A stretch of DNA of 64,000 bases from Candidatus Nomurabacteria bacterium RIFCSPHIGHO2_01_FULL_37_25. GTDB lineage: Bacteria > Patescibacteriota > Minisyncoccia > Phycocordibacterales > UBA9973. Positions 1 to 64,000 of this stretch are shown here, piece by piece. How positions within the stretch are numbered: the first letter of the stretch is position 1; each line of letters starts with the position of its first letter. Below the pieces are notes generated by a model. The model was not told the DNA's origin. It did not search any database and saw only the letters and a list, made by a program, of their open reading frames with translations. The stretch spans positions 21,666-85,665 of the forward strand of contig MFTH01000016.1 of assembly GCA_001786765.1 (NCBI GenBank), in the 5' to 3' direction. The position numbers were made by a program, and so were the translations under genes.

Positions 1-1519
1 CATGCAGATATACAGTATGAAATGGGGCTTTTTGAGCTAAATAAAGTCCAAATATAACCATGCGAGGCACCCACTTGAATATCAAATCATGTCCAGTCTC
101 CATCACATCTGTAGGATAATATTTTTTAAAATCTTCATGTTTTGGAAAACCTGTTGTCATAAGTGGCCATTGACCAGAAGAAAACCATGTGTCGAAAGTA
201 TCAGGATCTTTTGTCCAACCTTCACCATTTGGCTTTTCTTTACTTACTTTAAACTCTTCGCCTTTAAACCATGCAGGTATAGGTATGCCCCAAACTATTT
301 GCCGTGAGATGTTCCAGTCTATACTGTTTTCCATCCAATATCTGAAAATCTTTTCATAATTATCTGGAATAAATTTAATTTCACCTCTGTTCACTGAATT
401 GAGCGCGAGTTTAGTAAGGGGAGCCATCTTTACAAACCATTGGTCTTTTATCTGGGGTTCAATCACAGTACCACACTTGTAACATTTTTTGATTACGTTT
501 TGGTATTTTTCATCTATTTTAATCAGCAATCCTTTAGCTTTTAGTTTTTCTACAATCTTTGCTCGGGCGTCTTTGATATTCATTCCCGCAAATTCGTTAG
601 CTATTCCTAGCAACTTGCCTCGCCAGTCAATAATTTGTTCGGTGTCTAGGTCGTGCCTCTTTGCAATTTCAAAATCTATTTGCGAGTGCCACGGTGTGAT
701 GGTCATTACTCCAGTGCCGAATTCCATATCTATCGCCTCGTCTTTTATGATAGTTGCTTCTATTGGTCCATTTATCCATTCTAGTTTTATTTTTTGTCCG
801 TGTTTATATTCAGCATATCTTTTGTCATCCGGATGCATCACTACATATTTATCTCCAAATTTTGTTTCAGGCCGGACAGTAGCAATAGAGAAAGGGCCGT
901 ATTTTAAATAAAAAAGAGGTGACAATTCTTCAGAAGATTCAGTTTCTACTTCAGAGAGTGAAGTTTGATGTTTATAACACCAGTTTATGGCGCGTTTGCC
1001 ACGGTAGATTATTTTGTCGTTATACATTTTTACAAAAGTGTCTTGAGTTTTTTCCACCACATCAGGATCGAGAGTAAACTTTTCTCGCGACCAATCGCAA
1101 GATGCTCCGAGCGACCTGACTTGAGTTTCCATATTTTTTTTATTCAGTAAGGTAAAATCCAAGATTTCTTTATATAAATCATTTGGGTCCATGCCAAAAC
1201 GCGAGCGACCTTCTTTTTCTAGTTTTTTTTCATATACTACTTGAGTTTCAAATCCAGCATGATCTGCGCCAGGCAACCAAAGGGTTTTGAAGCCTGCCAT
1301 TCTTTTATACCTGATCATAATGTCTTCAAGTGTGATAAAAAGGGTGTGTCCAGCGTGCAAGTCTCCATTTGCGTTTGGCGGAGGCATGACGATAGTGAAA
1401 GATTTATGCCTTTCATCTGGTAAATTGTCCGGGTTAAAAAAACCGCTATCTTCCCATAGCTTGTAAATTCTTTCTTCTGTTTCTTTTGGGTTATAGGGCT
1501 TGAGTAATTTCTCTTCCAT
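1..1519 (-). CDS. valS: valyl-tRNA synthetase, N-terminal ~506 aa (C-terminus lies beyond window start)
   Basis: Minus-strand translation from ATG (complement of 1517-1519) reads MEEKLLKPYNPKETEERIYKLWEDSGFFNP...FTIVMPPPNANGDLHAGH...KMSKS-less N-terminal half, colinear with ValRS (PPPN.TG.LH.GH HIGH region). The frame stays open to position 1. It is absent from the ORF track only because there is no stop within the window. Confidence 0.85.
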   Translation of the reverse strand, partial: MEEKLLKPYNPKETEERIYKLWEDSGFFNPDNLPDERHKSFTIVMPPPNANGDLHAGHTLFITLEDIMIRYKRMAGFKTLWLPGADHAGFETQVVYEKKLEKEGRSRFGMDPNDLYKEILDFTLLNKKNMETQVRSLGASCDWSREKFTLDPDVVEKTQDTFVKMYNDKIIYRGKRAINWCYKHQTSLSEVETESSEELSPLFYLKYGPFSIATVRPETKFGDKYVVMHPDDKRYAEYKHGQKIKLEWINGPIEATIIKDEAIDMEFGTGVMTITPWHSQIDFEIAKRHDLDTEQIIDWRGKLLGIANEFAGMNIKDARAKIVEKLKAKGLLIKIDEKYQNVIKKCYKCGTVIEPQIKDQWFVKMAPLTKLALNSVNRGEIKFIPDNYEKIFRYWMENSIDWNISRQIVWGIPIPAWFKGEEFKVSKEKPNGEGWTKDPDTFDTWFSSGQWPLMTTGFPKHEDFKKYYPTDVMETGHDLIFKWVPRMVIFGLYLAQKAPFHTVYLH

Positions 1520-1560
1520 AACTCAATAATATCACACCCTCCTTGACTCTGCGAGACAGG

Positions 1561-2826
1561 CTAAAGTCTTAGATTGCCAGTTGCTTTGATGCTCTGTGGG
1601 TTTGGAGGAAACTTTCCCTGCCTGCCGGCAGGCAGGTTTTTGTTTTTTATATAATTCAAATATCCGGCGATGCCGATCATCAGAGAATTATCTCCCGCAA
1701 GTCCTTTCGCGGGGAATAGAATTTTGATTTTTTTGCCTGCAATTTTTTTCATTTCTCTTTGCAGATGTGTATTGCAAGCCACTCCGCCACCGACTATCAG
1801 GGTTTTTACGTTATATTTTTCTATAGCTTTTTTTGTTTTATACACAAGACATTCAATCGCGGCGTTTTCAAACTCCAGAGCTATTTCACTTTTTATTTTG
1901 TCGTCTACTTTTCCATCTGGCGCAATTTTTCTGATTAAATAGAGAACAGCTGTTTTTAATCCAGAAAAAGAAAAATTAAAATCTTTACTGTGAAGCATAG
2001 GGCGGGGGAGAGAAAAACTAGAGCTTTGCGAGAGGGAAGCATTGCGCAGGCCGACGGGCCGAGCATAGTAATCCCGCACCAGTGGGATATACGTGCTGAG
2101 TCCTCGCAAAGTTCTGGTTTTTCTCGTTTTCAAGAGTATGTTTCTTTGAAGTTCTGCTAATTTTGAGATCTCTGGCCCACCGGGGTAGGGAAGGTCAAGC
2201 ATTCTAGCTACTTTATCAAAAGCCTCGCCGACGGCATCGTCTAAACTTTCACCGATTATTTCATATTGCATCCATTTTTTTATTAATATGAGCTGTGTGT
2301 GTCCACCAGAAACCAAAAGCGCTAGTATTGGAAATTTTATTTTTGCTTGCCCGCCAGAGCCTTGGTGACGGAGGGGAATTTTAAATTTTCCCTTATTTTT
2401 TCCAAACACTGAAAGTGTGTGTCCTTCCATATGATTTACTGGGATTAAAGGCACGCCCCATTTTTGGGCTAAATTTTTCGCAAATAAAATACCTTCCCAA
2501 AGACACATTTCTAACCCCGGACCATAGGTAACGGCTATCAAATCCAACGGAGATTTTATGTTAACATTTTCTGCTATCGCTGAGTTTGTTAATATTGGTT
2601 TTATTTTAGCTTGCTTCAATGCTACTTCTAGTAAAATTGGCAGATTCTTAGCATGTTCTCGTTTTGCAAGCACAGGGTAGACTCCGCCATAAGGAATATG
2701 TATTTTTATCTGAGAATTTGAATTATTTGCCAAGACTTCAAAAGAAGCATTTGAAGCGCCTCCATTTGCTTTCATGATGCTTATAGCCGTGTCGTCGCAA
2801 CTTGTTTCAATGCTTAAAATTTTCAT
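1561..2826 (-). CDS. tsaD: tRNA N6-adenosine threonylcarbamoyltransferase TsaD (Kae1/YgjD family) with internal ~50-aa insertion and C-terminal extension
   Basis: MKILSIETSCDDTAISI..., metal-binding NHMEGH, GDNSLMIG near the C-terminus. It is 421 aa versus ~340 typical. The extra segment falls between ISKLAEL and FSLPRPM. Confidence 0.85.
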   Translation of the reverse strand: MKILSIETSCDDTAISIMKANGGASNASFEVLANNSNSQIKIHIPYGGVYPVLAKREHAKNLPILLEVALKQAKIKPILTNSAIAENVNIKSPLDLIAVTYGPGLEMCLWEGILFAKNLAQKWGVPLIPVNHMEGHTLSVFGKNKGKFKIPLRHQGSGGQAKIKFPILALLVSGGHTQLILIKKWMQYEIIGESLDDAVGEAFDKVARMLDLPYPGGPEISKLAELQRNILLKTRKTRTLRGLSTYIPLVRDYYARPVGLRNASLSQSSSFSLPRPMLHSKDFNFSFSGLKTAVLYLIRKIAPDGKVDDKIKSEIALEFENAAIECLVYKTKKAIEKYNVKTLIVGGGVACNTHLQREMKKIAGKKIKILFPAKGLAGDNSLMIGIAGYLNYIKNKNLPAGRQGKFPPNPQSIKATGNLRL

Positions 2827-2836
2827 AGGATTATTC

Positions 2837-2911
2837 TGGTGCGCGGTGAGGGGATTGAACCCCCGGCCTACTCTACGTCAAAGAGTCGCTCTACCACTGA
2901 GCTAACCGCGC
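2837..2911 (-). tRNA. tRNA-Val (anticodon GAC), CCA encoded
   Basis: Reverse complement GCGCGGTTAGCTCAGTGGTAGAGCGACTCTTTGACGTAGAGTAGGCCGGGGGTTCAATCCCCTCACCGCGCACCA. Acceptor 7 bp, D and T arms present, anticodon loop TTGACGT. Confidence 0.8.
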
Positions 2912-3065
2912 AGATTTTCTTTATAACATTTTTACATATTTTTTCCAATAGTTCGAATGGTCTCACTAAAATTCTAGATTCAATGTGTTAATGGTGTTAA
3001 TGCAACAAATTCACTACACTCCCACTATACTTATAACTCTGCTATCGCTTGTTTGTAAGTATTTA

Positions 3066-3074
3066 TGATATAAT
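3066..3074 (+). promoter_or_regulatory. extended -10 promoter element (TGaTATAAT) 7 nt upstream of the ATG at 3081; leaderless transcript likely
   Basis: atgaTATAATctgtgaATG. Same architecture as the promoter at 6873-6881. Confidence 0.4.
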
Positions 3075-3080
3075 CTGTGA

Positions 3081-3566
3081 ATGGGACTTATGTATGAAAT
3101 TCTAAAAGAGCTAAGTAGCCAATCTTTTTATTATAAAGGGGTACAGGTTAATTTATTTGGACTCCCAAAATTTAAAGATTATTCGCGGAATAGTATAAGC
3201 GGTTCTCTCTCTTATATGCATAAAAAAGGTTTTTTAGAATATGATGACGAAAAAATAAAAATTACTCATGAAGGTCGAAAATATATAACAAGAAAATTCG
3301 ATTCATTAAAACAATTTAATTTCAAATTTGGAAAAGATGCGCCCAAAAATCTTATAGTTATGTTTGATATTCCGGAGACTAGAAAAGCCGAAAGAGAATG
3401 GTTACGTTGGCATCTAAAAAAATTTAATTACTTGATGATTCAAAAGAGCGTGTGGGTCGGGCCGTCACCACTACCTAAAGAATTTTTAGATTATGTAAAA
3501 AGTATAGGTATAAAGGATGGATTAAAAACCTTCAAACTAGCCAAAGGCTACGTATTTGAAAAATAA
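3081..3566 (+). CDS. small wHTH + PaaX-C/Cas2-fold domain protein (PaaX-family-like putative regulator)
   Basis: 161 aa. The C-terminal LIVMFDIPETRKAEREWLRWHLKKFNYLMIQKSVWVG resembles the PaaX C-terminal / Cas2-like motif (hhhFDIPE...R..LR..L...GF..LQ.SVW). The N-terminus looks like a winged helix. Confidence 0.45.
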   Translation: MGLMYEILKELSSQSFYYKGVQVNLFGLPKFKDYSRNSISGSLSYMHKKGFLEYDDEKIKITHEGRKYITRKFDSLKQFNFKFGKDAPKNLIVMFDIPETRKAEREWLRWHLKKFNYLMIQKSVWVGPSPLPKEFLDYVKSIGIKDGLKTFKLAKGYVFEK

Positions 3567-3681
3567 CAAATACTTATATTTCTGCTATCGCAGAGTTCTA
3601 AGTATTTGTTAGTGTTTGTTATTTGTTTAGGTTAACTATTTTATCTTAAGATTATATTTTAAGATTATATCTTAAAATTAA

Positions 3682-4932
3682 CTATAATATTTTCTCTTTA
3701 ATTCTCTCAAGGGCGAGGATGAATGCGCCCATGCGCAGAGAAGTTTTTGTTTTTTTTGTTTTTTCTAACATTTTTTTAGAGGCGCCTTTCATAATTTTAT
3801 TTAATTTTTCAAAAACCTTTTCTTCACTCCAATGTTTATTTTTCAAATTTTGGTCCCATTCAAAATACGAAACTACAACTCCTCCGGAATTCGCAAGTAT
3901 ATCTGGCACAACCGGAATATCTTTTTTAAATAAAATTTCATCTGCCTCGGGCGTCGTAGGACCGTTGGCAAGTTCTAAGATAGCTTTAGCTTTTATTTTT
4001 CCAGCATTTTTCTCAGTTATAACATTTTCAAAAGCGGCTGGGATTAGAAGGTCACAGGGGAGTTCGAGTAATTCTGCATTTGTAATATTTTTAGCTCCTG
4101 GAAAATTTTTAAAGCTACCAGTCTTTTTCTTATAATTTTCAACACCTTCTAAATCTAATCCATTTTTGTTAAATATTGCGCTCTTAGAATCAGATACCGC
4201 TATGACTTTATGTTTATTTTCAGTAAAAATACGCGCTACATTTCCACCTACATTTCCAAAACCTTGAACCACTACTTTGCATTCTTCTGGGAGTTTGAGT
4301 TCTTTTCGAAGAGCGTCAAAAGCATAAAAACCACCTAAGCCAGTTGCTGGGCCTCTACCTTCTGAACCGCCTTTGTCTATAGGCTTACCTGTAAATGTCG
4401 CTCTTGTTTCATTGATATTTTTATTTTTAGTTATTTTTTTGTATTCATCTGCCATCCAAGCCATTATCTCTGGCGTGGTATTTACATCCGGCGCAGGCAC
4501 ATCTTTATATGGTCCCAAAATATCAGAAAGTTTTTGCACCCATCCGCGCGAAAGTTTTTCCAGTTCTCCTTTAGACAACTTTTTCGGATCAACTGTTACT
4601 CCGCCTTTACCTCCACCCATCGGAATTCCAGCTACTGCGCATTTGAGCGCCATCCAGAAAGCGAGAGCTTTTACTTCATTTATTTCAGTATCAAGATGGT
4701 ATCTGATTCCACCCTTGTATGGCCCTAGAGCGTTGTTATATTCCACTCTATATCCTTCAAAAACTCGCAAAGAACCGTCGTCCATTTTTATTGGAATCGA
4801 AATTCTTATATCGCGATCGGGTTGGCGCATTCTCTTTATAAACTCAGCGCTAAAACTTTTGTTTATTTTAGCAACTTTGTCTAGCTGTGCCATGGCGTTC
4901 TTAAATGGATTGTGCATGTTTATAGTATACAT
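3682..4932 (-). CDS. gdhA: NAD(P)-specific glutamate dehydrogenase
   Basis: 416 aa. KGGIRYH, GIPMGGGKGG, GFGNVGG dinucleotide motif. Confidence 0.9.
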   Translation of the reverse strand: MYTINMHNPFKNAMAQLDKVAKINKSFSAEFIKRMRQPDRDIRISIPIKMDDGSLRVFEGYRVEYNNALGPYKGGIRYHLDTEINEVKALAFWMALKCAVAGIPMGGGKGGVTVDPKKLSKGELEKLSRGWVQKLSDILGPYKDVPAPDVNTTPEIMAWMADEYKKITKNKNINETRATFTGKPIDKGGSEGRGPATGLGGFYAFDALRKELKLPEECKVVVQGFGNVGGNVARIFTENKHKVIAVSDSKSAIFNKNGLDLEGVENYKKKTGSFKNFPGAKNITNAELLELPCDLLIPAAFENVITEKNAGKIKAKAILELANGPTTPEADEILFKKDIPVVPDILANSGGVVVSYFEWDQNLKNKHWSEEKVFEKLNKIMKGASKKMLEKTKKTKTSLRMGAFILALERIKEKIL

Positions 4933-4938
4933 TAAAAA

Positions 4939-5697
4939 TTAAATTTCTGGTACGAATTTTTTTAAGACTTCAAATTCTTCATTAGAGTTTGCGGCGAGTG
5001 CTTCGGTCGGCTCGATATCGATAGATTCGATTTTTTCTCCTTGGTTCATAGCTATTTGTATCAAATCAGTTTGATAATATTGTTTTTGGTCATTATTTGT
5101 TTGGAGCTTCTTTAAGTTTTTCCAAAGCCAATTTGCATTAAAACAAAAAAATATTGGATTTATTTCGGTAACTTTCTTTTCTTCATCATTTGTATCTCGA
5201 AACTGAACGTCTTTGGTGATCTCATTCTTTTCGTTACGAATTATTCGGGAAAAACTATTATAGAAAACATTTCTCCAGTCTTTAAAATCCGGAAGCTTTA
5301 CTGTAGCCATGGTTATCTTTGCCCCTGATTCTAGATGTTTATTTGCTAGTTTTTGTATCGTTTCAGTAGTTATAAAAGGATGATCGCTCGGCAAAACCAT
5401 TACATTTTTTGACTTATTTTTTAGCAAACTCTCCGCAATCATTATGGCGTGTCCAGTGCCTAGCTGTTCTTCTTGGATTGCGTAATTATATTTGTCGCCA
5501 AGTTCTTGCATTATCTCCTCTCTTCTGTGTCCGACAACCACAACCGGGTTTTCGTCTATTCCAGATTTACTGATTGATTCCAGTACGTATTTTATCATTG
5601 GCTTAGCATTTAATTGCACTAAAACTTTCGGCACCTCGCCTTTCATTCGAGTGCCTTTGCCGCCAGCCAGTATTATGATTCGTATATCCTTTTGCAT
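4939..5697 (-). CDS. sugar-phosphate nucleotidyltransferase, GlmU N-terminal (uridyltransferase) domain only
   Basis: IIILAGGKGTRMKGEVPKVL, QEEQLGTGHA. It matches the GlmU pyrophosphorylase domain. There is no left-handed beta-helix acetyltransferase half (252 aa). Confidence 0.65.
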   Translation of the reverse strand: MQKDIRIIILAGGKGTRMKGEVPKVLVQLNAKPMIKYVLESISKSGIDENPVVVVGHRREEIMQELGDKYNYAIQEEQLGTGHAIMIAESLLKNKSKNVMVLPSDHPFITTETIQKLANKHLESGAKITMATVKLPDFKDWRNVFYNSFSRIIRNEKNEITKDVQFRDTNDEEKKVTEINPIFFCFNANWLWKNLKKLQTNNDQKQYYQTDLIQIAMNQGEKIESIDIEPTEALAANSNEEFEVLKKFVPEI

Positions 5698-5718
5698 GAG
5701 TAATACATAATATATCGT

Positions 5719-5862
5719 AAATTACGAAACTTGTCGAAGGCATGTCTTTTTTAGGGGGTTTCGAGGCTGTCGAGCGCTGAACTTCAAGATTTTTCAAGGC
5801 TAATTTTTATTTGAAAAATCCGTACCCTAGAAAAAGACATGCCCAGAAAGAGTTTTGTAATT
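5719..5862. repeat. family-1 structured repeat, copy A (long form: outer stem + inner stem + core 5754-5827, core forward)
   Basis: Outer inverted repeat AAATTACGAAACT / AGTTTTGTAATT. Inner inverted repeat GGCATGTCTTTTTTAGGG / CCCTAGAAAAAGACATGCC. Core is GGGGGTTTCGAGGCTGTCGAGCGCTGAACTTCAAGATTTTTCAAGG...TTGAAAAATCCGTACCC. Confidence 0.85.
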
Positions 5863-5875
5863 CAAAGTAATATAA

Positions 5876-6475
5876 TTAAACCTTGCGTTTTGCAATTTCT
5901 TTCAGCACTTTCGGAATTTTTTTAAAATCTTCTTTTAAAATTTCGCGCATAGAGCCGTCATATAAAGCCGCGGCGGGATGATAAAGAGGGAAGAAGTAGC
6001 TTGTGGATATGCCTTTGAATTTTTTAATTAAAAGTTTGCCGTGCGCTCCGGAGATTTGTAAATCTGGGAAAAAATTATTCATCGCATGCCTACCTAAAAA
6101 TATTATTAGCTTGGGCGAAATTATTTTTAGTTCCCCTAGTAGCCATTCTCGACAACTGCTTTTTTCTTCTGGCAGGGGATCGCGGTTGTTTGGAGGGCGA
6201 TATTTTACTATATTTGTAATATATATTTCACTTCTCTTTAGATTTATCAATTCCAGCATTTCGTCCAAAAATTTTCCCGCTGCTCCGACAAATGGAATTC
6301 CGAGCTTGTCTTCACTGCGACCTGGCGCTTCTCCGATAAAAATAATATCTGCATCAGGGTTGCCAACTCCCGGCACTGCTTGTGTAGCAGTCTTTTTGAG
6401 TTCGCACTGACATTCTTCCAGCCACTTCTTATTTAGGTTTTCTAACTCTAGGCTTTTATCCATAAGGTATATCAA
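5876..6475 (-). CDS. uracil-DNA glycosylase, family 4
   Basis: FIGEAPGRSED, GIPFVGAAGKFL, HPAAALY motifs. Confidence 0.8.
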   Translation of the reverse strand: MIYLMDKSLELENLNKKWLEECQCELKKTATQAVPGVGNPDADIIFIGEAPGRSEDKLGIPFVGAAGKFLDEMLELINLKRSEIYITNIVKYRPPNNRDPLPEEKSSCREWLLGELKIISPKLIIFLGRHAMNNFFPDLQISGAHGKLLIKKFKGISTSYFFPLYHPAAALYDGSMREILKEDFKKIPKVLKEIAKRKV

Positions 6476-6633
6476 TAGTATAACTTAAAAATTCTTTTGC
6501 AATTATGTATAAAAATGTTATTATATTTTCAACTTGGCTCTATCGTTTAACCAAGTTAAAATGTAGCGGACATCGGGTTTTTAAAAACCTGTAAATTGGT
6601 GAAGCTATAATTATTAAGAAAAATATAAATTAA

Positions 6634-6705
6634 GGCCCCATCGTCTAACGGTTAGGACACCGGGTTTTCAATCCGATAATCAGAGTTCGATTCTCTGTGG
6701 GGTCA
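6634..6705 (+). tRNA. tRNA-Glu (anticodon UUC)
   Basis: GGCCCCATCGTCTAACGGTTAGGACACCGGGTTTTCAATCCGATAATCAGAGTTCGATTCTCTGTGGGGTCA. Anticodon loop TTTTCAA. One C-A mismatch closes the anticodon stem. No encoded CCA. Confidence 0.8.
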
Positions 6706-6718
6706 CAAATTTTTTGAG

Positions 6719-6830
6719 AGAGCAAACTGCTTTGCTCTTGATAAAATTTGTGAAGACAGAAGCATAATTCGTCAGTAGACGAATAGCTGAGTCCGGGTCT
6801 GGAAAATTTGCTTTCGACGGAAAGCAAATT
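6719..6830 (+). promoter_or_regulatory. three consecutive perfect hairpins between tRNA-Glu and the HEPN-like gene
   Basis: AGAGCAAA-ctgc-TTTGCTCT (6719-6738). TTCGTC-agta-GACGAA (6768-6783). AATTTGCTTTC-gacg-GAAAGCAAATT (6805-6830). Confidence 0.6.
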
Positions 6831-6887
6831 ATTGTAGACCACGTGAACTCTGCACGCGAAGCGTACAGAACTTGGTATAATAAGATT

Positions 6888-7448
6888 ATGGAAGAAAAGA
6901 TGGATGAAAATATTGACAAGAGTCTTTCAAGAACCGGGAGATATGTGATTTATAGTATTTGGATACAAAGTCAACTTTCAGATTTAATCATTTTAAATAG
7001 AAATAAAGGTATTATAAATGATTTTAATAGTCAAGAAATAATCCCATCAATTTTAAGAGAGCAGAGATATATTTTTTGGGAAAAGGATTTTAGGGAAGTT
7101 AAAGAAATTTTTGAAACTGAGTTTTCTAGTTTATTAACAACTGAGGTAAAAATGGTATTAAGCTCCATTTATTATTTGAGAAATGCTATAGTTCATTCGC
7201 ATGTTTCGGTTGGTCGCAAATATTTATTATATAAACCTAAAAATGAAAAGATAGTACAAAGCATAAAAGAAACTCTAACCATAAAGAATAAAAGTGATGA
7301 AAACTTGAATGTTCCTGAAATCTTTAAAATTGATTTTTCAAAGGACTCATTATATTTTGAAAACATGCAAGTAATAAAAAATTTTGATGAAGTTTTTCTT
7401 AAAATGATTTGTGAAAAAATTGGTGTTTTTCATCCAAAAATAAGGTAA
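6888..7448 (+). CDS. HEPN-motif protein (Abi/DUF4145-like putative RNase); start uncertain
   Basis: The ORF track gives a GTG start at 6843. In-frame ATGs lie at 6888 (leaderless, 7 nt after extended -10 TGgTATAAT at 6873-6881) and 6900. The motif LSSIYYLRNAIVHSHV matches R-x4-H of HEPN domains. Confidence 0.45.
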   Translation: MEEKMDENIDKSLSRTGRYVIYSIWIQSQLSDLIILNRNKGIINDFNSQEIIPSILREQRYIFWEKDFREVKEIFETEFSSLLTTEVKMVLSSIYYLRNAIVHSHVSVGRKYLLYKPKNEKIVQSIKETLTIKNKSDENLNVPEIFKIDFSKDSLYFENMQVIKNFDEVFLKMICEKIGVFHPKIR

Positions 7449-7590
7449 CAAGCTTAACTTGTAGAATAAAATTCTTTAAAATATCTTTAGTAGATGATTT
7501 TGCTTTAATTAAAAATATACGATACGCTTTAGCGTGAGGGTATATGGGATAGCCCAAGAGGGCAGGAAGACGTATCGACAAACACAGCAA

Positions 7591-7675
7591 GGAGATGTGG
7601 CTGAGTGGTTGAAGGCACCGGTTTCGAAAACCGGCATACCGAAAGGTATCGTGAGTTCAAATCTCACCATCTCCG
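7591..7675 (+). tRNA. tRNA-Ser (anticodon CGA), long variable arm
   Basis: GGAGATGTGGCTGAGTGGTTGAAGGCACCGGTTTCGAAAACCGGCATACCGAAAGGTATCGTGAGTTCAAATCTCACCATCTCCG. Anticodon loop TTCGAAA. Followed by hairpin GGTCGC-cgaa-GCGACC at 7681-7696. Confidence 0.8.
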
Positions 7676-7710
7676 CCTTCGGTCGCCGAAGCGACCTCAT
7701 AAATTACAAA

Positions 7711-7819
7711 ACTCATAAAATATCAATTTTTTCCGGTACGGATTTTTTGAAGGTTAAAAAATCCTGAAGTTTGCTCGCCGTCGCTCGCAAAACCCCTGCA
7801 AAAATTATATTTTATGAGT
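7711..7819. repeat. family-1 structured repeat, copy B (core 7734-7796, reverse orientation, divergent 5' half)
   Basis: Flanking inverted repeat ACTCATAAAATAT / ATATTTTATGAGT. Core is CGGTACGGATTTTTTGAAGGTTAAAAAATCCTGAAGTTTGCTCGCCGTCGCTCGCAAAACCCC. Confidence 0.8.
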
Positions 7820-7822
7820 TTC

Positions 7823-8848
7823 CTATCTTGCGTGTATATAAAGATATATATCCTCGAGAGCGCGGACGGCGTCGCCAGCGGCGATGTTGTTTTGATGATA
7901 TAGGACATTAGTGCAGTCTCCTGCCGCCCAGATACCGGGAATTTCTGTTTTTTGGGACCAAGCGTCAATTTTGATTCTTCCATATTCATCAAGTGGCACA
8001 AGGCTTTTAGCAAAATCAGTGTTTGGGATTTGTCCGATTTCCACAAAAATACCAGAGACTTTTAATTCTTTCTCTCCGCCTGCTTCCGACTCGGGAGGGC
8101 GAGCAGGTTTATAAATTATTCCTTCTACAAATTTATCGCCTTGCACTTCTAAGATTTCAATATTTTTTATTAATTTCATTTTTGGATTTTTCAAAACTTT
8201 TTCCACCGTTATTTCATCTGCGCGAAGAGTGTTGCTACGATTGAGAAGAGTTACAGATTTGCAATATGCCAGAAGTTGCGCGGCTGTTTCAAAGCCGGCA
8301 TTGCCTCCGCCGATTACAGCTACATCCATTTCCGAAAAAAGAGGTCCATCGCAAGAAGCGCAATAGGTGAGACCTTTGTGTTCAAGTTTGTCTGCATTTT
8401 TAGCAACAAGCTTCCTGCGTCCGCTTCCGCTCGTTATTAAAATTGTTTTAGTTAAAAACTCTTCACCTGATTCTATTTTGACAGAAAAATTCCCATCCTT
8501 TTTTTCTTTGGTGGAGGCGTTGCCTCCGCCATTTGACGGAAGCAAGGCTTCCGTAATGCTGATTACTTTTTCCCCTTCTTTTACTAGCAGGGTAGAACCT
8601 AAGTTTTCAGACTCTTTTATATTTTCCGTGCCTATGGCATTCGCCATTACATGTTTTTTTAAATTTTCCGCTAATTCATTACCAGAGATCAAGGTGGTGC
8701 CTATCCAATTGTAAATCTGTTCAGATACGATAGATTGTCCGCCCCATTCGGTGGTGATAAGAATAGTTCGGAGTCTTTTTCTAGAAGCATACACAGCCGC
8801 CGCCGTGCCCGCTGGCCCGCCTCCAATTATTATTAAGTCGTATGTCAT
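7823..8848 (-). CDS. trxB: thioredoxin-disulfide reductase with ~20-aa in-frame insertion
   Basis: MTYDLIIIGGGPAGTAAAVYA, CASC redox motif, AVIGGGNAG. The ORF track starts at GTG 8863. The ATG at 8848 gives the canonical N-terminus. Confidence 0.85.
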   Translation of the reverse strand: MTYDLIIIGGGPAGTAAAVYASRKRLRTILITTEWGGQSIVSEQIYNWIGTTLISGNELAENLKKHVMANAIGTENIKESENLGSTLLVKEGEKVISITEALLPSNGGGNASTKEKKDGNFSVKIESGEEFLTKTILITSGSGRRKLVAKNADKLEHKGLTYCASCDGPLFSEMDVAVIGGGNAGFETAAQLLAYCKSVTLLNRSNTLRADEITVEKVLKNPKMKLIKNIEILEVQGDKFVEGIIYKPARPPESEAGGEKELKVSGIFVEIGQIPNTDFAKSLVPLDEYGRIKIDAWSQKTEIPGIWAAGDCTNVLYHQNNIAAGDAVRALEDIYLYIHAR

Positions 8849-8878
8849 AATTTCATTATACACTATACATGGAATTTT

Positions 8879-8974
8879 AAAAATGTACTTTTGCAGGGGT
8901 TTCGAGGCTGTCGAGCCGAGAACTTCAGGATTTTTTAAGCTTCAAAAAATCCGTACCGGAAAAAGTACATTTTT
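8879..8974. repeat. family-1 structured repeat, copy C (core 8896-8958, forward). It fills the ftsZ-stop / trxB-start spacer.
   Basis: AAAAATGTACTTTT-gc-GGGGTTTCGAGGCTGTCGAGCCGAGAACTTCAGGATTTTTTAAGCTTCAAAAAATCCGTACCG-g-AAAAAGTACATTTTT. Confidence 0.85.
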
Positions 8975-8992
8975 AAAATTCTAGCCTGCTTT

Positions 8993-10183
8993 TTATTTCT
9001 TGCGTCTCAAAAATGCTGGAACAGCGCTCCAGTCATCACCATCATCTTCTATGATGATATCTTTTATAGGTTCTATTTTTTTGTCTGTTTTATTTATGAA
9101 ACTAACATTAACATTCCCATTTTTTATAGTGTTATTTATTTCTTTTTTTGCCAAAACCACATTCTCTTCTTTAAGTAGTATTTGATTAGAAGTTCCTGAT
9201 CCGCTAAAGAGATTTTGACGAGGAGCATCAGCAGGGAAGTTGGTAGCGATAACTGTAACTTTCAATTCACCCTTTTTCAATTTTTCATCACGAATTGTAC
9301 CGAAGATTACCTTCGCGTCTTTGTCGATTGACTCTGTGATTATTTTGGCCGCTTCTTGGATTTCATGAATAGCTAGGTCGTCTCCGCCAGAAATCGCAAA
9401 GAGCACGCCTTTAGCTCCGTGGATTGAAACTTCAAGGAGCGGAGAGTTAATAGCGGCTACAGCGGCTTTTTCAGCTCTTTTTTCACCTGAAGCGGTACCG
9501 ATACCCATAAGCGCGCTGCCAGCATCTTTCATTACAGCTTTAATATCCGCGAAATCAACATTGATGATGCCAGGAGTCGTGATAAGGTCTGAAATACCTT
9601 CCACAGCTTGGCGCAGAACATTGTCGCAATTAGCAAAAGCATCTTTAAAATTGGTATTTTTATCAGACAACTGAAGCAACTTATCATTTGGAATAACAAT
9701 AATCGCGTCCACTTCTTTAGATAATTCTTCGATGCCTTTTTCGGCCATTTTCATTCTGTGAGTTCCTTCAAAGAAAAAAGGTTTGGTGACGACAGCAACA
9801 GTGAGTATGCCTTGTTCTCTAGTCGCGCGAGCCACGATCGGAGCCGCGCCTGTGCCCGTGCCTCCACCCATTCCACAAGCAATAAAAACCATATCTGCCC
9901 CCTTGATAACATCTTGGATTTCAGATTTTGTTTCTTCAGCCGCTTTTTTCCCAACTTCTGGGTCCATGCCAGCGCCTAGACCTTTTGTAAGATTTTTCCC
10001 TATGTGAATTTTTTTCTCAGCCAGAGAATGATGCAGGTCTTGCGTGTCAGTATTCATACAGATAAAAGAGACTCCCTTGACCTTAGAATTTATCATATGG
10101 TTGATAGTGTTTTTACCTGATCCTCCTATTCCGACAACCATAATCCGAGCGAAACTCTCTATTTCTTGATTTATTTTTGGCAT
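8993..10183 (-). CDS. ftsZ: cell division GTPase FtsZ
   Basis: GGGTGTGAAPIVA tubulin signature. 396 aa. Confidence 0.95.
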   Translation of the reverse strand: MPKINQEIESFARIMVVGIGGSGKNTINHMINSKVKGVSFICMNTDTQDLHHSLAEKKIHIGKNLTKGLGAGMDPEVGKKAAEETKSEIQDVIKGADMVFIACGMGGGTGTGAAPIVARATREQGILTVAVVTKPFFFEGTHRMKMAEKGIEELSKEVDAIIVIPNDKLLQLSDKNTNFKDAFANCDNVLRQAVEGISDLITTPGIINVDFADIKAVMKDAGSALMGIGTASGEKRAEKAAVAAINSPLLEVSIHGAKGVLFAISGGDDLAIHEIQEAAKIITESIDKDAKVIFGTIRDEKLKKGELKVTVIATNFPADAPRQNLFSGSGTSNQILLKEENVVLAKKEINNTIKNGNVNVSFINKTDKKIEPIKDIIIEDDGDDWSAVPAFLRRKK

Positions 10184-10200
10184 AATTTTTATTACATTAA

Positions 10201-10237
10201 TCCCGACCGTCTGTCGGGATCCCGACTATGGTCGGGA
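10201..10237. repeat. tandem CCCGAC/GTCGGG hairpin pair (ftsA-ftsZ spacer)
   Basis: TCCCGAC-cgtct-GTCGGGA then TCCCGAC-tatg-GTCGGGA. Confidence 0.8.
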
Positions 10238-10315
10238 CTTATATAAAAACATACTAGCATCAAAAGAAAAAAAAGCAAATTTTTTGTAAAAATCTAAAAA
10301 AAACTTTTGAGAAAG

Positions 10316-11479
10316 TTACGGCATTAGTTGTTTTATGCTTGACTTTATTGTGTTTTTTAGGTCTTTTAATAAACCTTTAAATGAACCTTCAGAATGATTG
10401 TCATTGTCTTTGCCTGACACTATTAAACCAAGAGGAATAAACCAAGCCGAGTCGCGAAGTTTTGTTTTTAGGTTGCCAAAAATTTGAGTTTTTCCAATAC
10501 TTGCTGGAAGTTTGAGTGTAGATTTTGAAAGCTCTTCAATTCCCGGGATATTCGCTCCACCGCCTGTAAATACGATACCTGCAGGCAGGAGTCCAGATCT
10601 TTTTATTTTCTTTAAATGATTTTCTATAAGTTCAAAAATATCAGATAGACGCGCTTCAATAATTTCATCTAGTTTCTTTTTTGAAAAATCTTCTTCAATA
10701 TCTCCTTGTTTAAAACTTTCCGCTTTTTCTAGAGAAATCTTGAATCCTAAAGCGATATCATTTGTGATATCAGAAGAGCCGATAGAAAAGGTATGAATTG
10801 ATATTGGTAATCCATTTTCAAAAACAGAAAGTGATGTTGTCTGGCATCCTATATCCACTAAAGCCACTCCCATTATTTTTTGTTTTTCAGATAATATAAT
10901 TTGGCTAAGAGCAATAGGGGAAGCAATTATATCAATAGTTTCTACTCCTGCTTTTTCTATTACGGTAATTAAGTCTTCTAGATGTTGCATAGAATAAGTA
11001 ACAACCAAAGCTTTTATTTCAAGTTTAGTTCCACGCATACCTTCTAATCTACCTAGAACTTCTTTCCCATCTAAACGATAAGAAATAGGAAAACTCTGAA
11101 TAATTTTTTTATTATTTAGATTTACATTATCTTCACAGTCTTGCAGAGCTTTGTTTATATCTAAATTAGTTACCTCATCATCAGCTTTGGAAATAATCGT
11201 TGAGCCGATACTTGTCTCTCCCCGCAAACTTACACCACCGATTGAAATAAATGCGCGTTTTATTTTTATACCCGAAGATTTTTCAGCTATTAGGACAGCA
11301 TTTTTTACTGAGATTATTGCAAGCTGGGAATCAACAACATATCCGTGTCGCACACCTAAACTTTCAGCTTCGCCACCGCCAATAATTCTAGGATTTTTTT
11401 CTCCTTTTAAAAATTCTCCCACCACGACTCTCGTCATTGAGGAGCCTAGGTCTATTCCCACTAAAATATTTCTCATCAT
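10316..11479 (-). CDS. ftsA: cell division protein FtsA
   Basis: MMRNILVGIDLGSSMTRVVVGE, actin-like ATPase fold. It lies upstream of ftsZ. Confidence 0.9.
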   Translation of the reverse strand: MMRNILVGIDLGSSMTRVVVGEFLKGEKNPRIIGGGEAESLGVRHGYVVDSQLAIISVKNAVLIAEKSSGIKIKRAFISIGGVSLRGETSIGSTIISKADDEVTNLDINKALQDCEDNVNLNNKKIIQSFPISYRLDGKEVLGRLEGMRGTKLEIKALVVTYSMQHLEDLITVIEKAGVETIDIIASPIALSQIILSEKQKIMGVALVDIGCQTTSLSVFENGLPISIHTFSIGSSDITNDIALGFKISLEKAESFKQGDIEEDFSKKKLDEIIEARLSDIFELIENHLKKIKRSGLLPAGIVFTGGGANIPGIEELSKSTLKLPASIGKTQIFGNLKTKLRDSAWFIPLGLIVSGKDNDNHSEGSFKGLLKDLKNTIKSSIKQLMP

Positions 11480-11840
11480 ATTTTCTTTCCGCTTTTTCCA
11501 TTGTACTACTATGTGTCATTCCTTTCAAATGAAGCATTCCGTGGATAACTAAAAACCCCAAGAATTGATCAAAGGTTTTAGAAAAATCTTTTGCTTCTCT
11601 CTTTACAACAGTCGGACACAGAATAAGCTCTCCCTCGTTCTCGCGTAAAGAAAAAGAAAGGATGTTGGTCGCTCTATCTTTCTTTCGATATTTTTTATTT
11701 ATTTCTTTAGATTTATTTTCGGCAACATAAGCTATGGATAGAGAATACTTTTTACCTAAAATATCGTTTTTTATTTTCAAAAACGGCAAAGGGGGGAGCT
11801 TGCTTTTTGTTTTGTTTATTATGGAGAAATTTTCTTCCAT
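11388..11840 (-). CDS. ybeY: rRNA maturation endoribonuclease YbeY
   Basis: HGMLHLKGMTH zinc motif. The 3' end overlaps ftsA by ~90 nt, so the C-terminus is uncertain. Confidence 0.7.
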   Translation of the reverse strand: MEENFSIINKTKSKLPPLPFLKIKNDILGKKYSLSIAYVAENKSKEINKKYRKKDRATNILSFSLRENEGELILCPTVVKREAKDFSKTFDQFLGFLVIHGMLHLKGMTHSSTMEKAERKYDEKYFSGNRPRLLNDESRGGRIFKRRKKS

Positions 11841-11842
11841 AA

Positions 11843-12082
11843 TTATTTAGTTGCCATCTTGCCAAGTTTTTTGAGTTTCTCTATTTCTTTTCTGCGAGCC
11901 ATCCTTTTAAGAGCGCTCTTTTTTACTTTGAGTTTGGATTCTTTTCGGACATTATAACGAGAGCCTTTCACTTTGCGGATTATGCCTGATTCTTGAATTT
12001 TACGCGAAAAACGACGCAAAATGCTTGAATTATTTTCATTTGGATTTTTCTTGACCTGTATTACAGTCTTTGCCATATACAA
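11843..12082 (-). CDS. rpsU: ribosomal protein bS21
   Basis: IQVKKNPNENNSSILRRFSRKIQESGIIRKVK...KKSALKRMARRK. Confidence 0.8.
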   Translation of the reverse strand: MYMAKTVIQVKKNPNENNSSILRRFSRKIQESGIIRKVKGSRYNVRKESKLKVKKSALKRMARRKEIEKLKKLGKMATK

Positions 12083-12135
12083 AAGACTAGCATATAATTG
12101 ACTCTTTTGTCAAAAAAAGATAACATTCATAGATT

Positions 12136-12618
12136 ATGAATCAAGTAGTTAATTATATAACTGAAGAAAAAAGAAAAGAGCTGAAAGTTGAACTAGAAGA
12201 ATTAAAAGGACCTAAAAGAAAAGAAATTTTAGCTGCTTTGAAGTATGCTAAATCATTAGGCGACTTATCAGAGAATGCGGAATATCATCAAACTCGTGAA
12301 GACCAAGGCAAGCTTGAAGAACGTATTGTCAAGATAGAACAAATTTTACAGTCTTCGCAAAATTTTTCTAGACGTGGAGGAGATGTTGTTGAAGTAGGCT
12401 CTAAAGTAATTGTGCAAAAGCTTGGAACGCAAACCAAAAATGTCGGCGAAGATATAATCTATACTATAGTAGGATCTGAAGAGGCAGATATGACAAAGGG
12501 TAAAATCTCTCATAGGTCTCCTTTTGGAGAAGCGCTTTTTGGCAAAAAGAAAGGCGAAAATATTTCATTTAAGACTCCAGGCGGGGTAGTTAATTATAAA
12601 ATAATAAATGTAAGTTAA
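12136..12618 (+). CDS. greA: transcription elongation factor GreA
   Basis: GDLSENAEYHQTREDQ coiled-coil motif plus a C-terminal FKBP-like domain. Confidence 0.85.
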   Translation: MNQVVNYITEEKRKELKVELEELKGPKRKEILAALKYAKSLGDLSENAEYHQTREDQGKLEERIVKIEQILQSSQNFSRRGGDVVEVGSKVIVQKLGTQTKNVGEDIIYTIVGSEEADMTKGKISHRSPFGEALFGKKKGENISFKTPGGVVNYKIINVS

Positions 12619-12655
12619 CCCGCCTTTGTTAGAGCTTTGGCGAGGAAAATAAAAT

Positions 12656-14119
12656 ATGTCTTCAATTGATGAAATTAGAGATATTAGAATAAAAAAACTT
12701 GAGCTCTTAAAGAGTAGAGGTTTGAACCCGTATCCAGCGGAGTCAAACAGAGAGATTTCTTTGAAAGAGGCTATAGAGAATTTTGATAATCTAGAAAAAA
12801 CAAAAGATATGAAATGGATAGCAGGACGAGTTATGTCTATCCGCGGGCAAGGCGCGATTGTTTTTATAACACTAAATGACGGCACCGCTTCTTTTCAGGG
12901 TTTGTTTAAAAAAGATATTCTGGGTGATGATAAATTTAGTTTTTTTAACGAAGTAGTTGATATTGGTGATTTTATAGAAATCAAAGGAAGTTTTTTTGCA
13001 ACCCAAAGAAAAGAGAAAACACTAGAAGTCAAAGATTGGCGTATGCTCTCTAAAAGTTTGCGACCACTGCCAGAAAAGTGGCATGGACTCGTAGATGTGG
13101 AGGAAAGATTTAGAAAAAGGTATCTAGATATTTTAATGAATCCTGAATTAAAAGAACTTTTTGAAAAGAAGGCGAAGTTTTGGGAGGCGACTCGTAATTT
13201 TTTGAAAAAAGAAAATTTCCTAGAAGTTGAAACACCAACGCTTGAAATCACGACCGGTGGAGCAGAAGCCCGACCATTTAAAACTCATCATAATGATTTT
13301 GATATAGATGTTTATATGAGAATATCGGTGGGTGAGCTCTGGCAAAAGAGATTACTCGCGGCTGGTTTTCCTAGAGTTTTTGAAATTGGTAGAGTTTATA
13401 GAAACGAGGGATCAAGTCCGGAACATACCCAAGAATTTACCAGTATGGAATTTTACGCAGGGTATATGGATTACAAACAGGGAATTGAATTTACAGAAAA
13501 AATGATTAAAGAAGTTGTCATGGAAAGTTTTGGCACACTTGTTTTTGAAATACATGGACACAAAATTGATTTATCTAAAAAATGGGAACATATTCTTTAT
13601 GTTGATACAATAAAAGAAAACTCAGGTATTGATGTGCTATCGGTTACAGAAAAAGAAATGATGAAAAAACTAGATGAGCTTGGAGTGAAATATGAAGGCA
13701 CAAATAAAGAGCGTTTGACTGACTCGCTCTGGAAATATTGCCGAAAGCAAATAAAAGGACCGGTGTGGCTTATTGATGTGCCAAAACTTGTTTCTCCACT
13801 TTCAAAAATAAAACCAGAAAACCCACTACTCACTGAACGCGCGCAGCTCATCTTGGCGGGAGCGGAAATGACTAATGGATTTTCAGAATTAAATGATCCG
13901 ATAGATCAGAAGGAACGTTTTGAAGTGCAAAAGAAATTAATTGAAGGGGGAGATAAAGAAGCAATGATGCCAGATGATGAATTTGTGGAAATGTTGGAAC
14001 ACGGCATGCCTCCAGCTTTTGGTTTCGCTTATGGGGAGAGACTCTTTGCTTTTTTGGTAGATAAACCGCTCCGCGAGACGCAATTTTTTCCATTAATGAG
14101 ACCTTTAAATAAAGATTAA
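12656..14119 (+). CDS. lysS: lysyl-tRNA synthetase (class II)
   Basis: 487 aa. N-terminal OB fold. Class II motifs FRNEGSSPEHTQEFT..., GGAEARPF. Confidence 0.9.
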   Translation: MSSIDEIRDIRIKKLELLKSRGLNPYPAESNREISLKEAIENFDNLEKTKDMKWIAGRVMSIRGQGAIVFITLNDGTASFQGLFKKDILGDDKFSFFNEVVDIGDFIEIKGSFFATQRKEKTLEVKDWRMLSKSLRPLPEKWHGLVDVEERFRKRYLDILMNPELKELFEKKAKFWEATRNFLKKENFLEVETPTLEITTGGAEARPFKTHHNDFDIDVYMRISVGELWQKRLLAAGFPRVFEIGRVYRNEGSSPEHTQEFTSMEFYAGYMDYKQGIEFTEKMIKEVVMESFGTLVFEIHGHKIDLSKKWEHILYVDTIKENSGIDVLSVTEKEMMKKLDELGVKYEGTNKERLTDSLWKYCRKQIKGPVWLIDVPKLVSPLSKIKPENPLLTERAQLILAGAEMTNGFSELNDPIDQKERFEVQKKLIEGGDKEAMMPDDEFVEMLEHGMPPAFGFAYGERLFAFLVDKPLRETQFFPLMRPLNKD

Positions 14120-14202
14120 AAATATCTCATAAATAAAAAACTCAGGTAGTCATAGACTTCCTGAGCTGCTTTCGTCATCTTATATTAGATGACGAAATAA
14201 AT

Positions 14203-14279
14203 GGAGGGGGCACCCTACAACCTAGAGAAGGGGAATCTCTAGGTTTTTCCGTGGGAAATACGGTGCAGGGTACCCTCCC
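14203..14279 (+). ncRNA. candidate small structured RNA / structured leader (unknown class)
   Basis: Long-range helix GGAGGGGGCACCCT (14203-14216) / AGGGTACCCTCCC (14267-14279). It encloses hairpins CCTAGAG-aaggggaat-CTCTAGG (14221-14243) and CCGT-gggaaat-ACGG (14249-14263). It is preceded by hairpins at 14141-14165 and 14173-14194. Confidence 0.3.
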
Positions 14280-14306
14280 ACTTTCGATACTACAAAATCC
14301 AAACAA

Positions 14307-14331
14307 AAAGTAAAGAAAGTTGTCCACAGTT
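14307..14331 (+). repeat. 25-nt direct repeat copy 1 containing a DnaA-box-like 9-mer TTGTCCACA (second copy 14678-14702 with perfect TTATCCACA)
   Basis: AAAGTAAAGAAAGTTGTCCACAGTT versus AAAGTAAAGAAAGTTATCCACAGTT. The two copies are bracketed by inverted AATCCAAAC (14296-14304) and GTTTGGATT (14700-14708). Confidence 0.7.
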
Positions 14332-14745
14332 ATATTTTTAAAAATAAAAAATTCCCAAAAGGGAACCCTTCGGGAATTAGTGGTTTTATTTTAAAAAACC
14401 ACCGATTTTTGTTAGAGGCACCCAGAAGCCCGTTTAGGACAATTCCTAAACGGCGTGGTGCCTTGGATGCCTCTAATTTTTTTAATATACATAAAAATTA
14501 AAAAATCTCAAGCGCTTGTGGGCAACTCGAGACTTTCTCGTGACGTCGTAAACGACGCCGATTTTTTGCCGATAATCAAGTTCCTCCGCATCCCCCTTCA
14601 TCCAATCTTTCGATCAAATGAAGGGGGCGACTGAGGTAGTTGTGGTCGGCAAAGGAAGTATAAAACTAATAAATATAAAAGTAAAGAAAGTTATCCACAG
14701 TTTGGATTTGGTATTATTTTGTCTATGGAATACAATATATATCAG

Positions 14746-14767
14746 GTGGGAAAAAGTGGGAAAAGTG
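14746..14767 (+). promoter_or_regulatory. GTGGG direct repeats resembling MraZ-binding repeats in the mraZ promoter
   Basis: GTGGGaaaaaGTGGGaaaaGTG. Three 5-nt-spaced repeats lie ~70 nt upstream of mraZ, as described for MraZ autoregulation in other bacteria. Confidence 0.45.
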
Positions 14768-14779
14768 TTAATAAAGTAA

Positions 14780-14820
14780 TCCCGACGTAAAGTCGGGACC
14801 CCGACCTAAAAGCGTCGGGG
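14780..14820. repeat. tandem CCCGAC/GTCGGG hairpin pair upstream of mraZ
   Basis: TCCCGAC-gtaaa-GTCGGGA then CCCCGAC-ctaaaagc-GTCGGGG. Confidence 0.8.
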
Positions 14821-14834
14821 TTTAGAAAAAAAAT

Positions 14835-15272
14835 ATGCTTATCGGAGAATATATACATACGATTGATGAAAAAAACAGAGTTTCAATACCGGTAAAGTTT
14901 CGCAAAGAGCTCGGTAAGAAAATTATTATCACACCTGGACTTGGTCAATGTTTGTTCATTTTTACAATTAAAGAATGGGAAAAGGTAAGCAAGAAACTTT
15001 CTGATTCGGATTCTGATTTATCTTTTTTGAAAGCTGATCAAAGAAGTTTTAACAGATATATGTTTGGAAGAGCGGTGGAAATAGAGTTTGATTCGATCGG
15101 CCGAATATTAATTCCTGATTTTCTGAAAGATAGAATCGGACTTGCGAATTCCGCGGCAATTGTCGGAGTAAAAGACAGAGTGGAAGTATGGAGTGAGAAA
15201 GCATGGTCGGAGCAAAAAGAAATCGTGGAAAAGCAGGCGGAACAGTTGGCGGAGAAGTTGGGAAGTTCCTAA
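14835..15272 (+). CDS. mraZ: transcriptional regulator MraZ
   Basis: MLIGEYIHTIDEKNRVSIPVKFRKEL... A duplicated SpoVT/AbrB-like fold. First gene of the dcw block. Confidence 0.85.
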   Translation: MLIGEYIHTIDEKNRVSIPVKFRKELGKKIIITPGLGQCLFIFTIKEWEKVSKKLSDSDSDLSFLKADQRSFNRYMFGRAVEIEFDSIGRILIPDFLKDRIGLANSAAIVGVKDRVEVWSEKAWSEQKEIVEKQAEQLAEKLGSS

Positions 15273-15276
15273 AAAC

Positions 15277-15362
15277 ATAACTTTTTTCGGTACGAATTTT
15301 TCGAAGCTTGAAAAATTCTGAAGTTCTCGGCTCGTCAGCCTCGAAACCCCTGCAAAAGTTAT
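15277..15362. repeat. family-1 structured repeat, copy D (core 15288-15350, reverse)
   Basis: ATAACTTTT...CGGTACGAATTTTTCGAAGCTTGAAAAATTCTGAAGTTCTCGGCTCGTCAGCCTCGAAACCCC...AAAAGTTAT. Confidence 0.85.
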
Positions 15363-15384
15363 TTTTTAGAAACTTCAAAAATAT

Positions 15385-16329
15385 ATGCACAGGACAGTTC
15401 TTTTAAATGAAGTTATAGATGGGTTGAATTTAGGCTCCGGTTCCATCGTCGTAGATGCAACATTTGGCGGCGGAGGGCATAGTCTGGAGATTTGTAAAAG
15501 ATATCCGAGTGTGAGGATAATTGCCTTAGATCAAGATCAAAGTGCTCTCGAAAAAGCCAAAAGTAAATTCAAAGATTCAAATTGTGATGTTACTTTTATA
15601 AATGCGAATTTTAGAGACCTAGATAGGGTGAACTTGGGAAATTTAAGCGTCGTGGGTTCCCTGTCCTCTGGTCTCCGAGGGCGAAGGCGCAAAAATTTTC
15701 CAAGTTCACCCGTAGACGGAATCATTTTTGATTTAGGTTTGAGTTCTGACCAGTTGGAGAATTCTGGACGAGGATTTTCTTTTCAAAAAGATGAACCACT
15801 TTTAATGACTATGAAAGAGAATCCAACTTCCGGAGATGTTACAGCGAAAGATGTTGTAAACACTTGGGGAGAAGATAGTTTAGCCGATATTATTTACGGT
15901 TATGGTGAAGAAAAGCAAGCTCGCAGAATCGCTAAAAGAATAGTGGAATTTAGGAAAAAACAGGAAATTAAAACCACCTTTGATTTGGTAAAAGTAATAG
16001 AAGAGGCGATTCCAGCCAAGTTTCGTAAAGGCAAAATCCATTATGCCACTAAAACTTTTCAGGCAATAAGGATAGCGGTAAATGATGAGTTGGGAGCGCT
16101 TGCCGAGGGTTTGGATAAAGGTTTTAAGTTATTGAAGGTAGGAGGGAGGATGTCGGTGATTTCTTTCCATAGTTTAGAGGACAGGATAGTAAAGAGATTT
16201 TTTAAGAAAAAAGCGGAAGAAAATTTAGCAAAGTTAATTAATAAAAAACCCATTATTGCTAAATTAGAAGAAATAAAAAATAATCCGAGGTCAAGAAGCG
16301 CAAAATTAAGAATTTTATCCCGACGCTAA
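15385..16329 (+). CDS. rsmH: 16S rRNA (cytosine1402-N4)-methyltransferase RsmH, carrying an in-frame ~80-nt repeat insertion
   Basis: VVDATFGGGGHS, VDGIIFDLGLSSDQL, SFHSLEDRIVK. Extra segment NLSVVGSLSSGLRGRRRKNFP relative to RsmH homologues. Confidence 0.9.
   Translation: MHRTVLLNEVIDGLNLGSGSIVVDATFGGGGHSLEICKRYPSVRIIALDQDQSALEKAKSKFKDSNCDVTFINANFRDLDRVNLGNLSVVGSLSSGLRGRRRKNFPSSPVDGIIFDLGLSSDQLENSGRGFSFQKDEPLLMTMKENPTSGDVTAKDVVNTWGEDSLADIIYGYGEEKQARRIAKRIVEFRKKQEIKTTFDLVKVIEEAIPAKFRKGKIHYATKTFQAIRIAVNDELGALAEGLDKGFKLLKVGGRMSVISFHSLEDRIVKRFFKKKAEENLAKLINKKPIIAKLEEIKNNPRSRSAKLRILSRR
15626..15711. repeat. family-2 hairpin element inserted in-frame in rsmH
   Basis: GGGTGAACTTGG-gAAATTTAAGCGTCGTGGGTTCCCTGTCCTCTGGTCTCCGAGGGCGAAGGCGCAAAAATTTT-CCAAGTTCACCC. 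The core is shared with 24905-24970. Confidence 0.85.
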
Positions 16330-16365
16330 TTCGGGACCCCGACACAAATTTACTTGGCGTCGGGG
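16318..16365. repeat. tandem CCCGAC/GTCGGG-type hairpin pair overlapping the rsmH stop codon
   Basis: TCCCGA-cgctaat-TCGGGA then CCCCGAC-acaaatttacttggc-GTCGGGG. Confidence 0.75.
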
Positions 16366-16380
16366 GAAAAAGAAAAATAA

Positions 16381-16432
16381 CATGACCCTTCAATAAAAAT
16401 TCAGGGTCATGGTGAGTAAAATCGAACCATGA
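16381..16432 (+). promoter_or_regulatory. two mutually exclusive hairpins; the second sequesters the ftsL start codon
   Basis: CATGACCC-loop-GGGTCATG (16381-16411) overlaps TCATGGT-gagtaaaatcga-ACCATGA (16407-16432; ATG 16429). The same motif recurs at 42970-43048 upstream of rpoD. Confidence 0.6.
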
Positions 16433-16818
16433 AAACAATAAGTTCAAAATTAAATATGTATATAGAAAAAGTGAGTGTAATAAATAATAATATTGAAAAA
16501 CTTATTTTGAATCTTATTTTTTGTTCTTTTGGAGCGTTTGCATTGTTGTATGTTTTATTTTTAGGAAATATGGTTCATAATATTATAGAGCGTAGAAGTC
16601 TTGAAGCGAATGCGCGTGGACTTTCTAATGAAGTTAGAGATTTAGAACTTACTTATTTATCCATGTCTAGCAATGTTGACTTAGCCCTTTCGCATTCTCT
16701 GGGTTTTAAAGAGACAAAAACAATATTCGCAACTCGAAAACCTCTCACCTATGGATATACCGGCTTTAGACAGGGTGAATCTTTTGGCGGTGTAAAAGCA
16801 ATTCAAAATGACCTATAG
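16429..16818 (+). CDS. ftsL: cell division protein FtsL-like (bitopic, coiled coil)
   Basis: 129 aa. Single TM helix LILNLIFCSFGAFALLYVLFL. Position between rsmH and ftsI. Confidence 0.5.
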   Translation: MKTISSKLNMYIEKVSVINNNIEKLILNLIFCSFGAFALLYVLFLGNMVHNIIERRSLEANARGLSNEVRDLELTYLSMSSNVDLALSHSLGFKETKTIFATRKPLTYGYTGFRQGESFGGVKAIQNDL

Positions 16819-18517
16819 TTTTTTTTCGAGATCAAAAATTGTTCTTTTTTGTGTTCTAATTTTTTCTTTGATTTTAATAGCCAAGCTTTTTTTCCTGCAA
16901 GTTGTGCATGGCGATATTTACTCAAAATCTGCTGACCGCCAATATTCTACTCCTCCGGACAATATTTATGAACGCGGGACTATTTTCTTCAAGAGTAAAG
17001 ATGGACAACTCATTTCGGCTGCTACACAAGCTAATGGATTCAAGGTTGCCATAAATTCTAGTAAAATTATTGACAAAGAACTGGTTTATCAAAAACTCGC
17101 TAAAATAATCTCTCTTGATCATGCTGATTTTATAAATAAAGCGTCCAAGTTGAATGACCCTTATGAAGAGGTGGCAAACCGTCTTTCTAAAAAGCAAGCT
17201 GATGCAATATCTCTTCTCAAAATACCCGGGGTAAGTATTTTTAAAGAGAAATGGCGTCTTTATCCGGGAGGAACACTTGCTTCCCATGCGCTCGGTCTTG
17301 TCGGATACAAGGATGCAGAGCTAGGCGGGCGTTATGGTCTCGAGAGAGAGTATAATGCCGAACTTACTAGGGACAACAACCCTAATATTAATTTTTTTGC
17401 TGAAATTTTTTCCAATATAAATAAAACTTTTTTTAAAAATGAAATAATGCAAGGAGACTTGGTAACCACCATTGAGCCAACTGTGCAGAATTTTTTAGAG
17501 AAAAAATTAATGGAGTTAAAAGAAAAATATCAAATTGATTCTATTGGTGGAATAGTTATGAATCCGCAAGACGGAGCTATCTATGCTATGAGCGTTAAAG
17601 CAGATTTTAATCCAAATGATTTTTCTAAAACTAAAACATCTACTTTTTCTAATCCAATAGTGGAAAATGTTTTAGAATTTGGCTCTGTGGTAAAACCCTT
17701 GATTATGGCAGGAGCGATTGATGCGGGGGTGGTCTCGGCAGATACGACATACACCGATAATGGTTTTGTGAAGATTGAAAATAAAGAAATATCGAATTTT
17801 GATAAAAAGGGCAGAGGTCCAGGCACGAGTATGCAAGAAGTTTTAAATCAATCTCTCAACACCGGCATGGTTTTTGTAGCCCAAAAATTAGGCAAAGAAA
17901 GGTTGCGAGATTATTTATTTTCATACGGAATCAAAGATAAAACCGGCATTGATTTACCTAATGAAACTTCGGGACTTGCGGGAGGCATATCAAAAAGTCC
18001 TAGAGAAATCGAATATGTTAATGCCGCCTTTGGTCAAGGTATTGCTCTTACCCCGATTGGATTCATTCGAGCATTCGCCTCACTTTCAAATGGTGGCAAT
18101 CTGGTTGTGCCTCATATTGTGGAAGAAATAAAATATGATGATGGTAGTTCTAAAGTTATGAACTATGATACGGTAGCTACCAAAATAACAAAACAAACTT
18201 CAGAAGAGATAACTAGAATGTTAGTGACAGTAATGGATAAAGCGATCAAAGGAGGCGCAGGGAAGTTAGAACATTTTAGCGTGGCGGTGAAAACTGGCAC
18301 AGCGCAGGTTGCGGATAATACTACTGGAGGATATTATACGGACAGGAATACGCATTCTTTTGTCGGTTATTTTCCAGCTTATGATCCGAAGTTTATAGTC
18401 TTTCTTTATGCTATAAATCCAAAAGGTACGCCATACGCAGCGACAACTTGGTCGGATCCATTTTTAGAGATTACTAAATTTTTATTAAATTATTACGAGA
18501 TTCCGCCAGATCGGTAG
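16808..18517 (+). CDS. ftsI: peptidoglycan D,D-transpeptidase FtsI / PBP2-type
   Basis: SVVK (SxxK), SLN, KTGTA motifs. N-terminal TM segment. Confidence 0.85.
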   Translation: MTYSFFSRSKIVLFCVLIFSLILIAKLFFLQVVHGDIYSKSADRQYSTPPDNIYERGTIFFKSKDGQLISAATQANGFKVAINSSKIIDKELVYQKLAKIISLDHADFINKASKLNDPYEEVANRLSKKQADAISLLKIPGVSIFKEKWRLYPGGTLASHALGLVGYKDAELGGRYGLEREYNAELTRDNNPNINFFAEIFSNINKTFFKNEIMQGDLVTTIEPTVQNFLEKKLMELKEKYQIDSIGGIVMNPQDGAIYAMSVKADFNPNDFSKTKTSTFSNPIVENVLEFGSVVKPLIMAGAIDAGVVSADTTYTDNGFVKIENKEISNFDKKGRGPGTSMQEVLNQSLNTGMVFVAQKLGKERLRDYLFSYGIKDKTGIDLPNETSGLAGGISKSPREIEYVNAAFGQGIALTPIGFIRAFASLSNGGNLVVPHIVEEIKYDDGSSKVMNYDTVATKITKQTSEEITRMLVTVMDKAIKGGAGKLEHFSVAVKTGTAQVADNTTGGYYTDRNTHSFVGYFPAYDPKFIVFLYAINPKGTPYAATTWSDPFLEITKFLLNYYEIPPDR

Positions 18518-18524
18518 TAATGAA

Positions 18525-18644
18525 TCCCGTTAGAGATATGATGGTTTTTCAGAAAAAATGAAAGAGAATATAACAATATGATTAAAGTTTTAATTAAAAG
18601 TAATGTAATTACGGAAATCTAAAGATTTCCTATCTCTAACGGGA
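18525..18644. mobile_element. TIR-bounded element, copy 1 (TIR TCCCGTTAGAGATA / TATCTCTAACGGGA); the right TIR abuts the murF ATG
   Basis: Perfect 14-bp terminal inverted repeats enclose 92 nt of AT-rich sequence. The same TIR is at 41105-41183. Confidence 0.7.
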
Positions 18645-19993
18645 TGAAGACAATTCTTAAAAAAATAATAGCTTACATACTACAGATAGAATCACGCCTG
18701 GTAATTTTTAGATATAAACCGAAGATTGTCGCTATTACCGGCTCGGTCGGCAAGACTTCCACTAAGGATGCAGTTTATGCAGTTCTCTCCGGAATGTCGC
18801 ATGTTCGCAAAAGTGAGAAAAGCTATAATAGCGAAATAGGATTGCCACTGACTATTTTAGGTATTCCAAATGGATGGAATAATCCTCTGGTGTGGGTTCA
18901 AAATATTTGGAAAGGTCTTTGGCTTTTTCTTAGTCCTTTTGGGCCTCACAAATATCCCAAATGGCTTGTCCTCGAAGTCGGTGTAGGCAAGCCGGGTGAT
19001 ATGCGTCGCACAGCTTCTTGGTTTAAAACTGATGCGGTTATCATCACTGCCATCAGCGAGACTCCGGCTCATATTGAATTTTTTAATTCCCGAAAAGACC
19101 TTATAAAAGAAAAAAGCGAGCTCATAAAAACTTTAAAACCAGATGGCATTTTAATATTAAATGCTGATGACGAGGACGTGCTCTCTATGAGAAACCAAAG
19201 TAAGACTAAAGATAAGCATCGCGCTATAACTTATGGATTTACAGAAGGCGCTGATGTTTTGGCATCTCAAGATAGTATTTTTTATGGTGATTTAGGTGAA
19301 CCTCGAGGAATAACTTTTAGAATAGATGAGAGGGGGAATAGTCTACCTGTAATTACAGAAGGTGTATTTGGCAGAAATCATGTCTATGCTTCTCTCGGAG
19401 CTTTAGCTTTTTCTTCAATTTTGAAATTTAATATGCTGGATGCGGTGAATTCGCTAAAAAATTATGATGTTGCGCCAGGGCGTATGCGATTGCTAAATGG
19501 TATTAACGGAACTTTGATTATTGATGATACTTATAACTCTTCTCCTTTTGCTTGTGAATCCGCGCTTAAAACTTTAGGAGAAGTAAAATGTTTGGGGAGG
19601 AAAATTGCTATTTTGGGCGATATGCTTGAATTAGGTAAATACACAGAAGAAGCTCATAAAAATATCGGCAAGATAGCTAAAGAAAATTGTGATGTTTTGG
19701 TAGTGGTGGGTCATAGAGCGCAAGCTATAAAGTCTGGTGCTCTGGAAGCAGGGATGAATAATGCGAATATTTTTGAATTTTTAGATTCATATCAAGCTCA
19801 CGAATTTGTAAAAACTTTTGTGCGGGCAGGCCCGCCTGCTCCTGACGAAGGAGGGCGGGCAGGGGACTTGGTGCTCGTAAAAGGTTCTCAAGGTATGCGT
19901 ATGGAGCGTGTGGTAGAGGCGATACTTTTTGATAAAGAAAATAAAGAAAAACTACTGGTTCGTCAAGACAAAGAATGGTTGAAGAAAAAATAA
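18644..19993 (+). CDS. murF: UDP-N-acetylmuramoyl-tripeptide--D-alanyl-D-alanine ligase with a GC-rich hairpin insertion near the C-terminus
   Basis: ITGSVGKTSTK P-loop, Mur ligase domains. Extra RAGPPAPDEGGRAG before LVLVKGSQG. Confidence 0.85.
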   Translation: MKTILKKIIAYILQIESRLVIFRYKPKIVAITGSVGKTSTKDAVYAVLSGMSHVRKSEKSYNSEIGLPLTILGIPNGWNNPLVWVQNIWKGLWLFLSPFGPHKYPKWLVLEVGVGKPGDMRRTASWFKTDAVIITAISETPAHIEFFNSRKDLIKEKSELIKTLKPDGILILNADDEDVLSMRNQSKTKDKHRAITYGFTEGADVLASQDSIFYGDLGEPRGITFRIDERGNSLPVITEGVFGRNHVYASLGALAFSSILKFNMLDAVNSLKNYDVAPGRMRLLNGINGTLIIDDTYNSSPFACESALKTLGEVKCLGRKIAILGDMLELGKYTEEAHKNIGKIAKENCDVLVVVGHRAQAIKSGALEAGMNNANIFEFLDSYQAHEFVKTFVRAGPPAPDEGGRAGDLVLVKGSQGMRMERVVEAILFDKENKEKLLVRQDKEWLKKK

Positions 19994-20084
19994 TTGATTA
20001 AAATCGTAGTAGCTTTTAGGTCAAAAAGAAAGGGCCTGCGAAATCTCAAATATATGATAATCACGCAGGCCCAGATGTGGTTGA

Positions 20085-20153
20085 CTACCGCTTACACAAG
20101 CGCTGCCCAATGGCAGCGAACATCACCGCCAAGATGACGGGGGCCGCCGACAT
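20085..20153 (-). CDS. hypothetical 22-aa hydrophobic peptide (type I toxin-like composition)
   Basis: MSAAPVILAVMFAAIGQRLCKR. AAGGAGGA sits 23 nt upstream, which is non-optimal spacing. Confidence 0.15.
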   Translation of the reverse strand: MSAAPVILAVMFAAIGQRLCKR

Positions 20154-20182
20154 TTGGGCGGTCTGTGCCTCTGTGTCCTCCT

Positions 20183-20323
20183 TTAAATTGACTCCATTAA
20201 TTTTTTTTCACCGTGTGGTGATACACACGGTGGTGGATCGTGCGTTGCCCAAAAACGCAACGCTATTGATCCCAACAACATCCCCCCCACACAACAAAAC
20301 AAAACAACTAGAAATCTTTGCAT
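20183..20323 (-). CDS. hypothetical 46-aa hydrophobic peptide with canonical SD (GGAGGA, 8 nt spacer) in a GC-rich islet
   Basis: MQRFLVVLFCCVGGMLLGSIALRFWATHDPPPCVSPHGEKKLMESI. The local GC is far above the genome background. It overlaps the + ORF 20077..20325 from the track. Confidence 0.25.
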   Translation of the reverse strand: MQRFLVVLFCCVGGMLLGSIALRFWATHDPPPCVSPHGEKKLMESI

Positions 20324-20530
20324 AATAACTCTCCTCCCTATCTCAACCTCTCACTTTCGGTGCTGAGGCCATCCTTTTACGGATTTTATAGAGTGATTCC
20401 AAAAAAAGATATATCATGTTAAAATGTTATTGTCAAGGGTTCAAGTAATAGTTTTGTTACCTTTGTGACCTATTGTATGACGAATTAGAACTTGCCTTGA
20501 CCAGGTCAAGGCGCTATCAGGGCGTTATAA

Positions 20531-21301
20531 CTACAGGTTAGTCTTAATCCAACTATCAAAAATAGTTTTTATTTCTGCTAGATTTTTTGGGTCTCTAAAA
20601 GTATGAGGCGCATCTTTGATTATGTGTATTTCTTTTTTGCCGGGCAATTTATCAAAAAGTATTTTTTGATGTTCTGGTGGTGTACTGTCGTCTTTGTCTC
20701 CAACTATTAATAATACTGGCATAGTTAATTTATTTGCTTCTGGCAATAAATCATATTTCATCCTGTCTTCCATTTCTGCCCATTTTAATTTCTTGACAAG
20801 TCCAGGCTTTGATTCACTTTCTTGGATTAGCCAACCTGTCTTTTTCCATTCATCTATTTTTCCACGAGATTTCTTTGTTTCAAGACTAAGTCCTCCGGAC
20901 ACAACTGTCGAAATCGGCGCAAGGGCTTTAACTTCATTTGGGTATCTTTCTGCATATAGGGCAGTTGATATTCCACCTAGGCTATGTCCAACAAGCCAAA
21001 ATGGTTCTTTGTACCAAGTTTGAATTTTTGCCCAATTAATAACGTCTTCTAAATCTTCGTAATAGTTTGTTGTAGTCGCATCTTCGTATAAACCCTCGCT
21101 TTCACCATATGTGTGAGTTGTATCAAATAGAACAGTAGTAAAATCATTTTCTCTGAAAGCCTCAGCAAAGGTTTGAATATGTTTTTGTTCTTTGAATCCT
21201 CCAAGTCCATGCATAACAAAAACTAAACCCTTTGATTTTTGGTTTTTGTCAACAACTACAGCAATTTTTTTATCGTTACGATTTTTTATAAATATTTTCA
21301 T
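20531..21301 (-). CDS. alpha/beta hydrolase (esterase/lipase-like)
   Basis: VFVMHGLGG, nucleophile elbow GHSLGG, C-terminal DAPHTF. The ORF-track start at 21340 overlaps a tRNA. The ATG at 21301 (MKIFIKNRNDKK) is preferred. Confidence 0.7.
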   Translation of the reverse strand: MKIFIKNRNDKKIAVVVDKNQKSKGLVFVMHGLGGFKEQKHIQTFAEAFRENDFTTVLFDTTHTYGESEGLYEDATTTNYYEDLEDVINWAKIQTWYKEPFWLVGHSLGGISTALYAERYPNEVKALAPISTVVSGGLSLETKKSRGKIDEWKKTGWLIQESESKPGLVKKLKWAEMEDRMKYDLLPEANKLTMPVLLIVGDKDDSTPPEHQKILFDKLPGKKEIHIIKDAPHTFRDPKNLAEIKTIFDSWIKTNL

Positions 21302-21319
21302 TTGTTTTTTTGTGCCTTG

Positions 21320-21391
21320 TGACCTTACTGGGAATCGCACCCAGATTTAAAGCTTGAGAAGCTCTTGTCCTAACTATTAGACGATAAGGCC
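21320..21391 (-). tRNA. tRNA-Glu (anticodon CUC), paralogue of the tRNA-Glu(UUC) at 6634
   Basis: Reverse complement GGCCTTATCGTCTAATAGTTAGGACAAGAGCTTCTCAAGCTTTAAATCTGGGTGCGATTCCCAGTAAGGTCA. The 5' half is nearly identical to the other tRNA-Glu. Confidence 0.75.
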
Positions 21392-21494
21392 TTGTGTAAA
21401 AAATACAACATTTAAAACAAAAAATCAAAGATTTTTTAGCACCTACATAAGATTTCTGCATATGCGGGAATTTTAGATAACATAATTTTATTCT

Positions 21495-22532
21495 CTAATT
21501 TTCCACTTTCGGTTTTTCCACCTCAAGTAGTGAAAGTTCTGGTGAAGAACCGGCGATGCGGAGGACATCTTTGTCTATTTTTTTTAATTCTTTATTTGAA
21601 GCATTGTAATGATTCACGACAGTGCCGAGCGCGTTGCCGAGCTTGTTGTGATATTCATCATAAGATTTTAAATGCTTCCCCAAGTCTTCCACCTTTTTTA
21701 TTATTTCTTTTGCAGATTCTTCTATTTTTAACGCTTTTAGGCCTTGCAGGACCGTTTGTAAATATGCCAGAAAAGAAGTGGGACTCGTAATAATGACTTT
21801 ATATTTTCCTGCCGCTCGTTGAATCAAGTTTTCTTCTCCAGCGCCGACCTTGCCTGTGAGCAAGTCATAGTAAATAGCTTCATGCGGAATAAACATAAAG
21901 GCAAAATCAGTCGTGCCTTCTCTTGGTTGGATATATTTTGCAGTTTCTAATATTCTATTTTTCAAATCATCTTCAAAAACTTTTCCTAGTTTTTTTCTTT
22001 CTGTTTCATCTCTTTCTTCCGCCATTCTATTGTAATTCTCCAGCGAGAATTTTGAATCTATCGGAATAATTTTATCTTTTATAAATACTACAGCATCCAC
22101 AATAGTTTTATCAGGAAATTCGTATTGCATTTGGTAGCTTCCGGGCGGAAGGACGTTTTTTAGAACTGTTTCTAGATAATATTCGCCCAATATTCCGCGT
22201 TGTTTAGGGTTCTTTAAAATATTTTCCAAGCTTTGCAACTGGTCAGCAAAAGAGATGACTTGTTTATTTGTCTCGTCTAGTCTGGTGAGTCTTTCGGTCA
22301 CATCTCTGATGATTTTATTTGATTCACTGGAATGAAATTTTAGACTCTCGTTGACTTGTTTGTGTGATTCTCCTATTTTATTATCCACTGTTCGTGAGAG
22401 CTCATTTATTTGCGTTAAGATAAGATTTAGTCCAGTGTCATCTTTATTTTCTTCTTTTTTTCTACTTAAAAAATAATAGACAATTATGCCTCCAGCTATT
22501 ATTCCTAGTATTATAGAGAAAGAATTTTGCAT
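21495..22532 (-). CDS. rmuC: DNA recombination protein RmuC
   Basis: N-terminal TM, long coiled coil, GEYYLETVL, FAFMFIPHE. Confidence 0.85.
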   Translation of the reverse strand: MQNSFSIILGIIAGGIIVYYFLSRKKEENKDDTGLNLILTQINELSRTVDNKIGESHKQVNESLKFHSSESNKIIRDVTERLTRLDETNKQVISFADQLQSLENILKNPKQRGILGEYYLETVLKNVLPPGSYQMQYEFPDKTIVDAVVFIKDKIIPIDSKFSLENYNRMAEERDETERKKLGKVFEDDLKNRILETAKYIQPREGTTDFAFMFIPHEAIYYDLLTGKVGAGEENLIQRAAGKYKVIITSPTSFLAYLQTVLQGLKALKIEESAKEIIKKVEDLGKHLKSYDEYHNKLGNALGTVVNHYNASNKELKKIDKDVLRIAGSSPELSLLEVEKPKVEN

Positions 22533-22558
22533 ATATTTATATTATTATTATTTTAAAA

Positions 22559-23308
22559 TTATTTTTGCAAATGATGCTTTAACGTATAAATCCAGTCTTC
22601 GTGTTCAATAACATCGCTTTTTTCTTTTTCACGCAGAAGCCATTCCAGCCAACCACGGTCTATTTGCAGAACCTCTTCTACTTTCTTTCCTTTATATTTC
22701 CCAAAATTTAATGTTCTTATAAGAAGTGGTTTTGAAGAAATCTCAATCATTCTTTCTATCGCTTTATCTTCGTTTATTTTTTCCTGCTCTATTAATTTCT
22801 TTTTTAACCTTTCAAAAAGTTTTTCCAAAATTAAAACATCTCCAAATGCATCGTGCGCTTGGGCTTCTACATCCAGATCTAGCAAATAGCGTAAATACTG
22901 CAAGTTGTATCTGCCTATTTTTTCTTCTGGGTCTAAATATCTGGCCAGTTTTAATGTGCAAATAAAGTTATTAGGATTTATGTTTTCTTTTTTGATTATG
23001 GTCAAATCAAAAGGCGCATTGTGAGCCACCACAACAGAATCTTTATCTTCAAAAAGTTTTTTGATTTTAGGCTGGTCTTCACTTTTTGAAAAAGGTTTTT
23101 TATTTTCAACCATTTTGTTCGTTATGTGGTGTATGGCCGAAGCTTCCGGAGGTATTTTGATCTCAGGTTTATAAAGACCAACAAATACAGCATCTTCTTT
23201 TTTATCCAAAGAAGAGTAAATCTTGTAAGCAATCTGGACTAAAAAATCCTTTTGTTCATTTCCTGTAGTTTCCGTATCAAAAAATATTAATTTAGACGCT
23301 GTGTTCAT
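22559..23308 (-). CDS. DEDDh 3'-5' exonuclease (DnaQ-like) fused to a C-terminal DUF3820-like domain
   Basis: FFDTETTG (Exo I), VAHNAPFDL (Exo II), HDAFGD (Exo III). C-terminal FGKYKGKKVEEVLQIDRGWLEWLL. Confidence 0.75.
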   Translation of the reverse strand: MNTASKLIFFDTETTGNEQKDFLVQIAYKIYSSLDKKEDAVFVGLYKPEIKIPPEASAIHHITNKMVENKKPFSKSEDQPKIKKLFEDKDSVVVAHNAPFDLTIIKKENINPNNFICTLKLARYLDPEEKIGRYNLQYLRYLLDLDVEAQAHDAFGDVLILEKLFERLKKKLIEQEKINEDKAIERMIEISSKPLLIRTLNFGKYKGKKVEEVLQIDRGWLEWLLREKEKSDVIEHEDWIYTLKHHLQK

Positions 23309-23435
23309 ACTTGGCTATTTTAGCATAATTTTGTTATACTAGACAGGAAAATGTTGTTTTAGAAAGCCTTGCGCAGGAGCTTAGAAAATAAAAGCGGTAC
23401 TCCGATTATTATTTTCTTGAGCGACGAGCAGTTCG

Positions 23436-23453
23436 CTGGCAAAGCTTTGCCAG
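23436..23453. promoter_or_regulatory. 18-bp perfect palindrome CTGGCAAAGCTTTGCCAG in the divergent exonuclease/yqeY promoter region
   Basis: A perfect dyad ~38 nt upstream of the yqeY ATG. Candidate operator. Confidence 0.4.
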
Positions 23454-23490
23454 ACAGATTGCTTTATAAAATAATATTTTCCTGTGTTTT

Positions 23491-23940
23491 ATGCTACACG
23501 AACAAATTAAAAATGGAATAAAAGAAGCGATGATGGCAAAGGATGCTTTGCGTTTGAAAGCTTTTAGAGCAATGTCGGCCGCATTTACAAATGAACTCGT
23601 CGCTAAAGGCAGGAAACCGCAAGATATGCTTACTGACGAGGAGGCGATAGCTGTGATTGCGAAACTTGCAAAGCAACGTAACGATTCTATTGTTCAGTTT
23701 AGAAAGGGTGGCAGAGAGGATTTGGTAAAAGAAGAATCAGCAGAGCTTTCGATTCTAAAAACGTATTTACCAGAAATGATGAATAAAAGTGAGGTTGAAA
23801 AAATAGCTCGCGCTAAAAAAAGCGAATTGGGTATTACAGATGCTACTAAAAAAGGAATGCTTATGTCGGCAGTTATGAAGGATTTAAAAGGCAAAGCGGA
23901 TGGTAATTTAGTGAAAGAAGTCATAGATTCACTCTTTTGA
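23491..23940 (+). CDS. yqeY: GatB/YqeY domain protein
   Basis: 149 aa, colinear with the YqeY family (MLHEQIKNGIKEAMMAKDALRL...). Confidence 0.8.
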   Translation: MLHEQIKNGIKEAMMAKDALRLKAFRAMSAAFTNELVAKGRKPQDMLTDEEAIAVIAKLAKQRNDSIVQFRKGGREDLVKEESAELSILKTYLPEMMNKSEVEKIARAKKSELGITDATKKGMLMSAVMKDLKGKADGNLVKEVIDSLF

Positions 23941-23993
23941 ATTTTTTAAGACGTATATCGTAAATATTTTAAAGTATCTAGTAAAAAATAATT

Positions 23994-24893
23994 ATGAAAA
24001 AATTAAGCAAAAAATTAGTAACGCACGATGGATCTTTTCAATCAGATGATATTTTCGCGGCCGCGACGCTTGCTATTTTTCTTGAAAAAGCTGGAGAGAC
24101 TTTTGAAATAATAAGAACTCGAAATCCTGAAATCATTAATACTGGCGATTATGTTTTTGACGTAGGTGGAATATATGATGAAGCTATAAACAGATTTGAT
24201 CATCATCAAATAGGCGGGGCGGGCAAAGGTTTGGACAATATAGACTATGCCGCTTTTGGTTTAGTTTGGAAAAAATTTGGAAAAATAGTTGCTGGGAGTG
24301 AAAAGGTGGCAGGACTTATAAATAAACGTTTAGTTACCCCAATTGATGCTTGGGATAACGGTTTTGATTTGGTTCTTAATAAATATAATGTAACGCCGTA
24401 TTATGTGCAGCACTTTTTTTTGTCGATGGTGCCGACTTGGAGAGAAGAGAATATAACCAACGATGAAATGTTTCTAAAAAGCGTAGAGATTGCAAAAGAG
24501 ATTTTGTTACGGGAAATAATTCATGCGCAGGACTTGCTTTTAGCAGATGAAAAAGTTCTTTCTATATATAACAATACTAAAGACAAACGAATAATTATTT
24601 TAGATAAAAATTATCCTTATGAATATACTCTAACTAATTTCTCTGAACCCCTTTTTGTAATCTATCCCAGAATTAATGACAATTTGTGGGGAGTGAAAGC
24701 CGTTAGGAAAAATCCAAAATCTTTTAGTAATAGAAAAGACTTCCCAAAATCGTGGGCCGGATTGCGAGACGATGAATTGCAAAAAACCAGCGGAGTGTCG
24801 GATGCTGTATTTTGTCACCGAGGATTATTTATGGCTGTAGCCAAATCAAAAGAAGGAGCTATGAAATTAGCTCAAATTGCTGTAAAATCATAG
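23994..24893 (+). CDS. MYG1/UPF0160 family metal-dependent hydrolase
   Basis: THDGSFQSDDIFAAA and FDHH motifs characteristic of MYG1. Confidence 0.75.
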   Translation: MKKLSKKLVTHDGSFQSDDIFAAATLAIFLEKAGETFEIIRTRNPEIINTGDYVFDVGGIYDEAINRFDHHQIGGAGKGLDNIDYAAFGLVWKKFGKIVAGSEKVAGLINKRLVTPIDAWDNGFDLVLNKYNVTPYYVQHFFLSMVPTWREENITNDEMFLKSVEIAKEILLREIIHAQDLLLADEKVLSIYNNTKDKRIIILDKNYPYEYTLTNFSEPLFVIYPRINDNLWGVKAVRKNPKSFSNRKDFPKSWAGLRDDELQKTSGVSDAVFCHRGLFMAVAKSKEGAMKLAQIAVKS

Positions 24894-24981
24894 ACTATGA
24901 GAATGAAAAATTTAAGCGTCGTGGGTTCCCTGTCCTTATGACCTCGAGGGCGAAGGCGCAAGAATTTTTTATTCTCATAGT
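24894..24981. repeat. family-2 hairpin element, intergenic copy (between the MYG1 gene and obg)
   Basis: ACTATGAGAAT-gaaAAATTTAAGCGTCGTGGGTTCCCTGTCCTTATGACCTCGAGGGCGAAGGCGCAAGAATTTTtt-ATTCTCATAGT. The 11-bp flanking inverted repeat differs from the rsmH copy. Confidence 0.85.
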
Positions 24982-24995
24982 CTGTACTATATATC

Positions 24996-25988
24996 ATGGC
25001 ATTCATCGATGAAATAAAAATATATGCGGAAGCCGGCCGAGGCGGGAACGGTGTCGTGCGTTGGCATAGACAGAAGTTTGAACCGAAGGGTGGTCCTGCG
25101 GGTGGAAATGCTGGCCGAGGCGGGGATTTTTATATAAAAGCTGTCCGTGATGCGCACATACTTTCCAAATATAAAGCAAAAAAAATTTTCATTGCCGATA
25201 AGGGGGAAGATGGCGGAAGCAAAAGTTTGCATGGTAAAAACGGAGAAGATTTTATTTTGGAATTGCCGATAGGTTCTGTAATTACGAATATTGAAACTGA
25301 TGAAAAATGGCAATTGATGAAAGAAGGGGAGAAGATTTTACTTTTAAAAGGGGGATATGGCGGTTTTGGAAATGAACATTTCAAAAGCTCATTAAATACG
25401 ACACCCAAAGAGTCCAGAGAGGGAGGGGTCGGGGAAAATGGAAATTTCAAAATAGAGTTAGAACTTTTTGCCGATATTGGATTTATTGGACTTCCAAATG
25501 CGGGAAAATCTTCTTTGCTTAATGCGCTTACAAACGCAGAAGCGAAAGTCGGAAATTATGCTTTCACGACACTCGATCCAAATTTGGGAGACTTTTTTGG
25601 TTTTATCATTGCTGATATTCCGGGAATCATTGAAGGAGCATCTTCCGGCAAAGGTCTCGGTATAAAATTCTTGCGTCATATCAAACGAACCAAAATGCTT
25701 GCGCATTTAGTATCTTTTGAAAATCCTAATATGTTGAAAAGTTATAAAGAGGTTCGTAAAGAATTGGCAAAATATGATACAAATTTAGATTTGGGCGGGG
25801 ATGGTCTGTCTCTAAAAGAAGAAATAATTATTTTAACAAAAACTGACATAGTAGATGATCCGAAAATTATCGCAAAAAAAGTTTCCGACTTTAAAAAGAT
25901 TAGTAAAAATGTTTTTGCCTTGTCTTTATTTGATGACAAAACGGTAAAGAAGTTTCAAGATTCATTGGTCAAGATTTTAAAAAAGTAG
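24996..25988 (+). CDS. obg: GTPase Obg/CgtA
   Basis: MAFIDEIKIYAEAGRGGNGVVRWHRQKF (Obg fold). G-domain GLPNAGKSSLL, DIPG. Confidence 0.9.
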   Translation: MAFIDEIKIYAEAGRGGNGVVRWHRQKFEPKGGPAGGNAGRGGDFYIKAVRDAHILSKYKAKKIFIADKGEDGGSKSLHGKNGEDFILELPIGSVITNIETDEKWQLMKEGEKILLLKGGYGGFGNEHFKSSLNTTPKESREGGVGENGNFKIELELFADIGFIGLPNAGKSSLLNALTNAEAKVGNYAFTTLDPNLGDFFGFIIADIPGIIEGASSGKGLGIKFLRHIKRTKMLAHLVSFENPNMLKSYKEVRKELAKYDTNLDLGGDGLSLKEEIIILTKTDIVDDPKIIAKKVSDFKKISKNVFALSLFDDKTVKKFQDSLVKILKK

Positions 25989-26095
25989 CTAGGAATTGTT
26001 TATATTAGAATACGGGCGTGACACCTTGACATTTTGAAAGAAATGTTTTAAAAGGATATGAGAGTTCAAAGTTTAGGCACTTAAGGAGGTGCAAT

Positions 26096-26425
26096 GTGGA
26101 TCTTTTAAAACCAGCGTGGAGGTGGATAATCCGCAGGAAGCACGGTAGGGGGGTTACTTTTCTCAACCGTGAAAAGCCTTTATGGCCTAACAGCATCGAT
26201 CCAATTATATTAGACATGAATGATCGGGATCATTGTGTCTTAGCCCAAGTGTATGGAGAGGGGTATAGTGAGGCTTGCCGAAGCCTCAATATAAGCGGGT
26301 CCAATTATGGTTTCGATCTCCCCCAGATGCCAATAAGGCACCGAGGTGCCTACTTTGCGTATTTAAAAAGTCTCTGGCTCGAGGAGCGCGAGAGGCAGCT
26401 CGCAGAAATGAGTGAAGACGTATAG
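26096..26425 (+). CDS. hypothetical protein in a GC-rich islet; GTG start with canonical SD
   Basis: AAGGAGGTG, then 4 nt, then the GTG at 26096. Candidate promoter TTGACA(26026)-17-TAAAAG. Followed by a rho-independent terminator. No recognisable domain. Confidence 0.45.
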   Translation: MDLLKPAWRWIIRRKHGRGVTFLNREKPLWPNSIDPIILDMNDRDHCVLAQVYGEGYSEACRSLNISGSNYGFDLPQMPIRHRGAYFAYLKSLWLEERERQLAEMSEDV

Positions 26426-26450
26426 CCTCACTTCACTCAACAAAGACAAG

Positions 26451-26485
26451 GCCTCGCATCGGTAACGGTGCGAGGCTAAATTTTT
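26451..26485 (+). terminator. rho-independent terminator
   Basis: GCCTCGCA-tcggtaacgg-TGCGAGGC followed by TAAATTTTT. Confidence 0.7.
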
Positions 26486-26555
26486 GGCTAGTTTTTTGTA
26501 ATTGCATATGACGAATAATTTATTAATTTTCTAAAACGTGTTATTATTTTAGTTT

Positions 26556-27986
26556 ATGGAGAACAAGTATTATCCGACGATTGGTCTTGAAATACACGCA
26601 GAACTAAAGACGAACACGAAAATGTTTTGTGGGTGTAAGAATGACCCTGATGAGGAATTGCCTAATATAAATATCTGTCCAGTGTGTATGGCGCATCCGG
26701 GCGCATTGCCTGTTTTGAACAAAAAAGCGATTGAGAGTGTGATAAAAGTCGGACTCGCGGTTGGAGGAAAGATAGCCGACTTTACAGAATTTGACCGAAA
26801 AAATTATTTTTATCCGGATATTCCGAAAGGTTATCAGATTTCACAATATAAATTTCCTATAGTTTCTGGCGGGCATCTCGCAGATATGGACATTACTCGT
26901 GTGCATTTAGAAGAAGATACTGCAAACAACAAACATGACCGTGGAGATTTTTCTTTGATAGATTTTAATCGCGCAGGTGTGCCACTCATGGAGCTTGTTA
27001 CTGAACCGCACACTTTTACAAATGCGGAAGAGACAGCGAAAAAAGCGTCTAAATTTGCAAAGGAGCTTCAATTAATACTTTGGTATTTGGGAGTGTCCGA
27101 AGCGAATATGGAGAAAGGCGAAATGCGAGTAGAAGCGAATATCTCTATTTCCACAGACCAGAAGATTTTAGGCACGAAAGTTGAAGTGAAAAACCTCAAC
27201 TCTTTTAGAAGTGTGGAACGAGCTATAAAATATGAGGTTGATAGGATGACAGAGTTATTAGAGAGTGGCAAAGGAAGTGAAATAATACAAGAAACTCGTG
27301 GTTGGGATGAAAGCAAGCAAAGAACTTTCTCTCAGAGAATAAAAGAAGGGAGCGCTGATTACAGATATTTTCCGGATCCCGATTTACCAAAATTAAAATT
27401 ACATAAAGCATTTGATCTAGAAAAGATGAAAAAAGATTTGCCCGAACTGCCGGAAATGAAGCGCGCAAGATATAGAAAAGATTTTGGGATAAAAGATGAG
27501 GATATAGAAGTATATATCAATGACCCAGAGCTTGGCGCTAGGTTTTCTGCTATCGCTGAAATTCTAACAAATAAAGAAAAAATAAAAATAGCTTCAAATT
27601 ATATTACTTCAGATTTTATTGGTCTTCGTAAGGCTAATATGAATGTCCGATGTCCGAGCGCAGAGAATTTTTCAGAATTAATAAATTTATTTGCTGATGG
27701 AAAAATTTCTTCTCGTGTTGCCAAAGATATCCTTGCTATGATTGTGATGAATAATGAGTCACCACTTGGGATTGCGACGGAGAAAAATTTGCTTCAAATA
27801 AGTGACATAAAAATTTTAAAACCAATAGCTCAAAAAATATTAGATAGCAATCTAAAAATTGTTGTTGATTATAAAGCAGGTCATCAAAGCTCTATTTTGT
27901 CTTTAGTTGGAGAGGTGATGAAAGAAACAAAAGGTAGCGCTAATCCAGAAATTACAAAACAAATTTTAGAGGACATGCTAAAATAG
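26556..27986 (+). CDS. gatB: Asp/Glu-tRNA(Asn/Gln) amidotransferase subunit B
   Basis: MENKYYPTIGLEIHAELKTNTKMFCGC... 476 aa. C-terminal YqeY-like domain. Confidence 0.9.
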   Translation: MENKYYPTIGLEIHAELKTNTKMFCGCKNDPDEELPNINICPVCMAHPGALPVLNKKAIESVIKVGLAVGGKIADFTEFDRKNYFYPDIPKGYQISQYKFPIVSGGHLADMDITRVHLEEDTANNKHDRGDFSLIDFNRAGVPLMELVTEPHTFTNAEETAKKASKFAKELQLILWYLGVSEANMEKGEMRVEANISISTDQKILGTKVEVKNLNSFRSVERAIKYEVDRMTELLESGKGSEIIQETRGWDESKQRTFSQRIKEGSADYRYFPDPDLPKLKLHKAFDLEKMKKDLPELPEMKRARYRKDFGIKDEDIEVYINDPELGARFSAIAEILTNKEKIKIASNYITSDFIGLRKANMNVRCPSAENFSELINLFADGKISSRVAKDILAMIVMNNESPLGIATEKNLLQISDIKILKPIAQKILDSNLKIVVDYKAGHQSSILSLVGEVMKETKGSANPEITKQILEDMLK

Positions 27987-27990
27987 GAGA

Positions 27991-28857
27991 ATGAAAACTT
28001 TAAGAGAATACATAAAAGAAGCAGAAAAAAAGAGTGTAGCGATTGGGCATTTTAATATTTCAAATCTAGAAGGGCTCCATGCTATTTATAATGCCGCTAG
28101 AAAATTAAATTTACCTGTAATTATCGGAGTTTCGGAAGGCGAAGAAAATTTTATTGGCAGAGAAGAAGTAGTAGCTCTAATCAGAACAATTCGAGAGCGA
28201 GATAACTATCCAATTTTTTTAAATGCCGACCATCATAAAAGTTTTGAAACAGTTGTGGCATGTATTGATGCGGGGTTTGACTCAGTCATAATAGACGGAA
28301 CAAAATTAAATTTTGAAGAAAATGTAAAAGTTACCAAACAGTGTGTGGATTATGCTCGCAATGTTACTAAAGAAACTGGGCGAGATATTTTAGTTGAAGC
28401 AGAACTCGGCTATATAGGTGAAGGTTCTAATATTAAAGATAAAGTGCCAGAGGGCGCAGGAATTTTAACAAAACCAGAAGAAGCAGAAAAATTTATAAAA
28501 ATGACAGGTATAGATTTACTTGCTCCATCTGTCGGAAGCATTCACGGCTTAATAAAAAGTGGCAAGCCACATATTAATGCAGAATTAGTAACTCAAATTA
28601 GAAAAATTACTGGAGTGCCGTTAGTTCTCCACGGCGGTTCAGGATTACGTGACATAGATTTCACGAATGCTATCAAAGCTGGGATTTCAATTGTTCATAT
28701 CAATACTGAAATTCGTGTAGCTTATACGGAAGGTCTTAATAAATCTTTAGTTGATTCTCCAGATGAAGTCGTCCCTTATAAAGTCTCTAAACCAGCGCAA
28801 GATATGATAGAGGCGGTAGTATTTGAACGATTAAAACTTTTCAATGGAATAAAATAA
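27991..28857 (+). CDS. fba: class II fructose/tagatose-bisphosphate aldolase
   Basis: FNISNLEG, NADHHKSFE, VLHGGSG zinc/phosphate-binding motifs. Confidence 0.85.
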   Translation: MKTLREYIKEAEKKSVAIGHFNISNLEGLHAIYNAARKLNLPVIIGVSEGEENFIGREEVVALIRTIRERDNYPIFLNADHHKSFETVVACIDAGFDSVIIDGTKLNFEENVKVTKQCVDYARNVTKETGRDILVEAELGYIGEGSNIKDKVPEGAGILTKPEEAEKFIKMTGIDLLAPSVGSIHGLIKSGKPHINAELVTQIRKITGVPLVLHGGSGLRDIDFTNAIKAGISIVHINTEIRVAYTEGLNKSLVDSPDEVVPYKVSKPAQDMIEAVVFERLKLFNGIK

Positions 28858-28871
28858 GTAATATTTAATAA

Positions 28872-30581
28872 ATGTTAGGAAAAATGAAAGATGAAATTAA
28901 AAAATTTTTTAAAGGAGATGTGGAAGATGGAGAAGAAACACTTTCAAAATATTCACGGGATGCGAGTATTTTTAAAGTGAAACCCAAGCTCGTTCTTTTC
29001 CCAAAAGATTCGGAAGATGTAAAAAAATTAGTGAAATGGGTTTCTGAAAATAAAGATAAGTACGCAGATATTGAAAGAAATAAAGACTGGAAAAATCTTT
29101 CCATTACTTCTAGATGCGCGGGGACAGATATGTCTGGAGGCGCCATAGGAGAATCTTTAATTTTAGATTTTACAAAATATATGAATAAGTTAATAAGATG
29201 GAGTCAGGATGTGAAGAATTCTTCACATCCTGACTCCATTACTGTGCAGCCTGGTATGTTTTATAGAGATTTTGAAAAATTAACTTTAGAAAAAGGACTT
29301 ATTTTACCTTGTTACACAGCCTCCAAAAGTATAAATGCGATGGGGGGAATGTTTGGTAACAATTCTGCCGGCGAGAGAACGCTGAAATATGGTAAAACTG
29401 AAGATTATATTTTAGAAACTAAAATAGTTTTTTCTGATGGGATTGAAAGAATTGTAAAACCTATTTCTTTGAACGACATTTCTAAGCAAGGAGAAATTTA
29501 TAAAAATATTTATAATTTAATTAAAAATAATAAAGAGGAGATAGAATTCGCGAAACCCAAAGTGCACAAAAACTCGGCTGGTTATTATATATGGAATGTT
29601 ATTCAAAAGAATGTTTTTGATATGAATAAATTGCTTGTTGGTTCGCAGGGAACTTTAGGTATTGCCACAGAGATAACTTTTAAACTGGTACCGGAAAATA
29701 AACATTCAAAACTAGTTGCTATTTTTATGAAAAATCTAGAACCGCTTGGTCGTTTAGTAGATGAAATTTTAACGCTTAACCCTGAAACACTTGAAGCCTA
29801 TGATGACAAAACGATGAAATTAGCCGTCAGATTTTTCCCGGATTTTTTAAAAAATAAAGGATTTTTTGGGATGATTAAATTTATATGGAGTTTTTTACCA
29901 GAATTTTTCTTGATGGCCACAGGAGGTTTTCCTAAATTAATTCTTCTGGCTGAATTTGCAGGCGGAGATGAAGTGGAGATAAATAAACAATGTATAAAAC
30001 TTAGAGAGAAAATCAAAAATTTTAAATTAAAAATTCACATTACTAAATCTGAAATGGAAGCAAATAAATATTGGGATATTAGAAGAGAGAGTTTTGCATT
30101 ACTTCGAAAGCACATAAAAGGCAAGAGCACTGCTCCATTTATAGATGATATTATTGTCCGTCCAGAATTTCTGCCAAAATTTCTTCCAGAACTTAATGTT
30201 ATTTTAAATAAATATGATCTAACTTACACAATCGCTGGACATGCGGGAGAAGGGAATTTTCATGTTATTCCATTGATGGATTTTAAACGTTCTGATACGG
30301 CAAAAATAATAATGGAACTTTCGGAGAAAGTATATAACTTAGTGATAAAATATCATGGTTCGATTACGGCTGAACACAATGATGGCATAATTCGCACTCC
30401 ATATTTAGAAAAGATGTACGGGCAAAAGATGATTAAAATCTTCAGTGAGATTAAGGAAATTTTTGATTCTAAAAATATTTTTAATCCTGGGAAAAAAGTC
30501 GCAATAGCTTCTGTGGGTGGTACTAAGGAATATATGGTGACCCATATTGCAGTAGAACATGATGTAAATCATAAAGTTTAA
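28872..30581 (+). CDS. FAD-linked oxidase (GlcD/D-lactate dehydrogenase-like)
   Basis: FAD-binding PCMH domain (RCAGTDMSGGAIG). C-terminal FAD-oxidase domain. 569 aa. Confidence 0.7.
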   Translation: MLGKMKDEIKKFFKGDVEDGEETLSKYSRDASIFKVKPKLVLFPKDSEDVKKLVKWVSENKDKYADIERNKDWKNLSITSRCAGTDMSGGAIGESLILDFTKYMNKLIRWSQDVKNSSHPDSITVQPGMFYRDFEKLTLEKGLILPCYTASKSINAMGGMFGNNSAGERTLKYGKTEDYILETKIVFSDGIERIVKPISLNDISKQGEIYKNIYNLIKNNKEEIEFAKPKVHKNSAGYYIWNVIQKNVFDMNKLLVGSQGTLGIATEITFKLVPENKHSKLVAIFMKNLEPLGRLVDEILTLNPETLEAYDDKTMKLAVRFFPDFLKNKGFFGMIKFIWSFLPEFFLMATGGFPKLILLAEFAGGDEVEINKQCIKLREKIKNFKLKIHITKSEMEANKYWDIRRESFALLRKHIKGKSTAPFIDDIIVRPEFLPKFLPELNVILNKYDLTYTIAGHAGEGNFHVIPLMDFKRSDTAKIIMELSEKVYNLVIKYHGSITAEHNDGIIRTPYLEKMYGQKMIKIFSEIKEIFDSKNIFNPGKKVAIASVGGTKEYMVTHIAVEHDVNHKV

Positions 30582-30641
30582 ATTTATTAATTAATCTCGC
30601 GCGTATATTGCATTTTATATAATTTATGTTAAACTTTTGCT

Positions 30642-30962
30642 ATGTTAAAAATAAGACTGCAGAGAATAGGTAGAAAGAATGATCCGGCGTTTCGAGTAGT
30701 TTTGACTGATTCAAAGAATAGCGCAAAAAGTGGAAGATTTTTAGAATTGCTCGGTACTTATAACCCAAAGGTATTAGACAAAAAACAAAGAACAAGTTTT
30801 GCTAGTGATAGGATAAAATATTGGATTTCAAAAGGAGCGAAACTATCGGATACGATGCATAATTTCCTAGTGCGCGACAAAGTTATTGAAGGCAAAAAGG
30901 TGAATGTTTTGCCGAAAAAGAAATCAACAATAAAAAGAAAAGAATTGAAGGCAAATAAATAA
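30642..30962 (+). CDS. rpsP: ribosomal protein bS16
   Basis: MLKIRLQRIGRKNDPAFRVVLTDS. Confidence 0.9.
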   Translation: MLKIRLQRIGRKNDPAFRVVLTDSKNSAKSGRFLELLGTYNPKVLDKKQRTSFASDRIKYWISKGAKLSDTMHNFLVRDKVIEGKKVNVLPKKKSTIKRKELKANK

Positions 30963-31055
30963 CTTGCCTCGCTATGGCGGGATGAAGTATAATGTCGTGA
31001 TAAGCAGTTGTGTCGGAATACTGCATGATTATAAGATAATAGTTATTAAAATAAT

Positions 31056-31403
31056 ATGGAAGATGCTGATAAGGTGTTTCTAGAATATGTAGTGAAAGCT
31101 CTTGTTGATAATCCGAACGATGTGAAGATTGATAGGACTGTTGACGAGATGGGTGTGCTTATTTCTCTTACTGTAAATCATGCCGATATGGGTAAGATTA
31201 TCGGAAGAATGGGAAATACCGCAAAAGCTATTCGTACTCTTCTGCGAATCATTGGTATGAAGAATAATGCTCGTGTGAATTTAAAAATCAACGAACCAGA
31301 AGGAAGTGTAAGACCAGAGCGACCTATGGGCGCAAGTAGCGCTAGCGCTCCGAGCTCGTATAAGACAGTAGATCAGGTAATAGAAGATTTAAAGGGAATA
31401 TAA
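31056..31403 (+). CDS. KH-domain RNA-binding protein (KhpA/YlqC-like)
   Basis: VKALVDNPNDVKI...GKIIGRMGNTAKAIRTLL (GxxG KH loop). Confidence 0.75.
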   Translation: MEDADKVFLEYVVKALVDNPNDVKIDRTVDEMGVLISLTVNHADMGKIIGRMGNTAKAIRTLLRIIGMKNNARVNLKINEPEGSVRPERPMGASSASAPSSYKTVDQVIEDLKGI

Positions 31404-31414
31404 AATACAATTTA

Positions 31415-31440
31415 AGTCCCCCGAAAGGGGGACTTTTTGT
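31415..31440 (+). terminator. rho-independent terminator
   Basis: AGTCCCCC-gaaa-GGGGGACT followed by TTTTTGTTTG. Confidence 0.8.
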
Positions 31441-31463
31441 TTGTTGTATGTTATATATAACAT

Positions 31464-32105
31464 ATGCGTTTTCATATAATTACAATTTTCCCAGAGACTT
31501 TTAATTCTTATTTGCGAGAGTCTATTTTAGGACGGGCGATAAAGAATAAAATTATTTCAATAAAATTTTACAATCCCATGAATTTTTGTAAGCCTAAAAA
31601 GAGGGTTGATGACAGGCCGTATGGCGGAGGACCAGGGATGGTTTTACGTCCAGAATTATTTTTAAAGGCATTTTCAAAAATAAAAATAAAAAATAAAAAG
31701 AAAACAAAATTAATTTTTTTCTCTACTAGTGGCAAAAAATTCACAACAGAATATGCTAAACAATCTGCGAAAAAATATACCGATATTGTTATGATTTCTG
31801 GCCGATATGAAGGCATAGACGCAAGGGTGCAAAAAATTCTGAAAGCGGAAGAGATTTCAATAGGGGATTATGTATTGACTGGCGGAGAGCTTTCAGCGAT
31901 GGTTTTAATAGATTCTATTTCTCGGCAGATTCCCGGTGTTTTAGGCAAATACGAATCATTGGAAGAAGAAAGAGTCTCTACAAGTGTTGTTTATACTCGT
32001 CCAGAGATTTTGGAACACAAAGGCAAGAAATATAAAGTCCCAAAAGTTCTGCTTTCTGGGAATCACAAACTTATAGAAAATTGGAAAAATAAAATGAAAA
32101 AGTAA
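31464..32105 (+). CDS. trmD: tRNA (guanine37-N1)-methyltransferase
   Basis: MRFHIITIFPETF, SPOUT knot motifs ISIGDYVLTGGELSAMVLIDSISR. Confidence 0.9.
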   Translation: MRFHIITIFPETFNSYLRESILGRAIKNKIISIKFYNPMNFCKPKKRVDDRPYGGGPGMVLRPELFLKAFSKIKIKNKKKTKLIFFSTSGKKFTTEYAKQSAKKYTDIVMISGRYEGIDARVQKILKAEEISIGDYVLTGGELSAMVLIDSISRQIPGVLGKYESLEEERVSTSVVYTRPEILEHKGKKYKVPKVLLSGNHKLIENWKNKMKK

Positions 32106-32106
32106 T

Positions 32107-32934
32107 TTATCTAGGAATTTTTCTTACAGTTCTTGGATCAAGTAAAGGTAATTCACTAGGAGCTCTAGGTAACTTACGTAATCTAAAAGCACTACAAGCA
32201 CCATGAATAGCAGCATCACTATTACCTTTTTGATATTCTATTTCAATTACACTCTCCAATTCTTTTTTAATCTTAGCAACCCATGTTTCCAAAAGATTAT
32301 TAAATACAACAGGTACCTGTACAAACATAACTCCTTCTTCACGAAGTAAATCATACCAAGTTTGTAAAATTCTACTTACTGTATATGGTTCAATAGGAAC
32401 AAATTCTAAGCCTTTCCCCATCCGTTCTATTATTAAATCGACTTTTTTATTTTCTAATTTTTTATTTAAAGAGTTATAAGTTTCAGTATCAAAAATATTA
32501 CCCTCTAATACTTCATGATTTATTTTCTTATCTCTTTCTGTTAATCTAGCTAATTGGTCTGTCCGTCCTCTATGGTCTAATAAACTAACTCCAACAGATT
32601 TAGCAAAAAATCCAGGTGTAAATTCACTAAACAGTCTTGACCCAATTCCACCAAATTCTACACCAACAGCTTTGCTTTTTCTTCTTGCAAGAGTCGTTTC
32701 AATATAATTTCTAAGAGATGCCTCTCCTTCTGGTAAAAGATATCCAAACGACTTTCCGAAAGATTTTCCATCTATTATATTAGGACCATCAAGAGGAGAA
32801 TCTATCCAAGTATAATGTTTAGAGTCGAATATTTCTCTGTTTCCCCTAGTTTGAAAACTAGTAGCATTTTTATAAGTCTCTCTAATTTCTTCCTTACGTT
32901 CCTTGCCTATAGGAAAAGCGTTAAATTTATTCAT
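32107..32934 (-). CDS. hypothetical protein (possible Rossmann/methyltransferase-like motif GVEFGGIGS; unassigned)
   Basis: 275 aa. Codon usage typical of the genome. No confident family match. Confidence 0.35.
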   Translation of the reverse strand: MNKFNAFPIGKERKEEIRETYKNATSFQTRGNREIFDSKHYTWIDSPLDGPNIIDGKSFGKSFGYLLPEGEASLRNYIETTLARRKSKAVGVEFGGIGSRLFSEFTPGFFAKSVGVSLLDHRGRTDQLARLTERDKKINHEVLEGNIFDTETYNSLNKKLENKKVDLIIERMGKGLEFVPIEPYTVSRILQTWYDLLREEGVMFVQVPVVFNNLLETWVAKIKKELESVIEIEYQKGNSDAAIHGACSAFRLRKLPRAPSELPLLDPRTVRKIPR

Positions 32935-33182
32935 AAAAAGATTATATCACAATACAATCTATCCAATAGTATAATCCCCAACCCACATTTGACAAAAAAC
33001 TTTAAATAGAGTAGGCTCTCTTTAGATTCATTGATTGAGTATCGGATGGAATCCTGTGTATGTTTTGGTTACATTACTAGGGTTTTAACTTAATCATATC
33101 TAAATAAATTTTAAGAAGCTAAAGAAAAGCATTTTTCCCTTGTTTTTCTTTATTTTCTTTTTTTGTTTAGGCTAAATAAAAT

Positions 33183-36100
33183 ATGCCAAAAGAAATGAGT
33201 GATGCAACACGTCCGAAAAAATATTTTAGTAGATATAAAAAACCTCTCGTTCCTTTTCCAAATTTAATTGAAGCTCAACTCAAGAGTTTCAAATGGCTAG
33301 TGGAACAGGGAATTAGCGAAGTCTTCAAAGAATTTTCTCCAATCAGTGATTACTCTACAAAAAAGTTTCAACTTGAATTCACTTCTTTTTCACTTAGTGA
33401 ATGTAAATACGACGAGAATCACGCTAAAATAAATAAACTTTCATATCAAGGACTTCTAAAGACGCGGGTAAAATTAACAAATAAAATTTTAGGTACTGTA
33501 AAGGAACAGGAGATTTTTATGTCTGAACTTCCTTTGATGACTTCTCACGGAACTTTTATTATAAATGGTGTAGAGCGTGTTATCGTTCCGCAGCTTGCTC
33601 GAAGTTTTGGAGTTTTCTTTACCGAGTCCGAGATCAAGGGTAATAAATATTTTGGCGCTAAAATTATTCCAGCTCGTGGAGTTTGGATTGAGATAGAGTC
33701 CGAGGCAGATGGAGCGATTTACATAAGGATAGATAAAAAAAGAAAATTTCCCGCAACAGCATTATTGCGAATTATGGGTTATGAGAATAACGACAACATA
33801 CTGAAGGCTTTTTCTGGAAATCCTATTTTCACAAAAACGATAAAAACTTGTTTAGAAAAAGATGGAGTGAAGAGTCTAAATGATTCATACATTGAGATTT
33901 ATAAACGCTTGAGAGATGGTGATATGGCAACAGCTGATAATGCCAAAGAGTTTATTAATTCTTTATTTACCGCTGAGCGATATGATCTTTCTCCGGTTGG
34001 TCGTTTCAGATTTAACAAACGTTTTGATAAACCTATGGACGATACGGCGCTAGCTCGCAGGACTATTTCCAAAGAGGATTTGGTAACGGTGATTATGAAT
34101 ATTATTCTTTTAAACAATACTCCTTTTGCTAAGAGTGATGACATAGATCATTTAGGTCAGAGACGTGTGCGATTTGTCGGTGAAACACTCCAACAGAAAG
34201 TACGCACCGGGATGATGCAAATCAAAAGAAATATTCAAGACAGAATGTCTATCATAGATGTTGATACCGCAATGCCTATAGCTATTATCAATCAACGCCC
34301 ACTCCAAGCTCGCATCAAAGAATTTTTCACAACCAATCAACTTTCGCAATTCATGGCGCAAGAGAATGTGCTTTATGAAATAGAACATTTACGCACACTT
34401 TCAGCGCTTGGGCCCGGAGGATTGACACGCGAGCGCGCAGGCTTGGAAGTTCGTGATGTGCATCCATCGCATTATGGGAGAGTTTGTCCTATTCATACTC
34501 CTGAAGGTCCAAACATCGGACTTATTTTACACCTTTCTACATATGCAAAGATAAATGAATTTGGGATCATTGAAACTCCATATATCAAAGTTAAAAATGG
34601 CAAGTTAACTGATGAAGTAATTTATCTAAACGCGCTTGAAGAAGAAAAATATAATATTGCGCATGCGGGAACGCCTTATGACTTGAAAGGTAACATAACT
34701 GAAGAAAAAGTAGAAGCTAGGATTAAGACAGAACCAGGCACGATTTCTCGCGATGAGGTTGATTTTATTGATGTTGCTCCAAACCAGGCTTTTTCTGTTG
34801 CAACTTCCATGGTTCCGTTCTTGGAACACAACAATGCTAATCGCGCTTTAATGGGAAGTAATATGCAGAAACAAGCTGTGCCTTGCGTATTGCCAGAAGC
34901 GCCATTAGTCGCTACAGGTATTGAAGAATTAGCAGCGCAAGATTCAGGGAGGTTAATTATAGCGGAGGAAGACGGAGTCATTTCCTATTTGGATGCAAAA
35001 AAGATAGTAATAGAGGGGAAATCTCCTGCCCGCAATGCTTCGCATAGCGATGCAGGCGGAGGAAAGCTTTCTAATAAAACTTACAACCTTGTAAATTTTA
35101 TGAGAAATAATAATTTTGCAGTATTTCATCAGCGTCCACTGGTTAACATTGGCGATAAAATAAAGAAAGGCGATATATTAGCAGATACTAGCAGTACCGT
35201 GGGTGGACAAATTTCGCTGGGACAGAATGTTTTCGTGGCTTTTTTGTCTTGGTCTGGAGCAACTTACGAAGACGCTATAATTGTTTCTGAACGTCTTGTA
35301 AAGAAAAGTAAATTTACATCAGTTTATGTTGAAGAGTTTACTTGCGTAGTTCGTGATACTAAGCTTGGACCTGAAATTACCACTCGTGACATACCAAATG
35401 TTGGAGAGCTCAAGCTCAAAGATTTAGACGAAGATGGTATTGTCCGTATCGGAGCGGAAGTTAGAGAAAATGATATTTTAGTTGGTAAAATTACGCCAAA
35501 AGGCGAGACGGAACTTACTCCAGAGGAGCGGTTGCTACGTTCAATCTTTGCTGAAAAAGCGCGTGATGTTAAAGATACGTCACTACGAGTGGAACATGGT
35601 AAGCGTGGACGCATCATTGGTGTAAAGATTTTTTCTCGCGATTTAGGACATACCCTTGAAGCGGGAATTATTAAAAAAATTATAATTGAAATCGCGCAAA
35701 TCAGAAATATTTCAGTTGGGGACAAACTTTCTGGACGACATGGAAACAAAGGAGTCATTTCAGTAATTCTGCCAGAAGAAGACATGCCCTATATGGCAGA
35801 TGGTACACCAATCGATATTATTCTTTCGCCACTTGGTGTTCCTTCTCGTATGAACTTGGGACAAATTTTTGAAATGCATCTAGGCATGGCGGCTAACAGT
35901 CTTGGTTATCAGGCGATTGTACCCCCATTTTTAAGCGCTAAATATGATGAAATTAAAGAGGAATTAGTAAAAGCCGGACTACCAGAGTCTGGTAAATTAA
36001 AACTTTTTGATGGACGTACCGGAGAAGCTTTTGAGCAAGATGTTGCAGTCGGTTATATGTATATGTTGAAGCTTCATCATATGGTGGAAGACAAAATTCA

Positions 36101-36410
36101 TATGCGTTCAATTGGACCTTATTCTCTTATTACTCAACAGCCTCTCGGTGGAAAAGCTCAAGGCGGAGGACAGAGATTTGGAGAAATGGAAGTTTGGGCA
36201 TTGGAAGGTTATGGCGCAGCTTATACATTGCGTGAAATGCTTACTATTAAATCTGATGACATACTCGGCAGGTCGGCGACATTTGATTCTATTATTAAAA
36301 ATGAGACAATCAGACCGCCAAATTCCCCGGCATCATTTAATGTTTTGCTTAATTATTTGCGAGGTCTAGCCTTGGATGTAAATTTAAAAAAAGGGGGAAG
36401 TAAGGAATAA
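33183..36410 (+). CDS. rpoB: DNA-directed RNA polymerase beta subunit (short, 1075 aa)
   Basis: Conserved blocks across the full length, ending ...NYLRGLALDVNLKKGGSKE. Confidence 0.95.
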   Translation: MPKEMSDATRPKKYFSRYKKPLVPFPNLIEAQLKSFKWLVEQGISEVFKEFSPISDYSTKKFQLEFTSFSLSECKYDENHAKINKLSYQGLLKTRVKLTNKILGTVKEQEIFMSELPLMTSHGTFIINGVERVIVPQLARSFGVFFTESEIKGNKYFGAKIIPARGVWIEIESEADGAIYIRIDKKRKFPATALLRIMGYENNDNILKAFSGNPIFTKTIKTCLEKDGVKSLNDSYIEIYKRLRDGDMATADNAKEFINSLFTAERYDLSPVGRFRFNKRFDKPMDDTALARRTISKEDLVTVIMNIILLNNTPFAKSDDIDHLGQRRVRFVGETLQQKVRTGMMQIKRNIQDRMSIIDVDTAMPIAIINQRPLQARIKEFFTTNQLSQFMAQENVLYEIEHLRTLSALGPGGLTRERAGLEVRDVHPSHYGRVCPIHTPEGPNIGLILHLSTYAKINEFGIIETPYIKVKNGKLTDEVIYLNALEEEKYNIAHAGTPYDLKGNITEEKVEARIKTEPGTISRDEVDFIDVAPNQAFSVATSMVPFLEHNNANRALMGSNMQKQAVPCVLPEAPLVATGIEELAAQDSGRLIIAEEDGVISYLDAKKIVIEGKSPARNASHSDAGGGKLSNKTYNLVNFMRNNNFAVFHQRPLVNIGDKIKKGDILADTSSTVGGQISLGQNVFVAFLSWSGATYEDAIIVSERLVKKSKFTSVYVEEFTCVVRDTKLGPEITTRDIPNVGELKLKDLDEDGIVRIGAEVRENDILVGKITPKGETELTPEERLLRSIFAEKARDVKDTSLRVEHGKRGRIIGVKIFSRDLGHTLEAGIIKKIIIEIAQIRNISVGDKLSGRHGNKGVISVILPEEDMPYMADGTPIDIILSPLGVPSRMNLGQIFEMHLGMAANSLGYQAIVPPFLSAKYDEIKEELVKAGLPESGKLKLFDGRTGEAFEQDVAVGYMYMLKLHHMVEDKIHMRSIGPYSLITQQPLGGKAQGGGQRFGEMEVWALEGYGAAYTLREMLTIKSDDILGRSATFDSIIKNETIRPPNSPASFNVLLNYLRGLALDVNLKKGGSKE

Positions 36411-36415
36411 AATTT

Positions 36416-36799
36416 ATGAAAGATTTTCTTAACTGGCATACCAAAAAATCAAAACTGGATATAATTGAACAAAGACCGTATTTCCACGAAGGGGAAGTCT
36501 GGTATACGAGTTTGGGTTTGAATATAGGCTATGAACAAGATGGAAAAGGGCTGGACTACTTAAGACCAGTGCTGATTGTTAGAAAATTTAATAATGATGT
36601 TTGTTGGATTGTACCACTCACTCACACCCCCAAAGACAATATTTTCTACGTTCATATCACAGTAATAGGAAAATCAAGCACAGCTATACTTTCTCAACTA
36701 AAGCTTCTTGACGCGAGGCGTTTTAGCCATATGATTGATAAAATTTCTGATGAGGATTTTAAGTTAGTAACAAAAAAACTCAAAGGACTAATTCCTTGA
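36416..36799 (+). CDS. PemK/MazF/Kid-family endoribonuclease toxin-like protein (orphan; no adjacent antitoxin ORF)
   Basis: EGEVWYTSLGLNIGYEQDGKGLDYLRPVLIV...WIVPLTHTP aligns with Kid/PemK RGEIWLVSLDPTAGHEQQGTRPVLIV...VVVPVTS. The start codon lies 6 nt after the rpoB stop. Confidence 0.6.
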   Translation: MKDFLNWHTKKSKLDIIEQRPYFHEGEVWYTSLGLNIGYEQDGKGLDYLRPVLIVRKFNNDVCWIVPLTHTPKDNIFYVHITVIGKSSTAILSQLKLLDARRFSHMIDKISDEDFKLVTKKLKGLIP

Positions 36800-36880
36800 G
36801 TTTCTTGTGTTTTTACCTCGTGCCGAAGCACGAGTCGGGCCGAAGCCATTTAGATTCAGATTATAGCAAAATCAAAATAT

Positions 36881-37354
36881 ATGTCAAGTGAAAAACCATT
36901 CTTATTTTATAAGCTAATTATTAACAATTTAACTAAAAACAATATGAAAAATAATCAAAAAGGTTTTGTAAATATTATCTTGATTGGAGTTATTGTTGTA
37001 CTCTTGAGTCTAGTGGGATATTTTAGTATCGAAAAAAAATCTCAGCAATTCAATAAACAACAAACTTCGATAATTCCAAATACGGAAACGCAGATCAGAA
37101 TTGCAATAGAAACAGTGTTAACGGAAGGCAAGTTGTCTAATCCAAATGAGCAAATACCAAAGGGTATCAAATTGCTTTCACTCAAACTTGCGGAAAATAA
37201 TGTAACTCTAAATTTTAGCAAAGAGTATTTGTCTGGAGGACAGGGAGTAGCTGAGGATGTTTTTTCTCTGGTTTCAAATACGATTACTAAAATATACCCA
37301 GAGGTGAACAAATTTACGATTTTAATTGAAGGGGAAAACATACAAGACTATTAA
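36881..37354 (+). CDS. membrane-anchored GerMN-like domain protein (start probably at the internal Met MKNNQKGF)
   Basis: TM helix IILIGVIVVLLSLVGYF. C-terminal LNFSKEYLSGGQG...TILIEGE resembles the GerMN fold. Confidence 0.35.
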   Translation: MSSEKPFLFYKLIINNLTKNNMKNNQKGFVNIILIGVIVVLLSLVGYFSIEKKSQQFNKQQTSIIPNTETQIRIAIETVLTEGKLSNPNEQIPKGIKLLSLKLAENNVTLNFSKEYLSGGQGVAEDVFSLVSNTITKIYPEVNKFTILIEGENIQDY

Positions 37355-37398
37355 AACAAAATAATAGATTTTTATTAAAAGAAAGTAATTAAAAAACT

Positions 37399-40300
37399 AT
37401 GAAAACCTTAAACACAACTGAATTTGATTCCATAGCTCTACGACTGGCTTCACCGGAGCAGGTAAAAGAGTGGTCTTTTGGAGAAGTTACTAAACCAGAA
37501 ACAATAAATTACCGCACTGGCAGGTCTGAACGCGGTGGTCTTTTTGATGAGAAAATATTTGGACCAGAAAAAGATTACGAATGCTATTGTGGAAAGTATC
37601 GTAGGATTCGTTATAAAGATATTATTTGTGAGAAATGCGGAGTTGAAGTTACTCGTTCTATAGTCAGACGTGAGCGAATGGGGCATATAGAGCTAGGAAC
37701 TCCAGTCTCGCATATTTGGTTTTTGCGCGGAGTGCCTTCTCGAATGAGTATCTTGCTCAATATTTCTGTTTCTGATCTAGAGAAGGTTATATATTTTGCT
37801 GGTTACATAATTACCAAAGTTCATGAAGAAGAAAAAGAGTCTGTTATCACGGGTCTAGAAAAAGAATATAAAGTTAAATTAAAAAATGCAGTTGATGACG
37901 ACACTCGAGAGAAATTGAAGAATCTGCTTTCTGTTATAAAAAAAGAGATTGGAGAAATTTATGAAGGAAAAGTTTTAAATGAAATTTCTTTTCATCACTA
38001 TTCTTTAAAATACGGAACTTGTTTTGAAGCAAACATAGGCGCTGAAGCGATCTATTCTATTTTTAAAAATCTAGATTTGAATAAATTAAAAGTTTATACG
38101 GAGAAAATGATAGAGGGAGTTAGTATGATTGAAAAAGAGAAATTGCAAAAAAGGCTTTCTCTTATTCGCGCTATGACTTATGCGGGGATTCGACCTGAAT
38201 GGATGTTTCTAACTGTTATCCCAGTCATCCCGCCCGTTTTGCGTCCAATGGTTGCTCTTGATGGAGGCAGGCATGCGACTTCTGATTTAAACGATCTTTA
38301 TCGTCGAGTTATAAACAGAAACAATCGTTTGAAAAAGTTAAAAGAAATTAATGCTCCAGATGTAATCCTGCGAAATGAAAAAAGAATTATTCAGGAAGCA
38401 GTCGATGCGTTGATTGATAATTCAATTGCCAAACAAAATGATTCGGCTGCGATGAGTCAATCCCAAAAGCGTCCCTTAAAATCCTTGTCAGATAATCTAA
38501 AGTCTAAACAAGGTCTTTTCCGACAGAACTTACTTGGAAAAAGAGTGGACTATTCAGGACGCTCGGTTATTGTTGTCGGTCCCAATCTAAAATTAAACCA
38601 ATGTGGATTGCCGAAGCATATGGCGCTGGAACTTTTTAGACCATTTGTAATTTCTAAAATTTTACAAGCAGAATTGGCATTTAATATTCGTGGAGCTAAT
38701 AAGCTCATAGAAGAACGCACTCCCGAGGTCTGGGCGATGTTGGAAGAAGTTATTGCGGGCAAATATGTTCTTTTAAACCGCGCGCCGACTCTGCATCGTC
38801 TAGGTATTCAAGCTTTTAATCCGATTTTAATTGAAGGAAATGCAATTCAGATTCATCCTCTTGTTTGTCAGGCTTTTAATGCTGACTTTGATGGAGACCA
38901 AATGGCAGTTTATGTTCCGTTACTGGAAGAAGCTCAATCCGAAGCCAAAGAATTAATGGCTTCAAATAAAAATTTACTTAAACCGCAAAACGGAGATGCT
39001 ATAGTGCACCCTCGTATGGACATGGTGCTTGGAAGCTATTGGATGACAAAATCAATGGATGGGGAAAAAGGTGAAGACAAGTATTTTTCACGTCCAAATG
39101 TTGCTATTAGCGCCTATGAATACGGGATCATTTCTCTACGCGCTAAAATAAAAGTTCTAGCAAGAGATGATTTCAAATACAAAAAATTTGCTCCGGGAAT
39201 ATTTGAAACTTCTGTCGGAAAACTTCTTTTCAATAGCATCTTGCCGGACGATTTTTCTTATGTTAATGATGAAATGACTCAAGACAGGCTTTCAGCCCTC
39301 TTGGACGAACTTATCATACATTCAGGTGTGGAAAATATTCCAGCTATTCTAGACAAAATTAAAGCATTTGGTTTTAAATACGCGACGGTTTCTGGAACTA
39401 CTTGGGGATTGGACAATGTTTCTATGTCACCCGAAAAACCAAAGATTATAGCTCAAGGTAAAAAATTGGAAGAAGAAACAATATCACAGTGGCGTGAAGG
39501 TCTTTTGTCTGAAGAAGAAAAATATCAGAAAATTATTGAAATTTGGACGCATACAAAAAAAGAATTGGAAAAAGTTTTACCAAAAACTCTCGACAAAAAA
39601 AGTTCCACTTATGATTTATTCACTTCTAAAGCTAGAGGCACTATGTCGTCCCTTATGCAAATGACCGGGATGATTGGACTTATTCAAAATAATCAAGGCA
39701 AGACTTTGGAATTTCCTATTATTCCTTCTTATCAAGAGGGACTTTCTCCAATTGAATATTTCGTTATTACTCACGGCGCTCGCAAAGGCGCTTCAGACAC
39801 TGCTCTCAACACTGCTAAAGCTGGGTATTTGACACGAAGATTGGTTGATGTGGCTCAAGATGTGGTTATTACTGAAAAAGACTGTGGAACAAAAGAAGGG
39901 AAAATAATTACCAGAGAGAATATTTCTGGAATTGAAATTCCACTTTCAAAAAATATTCATGGACGCATATTAGGAACTGATTTGAAAGATAAAAATGGCA
40001 AAGTGCTTTACAAGAAAGGATTTTTAGTCACTAAAGAAGAAGCTCACAACATCGAAGGGGCGGGCTTTACCGAAGTGTTTGTTCGTTCTCCACTGACTTG
40101 TCGTACTGTTCACGGTCTTTGTCAAATGTGCTACGGTCTTGATTTAGGGCGTAATCGTTTAGTAGATTTAGGTGAGGCGGTGGGTATTATAGCAGCTCAA
40201 GCTATCGGCGAACCGGGCACTCAATTAACATTGCGTACATTTCACGCAGGAGGTGTAGCAGGCACTGACATAACGACTGGGTTACCGCGCGTTGAGGAAA

Positions 40301-41049
40301 TATTTGAAAGAAGAATTCCTAAAAATCCTGCAGTTATTTCAGAGACGGACGGGGAAGTAATTTCTATTTCAACTAAAGAGGACAAATCTGCTAATTCTCA
40401 AGACCATTCGCTCTCCGGCGGGGAAAAAATTATTAAAGTTTTATCGGATGTCAAACTTGATGGCAAAAATGACAACAAGAAAAACGAGATTGAGTATGTA
40501 GTGGCATTTCGCAGAATACCGACAGTTAAGGTGGGTGATAAAATCAAAAAAGGAGATCTTTTAACTGATGGATCGGCTGATGTCGCTGAGATTTTTAAAT
40601 TTGGCGGTAAAGAATTAGTCGAAGAGTATTTAATTCGAGAAATAAATAAAGTTTATGAACTGCAGAGCGCTTCAATTTCAAGAAAACACACAGAAATAAT
40701 TATTCGTCAAATGTTTTCACGCAGGAAAATAAAAGATGCAGGGGAGACTAATTTCTCCATTGGCAATATTGTTGAAAATGCCGAATTTATAGAAGAAAAT
40801 GCCAGGGTTCCCGAGGGTAAACAAGCAAAAGCAGAAATAGTCGTGCTTGGTATTACAGAAGTTTCGCTTCGCACTAAGAGTTGGCTTTCAGCCGCATCGT
40901 TTCAGAACACAAACCGTGTGCTGATTGAAAATGCGATCAAAGGCGGAGTGGATTCTCTCCGAGGGTTAAAAGAAAATGTTATAATTGGTAGATTAATACC
41001 AGCTGGAACTGGATTCAAGAATAAAACAAAGACTATGGCTGAAAAATAG
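37399..41049 (+). CDS. rpoC: DNA-directed RNA polymerase beta' subunit (short, 1216 aa)
   Basis: Zinc-binding [27 protein letters not shown] catalytic motif. Confidence 0.95.
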
Positions 41050-41104
41050 TTTTTGTGTTTTTTAGAGTGATGATTAAAAACACTATGTCTTCATTATTTG
41101 TTGA

Positions 41105-41183
41105 CCCCGTTAGAGATAACACCATGCATGTTTCATTATATTAATTAATCTTGTGAATTTATTTATGAAAATCTCTAACGGGG
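41105..41183. mobile_element. TIR-bounded element, copy 2 (CCCCGTTAGAGATA / ATCTCTAACGGGG); the right TIR overlaps codons 3-7 of dnaG
   Basis: Same 13-14-bp TIR as 18525-18644 with an unrelated AT-rich interior. Confidence 0.7.
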
Positions 41184-42958
41184 TTGATCAAATAAAATCA
41201 AAAATAGATATACTCTCACTAGTTTCATCTTATATAAAACTAGATAAAGCTGGAGCAAGTTGGAAGGGTAAGTGTCCGTTTCATAATGAAAAAACACCGT
41301 CGTTTTTTGTATCGCCGGCGAGGGAAAGTTATTATTGTTTTGGTTGCGGAGCGTCTGGAGACATATTTACTTTTGTGGAAGAATTTGAAGGGCTTGATTT
41401 TAAGGGCGCGCTGAAACTTTTAGCCGATAAAGCTGGAGTGACGCTTGAAGTTTACAGCAAAGAGATGCAAGAAGCCAAAGAGAATAAGAGTGAAAAAGAA
41501 AAATTATATACAGCGATAGAAGAAGCTACAAAGTTTTTTGAAAATAATTTAAAAGAAAACAAGAATGCGCAAGAATATTTAAAATCACGTGGATTAACAG
41601 AAAAAAGTATCAAGGATTTTAGAATTGGTTTTGCTCTTCTTGATTGGCATAGACTTTATGATTATCTAAAATCTAAGAATTTTTCTGATAATGAAATAGA
41701 GAGAGCAGGATTAGCCAAAAAATCAGACAATGATGCAGAAAAGTTGAATAAAAGAATGTATGATAGATTTCGTGGAAGAATTATGTTCCCAATCTCTGAT
41801 TCAAGTGGTCGCGTTATCGCTTTTTCTGGCAGAATCCTGGTTGACGATGGCCCGCTTCGCCATGGCTCCAGCGAGGCGAGTAAGTCCGCCAAGTATTTAA
41901 ATAGTCCGGAGACTTTAATATTCAACAAATCTTCTGTGCTTTTTGGCATAGATAAAGCAAAAGATGCAATTCGTAAAAACAACTTTTCTATTTTGGTTGA
42001 GGGGCAAATGGATTTAATTTTATCACACCAGGCAGGATATAAAAATACAGTTGCGACATCTGGCACAGCTTTATCGGATTCGACAATTTCTAAAGAGAAT
42101 GTTATTTCAAATTTAGGTCTTATTCGCCGTCTTTCTTCAAACATTGTGCTTGCTTTTGATGCTGATAGCGCTGGAGCCAATGCTACCATTAAAGCGGGCA
42201 AAATAGCTCTTTCACTGGGGATGGATGTAAAAGTGGTGGATATGCCGGATGGAATCGATCCTGCGGATTTGATTACGCAAAATAATTCTATTGCGGGATC
42301 GGATGCATGGCGTCTTGCGATAAAAAATTCCAAACATATCATTGAATTTCTTTTAGATAAAGTTTTGAAAAATTTCAAAAATGATACTCGTAAGATAGGT
42401 ATGGAAATAAAAGAAAAAATATTGCCATTTGTCAATGTATTAGAAAGTTCAATAGAAAAAATGTATTTTATTAAAAAAATAAGCGACGCCTCATCTATTC
42501 CTCAAAATGCTCTGCAAGATGATTTAAAGAAAATTGAGCAAGAATTAAAATATGAAACAGAAGAAACAAAAACTGCAAAAGAAAATGTAGAAAAAAAGTT
42601 GAGAAAAGATCCGATTGAAAGGAGACTCTTTGGGATAGCTTTTTGGCAAGAGAGTTTAAAAAGTAGAACCATAGAACCAGAGTTGATTTTTACAAAATTA
42701 CATAAGGCAAAAGAGGCTTTTCTAGATATGAAAGAAGATTTGATTTATGAAGCTGAAATATTTTATTTAAATAGTGAGAATTTGCAAAAAGATGTAAATG
42801 AAATGTTGCTTTCCATTGAAGAAGAGTATCTAAATGAAGAGCTTGTCAAAACAATGATAGATTTCAGAAACCTTAAAGATAAAAAATTGGAGGTGGAAAT
42901 TTTAAAAAAGATCGATAAAATAAATAAAAGAAAAGAAGAAATTAAAAATAGTCGTTAA
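41165..42958 (+). CDS. dnaG: DNA primase
   Basis: Zinc ribbon CPFHNEKTPSFFVSPARESYYCFGCGASGD. TOPRIM domain. The ORF-track start GTG is at 41153; the ATG at 41165 (MKISNGVDQIK) is preferred. Confidence 0.85.
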   Translation: MKISNGVDQIKSKIDILSLVSSYIKLDKAGASWKGKCPFHNEKTPSFFVSPARESYYCFGCGASGDIFTFVEEFEGLDFKGALKLLADKAGVTLEVYSKEMQEAKENKSEKEKLYTAIEEATKFFENNLKENKNAQEYLKSRGLTEKSIKDFRIGFALLDWHRLYDYLKSKNFSDNEIERAGLAKKSDNDAEKLNKRMYDRFRGRIMFPISDSSGRVIAFSGRILVDDGPLRHGSSEASKSAKYLNSPETLIFNKSSVLFGIDKAKDAIRKNNFSILVEGQMDLILSHQAGYKNTVATSGTALSDSTISKENVISNLGLIRRLSSNIVLAFDADSAGANATIKAGKIALSLGMDVKVVDMPDGIDPADLITQNNSIAGSDAWRLAIKNSKHIIEFLLDKVLKNFKNDTRKIGMEIKEKILPFVNVLESSIEKMYFIKKISDASSIPQNALQDDLKKIEQELKYETEETKTAKENVEKKLRKDPIERRLFGIAFWQESLKSRTIEPELIFTKLHKAKEAFLDMKEDLIYEAEIFYLNSENLQKDVNEMLLSIEEEYLNEELVKTMIDFRNLKDKKLEVEILKKIDKINKRKEEIKNSR

Positions 42959-42969
42959 TTAAAAAAATT

Positions 42970-43048
42970 ATGACCCGTTCGACAAACTCAGGCCTTCGGC
43001 TCTGAGGCTCAGGCTCGAAGAGGTCATGGTGATAAGATAGAACCATGA
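42970..43048 (+). promoter_or_regulatory. two mutually exclusive hairpins; the second sequesters the rpoD start codon
   Basis: ATGACC-structured loop-GGTCAT (42970-43027) overlaps TCATGGTGA-taagatag-AACCATGA (43024-43048; ATG 43045). It shares the GTCATGGTGA...GAACCATGAAAA motif with 16404-16436. Confidence 0.6.
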
Positions 43049-44274
43049 AAAAACAAAAAACAAAAAACAAAAAAATTGTGAAGAAAATAAAAAACAAGAA
43101 GTTTAAAACAAAAAAAGTAAAGAAAAATAAAATAAAAAAAGTTTTAAAGTCTCGCTCATCGAGCCATAGTCGGAGGAAAAAAATCGCAAAATTATCTTTT
43201 TTAGAAAAAAAAGCGGCAAACTTGACTCGCATTTCAAATGAGCTTATAGAAAAAGGACGCAAAAGGGGATTTATTACTTATGATGAAATATTAAAAACTT
43301 TCCCGGATATTGAAAATAATATTTTGTTCTTAGATGAACTTTATGAAAAGTTTGGAGTTGCTGGGATTGATGTGCTAGAGGGTGGAAATTTATTAAATCT
43401 TGATAATGATTTATCCGACAAAGATTTGAATAAATCCACGATGCATGACTCTATTCAAATGTATTTAAAGGAAATAGGTCAATATCCGCTTATTCATGCA
43501 AGTGATGAAAAAGATCTTGCTAAGCGTATTGAACGTGGAGATTTAGAAGCAAAAAATTTACTTGCTCGGGCAAATTTACGTCTCGTCGTATCAATTGCTA
43601 AAAAATATGTTGGGAGGTCTGCTAATCTGACTTTACTGGATTTAATCCAAGAAGGCAATCTAGGTTTATTTAAGGCAGTTGAGAAGTTTGATTGGAATAA
43701 AGGATATAAATTTTCCACTTATGCGACTTGGTGGATTCGTCAATCTATAACTCGCGCATTAGCTGACCAGAGTAGGACTATTCGTATTCCAGTGCACATG
43801 GTAGAAACAATTTCAAAATATAAACAAATACATCGCCGACTCTCTCAAGATCTAGGCCGAGAACCATTAGCTGAAGAAATTGCTACTGAAATGAATATTC
43901 CAGTTGAAAAAATACATGTAATTGAAAATATTTCACAAGAAACTATGTCACTTGAACAACCAGTAGGAGATGATGATGATAAATCAACATTAGAAAATTT
44001 TATTCCAGATGATAAAATACTGCGCCCGGATCAAGAATCTTCTCGCAGAATTCTCTCGGATCAAATTCGTGAAGTCTTGAATGAGCTTAATTCTAAAGAG
44101 CGTAAAATTTTAGAAATGCGTTATGGTCTTTTGGACGGCATTCAACATACATTAGAAAGGGTAGGAGAAGAATTCAATGTCACACGCGAACGTATTCGCC
44201 AAATCGAAGCCAAAGTTCACGAAAAACTTCGTCAGCACGAAAAAATTTCTAGATTAAAAAATTATTTTGATTAA
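43045..44274 (+). CDS. rpoD: primary sigma-70 factor with a lysine-rich N-terminal extension
   Basis: Regions 1.2-4 are present ([41 protein letters not shown]). The N-terminal ~60 aa are K-rich. Confidence 0.9.
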
Positions 44275-44286
44275 GTAGAAATAATA

Positions 44287-45039
44287 TTAAAGTTTTGTTT
44301 CGTCAAATTTGTTGTTAGACGGAGTGATTTTAAAAAGTTGGTCAGTATATTTCCAGAAACCATCATTTCCCTTTTGTTCGAAGGCGCATTCTGTGGCTTC
44401 AGCTTCACGAAAAGCCTTTGGGTGAAGCTGAGCAATTGGATAATGACGATACACCCAAGCTACATCTCCATTACTTTTTTCTACTACTTGATGCATAGTC
44501 TCGTGGAATACTTTACAAAACGGACATTCTAAATCTGAATATTCCACTATAATTATTTTTGCATTTATATTTCCTAAAATATGGTCATCTAACGAAACTG
44601 CCCTCATTTCTGTAGTTATCGATTTTGTGTCATTTGTTAATGCATCTGTAATTTTTTGCATTACCCCTTCAAAAGGTTGAGCTCCTTCAATAGTATCAAC
44701 CACAATATTATTTTTTAATATAAAAGAAGATGGTGTTCCATTTACACCAGCTTTAACTCCATCATCAATATCAGCTTGAATCTTATCTTTAAATTTTCCG
44801 CTTAGAAGACAAGCATTAAAAGATTTTACGTTTAAACCAATAGTTTTAGAGATTGACACATCTGTTGATATGGTTGGCGAGGTATTTCCTTTTATTAAGA
44901 TTGCCCCAGCGATAAGAATTCCCGCTATAATTATCGCTCCAGCTATTTGCGCTTGATTTTTATTTGCGCTGGTGTTTATTATCGCGCTATCGTTTGTAAG
45001 TTTATTTTTCTCTTTGTCTTCAATATTATATTCTTCCAT
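44287..45039 (-). CDS. membrane-anchored DsbA-like thiol:disulfide oxidoreductase
   Basis: TM anchor. Thioredoxin fold with an ECPFC active site. Confidence 0.6.
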   Translation of the reverse strand: MEEYNIEDKEKNKLTNDSAIINTSANKNQAQIAGAIIIAGILIAGAILIKGNTSPTISTDVSISKTIGLNVKSFNACLLSGKFKDKIQADIDDGVKAGVNGTPSSFILKNNIVVDTIEGAQPFEGVMQKITDALTNDTKSITTEMRAVSLDDHILGNINAKIIIVEYSDLECPFCKVFHETMHQVVEKSNGDVAWVYRHYPIAQLHPKAFREAEATECAFEQKGNDGFWKYTDQLFKITPSNNKFDETKL

Positions 45040-45112
45040 TTATTTATTTTTTAATTGTTAATATCTTTATTATAGCATCTTTTTGTATTATGCTATAATA
45101 GCTATAGCAACT

Positions 45113-45251
45113 TTGAATTACGAAACTCTTTCTAGGCATGTCTTTTTCTAGGGTACGGATTTTTTTAAGTTTAAAAAATCCTGAAGTTCTCGGCTCGACA
45201 GCCTCGAAACCCCCTAAAAAAGACATGCCTTCGACGAGTTTCGTAATTCAA
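45113..45251. repeat. family-1 structured repeat, copy E (long form, core 45151-45224 reverse)
   Basis: Outer inverted repeat TTGAATTACGAAACTC / GAGTTTCGTAATTCAA. Inner inverted repeat CTAGGCATGTCTTTTTCTAGG / CCTAAAAAAGACATGCC. Both stems are shared with copy A. Confidence 0.85.
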
Positions 45252-45329
45252 AGTTATAAAATTTAATTTGCTTGTTTGGTCGTTCAAGCAAAGTATTGTA
45301 TTTATTAAATATTTTTAAAGTATAAACAT

Positions 45330-45626
45330 ATGTGTCATTCAAATTGTAATCACAAGTGGGGTGGGTGTGCTGTGTCTATGATTGCCCAGGTTTTATTAGT
45401 TGCAGGAGGATTAAATTGGGGATTGGTAGGTGTAGGGATGCTTTTGAACGCAGAGTCTTGGAATGTTGTTAACATAGCTCTAGGTTCTATGCCAACTTTA
45501 GAAGCTGTTGTCTACTTGTTAGTAGGTGTTGCCGCTGTTATGAGTATTTTTGGTTGTAAGTGCAATAAGTGCATGGCAGAATGCGCTAATTGTGTTGCTG
45601 GTGGTAAAACTGGGAGTAATATGTAA
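45330..45626 (+). CDS. DUF378 small membrane protein with Cys-rich N- and C-terminal tails
   Basis: AGGLNWGLVGVGML...AVVYLLVGVAAV is the DUF378 core. Tails are MCHSNCNHKWGGC and CKCNKCMAECANC. Confidence 0.55.
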   Translation: MCHSNCNHKWGGCAVSMIAQVLLVAGGLNWGLVGVGMLLNAESWNVVNIALGSMPTLEAVVYLLVGVAAVMSIFGCKCNKCMAECANCVAGGKTGSNM

Positions 45627-45646
45627 TATTTCGCGATAGAAGCTAT

Positions 45647-46891
45647 ATGGTTTTAATTCCAAACATAATATTTTATGTGTTAATCTTTTTGTCTGTCTAC
45701 GCGCAGGTCTTTTTTCTTGTTACATTTTTTGAAAATAGAAAAAAAATAGTTATTAGAAATGGAAAAACTAAGCTTAATAAATATGAAACAGTAACCATTG
45801 TTGTGCCGTGCTGGAATGAAGAGAGTACTGTTTATAAAACAATACGCTCGCTTCTCGCCTTAAATTATCCGCAAGATAAATTAAAAATTTTACTCATTGA
45901 TGATGGTTCTACTGATGGCACTTGGAATATAATTCGTAAGTTTAAAAAATATCCAAATATAAAAATCTTTCAAAAAGAAAATGGTGGCAAATATACAGCT
46001 CTAAATTTAGGATTAAAACATTCAGAGACAAGTTTTTTTGGGGCCTTAGACGCAGATACCTTGGCCGATCCGGAGTCCCTGATTCGCATTATGAGTTATT
46101 TTGAAAAAGACAAGAGTATTATGGCTGTTGTTCCTTCAGTTGTTGTCTATAATCCAAAGAATTTAATTCAAAATGCTCAAAAAGCCGAATACCATATGGG
46201 CGTTTATACGAAGAAAATGCTTAGTTTCTTGGGGGCTATTAATGTGACTCCAGGACCTCTCACGATCTTTCGGAGAAAAGTTTTTGACGATTTGGGACCT
46301 TATCGACACGGACACAATACAGAGGATATGGAAATTGCTTACAGAATGCAAAAAAATAATTGTAAAATAGAACACTGTAATGACGCTTTCGTTTATACTA
46401 ATACACCGAACACAATTATCAAATTATACAAGCAAAGACTGCGTTGGATTTACGGTTTTATAAATAATACAATTGATTATCGTGATGTTTTGTTGAAAAA
46501 AAAATATGGGAACTTTTCTCTATTTATTCTACCAACAGGTGTTGTCTCTATTCTTGCCATAAGTTACCTTTTTGGCAGGCTAGTTTATAGTTCAATTAAT
46601 TTTATTTATCTGAAGTTTATTACTTTCAATACCATAGGATGGAATTTGTCTTTTAAAAGTTACAACTTTGATCTTTTTTTTATAGATACTAGTTCATATG
46701 TATTTTTAGTTTTTTTGATTTATCTTTTGGTTATTTTTGGAATAGTTTTTGGAAGAAGAATGTCAGAAGGGAAATGGGTTTTGTCTTTTAATATGATTTA
46801 TTTTTTAATAGTTTTTCGTTTTCTTGCTCCATTTTGGTTTTTAAAGGCAATTTATAGTACTATTTTAAAGAGGAAGCCTGCCTGGAGATGA
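45647..46891 (+). CDS. family 2 glycosyltransferase, processive-type membrane enzyme
   Basis: LIDDGSTDGT, DADT, QRLRW (QxxRW) motif. Multiple TM helices. Confidence 0.75.
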   Translation: MVLIPNIIFYVLIFLSVYAQVFFLVTFFENRKKIVIRNGKTKLNKYETVTIVVPCWNEESTVYKTIRSLLALNYPQDKLKILLIDDGSTDGTWNIIRKFKKYPNIKIFQKENGGKYTALNLGLKHSETSFFGALDADTLADPESLIRIMSYFEKDKSIMAVVPSVVVYNPKNLIQNAQKAEYHMGVYTKKMLSFLGAINVTPGPLTIFRRKVFDDLGPYRHGHNTEDMEIAYRMQKNNCKIEHCNDAFVYTNTPNTIIKLYKQRLRWIYGFINNTIDYRDVLLKKKYGNFSLFILPTGVVSILAISYLFGRLVYSSINFIYLKFITFNTIGWNLSFKSYNFDLFFIDTSSYVFLVFLIYLLVIFGIVFGRRMSEGKWVLSFNMIYFLIVFRFLAPFWFLKAIYSTILKRKPAWR

Positions 46892-46913
46892 TTACTAAAA
46901 TAACACTTAATTC

Positions 46914-47582
46914 ATGATTGATTGGAAGAAATATTTAATTGTATTTTTTATTACTGCCGGTCTTTTTTTAACGGCAGGTTATTTTAGTAATTATCTCGGC
47001 AATAAAAAAATTGATCAAATAAAATCAATACAAGATCAAATTGCCATAAATATTCTTTCTTCAGAAACACAGTTTTCATTACTTCAAGAACTCTCCTGTA
47101 ATAATGTATCAGCATCTATACTTTCTGATGAACTTGATGATATTGGCAATAAGCTCGAATGGGGACAGAAAAATTTGGGTTCGATAGATGAGGTTTCTTA
47201 TTTAAAAAAATACTATTCATTGCTTCAGATTAAAGATTACTTATTAATGAAAAAAATATCTGCGAGCTGTAAAATAAAGTCTGCCTTTATTCTTTATTTT
47301 TATACTACAGCTGAAAACTGCAGTGAATGTGAACGAGAGAGTATAGTCCTTTCAGAACTTCGTGAAAAATATCCAGAACTTCGTGTCTATTCTTTTGATT
47401 ATAGTACGGATCTTTCTGTGGTCAAAGCCTTGCTTAAAATTTATAAAATAAAGGATACAGAACTTCCGGCTCTTGTCTTAGGAGACGAACTCTTGACGGG
47501 CTTCCATAGTATTGATGAACTTGACGCAAAAGTCCAAAAGTCTTTCAAGCTTCAGGAAACAAAATCAAATGGAAATACATAA
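46914..47582 (+). CDS. hypothetical membrane-anchored protein
   Basis: N-terminal TM helix, CSEC motif. No family assigned. Confidence 0.3.
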   Translation: MIDWKKYLIVFFITAGLFLTAGYFSNYLGNKKIDQIKSIQDQIAINILSSETQFSLLQELSCNNVSASILSDELDDIGNKLEWGQKNLGSIDEVSYLKKYYSLLQIKDYLLMKKISASCKIKSAFILYFYTTAENCSECERESIVLSELREKYPELRVYSFDYSTDLSVVKALLKIYKIKDTELPALVLGDELLTGFHSIDELDAKVQKSFKLQETKSNGNT

Positions 47583-48282
47583 AGAAATAAATAAAGATTA
47601 TATACATCATCAAAAATTTCTTTTTACAGATGTCCTGAAAGAAGTGGTTTTTGGCATAGAAGATGGTATGGTTTCAACCTTAGGTTCAATTACTGGCATA
47701 GCCATAGGTAGCAACAACCAGGCTATAGTTATTCTCGCAGGGGTGGTTATTATTTCCGTAGAATCTATTTCTATGGGTATAGGGTCTTATCTGTCAAATC
47801 GCTCTCAAGAAGAAATGGAAGAAAGAAAAATAAAAGAAGAAAAAGAAGAATTAGAACAATTTCCAGAAGAAGAAAAAGAAGAACTCCACCAAATGTATTT
47901 GAAGGATGGTTGGTCAAAAAATTTAGCAACCCAAATGTCCGAGGAAGTATCTAAAAATAAAGAACTTATGTTGAAAGAAATGATTATGCGTGAATTGAAA
48001 ATCTCGGGTGATCAAGAGTCTGTATCTACTAAAGGTGGATTCTATATGTTTTTCGCTTATGTTTTGGGTGGGGTAATTCCATTATTTGCTTATTTTATTT
48101 TACCTATCAAAAATGCCATTCCTCTTTCAATAACAATAACTTTGATTGGGCTTTTTGCTCTCGGAATGAGTACTACGAAGTTTACTAAACAGCCTTTAAT
48201 AAAATCAGGTTTGAGAGTTCTAGCGCTGGGGGGCGTAGCTCTAATAGCCGGACTTGTCGCTGGAATATTTCTAGGACAATAA
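47569..48282 (+). CDS. VIT1/CCC1-family iron/manganese transporter
   Basis: VFGIEDGMVSTLGSITGIA...EEMEER...C-terminal TM bundle. The ATG at 47569 (MEIHKEINKDY) is preferred over the track start at 47512. Confidence 0.65.
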   Translation: MEIHKEINKDYIHHQKFLFTDVLKEVVFGIEDGMVSTLGSITGIAIGSNNQAIVILAGVVIISVESISMGIGSYLSNRSQEEMEERKIKEEKEELEQFPEEEKEELHQMYLKDGWSKNLATQMSEEVSKNKELMLKEMIMRELKISGDQESVSTKGGFYMFFAYVLGGVIPLFAYFILPIKNAIPLSITITLIGLFALGMSTTKFTKQPLIKSGLRVLALGGVALIAGLVAGIFLGQ

Positions 48283-48285
48283 TTC

Positions 48286-48361
48286 TGGAGCCGGCAGGGG
48301 GATTCGAACCCGCGACCTTCGCTTTACAAAAGCGTTGCTCTACCAACTGAGCTATGCCGGC
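48286..48361 (-). tRNA. tRNA-Thr (anticodon UGU), CCA encoded
   Basis: Reverse complement GCCGGCATAGCTCAGTTGGTAGAGCAACGCTTTTGTAAAGCGAAGGTCGCGGGTTCGAATCCCCCTGCCGGCTCCA. Confidence 0.75.
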
Positions 48362-48396
48362 AATTACTAACTCAGATACAATATCATATTACTTCG

Positions 48397-48523
48397 AATT
48401 ATGAAACTCAAAAATATAACTTTATGCAGGGGTTTCGAGGCTGACGAGCCGAGAACTTCAAGATTTTTTAAGCTTCAAAAAATCTGTACCGGAAGAAAGT
48501 TGATATTTTTGAGTTTCATAATT
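48397..48523. repeat. family-1 structured repeat, copy F (core 48429-48492 forward) inside a 21-bp perfect outer stem
   Basis: AATTATGAAACTCAAAAATAT...GGGGTTTCGAGGCTGACGAGCCGAGAACTTCAAGATTTTTTAAGCTTCAAAAAATCTGTACCGG...ATATTTTTGAGTTTCATAATT. Confidence 0.85.
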
Positions 48524-48535
48524 CATAAATATTAT

Positions 48536-48937
48536 TTACAAATTCTCTTCTTTTTTGATTTTGTGTTTAATTTCTCTGATTTTGTTTTTGTAGTCTCCTA
48601 TGATTCTTAAGAATTTAGAAATTTCTTTCTCTTCGCCATTTGGATTATTTTTTTTACCCAAAGTCTTTATTTTAATTTTTATTTCCTGATATTTATTTTT
48701 TAAAAAATTAGAGAATCGGATATACGACCGAAGTATTTCCACTAATAATATATGTCCGTATTTTTTTATATTTTTAATAGTAAAAAGTTTAATTTTTTCT
48801 AAGTGTGAAATTCTAAAAAGAACTTCTATATTGCTAGTTATTATTTGTCCGTTTTGTAATAAAAATAATTTTTTCCCTATCATAAAAATGATAGAAAAAA
48901 GCGATGTAAAGAATAAAATTAGAAGAAAATATATCAT
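48536..48937 (-). CDS. hypothetical small membrane protein downstream of tsf
   Basis: Hydrophobic N-terminus, K-rich tail. Co-oriented with rpsB-tsf. Confidence 0.3.
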   Translation of the reverse strand: MIYFLLILFFTSLFSIIFMIGKKLFLLQNGQIITSNIEVLFRISHLEKIKLFTIKNIKKYGHILLVEILRSYIRFSNFLKNKYQEIKIKIKTLGKKNNPNGEEKEISKFLRIIGDYKNKIREIKHKIKKEENL

Positions 48938-48943
48938 ATTATT

Positions 48944-49723
48944 TTATATTGAATAAACTTTTACTTCCTTTATTTTTGCTTTTGATTTTTCTAAAAGCTC
49001 ATTGATTGATTCCTCTCCATTTTTAATAAACGGTTGTTCCAACAAAGTTTTTTCTTTAAAATAAGTATTGATTTTGCCGTCTAGCATTTTTTTCTTTATT
49101 TCTTCAGGTTTGTCTATACTTGCTAATTCTTTTTGGAAAATTTCTAACATCATTTTTCTTGTATCAGAAGTTATTTCATCTGACGTTATGTATTCTGGTT
49201 TCATTGCGGTAATGTGCATCGCTATGTCTTTTGCAAGTTCTGTATTTCCACCAATTAAGCTAACGATTACTCCAGATTTATTGTTGTGCACATAACCTCC
49301 TAGAACATCGCCTGATACTTCATAGACATCGCCTAATTGTATGTTTTCCCCAGTTTTTTGAATTACAGTATTTATCATTTCTTTCGCTTCTTCTTTCATT
49401 TTTTCTATTCCATTTTCAAGGACAATGTTCCCCAGATTTTTTAGCAATATTGTAAAGTCTTCATTTCTAGATACAAAATCAGTTTCGCAATGGAGAGATA
49501 CTAAAACAGCTTTTTGATTTTTTATTCCAATCATTACCGCGCCGTCTTTGACCTCGCGGTTGATTTTTTTTAGCGCAATATCCGAGCTCGTCTTTTTTAA
49601 AATAGCCAAAGCTTTTTTCATATCGCCAAGAGCTTCTTCTAAGGCGCGTTTACACTGCATCACGGAAACACCAGTGGCATCACGAAGCTCCTTCACTTGC
49701 TCTGTTGTGATTTGAATAGGCAT
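48944..49723 (-). CDS. tsf: elongation factor Ts
   Basis: MPIQITTEQVKELRDATGVSVMQCKRALEE (UBA-like N-terminus). Confidence 0.9.
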   Translation of the reverse strand: MPIQITTEQVKELRDATGVSVMQCKRALEEALGDMKKALAILKKTSSDIALKKINREVKDGAVMIGIKNQKAVLVSLHCETDFVSRNEDFTILLKNLGNIVLENGIEKMKEEAKEMINTVIQKTGENIQLGDVYEVSGDVLGGYVHNNKSGVIVSLIGGNTELAKDIAMHITAMKPEYITSDEITSDTRKMMLEIFQKELASIDKPEEIKKKMLDGKINTYFKEKTLLEQPFIKNGEESINELLEKSKAKIKEVKVYSI

Positions 49724-49728
49724 ATCTT

Positions 49729-50487
49729 TTAGAATATTTTTTCGGGAACAGAAGTTGTTCCATTCTTATAAGCATTCGTAATAGCTTGACTGAAAAATTT
49801 TATAGAAGGGATGCTGGAGTCATTACCGACGATAGGGTATTCAATGTCTTTAATATTTGAATCAGAATTCATTAGAGAAATTATGGGCACATTGGATTTC
49901 TTGGCTTCTGTTGTGGCGATATGTTCTTTTTTTGCGTCTATTATAAACAATGCATCTGGAGTTTTTTTCAAGCCAACAAGTCCAGCATAATATCTTTCAA
50001 GCTTTTCTGTTTTTTTTGCCATAACCCCCCGTTCTTTTTTAGTATATTTATCAAGTCCGCCTTCTGCGCTGTCTTTGCGATAATTTTCAAGTTCTACAAT
50101 TCTTTTTCTTATTTCTGTGAAGTTACTCAAAGTGCCTCCAATCCAACGTTCATTAACATAGGGCATATTCAAAGACATAGCCATGTTTTTCGTTGTATCT
50201 TTAGCTTCAGGCTTTGTTCCGACAAAAAGGACAATTTTATTCTGCGCTCCCAAACTTTTTACAAATTCTGTAGCCTTCTCTAGCATAATACTTGTTTTTT
50301 CAAGATTAATTATGTCTATTTTATTTTTTGTAGCGTATATATATTTTGAGAGATTTGGGTGTCTTCTTGTTTTTGAATAGCCGTAATGCGCCCCAACTTT
50401 GAACATTTGTTCTATCAATGACGACCCGACATAGTTTTCTTGGACATCAGTATTCTCTTCCTTTCTATTTACTTTTTGCATTTGCAT
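49729..50487 (-). CDS. rpsB: ribosomal protein uS2
   Basis: KVGAHYGYSKTRRHPNLSKYIY, flavodoxin-like core. Confidence 0.9.
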   Translation of the reverse strand: MQMQKVNRKEENTDVQENYVGSSLIEQMFKVGAHYGYSKTRRHPNLSKYIYATKNKIDIINLEKTSIMLEKATEFVKSLGAQNKIVLFVGTKPEAKDTTKNMAMSLNMPYVNERWIGGTLSNFTEIRKRIVELENYRKDSAEGGLDKYTKKERGVMAKKTEKLERYYAGLVGLKKTPDALFIIDAKKEHIATTEAKKSNVPIISLMNSDSNIKDIEYPIVGNDSSIPSIKFFSQAITNAYKNGTTSVPEKIF

Positions 50488-50641
50488 AATATAACAGAAA
50501 GTCGCATATTTTGCAAACTCTGTTTTTATGTTTAGAAGTATTTTAAACTTTGACCAAAAGACTTTTTTTGGGTTAAACCTAAAAGAACTTAGGTCGCCCG
50601 AACTTTTTGCAAAGTAAAAAGTTTTAGGGTAAGATAGTCCA

Positions 50642-51925
50642 ATGAGGCAATCTAAACTTTTTACTAAAACAAGAAGAGAAATACCAGCGGACGAGGTGTC
50701 AAAAAACGCGCAGTTGCTTATTCGTGGGGGTTTTATAAATAAAGAAATGGCTGGAGTTTATGATTATCTGCCACTTGGATTATTGGTGCTAAAAAAAATA
50801 GAAAATATTATTCGTGAAGAAATGAATGCTATCGGAGGACAGGAAGTATTGATGAGTACTTTACAAAGGCCTGAACTTTGGGAAAGGACCGATAGATGGG
50901 ATGATAATAAATTACCTTGGTTCAAAACTAATTTGAGAGTTGACGCAGATCATGACAAAGGACGTTCTAAAGAACTTGGTCTTGCCACAACTCACGAGGA
51001 ACCAGTTTCAAATATGCTCGAACAATTTATTTCTTCATATAAAAATTTGCCTTTTTCTTTATATCAATTTCAGACAAAATTTAGAAATGAAGTTAGGGCT
51101 AGGTCTGGTATTATCCGCACTCGTGAATTTATTATGAAAGACCTCTATTCTTTTTCTAAAGATGAAAAAGAGCACGAGAAATTTTATGAACAGGTAAAAG
51201 AAGCCTATAAAAATATTTTTAAGCGTACGGGTATTGGGCATTTAACATATCTTACTTTTGCTTCGGGAGGAGCGTTTTCAAAATTTTCTCACGAGTTTCA
51301 AACTATTACAAGCGCGGGAGAAGACACCATATACGTTGACGAAAATAAAGGAATGGCTGTGAATAAAGAAGTATATAATGATGAAGTTATTAAAAATTTA
51401 GGACTTTCAAAAGATACTTTGGTGGAAAATAAAGCAGTAGAAGTAGGAAATATTTTTACACTTGGCACAAAATTTTCAGATCCTCATTTGGTTTTTACTA
51501 ATGAAAAAGGGAAAAACAATCTAGTATTTATGGGCAGTTATGGTATTGGTCCAGGCAGACTTATGGGCACGGTTGTGGAGGTGCTTTCAGATGATAAAGG
51601 AATAATTTGGCCTGAATCTATAGCGCCATTTCAGATTCATTTACTTGCTCTAGGAGAAGACGAAGTTATTTTAAAAGAATCTAATAAAATCTATGAGACT
51701 TTGGTAAGAAATAATGTTGAAGTTTTGTTTGATGACCGTCTAAACATATCTAGTGGAGAAAAATTTTCTGACGCAGATTTGATGGGCATTCCTCTTAGAG
51801 CAGTTGTTTCCGCTCGAAGTTTAAAGGAGGGAGGAATAGAAATTAAAAAACGCGTTGAAGAAAAGGGGAAAATTATTTCTGAAGATGAATTATTGAAACT
51901 ATGTTTGAAAAACTCTATAAATTAA
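50642..51925 (+). CDS. proS: prolyl-tRNA synthetase lacking the INS editing domain
   Basis: Class II motifs. 427 aa versus ~570 for bacterial-type ProS. Confidence 0.85.
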   Translation: MRQSKLFTKTRREIPADEVSKNAQLLIRGGFINKEMAGVYDYLPLGLLVLKKIENIIREEMNAIGGQEVLMSTLQRPELWERTDRWDDNKLPWFKTNLRVDADHDKGRSKELGLATTHEEPVSNMLEQFISSYKNLPFSLYQFQTKFRNEVRARSGIIRTREFIMKDLYSFSKDEKEHEKFYEQVKEAYKNIFKRTGIGHLTYLTFASGGAFSKFSHEFQTITSAGEDTIYVDENKGMAVNKEVYNDEVIKNLGLSKDTLVENKAVEVGNIFTLGTKFSDPHLVFTNEKGKNNLVFMGSYGIGPGRLMGTVVEVLSDDKGIIWPESIAPFQIHLLALGEDEVILKESNKIYETLVRNNVEVLFDDRLNISSGEKFSDADLMGIPLRAVVSARSLKEGGIEIKKRVEEKGKIISEDELLKLCLKNSIN

Positions 51926-52947
51926 TTTCTAACGATATAGGTATAGATTTAGGCACATCAAATACCTTAGTCTATTTAAAAGGTCATGGGATAGTGATTA
52001 ACGAACCTTCTGTTGTGGCTGTTAATATCAAGACAAATCAGATTTTAGCAGTTGGCGCAAAAGCTAAAGAAATGTTGGGTCGCACACCCGGACATATCAA
52101 AGCTATTCGTCCGTTGGTGGATGGTGTTATATCGGACTTTGAGGTTACCGAAGAGATGCTTTCCTATTTAATAAATAAAGCAGACAAGATATCTAAAAAA
52201 TTAGCGCGACCGAGAGTTTTGATCGGTGTGCCGACTAACACAACCAATGTTGAAACACGCGCTGTATATGATGCGGCTCGTTCTGCTGGAGCGCGAGAAG
52301 TTTTTTTAGTGGAAGAACCAATGGCTTCGGCTATTGGAGTTAAACTTCCTATCAAGGATCCTGTCGGCTCTATGATTATAGACATCGGTGGAGGAACGAC
52401 TGATATTGCGCTGATTTCTTTGGGTGGAATTGTAAAATCGAAAAATTTAAAAATAGCTGGCGACAGGTTGAATAATGACATAATCACCCATATGCGTGAT
52501 GAATTTAAAATACTTATTGGCGAGAGAACGGCTGAAATGGTAAAAATCGCTATTGGTTCTGTATTGCCTTCCGAATACATGGAAACAGAAATTCATGGAC
52601 GCGATATTTTAACTGGATTGCCTCGCGTTGTGGTAGTGACTGATTCTGATATTCGTGAAGCGCTCAAAGCCTCAATTAAAGAATTAGTGGAAGGTGTAAA
52701 AGATATGCTTGAAACAACGCCACCTGAAATTTTATCCGACATAATGCACAGAGGCATAACTTTATCTGGTGGAGGAGCCTTGATACCCGGACTTGATCGA
52801 CTGTTGGGGCATGTTCTCAAAATCCCAGTCTATGTGGTGGAAGACCCGCTTTCATCTGTTGCGAGAGGCACAGGAATAATTCTAGACAACATGTCATTTT
52901 ATAAAGAAGTTTTGATTGGGAATCAAGATGAGTTACCTCCTAGATAA
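51901..52947 (+). CDS. mreB: rod shape-determining protein MreB
   Basis: IGIDLGTSNTLVY, actin-fold phosphate loops. Confidence 0.9.
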   Translation: MFEKLYKLISNDIGIDLGTSNTLVYLKGHGIVINEPSVVAVNIKTNQILAVGAKAKEMLGRTPGHIKAIRPLVDGVISDFEVTEEMLSYLINKADKISKKLARPRVLIGVPTNTTNVETRAVYDAARSAGAREVFLVEEPMASAIGVKLPIKDPVGSMIIDIGGGTTDIALISLGGIVKSKNLKIAGDRLNNDIITHMRDEFKILIGERTAEMVKIAIGSVLPSEYMETEIHGRDILTGLPRVVVVTDSDIREALKASIKELVEGVKDMLETTPPEILSDIMHRGITLSGGGALIPGLDRLLGHVLKIPVYVVEDPLSSVARGTGIILDNMSFYKEVLIGNQDELPPR

Positions 52948-53767
52948 AAAAACAAAAAGAAAGAAATTTTTTAGTGTTATATTTATTCTTATTTTTTTAT
53001 TTATTTTTATTTATTTTAGGTCGGGTATTTTTTATGGGTTGTCTTACGCGAGTCATATCATTTTTCGTCCAGTTTTAGTTTTAGGAAATAATATTGGTGA
53101 TAAATTTGTTAATATTAAATCGTATTTTATTTCTAAAAATTCTCTCTATCTGCAAAATCAAAATTTACAATCTGAAATAACTGAAAATAAAATCAAAATT
53201 TCAAATTACAATTCTATTTTAGCTGAAAATATTAATCTCAAGGAGATTTTAGGGCGCCTGCCTGCGCAGACAGGGGAAAATGGAAAAACAGTTACGACTT
53301 TAGCTGTTATTTTATCTAAACCAAACCAAAGTTTTTATAATACGCTTGTTATTGATGCAGGTATAAATGAGGATATAAAAGTAGGAAATATAGTTTTTGC
53401 CCTAGGTCATAGCCAGACGGGCGAGGTATTAAGCAATGTGCCCATTGGACGCATAGTTGAAACTTATTTAAATTCTTCTAAGGTCATTTTGTTTTCAAGT
53501 CCGGGCGAGAAAACACAGGTGATAATATCAGGCAAAGATGTTTTTTCGGAGATTATCGGGCGAGGAGGAGGAGGTAATTTTGAAATGATAATGCCTCAAG
53601 ATTTCACATTAGCAAAAGGAGATCAAGTGGTTTTACCCGGTATTGTTCCTTATGTTTTAGGTATTGTAGAAACGATAATTTCCGACCCGCGTGATTCTTC
53701 TGTCAAAGCGTTACTTGTAAGTCCAGTAAATATTCAGGAGTTGAAGTTTGTAGGGGTAAAGTCATAA
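52916..53767 (+). CDS. mreC: rod shape-determining protein MreC
   Basis: TM anchor, coiled coil, beta-barrel domain with GDQVVLPG. Confidence 0.7.
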   Translation: MGIKMSYLLDKKTKRKKFFSVIFILIFLFIFIYFRSGIFYGLSYASHIIFRPVLVLGNNIGDKFVNIKSYFISKNSLYLQNQNLQSEITENKIKISNYNSILAENINLKEILGRLPAQTGENGKTVTTLAVILSKPNQSFYNTLVIDAGINEDIKVGNIVFALGHSQTGEVLSNVPIGRIVETYLNSSKVILFSSPGEKTQVIISGKDVFSEIIGRGGGGNFEMIMPQDFTLAKGDQVVLPGIVPYVLGIVETIISDPRDSSVKALLVSPVNIQELKFVGVKS

Positions 53768-53813
53768 AAATAATTGCATTTTTTTTGATACTTGTTATAA
53801 TAATTTCACTTTA

Positions 53814-55223
53814 ATGCCAGAGAAAAAAACTAAAAAAATAAAAAAACAGGGAAAGAATTGGAGAAAATTTTGGAAACTGGGAGTTCCTGAATTTAATACT
53901 CAATATTTTGACGTGACCAAAGATGGAGAGCTAGTGGTGCAGGAAGGAAATTATATTTATAATTTGAATGAAATTATAAAAAAATACGGCACGCCCACTG
54001 AAATAGTTTTCCCTTTTATTTTAGAAGAACGTCTGGAAGATTTACAAGATTACTTTCGCGCCTATATGAAAATAGGAGGATATCGTGGTAAATTTTATTA
54101 TCATTACCCGATGAAAGTGAACCAGAATAAAGAGTTTATCATGCCACTCATTTCTGAAGGAGCGCATATGGAGGTTGGTTCAGTCAATGAGCTATGGCTG
54201 ATAAAAAAGCTCTGGGAAGCGGAGAAATTTCATTCTAAAATTCGAGTATTTTGTAATGGACCGAAAACTGAAACATACATAGAACTTATAGAAGAATTAC
54301 GGTCTAAAAATCTTTCCATTGTGCCTATCATAGAAGACGAGCATGAACTTGACAGATTGTCTAAATATAAAGGAGATGTGGGTATTCGGGTTAATTTAGA
54401 TACTAAAGCAGACACTCACTGGGATAAAAAAGTTGACCGTTTTGGTTTCTCAAGCAAGGAACTTTTGGATTTACCGAAAATGAAAAATTTAAAAGTTCTT
54501 CATTATCATATAGGTTCACAGATTAATACTGCCGGAAGCGTGCTCAAGCCTATCGAAGAAGCAATGAATCTATATATAAAATTACTAAAAAATCAACCGA
54601 ATTTGGAAACACTAGATGTCGGTGGTGGCTTTGGTGTTCCGTATGAAAAAAAATCTTTTTATGGAGCAAAAAAAGTTTCAGAACAGATAGTTAAACTTCT
54701 AAAGAAAATGAGTGATAACGCTGGCATTAAACATCCAAATCTGGCAGTAGAGTGGGGGCGTTATATTGTAGCTCCAGCGCAGGTTACCATTTATAGTATT
54801 ATCGCAGAAAAACCAATTCCAAAAGCAAATGCCAAATCCTGGTATGTAATTGATGGAAGTTTTATGAATGATCTTCTGGACACTTGGGCTATCCACCAAA
54901 AATGGCACATAGCGCCGGTCAATCATGCTAATACAACAGCCCTAAAGAGCGTATGGCTAGCGGGAAGTTCTTGTGATTCAGATGACAAATATACCTCCGG
55001 GGGTAGTTATGTATTGATGCCTAAGTTAAAAGAAGGGGAAACACAATATTTGGCAATTTTTGATACTGGCGCTTATCAAGACGCGCTCGCTTCTCATCAC
55101 TGTCTTCTTTCTTCTCCCACCAAATTGATTGCTCAAGATGGGACAATAAAGATTGCTCGCAAAAGAGAAACAGCTGATTCTATCGCTAAACTTTTTGGCT
55201 GGAATAATGGAGACCATAAATAG
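53814..55223 (+). CDS. PLP-dependent decarboxylase, fold type III (Orn/DAP/Arg decarboxylase family)
   Basis: DRFGFS (KFG-like), HYHIGSQ, GGGFGVPY signatures. Confidence 0.65.
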   Translation: MPEKKTKKIKKQGKNWRKFWKLGVPEFNTQYFDVTKDGELVVQEGNYIYNLNEIIKKYGTPTEIVFPFILEERLEDLQDYFRAYMKIGGYRGKFYYHYPMKVNQNKEFIMPLISEGAHMEVGSVNELWLIKKLWEAEKFHSKIRVFCNGPKTETYIELIEELRSKNLSIVPIIEDEHELDRLSKYKGDVGIRVNLDTKADTHWDKKVDRFGFSSKELLDLPKMKNLKVLHYHIGSQINTAGSVLKPIEEAMNLYIKLLKNQPNLETLDVGGGFGVPYEKKSFYGAKKVSEQIVKLLKKMSDNAGIKHPNLAVEWGRYIVAPAQVTIYSIIAEKPIPKANAKSWYVIDGSFMNDLLDTWAIHQKWHIAPVNHANTTALKSVWLAGSSCDSDDKYTSGGSYVLMPKLKEGETQYLAIFDTGAYQDALASHHCLLSSPTKLIAQDGTIKIARKRETADSIAKLFGWNNGDHK

Positions 55224-55237
55224 TTTGTAAAATAAAA

Positions 55238-55690
55238 ATGCAAAAAAGATTTTCTATTTTTATAATTATTTTTTTCTTTTTAGCGGGATTTTTTTTAATT
55301 AATCAGCCTTCTAAAAATTTAAAGGCTGAAAATATTAAAGAAGTGGAAATAGCTGGAGTTAATATTAAAGTTGAACTCGCTTTAATTCCAGAAACCCAAA
55401 TACAAGGACTCTCGGACCGACAATATCTGAATAATAACGAAGGTATGCTATTTGTTTTTGATTATCCAGACAAATATCCTTTTTGGATGAAAAGTATGAA
55501 TTTCGCAATAGATATTATTTGGATCGGGAAAGATATGAATGTAGTTTATATAAAAAAATATGCTCGACCGGAAGAATATCCTAATACTTATATTCCTGAT
55601 AAAGATGCCAAGTATATCTTAGAAGTTGTAGCAGGTTTTTCCGATAAAAATAATCTACAAGTTGGAGATAAAATTAAGTTTACATATTGA
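55238..55690 (+). CDS. DUF192 (COG1430) domain protein
   Basis: EGMLFVFDYPDKYPFWMKSMNFAIDIIWI. Confidence 0.65.
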   Translation: MQKRFSIFIIIFFFLAGFFLINQPSKNLKAENIKEVEIAGVNIKVELALIPETQIQGLSDRQYLNNNEGMLFVFDYPDKYPFWMKSMNFAIDIIWIGKDMNVVYIKKYARPEEYPNTYIPDKDAKYILEVVAGFSDKNNLQVGDKIKFTY

Positions 55691-55712
55691 TAATTTATGG
55701 TATGATTGTATC

Positions 55713-56194
55713 TGGTCCTGCATTGGATAGCTACTATTACCCGCCTTCGCTTAGGCTATGGCGTGGTGATAGAGGAAAGTCCGAACACAGACCAGTTCTT
55801 TTTTAAAAGAGTTGGTAGCATGGTAGTGGGTAACGCCCACATATAGCAATATATAGGTGCGAGCAGAGACGTCTTAATTCGAAAGAATTAAGATATCCAG
55901 TAATGGATAAATCTTTATATAAACTCAGGGCTTGCCCTGAGCGAAGTCGAAGGGTGAAACGGCTAAATCCTTACCTCTGTGCAAGATCGTGCCCCGCCCT
56001 CTTGAGTGCTGAACTTTATGTTTGCAATATATTTAGTCAGATATTTTGTAACGTTGAATTGAAAAAGTTTATATTGAGCACTCAAGAGGGCGGGGAGAAT
56101 CGCTTGAGCCCGAGAGTAATCGAGGGCCTAGATAAATTGCTATCTATTTTGTTTTAACAAAATACACAAAATTCGGCTTATAGATGCAAGACCA
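55713..56194 (+). ncRNA. rnpB: RNase P RNA (bacterial type A-like) with an unusually long 19-bp helix insertion
   Basis: P4 5' strand GAGGAAAGTCCGAAC (55772) pairs with the 3' strand TTCGGCTTA (56172), keeping the conserved bulged U. GGGTAACGCC and AGGGTGAAACGG motifs. The P18 region GCTTGAGCC...GGCCTAGATAAAT closely parallels E. coli GCUUGAGCC...GGCCUAGAUGAAU. P1 is TGGTCCTGCAT / ATGCAAGACCA. GNRA hairpin CTTAATTC-gaaa-GAATTAAG. Confidence 0.65.
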
Positions 56195-56303
56195 AAAAAA
56201 TGAAAAATCCTCTCGCAAGAGAGGATTTTTCTGTGTTATTATGTCAAAATTTATTTGACGACTAAAACTGTTTTGTTGTATTATATAAACATAGTAAATT
56301 ACT

Positions 56304-57530
56304 ATGCTCACAGAGAATTTTAAAAATTTTAATAACTTACTAGAAACTCGTAAAGTCGAGCAGAGAAGACATGAAGAGATACTTTTAGAAAAATTAGAAA
56401 TTGGTGGTAATTGTGATTTGTTTGATGGCTCAACTTTAGAACTTCTTGGTAAAATTTTACAGGATACTGAGGAAAAAGGTTTAATGAGATTAAAGGTTTT
56501 TAATAACGTTATTAATTGGATTGTTCCTAAAATGGCAGGTGTTGGTACTGGAGCGGTTGCTATGGACGAAGGAAGTAAATATGCAGCTGAAATAGCTAAG
56601 GGGTATCTTAGAGAAAAAATGTTATTAGAGGTTGGAAGCAAAAATGTTCCTATGCCAAGTAAAGCTGTTGAAACAATTACTCAGCAGGTTACTCAAACAG
56701 ACTTTTTTGGTACCTTAAGAGATACGGTTAACTCAATAGCTAATACTGCGCAGGCTGCGCTTGTTCATGCAACAGAAAAAGTTCAAGAAGGCGGAGCGAT
56801 GGCCGTAAATTATGCTTCAGAAACATTTATAAACAATATTGCTGGTCCCACAACCGAGATGCTTTCAAAACCACCCCTTGCTGTCGGAGCTTTTCTTTTA
56901 GGCGCTGGTATTGTAGGTGGTGGGCTAAGCATGATTCATACTATGCGTGAGCGGTCGGGGTTTGGATTGATAGACAACCTGATACAAAAATCATATGAGT
57001 TTATTGAAAATGGTAAAATATCAGAAGATAGCCATGACCCTAGGCTTGACCTAATTGCATATTTCAAAAATGTGTCCGAAGACCCTAAACATCTTGGACA
57101 TAAACTTTCACAAGAAGAATGGTTGATATTCGCTGGGTCAGTACGTGCTGCTCGCGCAAGTGTTCTTCATGATATGACACAGGCTCCACGTATTGTTGTA
57201 GGGGAGGAAGTAAAAGAAGGAATAAATAGACAGGAAAAAATTGTTGAAGATATAGTTAGCAACCAACAAGCTCTTGCTGAATCTGATATTGCATTAGCGA
57301 CAGAGATACTTTCACAGTTCGGTGAACATCTTGGAAAAGATATAGACCCAATTAAGCAAAAGTTAAAATATGACAACAATCTTTTACCAAAGATTAGTTT
57401 ATATAGTAAGGTTTTTATACGAGGTGGTTTTGATGCTACTGGTATTCCAATGGCATGGCGAATAGCGACCTTTGGATTTAAAAGTGCGCACAAAGCCGCA
57501 CGTGTTGCTACTTTCGGTGCGATACCTTAA
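56304..57530 (+). CDS. hypothetical protein, 408 aa, compositionally GC-shifted
   Basis: No recognisable motif. One predicted TM segment PPLAVGAFLLGAGIVGGGLSMI. Confidence 0.4.
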   Translation: MLTENFKNFNNLLETRKVEQRRHEEILLEKLEIGGNCDLFDGSTLELLGKILQDTEEKGLMRLKVFNNVINWIVPKMAGVGTGAVAMDEGSKYAAEIAKGYLREKMLLEVGSKNVPMPSKAVETITQQVTQTDFFGTLRDTVNSIANTAQAALVHATEKVQEGGAMAVNYASETFINNIAGPTTEMLSKPPLAVGAFLLGAGIVGGGLSMIHTMRERSGFGLIDNLIQKSYEFIENGKISEDSHDPRLDLIAYFKNVSEDPKHLGHKLSQEEWLIFAGSVRAARASVLHDMTQAPRIVVGEEVKEGINRQEKIVEDIVSNQQALAESDIALATEILSQFGEHLGKDIDPIKQKLKYDNNLLPKISLYSKVFIRGGFDATGIPMAWRIATFGFKSAHKAARVATFGAIP

Positions 57531-57548
57531 AAATTAATAAAAAAATAT

Positions 57549-57890
57549 ATGAATGAAAATAAAATAAATGATTTTATAAATTCTTTTTCTAACGAGATTC
57601 TTCAAGAGTCCGGAGTTAGCACGGAAGGAACCGAAACGTCCAAGCGCTTATTGGAAGAAGTAGAAAACAGGGTAGTAGCACGACTTTTTCTTGAAATGGT
57701 GGCGTTACTTACTCCTGAACAGGCGAGTCGCGTTACAAAGGACATTAGTGAAGATGATACAGATCCCGCAAAGCTTATGGAGAGTATGGGGCATGAGATT
57801 CCTGAATTTCATATTCGTATGGCGAAAGCTCTGCAGTCATTGAGAGGAGAACTTATAGAGGATTTTAAAAAACTTACAGAACAAAAGTAG
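57549..57890 (+). CDS. hypothetical acidic protein, 113 aa
   Basis: ORF only. Confidence 0.3.
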   Translation: MNENKINDFINSFSNEILQESGVSTEGTETSKRLLEEVENRVVARLFLEMVALLTPEQASRVTKDISEDDTDPAKLMESMGHEIPEFHIRMAKALQSLRGELIEDFKKLTEQK

Positions 57891-58113
57891 TAAATAATTA
57901 AATCTATAAATGATTCCAAGCTATTGGGATGTTACGGAAGAATTGACAAATTCTTATAATATGTTATAGTGTGTGAAATGTGAAAGTTCTTTGATATTCC
58001 GTGACAACAAAGAGGACATTAAAAAAATAATAAAAAAGTGTCTTCTTTGTTGCCACGGAAAATACGATTGCAACTGTTTTCTCAATCCTGAGAAACAAAA
58101 AGAAGGAGGAGTT

Positions 58114-58899
58114 ATGAAGTCTTGGTCTAAAATAATGACGTGGTTCCTTATTTCCTTTATACCGCTTTATACGATCTGGTACTGCTATGAGTTTTCTGAG
58201 GACGATTTTTCTAAAGGAAAAAATCGCGTTGGTCTTTTTGAATACACAATAGCGGGGGGAAATGAAGGGGGAGGAGAGTCCATCGTTTTACAAAAAACGA
58301 TGTGGCCTGCTGAAACAGTGATAATGGACCTTTTTGGAGTCTGGGAGGTCAGAACTTGGCAGGGCAACGAACAGGTTCAACTGGCACCTCATCTGCGTGA
58401 TCAGATGGTGGATTTGTTGGTTGAAGCGTCGCGTAAAGATCATATACGTTTTCCTTTTCAGAATAGGTGCGTGTATGTTCTAACAGAGAGAGGACTTCAG
58501 AGGATTGGGAAAGAAGAGACCTGCTATATAAACAATATAGCAGTGGGGATGGAGTTATACATTCCCGGAAGGAAGTACGAGGTTCACGTTTTCCTTTCGA
58601 AAGAAGGGAGGGTGATCAAAACTCTTGCGCAATATAACGAGGCGGAAGAACGAGGTACTATAGCCGCTCTCAACATATTGCATGCAGAGAATCGTCTTAT
58701 CCCCCTTCTTGACCAGGCCCACCTTTCTGATCTTATCTTAAACATTGAGTGGGGAGAGAGGTTGGGAGTGGATGTGGGGGGAAGAGTTTCGTCAACTCTT
58801 CAAACATGTGATAGTTGCGACTTGGTCCTTATGAGGATAAGGGCCAAGACCCCGGTTGACTTAGCTGACAATTTATGGGGGAGACTAACAAGCAAGTGA
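58114..58899 (+). CDS. hypothetical membrane-anchored protein; ATG preceded by strong SD AAGGAGGAG
   Basis: MKSWSKIMTWFLISFIPLYTIWY signal-anchor. GC-shifted. The ORF track extends it to 57973 with a Cys-rich leader. A hairpin ACGTCCCG...CGGGACGT follows the stop. Confidence 0.4.
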   Translation: MKSWSKIMTWFLISFIPLYTIWYCYEFSEDDFSKGKNRVGLFEYTIAGGNEGGGESIVLQKTMWPAETVIMDLFGVWEVRTWQGNEQVQLAPHLRDQMVDLLVEASRKDHIRFPFQNRCVYVLTERGLQRIGKEETCYINNIAVGMELYIPGRKYEVHVFLSKEGRVIKTLAQYNEAEERGTIAALNILHAENRLIPLLDQAHLSDLILNIEWGERLGVDVGGRVSSTLQTCDSCDLVLMRIRAKTPVDLADNLWGRLTSK

Positions 58900-59102
58900 G
58901 AAGAACGTCCCGCCATCGGCAATGCCATGTCGGGACGTCCCTATTTATGAACTATTCAACAGAAATGTGGAATGTTGCACCAAGAGATTGAATCAAGAAT
59001 GGGAATAAATTTACACTTTCAAAGATTTATGTTATTATAAAATTAATTTTCAAAAGCCCTAGGGCTTTTTTGTTTAATTAGTAAAAAGAAAAATTTTTAA
59101 AA

Positions 59103-60935
59103 ATGGAAATTAGAAATATAGCGATAATAGCTCACGTGGACCATGGCAAGACTACCTTGACTGATGCTCTAATGAAGCAAAATGGCGGATTTCAGGACGA
59201 GGGAATATCCATGGATTCTAACGCTCTAGAGAAAGAGCGCGGTATTACTATTTACTCAAAAAACACATCTATTTATTATAAGGGTACTAAAATAAATATT
59301 GTAGATACTCCCGGCCACGCAGATTTTGGTTCGGAGGTAGAACGTGTTCTGCGCGCTGTCGATTCAGTTTTACTATTAGTAGATAGTGTTGAGGGACCAA
59401 TGCCTCAAACTAGATTTGTCTTAAAAAAATCTTTAGAGTTAGGGCTCAAGCCGATAGTGGTTATAAATAAAATAGATAAAAAAGCTTCCGAGCCAGAGAG
59501 AGTGCATAATGAAATTTTGGAATTATTTTTTGAATTGGGCGCAAGTGAGGAGCAAGCAAATTTTGAGACAATTTATGCTATTGGTCGTGAAGGCAAGGCA
59601 TTTAGGAATTTAGGAGAGAAATCCACTGATCTTTCTCCTCTTTTAGATATAATTTTAGAAAAAGTATCACCAGCCATAACTAAAGAAGATGAAAAAATGT
59701 CTGCCCAAGTTTTTAATTTAGGATATGATAATTTCTTAGGTAGGCTCGCAGTAGCGCGAATTTATTCTGGAACAATTTTTACGGGAAACGCTATTTTTAT
59801 CAAAGGAGAAAATGCAACACGCAAAGGCAAGATAACAAAGCTCTTTTCTTTTGAAGGCATAACTAGAAAAGAAGTTGCTTCTGCCACCTCTGGCGATATT
59901 GTTCTTTTGGCTGGCATCCCGGATATCTATATAGGTGAGACATTGTGTGATGATGAAAATATGAAACCACTGCCTCATATTGCTATTGATGAACCAACAC
60001 TCTCTTTAAATTTTTTGGTAAATAATTCTCCATTTGCGGGTCGCGAAGGGAAATTCGTCACTTCAAGACAGATCAAAGAGAGATTAGAAAAAGAACTTGA
60101 AATAAATGTCGGATTGAAAGTTGATTTTTCTCCATCTATGCCGGCAGATTCAAATCAAAATAATCAGCAAAAGTCAGGACCAAATTTCTTCAAAGTCTAT
60201 GGACGAGGAGAGCTCCATATAGCAATCCTCTTAGAATATATGCGCCGAGAAGGATTTGAAATGCAAGTTTCTCAACCGGAAGTTATTATAAAAAATAATA
60301 ATGGAGTTAAAACGGAACCTTATGAAGAATTAGTTATTGATGTTCCGATGGAGTCAAGTGGCAATGTGATAGAAAAAATCAGCAAGCGACGTGGCATTAT
60401 GAAAGATATGGCAGAAAAAGAAAATATAGCCAGAATTATTTTTGATATACCGACACGCGGACTTTTAGGCTATCGTGGAGAATTTATTATAGATACTAAA
60501 GGAGAAGGAATAATGAGTTCGAGGGTTACAGGATTTAAAGAATATGCGGGAGAAATAAAAAAACACAAATTTGGTTCTATGATTTCTATGGTTTTTGGCA
60601 AAGCTGTGGCTTTCTCTCTTGCAAATTTACAGGAACGCGGTATTCTTTATGTAGAACACGGAACAGAGGTTTATGAAGGTATGGTCATCGGGAATGTTTT
60701 GAAAGGAGAAGATATGTCAGTCAATCCGACAAAAGGAAAACAACTTACAAATATGCGGGCTTCTGGCACAGATGAAGCGGTAGTGTTGAATCCTGTTTTT
60801 ACTTTAAGCATAGAACGAGGATTAGAAATTATGAATGAAGATGAATATCTAGAAATAACCCCAAAATCTGTGCGACTTCGCAAAAAATATTTAACCGAGT
60901 TGGATAGAGCCAAGACTAACAGGATTGCTTTATAA
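59103..60935 (+). CDS. typA: translational GTPase TypA/BipA
   Basis: [32 protein letters not shown]-like domains. Confidence 0.9.
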
Positions 60936-60969
60936 CTTTTAAAAATTAACAATTTTCAATTAAGTCATT

Positions 60970-61998
60970 ATGTCAATAATATCTTTTAAGCCTAAAAAAG
61001 TTACTAAAAAAATAACCTCACGGTTAACTCCTCGGGCATTTGATGTTATTATGAATCGCTTTGGTTTAACTTCTGATGGAGAGAAGAAAACTCTTGAAGA
61101 GATTGGCAAAAAATACAAAATTACAAGAGAACGTGTGCGTCAACTTGAGGACGCGGCCTTAAGTTTTGTTAAAAAGTCTGATGTTTATAAAGGAGAACAA
61201 GCTGTTTTTGATGAACTTAAGGCTTTGATGTATAAGTTAGGGTCAATTGTTGCCGAACATGAGTTATTGCCTTATATTTCAAAAGACAAGGAAACTCAAA
61301 ACCATATTAATTTTTTTTTAGTATTGTCTGATATCTTCAAAAAACACCGTAAAGACGACCATTTTCATACTCGTTGGAGCATAGACAATGAAATGACTGA
61401 AAAAGTGCACGAAGCTCTGCGAAAACTTTATGCAAGTTTGAATGACGAAGACCTTATGTCTGAAACAGAAATGATCAAGAAATTCTTTGATCACCTGGGA
61501 GGGTTGTCGGAACAATATAGAGATGAAGAAATTGCTCGAAGGTGGCTTTCAATATCTAAAGTTGTAGTCAAAAATCCTCTTGGCGAATGGGGTAAAGCAT
61601 CTTCTCCGAACATTCGTATTCGGGGGGTAAGAGATTATGCTTTTTTAGTTATGAAAAGGCACGGGACACCTTTGCATTTTAAAGAAGTTGCGGATTCTAT
61701 TTTTAGAGTTTTTAATAAGAAGATTCATTATGCCACATGTCACAACGAACTTATCAAAGATTCAAGATTTGTTTTAGTCGGTAGGGGAATGTACGCTCTC
61801 TCTGAATGGGGTTATAAAAAAGGCATTGCTCGTGAAGTTATTGCGAACATTTTAAAGCGAGAGGGACCATTAAATAAAGAAGAAATAATTAAAAGAGTAA
61901 ATAAAGAAAGATATTTCAAGAAAAATACTATTTTAGTGAATCTTGTAAATCAAAAATACTTTAAGAGGAATAAGGATGGACTTTACACTATAGTTTAG
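60970..61998 (+). CDS. protein with an N-terminal sigma-70 region-4-type HTH and a ~260-aa unknown C-terminal part
   Basis: FDVIMNRFGLTSDGEKKTLEEIGKKYKITRERVRQLEDAALSFVKK matches the sigma70 r4 consensus. No regions 2 or 3. Confidence 0.5.
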   Translation: MSIISFKPKKVTKKITSRLTPRAFDVIMNRFGLTSDGEKKTLEEIGKKYKITRERVRQLEDAALSFVKKSDVYKGEQAVFDELKALMYKLGSIVAEHELLPYISKDKETQNHINFFLVLSDIFKKHRKDDHFHTRWSIDNEMTEKVHEALRKLYASLNDEDLMSETEMIKKFFDHLGGLSEQYRDEEIARRWLSISKVVVKNPLGEWGKASSPNIRIRGVRDYAFLVMKRHGTPLHFKEVADSIFRVFNKKIHYATCHNELIKDSRFVLVGRGMYALSEWGYKKGIAREVIANILKREGPLNKEEIIKRVNKERYFKKNTILVNLVNQKYFKRNKDGLYTIV

Positions 61999-62053
61999 AT
62001 ATCTGAAGCCTTTTTTGCTTTATTTTTTTTATTTTTTGTATTAAAATACAGGT

Positions 62054-63448
62054 ATGAGTGATTTCTTTGAAGCTGTGGAGAATATGCTAATAGAACATTG
62101 GCTAAAGATTGTGGTTTTAATCCTCATTTATTTTGCGTGGAAGCTTAATTTAGAAAAAGAAATATTAGCCTTTCTGGGAGTAGTATTGTTGGGTAAGTTG
62201 GCTTGGATTTGGTGGCTTCATTACATACAACAGGATTTTATTTCCGGTATTGATTTCGTTTTGCTTGAAATTATTCCTCCGCGTGAAGTTTTACGAAGCC
62301 CTAAAGCAATGGAGTTCTTTATTACCAACGCTCTTTTTCATCATAGTTTTAAAGGCGGGAAAGAAGAATTTTGGCAGGGAGCGGTTTGGTTTTGGTTTTC
62401 ACTAGAGATTGCTTCTATTGATGGACAAGTGCATTTTTATATTCGCACGCCGACTCGTATTCGTGGTTTGATTGAAACACAAATGTATGCGCAATATCCC
62501 CAATCACAAATCAAAGAAGTGGAGGATTATACTTTAGGAGTTCCAGAAATAACTCCGGAAGGTGAATGGAATGGTTGGGGATGTGAATTTGCATTATTAA
62601 AACCAGATGCATTCCCAATTAAAACTTATGTTGATTTTGGATTAGATGAAGACCCAAAAGAAGAATATAAAATTGACCCTATCTCTCCTTTGATAGAACT
62701 TTTTGGGGCATTGGAAAAAGGGGAGCAAGCTTGGATGCAGATTGTCGTTACGCCTGCCGACAAGACTAAAATATGGCGAACTAAAGGCACTTGGTTTGGA
62801 AAACACGGATGGGTTGAAGAATCTGTATTGAGAATATTAAAAATACAAGCTCCTTATGCTGCCCGCAGGGATGTGAAAGAAGATGGTTCAGGAGGCAGAA
62901 TAGAAATTCGTACGCCAGATCATTTAAAAAATGCAGTAAAAAAAATTAATGAAAAAACTAATAAGCTTGGTTTTGAAACTGGTATAAGAGTAATGTATGT
63001 CGCAAAAAAAGATATATATCCAGTTGGCACTAGAACCAATACCTCTAGAAATATTCGTTTAATATTTCGGCAATATACAAATCCAGATTTAAATGGTTTG
63101 AATCGTATAAATTCAACTCAAGCAGATATTTATGGCAGTATATTTATGGCTTCTAAAAAGACAGTGATGATCTTAGCCAATAGAATGCTTCATGAATATA
63201 GAGAACGAGCCTTTTTTCATCTTCCTTTGAGGCATCATATTTTTGCTAAACCTTATTGGAATTGGCCTATTCCAAACATTCTTACACTAGATGGCGTAAT
63301 TGTGGCATACGCTCATCCTCATACTTTTGTTTTAAATACAGAAGAATTAGCGTCACTGTGGCATTTTCCAGGTCAAATATTGAAAGTCCCTACTTTGGAA
63401 CGTATTGAATCTAAAGAAGCTTCTCCACCAACAAATTTGCCTATATAA
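62054..63448 (+). CDS. hypothetical membrane protein, 464 aa
   Basis: Two N-terminal TM helices. No family assigned. Confidence 0.4.
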   Translation: MSDFFEAVENMLIEHWLKIVVLILIYFAWKLNLEKEILAFLGVVLLGKLAWIWWLHYIQQDFISGIDFVLLEIIPPREVLRSPKAMEFFITNALFHHSFKGGKEEFWQGAVWFWFSLEIASIDGQVHFYIRTPTRIRGLIETQMYAQYPQSQIKEVEDYTLGVPEITPEGEWNGWGCEFALLKPDAFPIKTYVDFGLDEDPKEEYKIDPISPLIELFGALEKGEQAWMQIVVTPADKTKIWRTKGTWFGKHGWVEESVLRILKIQAPYAARRDVKEDGSGGRIEIRTPDHLKNAVKKINEKTNKLGFETGIRVMYVAKKDIYPVGTRTNTSRNIRLIFRQYTNPDLNGLNRINSTQADIYGSIFMASKKTVMILANRMLHEYRERAFFHLPLRHHIFAKPYWNWPIPNILTLDGVIVAYAHPHTFVLNTEELASLWHFPGQILKVPTLERIESKEASPPTNLPI

Positions 63449-63459
63449 TATTATATATA

Positions 63460-64000
63460 ATGGATGACCCATTTTTACCTAAAGAACCGATTAATTTTAA
63501 GAAAAATTTACAGAAATTTATTTTTTTGTCGTCTAAAAATAGTTATTATTTTTTGAGTTTGGTTTTATTTTTTTTATTATTTTTTTACTTTTTTTTTAGC
63601 GCGCCGGCAAATTTTGTATCCGGCGCGAAAGTTAGAATAGAACAAAAATCAACTTTAAGAGATGTGTCATTTGAGTTAAAAAAAGAAAAAATAATTCGTT
63701 CCAGAATTGTTTTTGAATTTTTTGTCATACTTTTTGGCGGTGAGAAAAATATAAAATATTCTTATTATTTATTTGAAAAAAAAATACCTGTTTACGAAGT
63801 TGCGAGGCGTATCGCGAATGGCGAAAACAATATGCCAATCGTTATGGTGACTATACCCGAGGGTTTTAATTTGGTTAAAATCGCCGACGTTTTTTCTGAA
63901 AAATTAACAGAGTTTGATAAGGATAAATTTCTAATAAATACAAAAGGCAGAGAAGGCTTTCTTTTTCCAGATACTTATGTTTTCTCAAACATAGATAATG
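63460..64000 (+). CDS. mltG: endolytic murein transglycosylase MltG/YceG, N-terminal part (runs off window end)
   Basis: TM anchor, then VMVTIPEGFNLVKIADVF and the EGFLFPDTY hallmark. Not in the ORF track because it has no stop in the window. Confidence 0.6.
   Translation, partial: MDDPFLPKEPINFKKNLQKFIFLSSKNSYYFLSLVLFFLLFFYFFFSAPANFVSGAKVRIEQKSTLRDVSFELKKEKIIRSRIVFEFFVILFGGEKNIKYSYYLFEKKIPVYEVARRIANGENNMPIVMVTIPEGFNLVKIADVFSEKLTEFDKDKFLINTKGREGFLFPDTYVFSNIDN

Follow-up and report, generated by a model that had tools for sequence, protein, structure and literature searches.

The six repeat copies in the window (the whole stretch of 64,000 nucleotides analysed here) are members of a large family of intergenic hairpins, 110–150 bases long, in the Paceibacteria of the candidate phyla radiation. 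They are neither genes, known RNAs nor ordinary terminators. The family is apparently undescribed so far, and a full-text search of the Patescibacteria literature found no description of hairpin elements like these. We consider it probable (about 0.6) that they are Paceibacteria-specific, non-coding interspersed palindromic elements of the ERIC, REP, BIME or MITE kind, equipped with a strand-specific structured cap.

Further copies lie beyond the window: among the matches listed, a scan with the core pattern gave more than 120 copies at at least 111 loci in more than 80 Paceibacteria MAGs. Nearly all hosts among these matches are Nomurabacteria, Paceibacterota, Yanofskybacteria or Yonathbacteria MAGs. 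Part of the constancy of GGGGTTT, AACTTCA and GTACC among the homologues comes from the search pattern itself. The core is not a known Rfam family: at gathering thresholds Rfam 15 returned five tRNAs only for the whole window and no family for the repeat, and at E≤10 copy C retrieved nothing except generic long-hairpin miRNA models at 20–24 bits (gathering thresholds 86–100). The related family 2 hairpin described below had no Rfam match. Searches of IMG/VR and INPHARED gave 0 matches in viral contigs and phage records, and on this ground a phage or viral origin of the family was ruled out.

Within the window, a 34-nt core pattern with up to 3 mismatches gave 4 matches (0 expected) and a 20-nt core pattern gave 5. 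A covariance model (R1) run with filters off found exactly six full-length matches (69–105 bits) and nothing else above 18 bits, at the six places first proposed; Pfam matches and tRNA calls agreed with the proposed neighbour genes at all six. A seventh candidate at 40321, with one mismatch to a 15-mer, was rejected as a chance match within coding sequence. The copies are:

Copy A: 5720..5862, + strand, whole element in the NTP-transferase/UDG spacer, antisense, inverted repeat I3; R1 match 5741-5841 (+), 69.2 bits
Copy B: 7709..7821, - strand, whole element in the tRNA-Ser/trxB spacer, inverted repeat I11; R1 match 7721-7810 (-), 90.5 bits
Copy C: 8872..8981, + strand, whole hairpin in the ftsZ-trxB spacer, inverted repeat I4 with arms 8872-8897 and 8956-8981; R1 match 8882-8971 (+), 104.8 bits
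Copy D: 15262..15376, - strand, whole element in the mraZ/rsmH spacer, antisense; R1 match 15275-15364 (-), 97.6 bits
Copy E: 45109..45255, - strand, whole element in the divergent DsbA-like/DUF378 spacer, inverted repeat I1; R1 match 45137-45227 (-), 97.7 bits
Copy F: 48396..48524, + strand, whole element in the spacer between a 133-aa ORF (-) and tRNA-Thr (-), inverted repeat I6; R1 match 48415-48504 (+), 94.4 bits

Each element is a long hairpin stem, P1, under a cap formed by the 62-nt core. P1, 20–30 bp of A/U-rich stem interrupted by a purine-rich internal loop, measures ~22 bp by strict extension and 29 by MFE. The cap is asymmetric, its inner helices P2 and P3 being arranged around a junction of invariant nucleotides. 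In copy C its parts are:

8896..8957, + strand: conserved 62-nt core (GGGG...GTACC), invariant or nearly so in 114 homologues, partly as imposed by the search pattern
8901..8922, + strand: helix P2, UUC-GA-GGCU-GUCG-AGCC-GA-GAA, with 9 rungs, tandem G.A and a GNCG loop
8923..8927, + strand: junction strand CUUCA from P2 to P3, invariant
8928..8952, + strand: helix P3, GGAUUUUUU, loop AAGCUUC, AAAAAAUCC

The flanking inverted repeats proved real: the arms of copy C (26 nt) are 92% complementary, those of copy E (39 nt) 90%, and the terminal arms of copy F (22 bp) 100%. The earlier view that arms differ from copy to copy does not hold for two pairs. Copies A and E, at unrelated loci, align over a whole shared unit of 149 nt and are recent intragenomic duplicates, and copies B and F have arms in common. 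Copy E is a full TIR-type unit (ACTTTGAATTACGAAAC...CAAAGT); its near-duplicate A also has TIR-type arms (AATTACGAAAC...), its P3 loop being 10 nt larger and the 3′ side of its P2 degenerate. Copy B lies 3′ of trxB, sense to that gene and convergent with tRNA-Ser, and its P2 is the shifted-G.A variant UUUGC-GA-GC-GACG-GC-GA-GCAAA. The folding strand of copy C is antisense to both ftsZ and trxB, and copy F is likewise antisense to both neighbours. All six copies had been called intergenic, but D is not entirely so: mraZ takes its last three codons and its stop codon from an arm of this copy. The six hairpins take up ~750 bp of the window, with more spent on related hairpins, and the window has many other long hairpins with unrelated centres.

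The cap fold is backed by covariation beyond composition and phylogeny, and both P2 and P3 are supported. Across 114 sequences the covariation score was 0.290 compared with 0.122 in shuffles, and 0 of 500 shuffles reached 0.290; slid controls stayed at or below 0.106. The pairs with the highest mutual information were the proposed base pairs. In P2, pairs 23-42, 28-38, 29-37 and 30-36 each occur as 2–4 Watson-Crick types, the tandem G.A takes either of two registers, and the variants differ by four substitutions only. In P3, pairs 50-76 (G-C 79, G.U 27, A-U 7, A.C 1), 51-75 and 59-68 covary in the 114 sequences, and the loop is 92–100% conserved, though free of constraint by the search pattern. 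Between copy D and its orthologue in L129 we found two compensatory double changes in P3 together with coordinated changes in the arms. The covariation above all shuffles and these double changes support the idea that selection acts on secondary structure. The compensations reported for the AU-rich hairpin (P3) were recovered in copy D (A-U and C-G for G-C and U-A) and copy F (A-U for G-C); copy A instead has an A.C mismatch at the base of this hairpin and no compensated pair. Pseudoknot or loop–loop covariation gave no signal, as the loops barely vary. At the junction, RNAalifold preferred to pair GGGGUUU with AACUUC, and the strand CUUCA might pair with GGGG as an alternative.

The fold is confined to one strand. 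In the homologue alignment P2 contained 225 G.A/A.G cells and zero C.U, and P3 28 G.U compared with 2 A.C. Because of the tandem G.A motif and the G.U pairs, only the GGGG...GTACC strand folds well, and this top strand was the more stable one in 111 of 114 cores. In the distal arms, G.U pairs showed no asymmetry by strand (201 versus 208), which makes the arms, in contrast to the core, act like a symmetric palindrome.

Sixteen groups of copies have homologous flanking genes, and of the pairs within these groups 41 had the same orientation and 30 (~40%) were flipped. The ftsZ-trxB spacer is occupied in seven genomes, with related arms. In the window and in L129 (mraZ 92% identical), copy C lies in opposite orientations within matching flanks. 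Orthologous copies with related arms carried different P2 variants and orientations. By contrast within a population, nine assemblies with identical TrxB all had C on the minus and B on the plus strand; given this absence of mixed orientations, an inverton or phase-variation switch was rejected. These comparisons show that a unit, having settled in a spacer, persists there across species, its arms drifting yet staying complementary. Its cap keeps its fold via compensatory changes and flips on an evolutionary time scale, not within a population. That genomes so compact have kept the elements for so long in orthologous spacers speaks for a host function beyond selfish spread.

Arm complementarity and cap flipping could both arise by hairpin-templated strand switching or by recombination between the arms (quasipalindrome correction), and selection for a hairpin would help to maintain the complementarity. 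In small hairpin-associated inversions of plastid non-coding DNA and in quasipalindrome template switching, loops flip between relatives and arm mismatches are corrected in concert. Such flipping matches that of copy C versus L129 and of the 30 among 71 orthologous pairs. It is a mutational mechanism and not an element family, and we invoke it for flipping and arm complementarity only.

In co-directional spacers, 56 copies were antisense and 15 sense (~4:1); weighted by site, the counts were 41 and 9 (p=6e-6). Neither hairpin stability nor spacer length differed with orientation. The bias would be explained if the well-folded orientation were selected against between co-transcribed genes. It could instead mirror replication direction, which skew does not separate from gene direction because skew follows the coding strand. 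Depletion of the sense orientation in operons is also what one would expect if a folded RNA cut or terminated transcripts. This bears on an unlikely alternative, in which function resides in the cap as a new small structured RNA (self-cleaving ribozyme or protein-docking three-way junction), P1 is a mere closing helix and the copies resemble the multi-copy hammerhead or twister loci of some bacteria. The architecture is ribozyme- or riboswitch-like: P1 is variable and covaries, the two inner helices covary too, ~11 nucleotides of the junction are invariant and the loops are conserved. A strand-specific fold with tandem G.A and G.U, compensatory changes between orthologues and a P2 module common to three related families point the same way. 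Self-cleaving ribozymes such as hammerhead, twister and twister-sister share the three-helix junction, the ~11 invariant nucleotides, the variable closing helix and a tandem G.A beside an inner helix, and, like the hairpin family, occur in many copies, often in mobile contexts.

Unlike these ribozymes, the cap matches no Rfam ribozyme model even at E≤10 and most copies are antisense to local transcription. The folding strand is antisense in ~80% of co-directional spacers and no conserved promoter was found upstream of it among the copies, so transcription of most copies would not yield the folding strand. One and the same site moreover accepts either orientation. A hammerhead was rejected specifically, as its core CUGANGA/GAAA could not be matched by eye: GGU, CUUCA and GUA form the junction, a CUGACGA-like string is part of P2, a variable base (CTGT/CTGA/GCGA) falls on invariant A6, GAG stands instead of GAA, and there is no Rfam match. 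A wider reading, which we hold to be rather improbable, makes the cap a new functional fold, either a new small self-cleaving or catalytic RNA or the recognition structure (RNA or ssDNA) of a hairpin-specific enzyme. The long hairpins would then be domesticated gene-boundary devices replacing canonical terminators or processing sites in ultra-compact Paceibacteria genomes, and hairpin-templated synthesis would let the palindrome extend into its flanks and copy them.

We compared occupied gene junctions with those of relatives that lack the element. The genes mraZ and rsmH abut or overlap in L112, L113 and ~20 metagenome loci, and the UDG and NTP-transferase genes are adjacent, with the copy A site empty, in L113 and L114. 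At these empty sites no hairpin or stem whatever was found. As the genes abut or overlap there and no stem is present, the arms belong to the added unit. The sole stem-only hairpin found at a filled site (L121) keeps GGGTAC...CCCC; since these are the two ends of the core, it is an internal deletion. Besides A and E, the copies L002 and L021 are duplicates that share arms and core. Site comparison shows the whole hairpin to be an addition to ancestral gene junctions that has been duplicated to unrelated loci. Presence or absence of copies could partly reflect precise loss, not gain.

These sites bear on the proposal that only the core and ~10 bp of proximal stem are mobile and insert at the apex of pre-existing hairpins (terminators, other palindromes), which would explain the copy-specific arms. 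Several observations are in its favour: distal arms had no significant match in any other copy in 91 of 117 copies, gene 3′ ends and convergent spacers show an excess of copies, orthologues with related arms differ in P2 variant and orientation, the same arm types carry different caps, and the window is rich in other long hairpins with unrelated centres. Against it stand the stemless empty sites, the sharing of arms plus core by A/E and L002/L021, and the origin of the only stem-only hairpin by deletion. P2 variants, four substitutions apart, could arise in place, and because the kinship of arms can still be recognised at orthologous sites, divergence would account for unique arms. We regard this proposal as improbable. 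The MITE interpretation in the first-pass annotation is supported in some respects, by variable presence at junctions and by a recent duplicate (A/E); insertion into the loops of existing hairpins or terminators is not supported.

The modularity of arms and caps is seen in a second family in the window:

23336..23492, + strand: family 2 hairpin element, inverted repeat I2, with a BLAST match to L113:9785-9965 and to eight other loci

Family 2 resembles the six copies in its arms and shares their P2 module (GCA-GG..-..-GA), but its cap is different. The P2 module and an AGC-containing loop are common to family 2 and divergent variants. Caps also differ over the same arm types in L113, with a family 2 cap, and in the TIR family, where the terminal repeat CTKTGAATTACGAAAC encloses several different interiors. 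TIR pairs in the relatives' loci (8–20 kb each) always enclosed 100–150 bp. The conserved terminus (A)CTTTGAATTAYGAAAC occurs in A, E, F and partly B, and also in L061, L077, L107, L109 and L110; a strict regular expression for the outer-arm module recovered only 3 copies. Copy A may have AATATA on both sides, with boundaries picked after the fact; L117 is flanked by GAAAAATC and GAAAAACAAC; and no target-site duplication was seen at E, L110 or L055. Chance matches are likely here because the flanks are AT-rich. No transposase or other partner protein was found in the flanks of the elements. The most conserved part of the element is its centre and not its termini, the reverse of a classical MITE.

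Of all copies, 37% lie in convergent spacers, compared with 12% of background spacers (chi-square p=2e-10), an approximately threefold enrichment; divergent spacers are depleted. About half separate closely packed genes that run in the same direction, for instance mraZ and rsmH. The hairpin has its foot at the upstream stop codon, with the core a median 27–34 nt away, approximately one arm length; the background median co-directional spacer is 24 nt. The convergent enrichment and the foot position would suit bidirectional intrinsic terminators or general 3′-end hairpins with an incidental cap, as would the separate -10-like boxes of the genes downstream of A and C and the A-run and T-run that flank the stem in some copies. 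We nevertheless rate this explanation as quite improbable. A run of at least four U at the hairpin foot occurred in 18 of 115 copies on the top strand and 25 of 115 on the bottom strand (16–22%), which speaks against the bidirectional terminators, in the canonical sense, that had been suggested. A consensus terminator scan of the window gave no excess over shuffled sequence, half of the copies lie between tight co-directional genes, and the conserved strand-specific cap and the orientation bias would be left unexplained. By eye, neither strand of the core has a correctly spaced sigma-70-like hexamer pair; the only promoter-like pair found was the outward TCGACA-17-TATATT, made by the arm of copy A and its flank.

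Very doubtful is the view that the element is a relic of an ssDNA transposon (IS200/IS605, REP-RAYT or another HUH type), with the cap as enzyme-recognised ssDNA and the bias set by replication direction. The strand-specific fold could be read in this way, as tandem G.A is stable in DNA too, and so could the strong orientation bias, the conservation of the centre instead of the termini and the finding of no target-site duplication, as is usual for this class. Yet no Y1 or HUH gene and no conserved tetranucleotide was seen in the flanks of the copies. IS200/IS605 elements prefer the lagging-strand template; if genes are co-oriented with replication, the folding strand is on the leading-strand template, the opposite. 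Moreover, since cap flipping occurs at fixed sites, insertion is not the only thing that sets orientation.

Finally, a short peptide encoded by the core, or in-frame insertion like that of Rickettsia palindromic elements (RPEs), is effectively refuted. Of the top-strand frames, one is free of stops in 104 and another in 110 of 121 copies, but the frame is lost in cores of 61, 63, 64, 72, 82 and 83 nt. Covariation in P2 garbles the peptide, the 121 copies giving 75 different ones that differ by paired-nucleotide swaps. No start codon or RBS is conserved, and all copies found lie between genes or overlap just the last codons of one gene. The peptide had been noticed on both strands because copies lie in both orientations. 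RPEs are also palindromic repeats in a reduced genome, but enter coding genes in frame, whereas the hairpin copies sit between genes with no frame conservation.

Under the preferred reading, of interspersed palindromic elements with a structured cap, the element would be transcribed within 3′ UTRs or intercistronic RNA, where its long stem may act as a gene-boundary hairpin for 3′-end formation or processing. The cap would be a sequence-specific module, recognised as folded RNA or ssDNA by a putative protein that processes or propagates the element.

Known repeat families offer partial parallels. ERIC (IRU) elements of the Enterobacteriaceae are ~127-bp imperfect palindromes that lie between genes in transcribed regions and encode no protein; to our knowledge, how they spread is not known. 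They resemble the hairpin family in size, in intergenic location, which for the hairpins too would be within transcribed regions, in coding for no protein, in lying in both orientations, in copy numbers that vary strongly between genomes and in conservation across species with pairing kept. The two differ in phylum and are unrelated in sequence, and in the hairpin family the centre is asymmetric, branched, strand-specific and outside the palindrome, with arms far more variable than the centre. REP, BIME and REPIN sequences are likewise many-copy extragenic palindromes at gene 3′ ends, often convergent, that form RNA or ssDNA hairpins. REPs, however, are 20–40 nt long, carry a conserved tetranucleotide of the GTAG type and are partnered by a RAYT gene, whereas the hairpins have 110–150 nt and a 62-nt non-palindromic cap, and in their flanks we saw neither such a tetranucleotide nor a RAYT gene. 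Correia (NEMIS) elements of Neisseria and MITEs such as RUP, BOX and bcr1 are non-autonomous, 100–150 bp long, bounded by TIRs and co-transcribed, with stems that RNase III can cut and with insertion polymorphism. The hairpin family shares with them size, long stems, a non-autonomous nature and insertion polymorphism. Fixed 26-bp TIRs and a TA duplication mark the Correia elements; in the hairpin family only one subfamily (A, E, F) has conserved termini, no target-site duplication could be delimited, and it is the middle of the element that is conserved.

A family so widespread, conserved in fold, strand-specific and biased in orientation in the tiny genomes of the candidate phyla radiation is unlikely to be neutral. 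If the hairpins mark transcript ends or processing sites, they would give this uncultivated lineage its first described gene-boundary signal and would improve the annotation of operons and gene ends, as with the mraZ stop codon in copy D. If the cap is catalytic or docks a protein, it would add a new covariation-backed motif to the orphan structured nucleic acids. In practice, the repeats can be miscalled as small ORFs, and they break metagenome assemblies: two contigs end inside copy C.

The six-copy structured repeat proposed in the first-pass annotation is real. A 34-mer of its core, with up to three mismatches allowed, matched the window four times (0.00 expected) and a 20-mer matched five times. 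R1, a covariance model built from 114 homologues and run without filters across the whole window, returned exactly six full-length matches at 69-105 bits, all others scoring below 18 bits:

5741-5841, plus strand, copy A (UDG/NTP-transferase gene)
7721-7810, minus strand, copy B (tRNA-Ser/trxB)
8882-8971, plus strand, copy C (ftsZ/trxB)
15275-15364, minus strand, copy D (mraZ/rsmH)
45137-45227, minus strand, copy E (DsbA-like/DUF378)
48415-48504, plus strand, copy F (tRNA-Thr/ORF)

A possible seventh copy at 40321 was rejected as a chance match. The neighbouring genes named earlier agreed with tRNA and Pfam annotation, and an inverted-repeat search confirmed the flanking arms. Contrary to the claim, these arms are not all copy-specific: A and E have common arms, and so do B and F. 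Copy D is not purely intergenic, as one of its arms contains the end of mraZ (the final three codons and the stop).

In the alignment of copies, the outer stem (P1) measures ~22 bp by strict extension and ~29 bp in the MFE fold. Beside the core it carries a conserved UUUU/AAAA segment, and its three-rung internal loop is either purine-purine (5'-GNA/3'-ANG) or all Watson-Crick (UAG/CUA), with column pair 15-82 being A.G in 67 sequences and G-C in 35. The enclosed 62-nt core, or cap, contains two helices, P2 (UU-C-GA-GGCU-GNCG-AGCC-GA-G-AA) and P3 (GGAUUUUUU-AAGCUUC-AAAAAAUCC), linked through three strands that do not vary, GGU, CUUCA and GUA. The invariance of GGGGTTT, AACTTCA..ATTTT and GTACC is partly an ascertainment effect of the search pattern, which required them; in copies found by R1 only, UUUCA replaces CUUCA.

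The covariation score over 34 pairs was 0.290, compared with 0.122±0.005 after shuffling (reached in 0 of 500 shuffles) and at most 0.106 with slid partners. Together with compensatory changes between orthologues, this bears out the proposed selection on secondary structure. The column pairs with the highest mutual information were the proposed base pairs, among them, in P2, 23-42 (C-G 52, U-A 44, G-C 12), 29-37 (G-C 55, C-G 51, U-A 6, A-U 2) and 30-36 (C-G 59, U-A 51). Tandem G.A pairs occupy rungs 24/41 and 26/40 in 85 sequences and rungs 27/39 and 28/38 in 27, two states four substitutions apart; in a single copy, at locus L098, P2 is all Watson-Crick. RNAalifold offered an alternative in which GGGGUUU pairs with AACUUC. 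The 22-42 pair it predicts fails in 12 sequences, while 23-42 shows clean covariation, and we therefore consider the register with 23-42 the better one. At the junction, the sequences are compatible with more than one way of pairing the invariant G and C/U runs. In the AU-rich hairpin, the compensation claimed earlier fails for copy A, which has an A.C mismatch at that place. Four copies (L063:988-1097, L087:3104-3214, L063:12-127 and L063:3667-3783) carry a GC-rich hairpin (CCCCGCC...GGCGGGG) in the P3 loop or an insert at the P2-P3 junction, and the cap thus tolerates insertion at both places.

The fold is specific to one strand. On the GGGG...GTACC strand, P2 holds 225 G.A/A.G cells and no C.U, inner P1 holds 164 G.A/A.G versus 14 C.U cells, and P3 has 28 G.U versus 2 A.C, its basal pair being G-C in 79, G.U in 27, A-U in 7 and A.C in 1. 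This strand was the more stable in 111 of 114 cores (mean -20.3 vs -16.4 kcal/mol). The distal arms are symmetric (G.U 201 on one strand, 208 on the other). A stop-free frame with a conserved peptide had been noted, and two top-strand frames are indeed open in most copies; however, the core is not coding, as its lengths (61, 63, 64, 72, 82 and 83 nt) break the frame and 121 copies yield 75 distinct 'peptides', which differ through swaps of paired nucleotides.

The window's TrxB has an identical counterpart in Candidatus Nomurabacteria bacterium RIFCSPHIGHO2_01_FULL_37_2x. Scanning GTDB with a core pattern, each species represented by one genome, gave at least 111 loci matching the element (family 1). 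Among the matches listed, nearly all were from Nomurabacteria, Paceibacterota, Yanofskybacteria, Yonathbacteria or generic Patescibacteria MAGs; one Flavobacteriales match did not fit the fold and was treated as chance. R1 found additional, more divergent copies in the scan loci. No copy was found in IMG/VR contigs and phage records, Rfam 15 gave no family for the element, whether gathering thresholds or E <= 10 were applied, and full-text literature searches turned up no description. Density is uneven among genomes: six copies in the 64-kb window, five and a remnant in 179 kb of mraZ-selected loci, and one in 56 kb selected via trxB.

The first-pass annotation suggested insertion into loops of pre-existing hairpins, which is contradicted at sites whose empty junctions can be examined. 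In relatives with 75-80% identical TrxB, synteny is kept; mraZ and rsmH abut or overlap in L112 and L113, as do the UDG and NTP-transferase genes (adjacent or overlapping) in L113 and L114, and these empty junctions lack any sort of hairpin. Surveying the mraZ/rsmH junction in metagenomes with a degenerate coding pattern, we found ~20 empty and a few filled: the window and L129 (same arms), L117 and L121, to which the genome scan added L078 and L099. At L121:4231-4271, element-type arms enclose only GGGTAC-GAAAT-CCCC, P2 and P3 being gone. Since both core ends are kept, this is an internal deletion rather than an unfilled hairpin, and it probably arose between short TCG/CCG repeats. Copies A and E have 149 nt in common at unrelated loci, including terminal repeats (ACTTTGAATTACGAAAC...CAAAGT), and L002/L021 and others repeat this pattern. 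At the element sites examined, no target duplication was identified with confidence. What has been added is the entire hairpin, and this unit can duplicate.

Once added, elements stay long. When copies were grouped according to homology of the proteins on both sides, 16 orthologous-site groups resulted, within which 41 pairs had the same orientation and 30 were flipped. Seven genomes have a copy in the ftsZ-trxB spacer, with recognisably related arms but differing P2 variants. In L129, a close relative of the window genome (mraZ 92% identical), copy C is inverted against identical flanks, with coordinated arm differences such as A-T to G-C. Copy D there has kept its orientation; its P3 differs by two double substitutions, both compensatory (A-U to G-C, C-G to U-A), and its arm changes are coordinated too. 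Nine assemblies of the same population all agreed in the orientation of B and of C, indicating that flipping occurs over evolutionary time rather than as a phase switch. Two of these metagenome contigs (L148 and L149, position 1-65) end within copy C, as expected of a repeat; the family breaks assemblies. In L141, L142 and L143, which have identical TrxB, gene content differs 3' of copy B and tRNA-Ser (from ~3900), a strain-level rearrangement next to the element. At L061:2300-2480 the palindrome runs past the recognisable element (TAATTACCCCAAATT...AATTTGGGGTAATTA), and at mraZ/rsmH (window 15262-15376 compared with L118; also L117) one arm is similar in its distal part to the native spacer found at empty sites. 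This may reflect growth of the palindrome into flanking DNA, or coincidence in AT-rich sequence.

A terminator family was also proposed. Of the spacers that carry the element, 37% are convergent (12% of background spacers) and 8.5% divergent (16% of background; chi-square p=2e-10), which favours this reading; against it, a U-run follows the stem 3' in only 16-22% of copies. Hairpin stability did not differ with genomic context. The core lies a median of 27-34 nt from the upstream stop codon, placing the stem foot at that codon; the start codon that follows is 44-47 nt from the core. Between co-directional genes, the folding strand was antisense 56 times and sense 15 times (site-weighted 41 vs 9, p=6e-6; 4 of 4 antisense in the window). 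Given how readily the cap flips, such a bias requires either selection or biased flipping. Skew follows the coding strand and so does not separate gene direction from replication direction. At ~11500-12150 of the window, gene orientation turns from minus to plus and both skews (GC and AT) reverse, marking a possible replication origin, though the skew tracks the coding strand. TATAAT-like and TATATT-like boxes located 6-12 nt ahead of the ATG start codons of trxB (8829-8856, minus) and of the NTP-transferase gene (5700-5740, minus), directly after the hairpins of copies C and A, could be putative short-leader or leaderless promoters; for copy A the -35 (TCGACA) comes from the element's arm.

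An interspersed palindromic family of the ERIC/REP/MITE kind fits the data better than the alternatives, since the elements are non-coding, multi-copy, variable in copy number, added at junctions, duplicated within genomes and located at insertion-tolerant sites. Unusually, the centre and not the ends is conserved, with an asymmetric, covarying, strand-specific fold kept between orthologues as the arms drift. Hairpin-templated strand switching or inter-arm recombination would account for both arm complementarity and cap inversion; quasipalindrome mutagenesis and small hairpin-associated inversions are known precedents for such switching. The stem may serve, or be tolerated, as an RNA hairpin at gene boundaries, and the folded orientation would be disfavoured within operons. 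A ribozyme or protein-docking role of the cap is possible.

Related hairpins suggest modularity. In L113 the ftsZ-trxB spacer has A/E-type arms around a different cap (family 2), which recurs at window 23336-23492 and eight other loci. This cap has the P2 module common to family 1 (stem, G(C)A, 4-bp GC stem, GACG, 4-bp stem, GA, stem; GCA-GG...-GA) together with an AGCA-loop hairpin; both modules also occur in divergent variants of family 1 (L018, L054, L036, L043, L089). Family 2 had no match in Rfam. The terminal repeat CTKTGAATTACGAAAC encloses yet other interiors, which suggests a MITE-like shell with exchangeable centres; the pre-existing-hairpin route may still act in cap exchange between hairpins. 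Elsewhere between genes in the window lie several further long inverted repeats whose centres are unrelated; those with CCCGTTAGAGAT arms may be a third hairpin repeat family, and long capped hairpins appear general in the intergenic DNA of this genome. One further palindrome lies within a called ORF.

Window 23336-23492; L113:9785-9965; L101; L108; L048; L082 (two copies); L055; L086: family 2, long hairpin
L055:1530-1682, L077:5586-5707, L110:3222-3374: same termini as A, E and F (CTKTGAATTACGAAAC), different interiors
Window 18524-18645, 41101-41187: two long intergenic inverted repeats with arm sequence CCCGTTAGAGAT, unrelated centres of 60-86 nt
Window 24892-24983, 46885-46997, 55992-56095, 57998-58059: spacer-filling 20-22-bp near-perfect inverted repeats, non-palindromic centres of 16-73 nt
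Window 29198-29239: perfect 42-bp palindrome without spacer (ATGGAGTCAGGATGTGAAGAA/TTCTTCACATCCTGACTCCAT), within the long ORF 28872-30581 by ORF call

Follow-up and report, generated by a model that had tools for sequence, protein, structure and literature searches.

DnaA acts as a transcription factor at single boxes that lie within promoters, as at the E. coli dnaA promoter and at Caulobacter ftsZ, and in Bacillus subtilis the ftsL promoter is the one located upstream of yllB, the mraZ homologue. The mra promoter of E. coli, in turn, carries MraZ repeats of the GTGGG type. Binding of DnaA at the B. subtilis ftsL promoter has been observed in vivo (review, PMC8203912), the MraZ site of Mollicutes is quoted as AAAGTG[T/G] (PMC8475190), and REP-associated tyrosine transposases (RAYTs) are described as single-copy and REP-flanked (PMC5581495, PMC3733652).

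Here we compare these systems with the gap that separates lysS from mraZ in a 64-kb stretch of DNA from Candidatus Nomurabacteria (the whole stretch is hereafter called the window). In common with DnaA-controlled promoters, the gap has a consensus TTATCCACA box beside the core promoter of a division gene cluster. In contrast to them, its box is a single site whose position, fixed and in helical phase, is kept across a whole lineage of the candidate phyla radiation (CPR), and this putative site, at which DnaA may either activate or repress, appears to be shared with a divergent promoter. Its MraZ operator, with GTGGGAAAA as the repeat, is otherwise an ordinary member of its class, in which two or three direct repeats recur every ~10 nt immediately upstream of mraZ. 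Our main reading, to which we assign a probability of roughly 0.6, is that the gap is a composite regulatory spacer, in which a conserved mraZ promoter core is preceded by lineage-specific hairpin units.

The gap between lysS and mraZ

The gap is the largest non-coding stretch of the window. It is bordered by lysS, whose product has its closest homologues among the LysS proteins of Ca. Nomurabacteria, and by mraZ, which is followed in order by rsmH, an ftsL-like ORF, a PBP gene and a mur ligase gene. Since the same 715 nt are found in eight independent public assemblies (contigs of the same species, one of them with an 11-N gap), the sequence is not an assembly artefact. Three of the strongest-folding 100-nt stretches of the window fall inside the gap, and its small ORFs of 50–59 aa run across predicted promoters or terminators. 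Every feature that a first-pass annotation had listed in the gap was found where it had been placed (Table 1).

Table 1. Features of the lysS–mraZ gap and its borders, in window positions; promoters, terminators, binding sites and the strand of the units are predictions.
Feature	Position	Strand	Basis and details
lysS (lysine-tRNA ligase)	12656–14119	plus	Left border of the gap; Pfam tRNA-synt_2 (3e-65) and OB anticodon-binding domain
Unit A, conserved 3' part	14126–14202	minus	R2, 29.3 bits (E = 1e-3 over 1 Mb)
Unit A, large GC-rich three-way junction	14203–14279	minus	Outer helix enclosing 10-bp and 4-bp hairpins
Unit A, promoter-like element	14287–14314	minus	-35 TTTACT (14314–14309), 16-nt spacer, -10 TAGTAT (14292–14287); read from the sequence
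Direct repeat, copy 1	14306–14331	plus	Degenerate DnaA box TTGTCCACA at 14320–14328
Unit B, conserved 3' part	14337–14412	minus	R2, 27.2 bits; minus-strand terminator scan
Unit B, large helix	14412–14476	minus	TTAGAGGCA... enclosing CCGTTTAGGA/TCCTAAACGG; then TTTTTTT on the plus strand
Unit B, promoter-like element	14484–14511	minus	TTGAGA-16-TATATT; 10/12 matches; no DnaA box
Unit C, conserved 3' part	14490–14568	minus	R2, 32.3 bits (E = 2e-4), best match in the window
Unit C, large nested helix	14565–14653	minus	TTTGCCGA...TCGGCAAA enclosing CCCCCTTCAT/ATGAAGGGGG
Unit C, promoter-like element	14657–14685	minus	-35 TTTACT (in repeat copy 2), 17-nt spacer, -10 TATACT
Direct repeat, copy 2	14677–14702	plus	Belongs to the conserved mraZ promoter region; core TTATCCACA at 14691–14699
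Conserved DnaA box GTTATCCACAG	14690–14700	plus	Centre ~49 nt upstream of the predicted mraZ transcription start
mraZ/dcw promoter	14708–14736	plus	TTGGTA-17-TACAAT; promoter prediction; position kept across relatives; inside the part conserved by blastn
MraZ operator repeats	14746–14769	plus	GTGGGAAAAA GTGGGAAAA GTGTT; period ~10 nt; at the predicted transcription start
CCCGAC...GTCGGG tandem-hairpin doublet	14781–14819	plus	mraZ 5' leader; dispersed, sequence-conserved; covariance model R1, 79 bits
mraZ, first gene of the dcw cluster	14835–15272	plus	Pfam MraZ (7.5e-28)

A conserved promoter core with an invariant DnaA box

The only portion of the gap that is conserved by blastn, in about 65 relatives, spans positions 14689–14780, and judged by its sequence this portion is the sigma70-type promoter of mraZ and the dcw operon. 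The 3' end of the single, putatively high-affinity DnaA box lies 8 nt upstream of the -35 hexamer, and the complete 11-mer is the same as the R1 and R4 boxes of E. coli oriC including their flanks. All nine positions of the TTATCCACA core, TTAT included, are 99–100% conserved in 67 related species or populations, in which the preceding base is a G in 96% and the following base a G in 81%. With its leading G the core becomes GTTATCCACA, a 10-mer that is in helical phase with the -35 element downstream of it and of which nearly every relative has a single copy in its ~13-kb locus. The distance from the box to the MraZ repeats is 55–56 nt in 47 of the 67 and 63–66 nt, one helical turn more, in another nine. 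Relatives with gaps of only 160–200 nt (159 nt in the shortest) have a single DnaA box. The window holds no second perfect copy of TTATCCACA in its 64 kb, and boxes with at most one mismatch are not enriched across it (22 observed versus 17.7 expected).

A consensus box that keeps a fixed position at the core promoter and is conserved in relatives is what a DnaA-regulated promoter would be expected to show, and because this box is both invariant and phased at the mraZ promoter throughout the 67 species or populations, the comparison supports the DnaA regulatory site that had been suggested for the gap. Most likely, the box would couple transcription of the dcw operon to DnaA, which this organism, as a bacterium, is presumed to encode. 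A role in DnaA titration, proposed at the same time, finds no support, since only one or two boxes are present. The same 19-mer adjoins dnaA or rpmH in unrelated bacteria; when used to scan metagenomes, it returned mostly unrelated contigs, including dnaA/oriC regions of other bacteria (38 loci), with L133 and L150 as the only close relatives. In a further related locus, L066, a dispersed palindromic repeat contains the box.

Past the core promoter, GTGGG repeats are found at 14746 and 14756 and a GTGTT at 14765, as had been noted on first inspection. At least two direct repeats with a ~10-nt period thus lie in the promoter of mraZ itself, and they match the Mollicutes site quoted above. Many relatives additionally carry extra half-sites (GTGGT or GTGGA) that overlap the -10 and -35 regions.

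Three tandem hairpin units

The upstream 535 nt of the gap are lineage-specific and consist of three tandem copies (A, B and C) of one unit, which, on the minus strand to which it is tentatively assigned, reads as a promoter-like element, a long GC-rich helix, a small hairpin and a terminator. A covariance model, R2, which was built from relatives only and did not have the window in its training set, gives exactly three matches in the 64-kb window, all inside the gap and all on the minus strand; in the relatives nearly all of its matches lie within the lysS–mraZ gap, frequently as a pair in one gap. Close relatives have one or two units, versus three in this genome.

The 3' part of the unit is a conserved, locus-specific element in ~25 relatives. 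Read on the minus strand, it comprises two successive hairpins and a T-run: hairpin B (14170–14197), hairpin A (14141–14165) and TTTTTTATTTATG in unit A; a hairpin at 14380–14402, a terminator hairpin at 14350–14378 and the T-run in unit B; and hairpins at 14543–14558 and ~14500–14537 ahead of the T-run in unit C, the second of which has G-U pairs in the minus-strand reading only. The stems of these two hairpins appear to stay paired through compensatory changes (double changes in 4 of 11 pairs, and 21 G-U versus 3 A-C cells on the minus strand), and the small conserved hairpin takes the form AAAUC-GGCG...CGCC-AAAA. Hairpin A, whose equivalent follows lysS in many relatives, likewise with compensatory changes in its stem, probably doubles as a weak plus-strand terminator for lysS.

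The large helices behave differently, having neither conserved sequence nor alignable covariation: they cannot be aligned with one another and yet share a fold, and unit length is kept at 191–232 nt in 18 of 22 units. The multi-helix block of unit A, which the first-pass annotation had described together with the two hairpins preceding it, was confirmed and proved to be a three-way junction; the nested hairpin of unit C was recovered as well. At the position of the unit A junction, L133 has a helix whose outer stem is partly similar, and L089 has a different sequence with the same architecture. The segment 14128–14284 folds with -74.9 kcal/mol on the minus strand (z = -10.5) and -64.7 kcal/mol on the plus strand (z = -6.7), and none of 200 shuffles was as stable. 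A second comparison in the window also favours the minus strand (-141.8 versus -116.9 kcal/mol); across 59–68 relatives neither folding energy nor G-U counts reveal a systematic strand preference, and in L089 the plus strand folds better.

Divergent promoter-like elements and candidate small RNAs

The promoter-like elements of units A and C have counterparts in relatives. Orthologues of the unit A element read TTGACT-16-TACTAT in L089 and L190 and TTGACT-16-TGCTAT in L133, while L150 has the same unit C element and context, with 31 of 32 nt identical. More generally, a minus-strand promoter match of at least 9/12 is found beside the box in 47% of 66 species, versus 10% for shuffled sequences and 9% for the other strand, and the start of the divergent -35 falls in clusters near 6, 17 and 28 nt from the box. 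As the box that precedes the mraZ promoter is also 5–6 nt from the -35 of the divergent element, it is placed between two back-to-back promoters, the divergent one being a prediction.

With three minus-strand promoter-like sites and three sites of the hairpin-plus-T-run type, the tandem units have the predicted signals of small-RNA genes and may encode small RNAs. An unrecognised small RNA, one of the possibilities raised beforehand, therefore gains a predicted promoter and terminator for each of the three units but no Rfam match: Rfam 15 was searched at gathering and permissive thresholds with the window, the gap and 12 related loci, and nothing in the gap reached a gathering threshold (below it, the best hits were terminator-like chance matches), nor was any family found in the gaps of the 12 relatives. 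The units share with divergent, terminator-ended small-RNA genes a promoter-like site, a structured body, a conserved 3' hairpin, a U-tailed terminator, a predicted length of 140–185 nt and conserved synteny. They differ from them in the absence of an Rfam family, in the hypervariable 5' helix and in the three tandem copies, and their transcripts are predicted ones.

Direct repeats, duplication and a RAYT-like gene

The two direct repeats form the ends of units A and C, and each includes a DnaA box and the -35 of a divergent promoter. They are 26 nt long and identical at 25 positions. Their cores, both assigned to the consensus by the first-pass annotation, are TTGTCCACA, a degenerate box, in copy 1 and TTATCCACA, a perfect one, in copy 2. 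That annotation had recognised neither the membership of copy 2 in the conserved mraZ promoter, nor the unit duplication that the repeats mark, nor the hotspot described below. The inverted repeat said to bracket them is real (14287–14304 and 14700–14717, 18 nt, 89%); it is AT-rich, confined to this genome and of marginal significance. Among the relatives, L089 and L133 have one unit in the context of repeat copy 1 (the match is to the left context), L150 has the context of repeat copy 2, and all three lack segment 14332–14676. In L190 a ~44-nt repeat bounds two units, whose junction carries a RAYT-type palindrome.

In at least 12 relatives the same gap houses a RAYT-like gene, a single-copy Y1-transposase with the same species-specific palindrome on both sides, followed by a GTA-type tag. 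The ten RAYT-like proteins scanned all match NF047646 (best 8e-13) and PF01797 (best 3e-5), all of them below the curated cut-offs, and a PDB sequence search with the protein and its profile gave no match. In the window, tblastn detected no such gene, nor a degraded remnant of one in the gap. The terminator hairpin of unit B is identical at only 19 of 26 positions to the palindrome that flanks the gene in L133, and inserted cassettes start 2–22 nt past the box in L190, L072, L034 and the window. This intergenic region is a hotspot, which holds the RAYT-like gene in relatives and is remodelled by unit duplication; the multiplication of the units probably arose with the insertion, and later loss, of a RAYT-like cassette.

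The likeness to REP/REPIN/RAYT systems therefore lies in the single-copy, palindrome-flanked RAYT-type gene in the gap of relatives and in the CCCGAC doublets, which are dispersed palindrome pairs. The window differs in lacking the gene, the relatives' proteins stay under the curated cut-offs, and the large helices are not REPIN-type mobile repeats, because they are single-copy in the window and in the related loci. A mobile multi-copy element (MITE or REPIN) was also considered for the 345-nt segment and rejected, no other copy of it or of the large helices being found in the window, in ~90 related loci or in the relatives' own loci.

Alternative readings of the gap

The upstream hairpins could instead be stacked, largely bidirectional terminators or insulators, mixed with REP-like palindrome debris of a RAYT-like cassette, that would shield the mraZ promoter from lysS read-through, in which case the minus-strand promoter matches would be incidental. 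We regard this explanation as possible but doubtful. It is suggested by hairpin 1 behind lysS, which in most relatives precedes a plus-strand T-run, and by the large helix of unit B, which could also end plus-strand transcription since a TTTTTTT follows it there; several hairpins of the window are bordered by an A-run and, opposite it, by a T-run, copies of the conserved unit part are found behind the ends of both lysS and inserted genes, folding lacks a systematic strand preference, and RAYT-like genes with their palindromes share the gap in the relatives counted above. The conserved unit part, however, occurs at no other gene end in the ~1 Mb searched and is therefore not a generic terminator. 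The small hairpin is conserved in sequence although it lies past the plus-strand terminator, minus-strand promoter matches are some five times commoner than by chance and in phase with the box, unit length is constrained, and the large helices are without other copies. A separate alternative concerns the box itself, as GTTATCCACA might be the target of another factor, be it an inverted MraZ, an unknown regulator, or the recombination or insertion machinery of the RAYT-like cassette. On the minus strand the box reads TGTGGATAA and contains GTGGA, close to the MraZ core GTGGG, so that an inverted MraZ-like half-site, or a site for some other factor, is conceivable; moreover, the cassettes begin just past it, it travels with the palindromic repeat in L066, and the motif also precedes secA-like genes on other CPR-like contigs. 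Nevertheless, we find this improbable, given that the box matches the consensus DnaA box perfectly and hardly varies at its nine positions, whereas the MraZ repeats of the same promoters vary after GTGG, and that most box-bearing species have no RAYT-like gene in the gap.

Far less probable still, and in our view to be rejected, is the suggestion that the gap is or contains the chromosomal origin, with the boxes recruiting DnaA and the AT-rich runs unwinding. The size of this non-coding stretch, the presence of two DnaA-type boxes with AT-rich runs (features that bacterial oriC regions also have), and a change of sign in gene orientation and raw GC skew near 12 kb could all be taken as signs of an origin. 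Raw skew, however, tracks gene strand, and third-codon (GC3) skew of the coding strand, with gene strand controlled, shows no leading/lagging switch (left-minus -0.07, right-minus +0.02, right-plus +0.20, left-plus +0.21). Left-minus genes differ from right-plus genes (p = 4e-5) but resemble right-minus genes (p = 0.27), so that no switch of the leading strand occurs at the gap; to its left and to its right alike, the plus strand is the leading one. The two boxes, one of them degenerate, are 371 nt apart and are a pair produced by duplication, while relatives carry one box in gaps that can be very short. The AT-rich runs, although present, sit in the lineage-specific segment 14332–14676 and coincide with predicted terminator T-runs and promoter -10 regions. 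The dnaA gene is absent from the 64-kb window and from ~80 related loci, no DnaA motifs were found in the window and none by tblastn with DnaA domain IV in Nomurabacteria loci, and there is no TAG/TAA trinucleotide array (DnaA-trios) next to the box. Unlike oriC, the gap has no box cluster, conserved unwinding element, skew switch or adjacent dnaA/dnaN, and its arrangement is not conserved among relatives. A DnaA box, AT-rich DNA and a raw skew change driven by gene orientation should not, in annotation, be equated with an origin call.

A model for the composite spacer

For the composite regulatory spacer that we favour, we propose that DnaA, bound at about -49, would activate or repress RNA polymerase at the mraZ promoter and so tie the expression of division and cell-wall genes to replication status, and that MraZ would regulate its own synthesis through its repeats. 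On the other side of the box, the divergent promoter would transcribe the minus-strand unit into an RNA of ~140–185 nt, made of the fast-evolving GC-rich helix, the small conserved hairpin and a terminator hairpin with a U-rich tail. A more ambitious version, which we offer tentatively, is that one DnaA box between back-to-back promoters controls both the dcw operon and a locus-specific, undescribed family of structured small RNAs in Nomurabacteria, probably extending more widely in Paceibacteria, whose gene would have been amplified to three tandem copies here.

Very few regulators can be recognised in the uncultivated CPR bacteria. The constant position of the box at the mraZ promoter in dozens of their species offers a concrete candidate for a link between replication initiation and division or cell-wall gene expression, parallel to that in Bacillus, and the conserved hairpin unit may represent one of the first small RNAs specific to a lineage within Nomurabacteria.

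Dispersed palindromes in the mraZ leader

The CCCGAC hairpins reported by the first-pass annotation were confirmed as a tandem doublet in the mraZ leader. The CCCGAC...GTCGGG pattern occurs four times in the window, versus zero expected, and the doublet is present in three copies in the 64 kb: beyond the leader, model R1 matches 10189–10247 and 16308–16377, as well as orthologous spots in relatives.

Setting of the lysS-mraZ gap

The window belongs to a population of Candidatus Nomurabacteria (Patescibacteria). Its MraZ protein is identical on at least 23 public contigs, GCA_001786035.1 among them, and LysS homologues with 63-86% identity were found in 80 genomes at species level, which carry the labels Nomurabacteria or Paceibacterota (some are mislabelled Saccharibacteria). 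The 715-nt gap between lysS and mraZ (14120-14834) holds no convincing ORF and is identical in sequence in eight independent assemblies. In ~70 relatives lysS-mraZ synteny is retained, with gap lengths of 159-3027 nt. Close relatives were collected via LysS and MraZ homologues plus one metagenome scan. Elsewhere in the window, a 161-aa ORF (3081-3566, plus strand) has a hit to the central Cas2-like domain of PaaX (7e-13) and a weak one to CRISPR_Cas2; no CRISPR array was seen near it.

A conserved promoter core upstream of mraZ

When the gap was compared with 80 related loci by blastn, conservation was detected only at ~14689-14780. This block was aligned across 67 species or populations, revealing a DnaA box, GTTATCCACA, whose nine box positions are 99-100% conserved (leading G, 96%), a -35 element of the TTGGTG or TTGCGT type 8 nt downstream of it, a -10 of TATAAT or TACAAT and, 7-9 nt past the -10, GTGGGAAAAAGTGGGAAA. 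Almost all relatives have the box 10-mer once in each ~13-kb locus, invariably at the mraZ promoter. With its flanks, the box equals the high-affinity R1/R4 sequence of E. coli. Between the box and the first MraZ repeat there are 55-56 nt in 47 of the 67 members and 63-66 nt in nine, two spacings that lie one helical turn apart. The repeats themselves fit AAAGTG[T/G], the MraZ site in Mollicutes (PMC8475190).

From this arrangement we conclude that the second of two 26-nt direct repeats in the gap (copy 2, 14677-14702) belongs to a promoter of the dcw (cell-division) operon with predicted operators for DnaA and MraZ, the box being a probable site of DnaA binding. In B. subtilis, the ftsL promoter region bound by DnaA is the promoter of the yllB(mraZ)-ftsL-pbpB operon. 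DnaA binding to that region in vivo is reported in a review (PMC8203912). In the literature searched, no account of such a box at mraZ was found for bacteria of the candidate phyla radiation (CPR). The putative DnaA regulatory site proposed in the first-pass annotation has strong comparative support and a Bacillus precedent.

Two further contexts of the box were noted. The 19-mer AAGAAAGTT(A/G)TCCACAGTT precedes SecA-like ORFs (~850 aa, assigned from N-terminal sequence alone) by 280-370 nt at L132 2792, L176 11112, L127 5390 and L171 1109, on long contigs that are CPR-genome-like in appearance, a hint of a small regulon sharing the box. In another related locus, L066 (7960-8045, 430-490 and 1140-1200), the box sits inside a 31-nt repeat with the palindrome AAGGGGWCCCCTT; three copies precede mraZ, two of which pair as a hairpin with the box in its stem, and more copies occur in other intergenic regions.

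A divergent element adjoins the box on the minus strand. Sigma70-type matches of at least 9/12 are present in 47% of 66 species (shuffled, 10%; opposite strand, 9%) and those of at least 10/12 in 21%, against 1-2% in the controls, and the start of the -35 hexamer is offset from the box by ~6, 17 or 28 nt. In both window copies this hexamer falls within the 26-nt repeat.

Tandem hairpin units and their reading

The upstream 535 nt of the gap are three copies of one unit (A, B and C), and a single such unit precedes the box in L089/L090/L191, L133, L150, L193, L189 and L192, where it is bordered on the far side by lysS or by a gene inserted there. Its plus-strand order is ATAAATAAAAA, hairpin 1, a T-run, hairpin 2 (GGCG...CGCC) with GAT after it, a long helix rich in GC, the AT-rich context of a promoter, and the box. 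In minus-strand order, a promoter leads into the long helix, then AAAUC-hairpin 2-AAAA and hairpin 1, and a U-rich tail closes the unit. Hairpins 2 and 1 align well across twelve relatives, pairing is maintained by compensatory stem changes, and the minus-strand reading of the alignment has 21 G-U cells versus 3 A-C cells. A covariance model of this twelve-relative alignment (R2), built with the window excluded, was searched against ~1 Mb. Its three matches in the 64-kb window all fall within the gap and coincide with the unit 3' ends placed by hand, and in ~25 relatives its matches, often two per gap, are almost confined to the lysS-mraZ gap; the R2 element is therefore locus-specific rather than a terminator of general use. 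In 18 of 22 units, 191-232 nt separate the unit end from the box, and the long helices, which cannot be aligned, fold into one common layout. REPIN-type mobility of these helices was rejected, as they are single-copy.

All the structures listed in the first-pass annotation are present. Compared with shuffled controls, the minus strand of 14128-14284 folds with z = -10.5, and 14332-14676 with z = -12.1 (minus) and -8.6 (plus), and three of the strongest-folding 100-nt stretches in the 64 kb fall within the gap. The units are plausible candidate sRNA genes, framed here as a specific, testable family. The earlier suggestion of an unrecognised sRNA is favoured by a locus-specific conserved unit with a promoter-like site and a U-rich tail, and loses ground in that neither strand is systematically favoured in folding over 59-68 relatives. 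Because of this lack of strand preference, and since hairpin 1 is also plausible as a plus-strand terminator of lysS, an array of terminators or insulators is retained as a serious if less likely rival. In the window itself the minus strand folds better, by 10-25 kcal/mol.

At the predicted start of unit A, 14276-14284 forms one isolated repeat of MraZ type on the minus strand, AAAGTGGGA; the matching position of L133 reads CAAGTGGGG. Strong folding was also seen in a 540-nt non-coding stretch (20000-20530) flanked by the mur ligase gene and by a hydrolase gene on the minus strand, where GC reaches 0.62 (genome, ~0.36) and no Rfam match was obtained even at E <= 1.

Features of the window and of related loci (L-numbers)
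Feature	Location	Strand	Context
Genes in order (Pfam)		plus	greA, lysS, gap, mraZ, rsmH, small ORF, PBP gene, mur ligase gene
Genes (Pfam)		minus	ftsZ, ftsA, ybeY, rpsU-like ORF (weak, below Pfam cut-off)
R2 match	14126-14202	minus	unit A 3' end
R2 match	14337-14412	minus	unit B 3' end
R2 match	14490-14568	minus	unit C 3' end
Promoter-like TTTACT-16-TAGTAT	repeat copy 1	minus	divergent
Promoter-like TTTACT-17-TATACT	repeat copy 2	minus	divergent
Promoter-like TTGAGA-16-TATATT	unit B		box absent
CCCGAC doublet	14781-14819 (element 14770-14832)	plus	mraZ leader
CCCGAC tandem hairpin	16308-16377	plus	end of rsmH
CCCGAC tandem hairpin	10189-10247	minus	between ftsA and ftsZ
CCCGAC tandem hairpin	L007 3521-3585; L039 2298-2362; L036 3530-3585; L019 11418-11479; L022 8990-9052; L001 502-568		relatives
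RAYT-like (IS200/Y1-type) gene	L150 4718-5410	minus	
RAYT-like gene	L002, L013, L019, L023, L024, L034, L037, L064, L072, L133		between lysS and mraZ
RAYT-like gene fragment	L061		

The gap is not a replication origin

An origin-like element had also been envisaged for the gap. Raw GC skew flips sign near 12 kb, following gene orientation, and coding-strand third-codon-position skew was used to separate gene orientation from replication strand. Right of the gap this skew is +0.20 for plus-strand and +0.02 for minus-strand genes; left of it, nine minus-strand genes give -0.07 and two plus-strand genes +0.21. The left minus-strand genes differ from the right plus-strand genes (p = 4e-5) and not from the right minus-strand genes (p = 0.27), and thus behave as lagging-strand genes. 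Left and right of the gap alike, the leading strand is the plus strand. Since the leading strand does not switch and the raw skew tracks gene strand, since dnaA is absent from the window and every related locus examined, and since short gaps in relatives retain a single box and lack the AT-rich tract, the origin reading is refuted.

Direct repeats and a RAYT-like cassette

A 230-aa gene with one species-specific palindrome on both flanks occupies the gap in at least 12 relatives. All ten scanned proteins hit both NCBIfam REP_Tyr_transpos and Pfam Y1_Tnp, with best values of 8e-13 and 3e-5, respectively, in both cases below the curated cut-off. This gene, resembling a REP-associated tyrosine transposase (RAYT), appears to be vertically inherited at the lysS-mraZ locus alone and is absent from the window; in L034 and L072 one box lies ahead of it and one at mraZ. 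The window hairpin at 14350-14378 is identical to the L133 palindrome at 19 of 26 nt. The context of repeat copy 1 (14306-14331) occurs as a single copy in L133 and L089, and that of copy 2 is 31/32 nt identical in L150. L190, whose MraZ is 94% identical, independently has two units, bounded by a ~44-nt repeat ending in GTTATCCACAGT, with a RAYT-type palindrome at the unit junction. We infer, as the simplest history, that unit duplication was tied to the gain and later loss of a RAYT-like cassette. Copy 1 has a degenerate box, TTGTCCACA, consistent with a relaxation of constraint at a distance from the mraZ promoter.

The palindrome flanking the RAYT-like gene is followed by GTA(T/A/C). In L150, lysS (5451-7349, minus strand) carries a DUF2000 domain (PF09391) as a C-terminal fusion, as in many database homologues of ~630 aa, and a remnant of the former lysS 3' end, ctgaataaagattaa, persists downstream of the inserted cassette (4660-4700). 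The related Nomurabacteria locus L002 carries a cobalamin riboswitch (918-1066, minus strand; 40.4 bits, over the gathering threshold).

CCCGAC tandem hairpins

A tandem hairpin that recurs within the division gene cluster is conserved in sequence, as (A/G)TCCCGACG-loop-GTCGGGA(C/T)CCCGAC-loop-CGTCGGG. Possible roles are a signal for RNA processing or binding; alternatively, the element may be a REP doublet of the CGTC type. Its orientation is constant relative to local genes and its positions are orthologous in several species; the doublet in the mraZ leader is an insertion relative to most relatives.

Follow-up and report, generated by a model that had tools for sequence, protein, structure and literature searches.

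A palindromic stretch in the window (the whole 64-kb stretch of DNA analysed here) lies inside the reading frame of rsmH and recurs in the spacer between a MYG1-family gene and obg, in a member of the CPR bacteria, whose very small genomes are thought to be poor in repetitive DNA. This raises the questions of what kind of element it represents, how it came to be flanked by a different inverted repeat at each of the two places, and how it is carried within a housekeeping protein.

The two copies in the window and the rsmH insert

The two halves of the conserved core, AAATTTAAGCGTCGTGGGTTCCCTGTCC and GAGGGCGAAGGCGCAARAATTTT, each occur exactly twice in the window, at 15639-15666 and 15677-15699 within rsmH (copy 1) and at 24908-24935 and 24946-24968 in the MYG1-obg spacer (copy 2), against an expectation of 0 matches in dinucleotide shuffles of the window. 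With filters off, a covariance model searched against both strands recovers the same two copies at 85.5 and 84.9 bits, and neither it nor the pattern scan detects a third copy on either strand of the 64 kb. The pair of copies described in an earlier note on this DNA is thus borne out, as is the perfect 12-bp inverted repeat around the rsmH copy, whereas the repeat around the spacer copy, given there as 11 bp, is in fact a perfect 13-bp one (Table 1). Pairing does not end with these repeats but extends across the A/T-rich part of the module, so that the stems below the core measure 19 bp in copy 1 and 24 bp in copy 2, with folding energies of -46.9 kcal/mol (z = -6.5) and -44.9 kcal/mol (z = -7.9), respectively.

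Table 1. Coordinates of the two element copies and their neighbouring genes in the window
Feature	Position	Strand	Remarks
rsmH coding sequence (16S rRNA m4C1402 methyltransferase)	15385-16329	+	Host of copy 1; from the ORF list
Copy 1, left (upstream) arm GGGTGAACTTGG	15626-15637	+	Native rsmH sequence; encodes R-V-N-L-G
Copy 1, conserved module, 62 nt	15638-15699	+	Pattern and covariance-model matches, family alignment; covariation in A/T stem and P2
Copy 1, A/T stem GAAATTT	15638-15644	+	Followed by AA
Copy 1, P2 5' strand GCGTC	15647-15651	+	
Copy 1, asymmetric inner core	15652-15685	+	
Copy 1, P2 3' strand GGCGC	15686-15690	+	Followed by AA
Copy 1, A/T stem AAATTTT	15693-15699	+	
Copy 1, right arm CCAAGTTCACCC	15700-15711	+	Inverted duplicate of left arm; read as P-S-S-P
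MYG1-family gene	23994-24893	+	From the ORF list; homologues carry PF03690
Copy 2, left arm AGACTATGAGAAT	24892-24904	+	Host-derived
Copy 2, conserved module	24905-24970	+	GAAAAATTT, AA, core 24916-24959, AAGAATTTTTT
Copy 2, right arm ATTCTCATAGTCT	24971-24983	+	Inverted duplicate of left arm
obg	24996-25988	+	From the ORF list; start codon 12 nt past the right arm of copy 2

A Candidatus Nomurabacteria RsmH that carries the Pfam domain PF01795 matches the RsmH protein of the window at 100% identity, and the window protein aligns to PDB 1M6Y and 3TKA. The rsmH open reading frame runs straight through the element, as had been claimed, and alignment with orthologues, the check that the earlier note had called for, shows that the insert is absent from most of them. 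The gain in length, previously put at about 26 residues, amounts to a net ~20 relative to the nearest insert-free orthologue, the spacing from the conserved D to VDG being 30 residues in the window protein versus 10 in the latter. A placement of the insert in a surface loop, which the note had suggested examining, agrees with the AlphaFold model, in which residues 82-109 are coil, with pLDDT <50 at residues 88-106, and with the alignment to PDB 1M6Y, against which the insert forms a gap of ~19 residues. The predicted disordered loop lies between the helix of residues 76-81 and the strand bearing the VDGIIFDLG motif. Orthologues are hypervariable in loop length at this position, and also hold truncated and decayed remnants of the element and one nested insertion.

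This hypervariability would be in keeping with a lineage-specific RsmH loop under selection at the protein level, an account that had been left open along with that of an assembly chimera. However, the nucleotide module is also present in spacers and in many unrelated genes across many genomes, the peptides encoded by it match no Pfam family, and an assembly artefact is unlikely because the same RsmH protein is present on 15 contigs and four variants from other assemblies (P0002-P0005; 98-100%) bear the same insert in the same orientation. Either account is of practically negligible probability.

A hairpin family of Nomurabacteria and its carriage in genes

In species-representative genomes the element is found at 39 loci, all of them in Nomurabacteria/Paceibacteria of the CPR, a single genome holding as many as 6 exact copies, and in metagenomes at least 119 stretches carry it, yielding 137 unique copies. 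Copy number is low throughout, at ~1-7 per genome or large contig. A phage or plasmid origin was considered and rejected, given that the element had no match on viral contigs. Every copy displays a near-invariant, asymmetric, GC-rich core of 43-46 nt mounted on a 20-30-bp stem, and all copies fold as a hairpin; the module as such is ~60 nt long, and 85-110 nt with its arms. Among the copies from the exact-match scans the inner core does not vary at all, which is in part an ascertainment effect of collecting copies by such scans. Covariance-model scores are bimodal and intermediate, decayed copies are almost absent. A sister family shares the same A/T stem as well as the GGGT(T)CCC and CTCCGAG motifs.

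In copies collected with nothing but the left-half pattern, the halves of the core were never more than 40 nt apart, so that no autonomous full-length version emerged among them, and none of the copies examined has an ORF in its loop. A search of the window with Rfam 15 at the gathering threshold returns only five tRNAs, and the best permissive matches of the element are to microRNA-precursor-like hairpin models, at 15-21 bits versus thresholds of 53-100. We take these as chance matches and reject assignment to a known RNA family or ribozyme; inspection by eye likewise revealed no hammerhead, twister, pistol, K-turn or group II domain V signature in the element. No report of such an element in CPR was found in the literature. 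On the whole, the family is apparently undescribed, and by sequence it is a member of no described family.

About one third of the copies (45/137) lie inside ORFs, in housekeeping genes such as rsmH, pheT, the gene for a CCA-adding-type HD-domain enzyme, and mnmA-like and uvrC-like genes. In the strict genic set, comprising 35 antisense copies and the window copy, no copy contains a stop codon and each leaves the frame intact downstream. Further, the same frame (..AFALG..) is entered by 34 of the 35 antisense copies, a preference expected only under translation. These observations bear on the idea that the insert is removed or skipped, by an intron-like excision of the hairpin or by ribosomal bypassing, such that RsmH would be made without it. 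A perfect 20-30-bp stem would indeed juxtapose the flanks, and yeast mitochondrial genes contain GC-rich mobile inserts that are bypassed by ribosomes. Yet neither the open frames nor the preference for a single one is in line with removal, and there is no match to a ribozyme or intron family; we regard this scenario as very improbable.

Relative to host genes, antisense and sense copies stand in a ratio of 91:9 (~91% antisense), and both window copies belong to the rare flipped form (~9% of the family). Stop codons were rejected as the cause of this bias in genes, since the two orientations have open frames equally often (143 vs 132 of 411). That the bias exists despite equally open frames and the capacity for flipping described below suggests that orientation matters. 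The structure is also asymmetric between strands: G.T pairs exceed A.C mismatches on one strand by 101:24, a U.G pair in P2 is kept in 80 of 102 distinct copies, a 1-nt bulge is found at a fixed place in the right arm in 74/137 copies, and in flipped copies these features travel with the core (7:1). The G.T excess, the P2 U.G pair and the fixed bulge are not predicted by template switching alone. Third-position GC skew, which is weak evidence, marks the '+' strand (rsmH sense) as leading in the window and at the related loci L040 and L042; if this held across the family, the folding strand of the majority antisense copies would lie on the leading-strand template.

Arms, proposed stem growth and inversion of the core

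That the two copies have different flanking inverted repeats, as noted earlier, is correct, with the refinement that these repeats are inverted copies of the upstream host flank and lie outside the moving unit. Throughout the family the basal stem arms differ from site to site and repeat, in inverted form, the host sequence that lies immediately upstream. The comparison of empty and filled orthologous sites at rsmH and MYG1-obg shows that the upstream arm is derived from the host. At rsmH, the left arm of copy 1 aligns with native codons of L040, an orthologue lacking the insert (GAT AAG GTT TTG GGA AAG vs GAT AGG GTG AAC TTG GGA AAT in the window), and orthologues read D-K-V-L-G/E-K at this position, while the right arm has no counterpart in insert-free orthologues. 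Synteny of MYG1 and obg is kept at the loci L044, L045 and L046, of which L045 is filled and the other two are empty. The spacer of L044, whose MYG1 is 88% identical, is just 1 nt long. In L045 the left arm of the element consists of the last MYG1 codons and the stop codon, and the left arm of copy 2, which overlaps the MYG1 TAG stop codon (24891-24893), is homologous to this MYG1 end (N-Y-E-N-stop). Insertion into a pre-existing hairpin or terminator can be rejected at these two sites, the empty alleles being without a palindrome (a 1-nt spacer in L044 and ordinary coding sequence in L040).

The same asymmetry is seen among intergenic copies, with the upstream arm overlapping the stop codon or coding end of the upstream gene in 20/45, and the downstream arm reaching the next start codon in at most 2/45. 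Only ~9 bp of the stem, rich in A/T, are semi-conserved, and the outer 8-19 bp are site-specific. Stem length ranges from 12 to 31 bp with a mode of 25, and its left-skewed distribution, which breaks off sharply at the upper side, is consistent with stems that grow up to a limit. In the stem alignment 95.3% of cells are paired, 12 pairs are changed on both sides, and the observed level is reached in 0 of 500 shuffles. Arms also co-vary at orthologous sites, namely gatC-gatA, pheT, the HD-domain gene and MYG1-obg.

The MYG1-obg site further documents an inversion. The L045 copy, which was found via protein homology and is hence unbiased by the core pattern, has arms homologous to those of copy 2 but a core in the opposite orientation, indicating that the core has flipped at this orthologous site. 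The two cores are equal at 42/44 nt, both differences together making one compensating P2 pair, and their inner 34 nt are identical although the flanking MYG1 proteins are only 81% identical. A change in replication direction as the source of the flip was rejected, given that third-position GC skew indicates one leading strand in the window, L040 and L042. Elements are kept at the same spacers and loops across several species, and the many copies at orthologous sites with a near-unchanged core form a counterpoint to the explanation proposed below, as a functional element would look alike.

Proposed explanation and relationship to known elements

We propose, with a probability of roughly two in three, that the element is a non-autonomous palindromic element resembling the Rickettsia palindromic elements (RPE), which are in-frame palindromic repeats of housekeeping genes (PMC10969869), and that its arms and flips probably arise by template switching. 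The shared unit would be the ~60-nt module, composed of an A/T palindromic stem (roughly RAAAAATTT ... AAATTTTTY), a 5-bp GC clamp (P2) and the asymmetric GC-rich inner core. After its arrival, or upon it, the stem would be lengthened to ~20-30 bp by an inverted copy of the adjacent upstream host sequence, most likely because the replicating strand snaps back or switches template at the palindrome. Such events might also keep the arms identical as the host flank evolves and occasionally invert the core, so that the window copies would be flipped descendants of originally antisense copies. Copies in coding sequence would survive only where 20-30 extra residues are tolerated, and are probably translated within the protein. 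Since no transposase, target-site duplication or autonomous relative of the element was found, we infer its mobility solely from dispersal, presence/absence patterns and nesting. Template switching is reported to homogenise the arms of inverted repeats, to expand them and to invert their spacers, also in coding sequence (PMC8604942), and PMC13100816 and PMC8794818 describe like effects. The published cases concern unique repeats with spacers of a few bases, in contrast to the ~60-nt family module and 20-30-bp arms seen here.

A more far-reaching reading, to which we assign a low probability, holds that the core acquires "personalised" terminal inverted repeats by copying the upstream flank of its target, at integration or by obligatory snap-back synthesis, and that it is recognised as a bulged hairpin formed by one of the DNA strands, so that the way it faces with respect to replication or transcription would matter for function. 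If true, this would be a hitherto undescribed mode of persistence for a small repeat, and would imply a new integration chemistry or a domesticated ssDNA signal across Paceibacteria.

Alternatively, the hairpin might serve the host as an orientation-dependent ssDNA or RNA signal read by a protein, for instance in replication, recombination, or RNA processing and stability, being kept by purifying selection and tolerated in coding sequence. The identity of the inner 34 nt with L045 despite the divergence of MYG1, the occupation of the same spacers and loops in several species, the 91:9 orientation bias, the strand-specific features that follow the core, the narrow range of stem lengths, the bimodal scores with few intermediates and the sister family on the same A/T stem would all be compatible with such a role. 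However, the housekeeping genes and spacers that carry copies are unrelated and share no theme, close relatives lacking a given copy look intact (L044 and most RsmH orthologues), copies that are truncated or decayed survive in RsmH, genomes differ in copy number from 1 to ~7, and Rfam offers no match. A role in mRNA is improbable because the best-folding strand is antisense to host transcripts, and covariation of stems can arise by template switching without selection (PMC8794818). We therefore deem a host-serving signal unlikely. If the orientation bias and strand features nevertheless reflect function, they would point to a new system of single-strand nucleic-acid recognition in CPR.

Strand-specific structure, with its tolerance of G.T and its fixed extrahelical base, together with the lack of conserved terminal inverted repeats and target-site duplication, could also be accommodated by a REPIN- or IS200/IS605-type ssDNA element, mobilised in trans by a single-copy RAYT-like Y1 (HUH) transposase that reads the bulged hairpin of one strand. 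Strand-specific bulged hairpins recall those read by IS608 TnpA and integron attC sites. Y1-transposase-like genes are present in the same genomes, with nine homologue loci in 1.25 Mb of sequence surrounding elements, of which the closest is 1.2 kb away from one, and one Y1-like gene passes Pfam Y1_Tnp above the cut-off (E = 8.7e-7). These genes, however, lie 1.2-10 kb from the nearest element and are flanked by different, small hairpins of their own with 11-bp stems; they score 27.7 and 36.8 bits against NCBIfam REP_Tyr_transpos, far under the cut-off of 80; and the window has neither a Y1 gene nor a remnant of one. A Y1/RAYT gene as immediate neighbour is accordingly rejected. The element also has no conserved GTAG-type motif, its copy number is low, and a third of the copies are intragenic. 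If the weak GC skew applies family-wide, most copies, being antisense, would have their folding strand on the template of the leading strand, contrary to the IS608 rule; in IS200/IS605-type elements the active strand is on the lagging-strand template. Mobilisation of this kind is, in our estimate, quite unlikely.

Among known systems, the closest in behaviour are the RPE, which are likewise short palindromic repeats dispersed in a small, reduced genome, often in-frame in unrelated housekeeping genes at places compatible with the fold, but also in spacers, and kept at orthologous sites (PMC10969869). The earlier designation as an RPE-type selfish element thus stands for this behaviour but not for membership by sequence, and its spread may be selfish. 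The element is set apart from RPE by host range and by Rfam, having a host in the CPR, no Rickettsiales matches and no detected sequence relationship. It is also shorter than the ~150 bp of RPE, its outer stem is site-specific and taken from the host flank, its core flips, its orientation bias is strong and its copy number is far lower. As described in PMC3116915 and PMC3337134, REP/REPIN-RAYT systems share with it the non-autonomous, hairpin-forming and vertically persistent character and a single-copy Y1 (HUH)-like gene. However, a REPIN consists of two conserved, inverted REP sequences, whereas here the arms are unconserved and the conserved part is the asymmetric core. REPINs are extragenic with tens to hundreds of copies per genome, in contrast to 1-7 copies of which about one third are intragenic, and the Y1 genes here lack the cognate flanking repeats of a RAYT gene, being bordered by other hairpins. 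Bacterial MITEs (Correia, ERIC, BOX, RUP) are comparable as small non-coding stem-loop repeats that sometimes form in-frame gene fusions (PMC10969869), but MITEs end in terminal inverted repeats specific to their family, are bordered by direct target-site duplications and can usually be traced to a recognisable parent IS, none of which was found here. Neither the two copies of the window nor the pairs of empty and filled sites show a direct repeat, and the stem would mask any palindromic duplication of 2-4 nt.

Yeast mitochondrial GC clusters are GC-rich hairpin elements that spread in the spacers, and occasionally the coding regions, of an AT-rich compact genome. Repetitive hairpin-forming elements of the AT-rich mitochondrial genomes of sponges, as portrayed in PMC2800124, provide another parallel. 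The present element differs from both in being bacterial and in its host-derived arms and flipping core, of which there is no evidence there, and the likeness is one of description.

The family persists across many Nomurabacteria species, where it is written into housekeeping proteins, and its more than 130 sites form a natural, replicated set in which three outcomes of template switching, namely arm growth, homogenisation and spacer inversion, can be followed directly in orthologues that are filled, empty or flipped. Elsewhere, most of what is known of these outcomes comes from short inverted repeats studied in isolation. The element also accounts for length variation and odd low-complexity segments (..NFGAFALGDIGQGTHDALN..) in alignments of CPR proteins, and can be used as a lineage marker.

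The repeat family and its copy in RsmH

Each half of the conserved core occurs exactly twice in the window, both times on the + strand, and never in shuffled sequence, while a covariance model run over the whole window with filters off recovers two copies only (85.5 and 84.9 bits). Rereading the window sequence agrees with the earlier note in placing a hairpin repeat inside rsmH and a second copy in the MYG1-obg spacer, and the 314-codon rsmH ORF indeed stays in frame through copy 1. Each copy is flanked by a perfect inverted repeat of its own, for which the reported 12 bp stands in rsmH, whereas the spacer repeat is 13 bp rather than 11 bp. Copy 2 occupies most of the 102-nt spacer and its repeat begins within the MYG1 stop codon. 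In both copies pairing extends into the A/T-rich ends of the module, so that the + strand stems below the GC-rich apical domain attain 19 bp (copy 1) and 24 bp (copy 2). The + strand folds at -46.9 and -44.9 kcal/mol respectively (z = -6.5 and -7.9); the fold of the complementary strand is weaker (-38.8 and -31.5 kcal/mol) because several pairs are G.U.

Locations of the element copies and associated features in the window and in loci of relatives (L-numbers)
Feature	Location	Remarks
Copy 1 module, in rsmH	window 15638-15699	core halves 15639-15699
rsmH ORF	window 15385-16329	
RsmH loop segment	window 15626-15711	
Copy 2 module, MYG1-obg spacer	window 24905-24970	core halves 24908-24968
Sister-family copies	L032:6894-6965; L035:2116-2187	
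Two in-frame copies in one gene	L022:162-232, 621-691; L019:1337-1407, 860-930	
rsmH with nested insertion	L042:10001-10993	
Tandem direct repeat	L046:3400-3447	
RAYT-like Y1 (HUH) genes	L040:4708-5355; L032:4921-5550; L042:8440-9132; L015:1263-1919	209-230 aa
Region without long ORFs	window 14120-14834	715 nt
11-bp-stem hairpins	window 14141, 14171, 14219, 14429	
Small G(A/G)ATTTTT hairpin	window 15294-15318, 7740-7764; L042:2756, L042:9909	

The search for further copies proposed earlier yielded none in the window besides these two, and 39 loci in species-representative genomes (exact 20-nt core pattern; at most six per genome). All belong to Nomurabacteria/Paceibacteria MAGs except one short contig, which is probably mis-binned; the viral contigs scanned gave no match. 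A second pattern, in which the P2 helix (a 5-bp GC clamp) was left free, recovered 137 unique copies from at least 119 metagenome stretches. Every copy has a core of 43-46 nt, GCGTC-GTGGGTYCCCTGTCC-(variable loop)-CTCCGAGGGCGAA-GGCGC, a semi-conserved A/T stem around it, and an outermost 8-19 bp that are site-specific in sequence, yet paired. In a set of 102 distinct sequences 95.3% of the modelled stem cells are paired and in 12 pairs both partners have changed, a level reached by 0 of 500 shuffles. The second P2 pair is C-G in 45 and A-U in 46 of these sequences and the fourth is U.G in 80; their inner core is invariant, partly by ascertainment. The covariance-model scores fall into two groups, one of 54 bits or more and one of 36 bits or less, and stem length beyond P2 ranges from 12 to 31 bp, with a mode of 25 and a sharp upper edge. 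Neither the element in Rfam nor its encoded peptides in Pfam matched any family.

A sister family, seen at two loci, is built on the same long AAATTTTTT/AAAAAATTT stem, here around another GC-rich core, TGCCCGAGGGTCCCGCTCGGTACTCCGAGAAGGGCGCAGGGAC, with a clean 5-bp hairpin as its apical part; GGGTCCC and CTCCGAG are common to both families. In two genomes a FAD-linked oxidase-like gene (..LLVGSQGTLGI..) has both of two in-frame sites filled.

The window RsmH is 100% identical to the protein of a Candidatus Nomurabacteria MAG and lies on 15 contigs, and four variants (98-100%) from other assemblies share the insert, which rules out an assembly chimera. An alignment of 120 orthologues bears out the suggested insertion, most having 3-10 residues between FR.LD and VDGIIFDLG against 30 in the window. 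The structural check suggested for a surface loop also came out in its favour: in the AlphaFold2 model residues 82-109, between helix 76-81 and the VDGIIFD strand, are coil (pLDDT <50 for 88-106), and alignment with the solved Thermotoga MraW (1M6Y) leaves a gap of about 19 residues, so the insert is predicted to occupy a tolerant loop at the protein surface. In many other orthologues this site holds inserts with the peptides ..LENFGAFALGDKRTGDPRRLNFLNGP.. and ..GQGTHDALN.., which the window element would encode if read as its reverse complement. Other Paceibacteria have unrelated peptides in this loop (DPVRSRPLEYESATVTSGRPASNG, SPSPGEGETPLHQVTGK and AELPSGSSAPKT in the orthologue alignment), which may represent additional repeat families; in general, this loop is a hotspot or a tolerant site. 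In the rsmH of a relative, L042, a complete second copy interrupts a truncated first element (..LENFGAFA..); its P2 helix is wholly different (GAAAAG/TATTTTC), and its arms appear to derive from the core of the first.

Origin of the arms and inversion of the core

Comparisons at rsmH and MYG1-obg, together with the intergenic copies generally, show the upstream arm to be host sequence and the downstream arm its inverted copy. The insert-free rsmH of L040 reads GAT AAG GTT TTG GGA AAG GAA ... GTT GAC GGA, and that of the window GAT AGG GTG AAC TTG GGA AAT TT[core] ... CCA AGT TCA CCC GTA GAC GGA; the left arm of copy 1 therefore corresponds to the native D-K-V-L-G-K region, and its right arm is without a native counterpart. 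At MYG1-obg the spacer measures 1 nt in L044, the nearest relative recovered (MYG1 88% identical), and 19 nt, without the element, in L046. In L045 (MYG1 81% identical) it is filled: the left arm, AATTATGAGAATTAA, is formed by the final four codons of MYG1 and its stop codon, and the right arm repeats this sequence in inverted orientation. Of 45 intergenic copies whose neighbouring genes are clear, 20 have an upstream arm overlapping the stop codon or the end of the coding sequence of the preceding gene, and at most two have a downstream arm that reaches the following start codon, an ATG that usually comes 4-16 nt beyond the arm. At orthologous sites (gatC-gatA, pheT, an HD-domain gene, the spacer upstream of a comM-like gene, and MYG1-obg) the arms differ, and changes in one arm are matched in the other. 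The otherwise empty junction of L046 has a tandem direct repeat, AGCCTAGCGCCTA x2, across the MYG1 stop codon.

The MYG1-obg arms of the window and L045 are homologous (ACTATGAGAATGAAAAATTT versus AATTATGAGAATTAAAAATTT), and the copies share a rare loop variant and an identical inner 34 nt, the cores differing only in one compensating P2 pair; the cores nevertheless lie on opposite strands. Reverse-complementing the whole rsmH hairpin gives the canonical family reading RVNLENFCAFALGDQRTGNPRRLNFPSSP, with arms and length unchanged. Inversion between the arms thus explains both window copies, which are the rare flipped form. Third-position GC skew suggests a leading + strand in the window as in two relatives, which argues against a change of replication direction as the cause of the flip.

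Strand asymmetry and mechanism

Among the 137 unique copies the GCGTCG strand is antisense to the host genes in 40 genic and 51 co-directional intergenic copies, and sense in five genic and four intergenic ones. When ORFs are defined more strictly, the antisense genic copies number 35, 34 of them with the ..AFALG.. entry frame, and the window rsmH copy is the sole sense one. Stop codons were rejected as the cause of this bias (open frames 143 versus 132 of 411). On the GCGTCG strand the outer stems have 101 G.T pairs versus 24 A.C mismatches, a bias that follows the core in flipped copies (7:1), and in 74 of the 137 copies a single base, mostly G, bulges from the right arm 10-11 nt after P2.

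In published cases (PMC8604942; PMC13100816, PMC8794818), polymerase template switching between inverted-repeat arms makes the arms alike, may extend them and turns the spacer round, also within genes. This family shows all three effects and the direction of copying fits snap-back, and hence we take template switching to be the most likely origin and means of maintenance of the arms and flips. The seed would be the module's own A/T palindromic stem; polymerase template switching on it would copy the upstream flank into the downstream arm by snap-back of the strand made co-directionally with the genes, and would then keep up the arms and yield the flips. Alternatively, the integration reaction may itself duplicate the host flank. 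A host function of the conserved, orientation-biased core is a live, if less likely, alternative.

Known systems and Y1 transposase genes

The element is closest in behaviour to the Rickettsia palindromic elements, which lie in frame in housekeeping genes (PMC10969869); this supports the likeness drawn in the earlier note, although the element is not a member by sequence. The site-specific inverted repeats are the signature of how it is embedded. The conserved REP arms, extragenic location and high copy number of REP/REPIN-RAYT systems are all lacking, as is a RAYT gene with its own repeats on either side, and the conserved terminal repeats, target duplication and parent insertion sequence of MITEs were not found. 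No prior description was found in the literature searched.

Genomes that carry the element do have RAYT-like Y1 transposase genes, with a Pfam Y1_Tnp match at E = 8.7e-7 and NCBIfam REP_Tyr_transpos scores under the cut-off. Each lies at a different genomic position, the nearest element being 1.2-10 kb away; the window has none. Each gene has at its end a species-specific hairpin of its own, an 11-bp stem with a 3-nt loop unlike the element, and in L040 and L032 this type lies inside the gene too, e.g. CACTTGGAGGC-AAA-GCCTCCAAGTG. A 715-nt stretch of the window, located between mraZ and an aminoacyl-tRNA synthetase gene, lacks long ORFs, contains four 11-bp-stem hairpins and has no Rfam match; the equivalent position in L042 holds a Y1-like gene, of which the window has no detectable remnant. 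A small hairpin, G(A/G)ATTTTT(C/T)GA-NNN-TT(G/A)AAAAAT(T/C)C, recurs in the window and L042, each of which has one copy between mraZ and rsmH, and may be a conserved terminator/attenuator or other short repeat.
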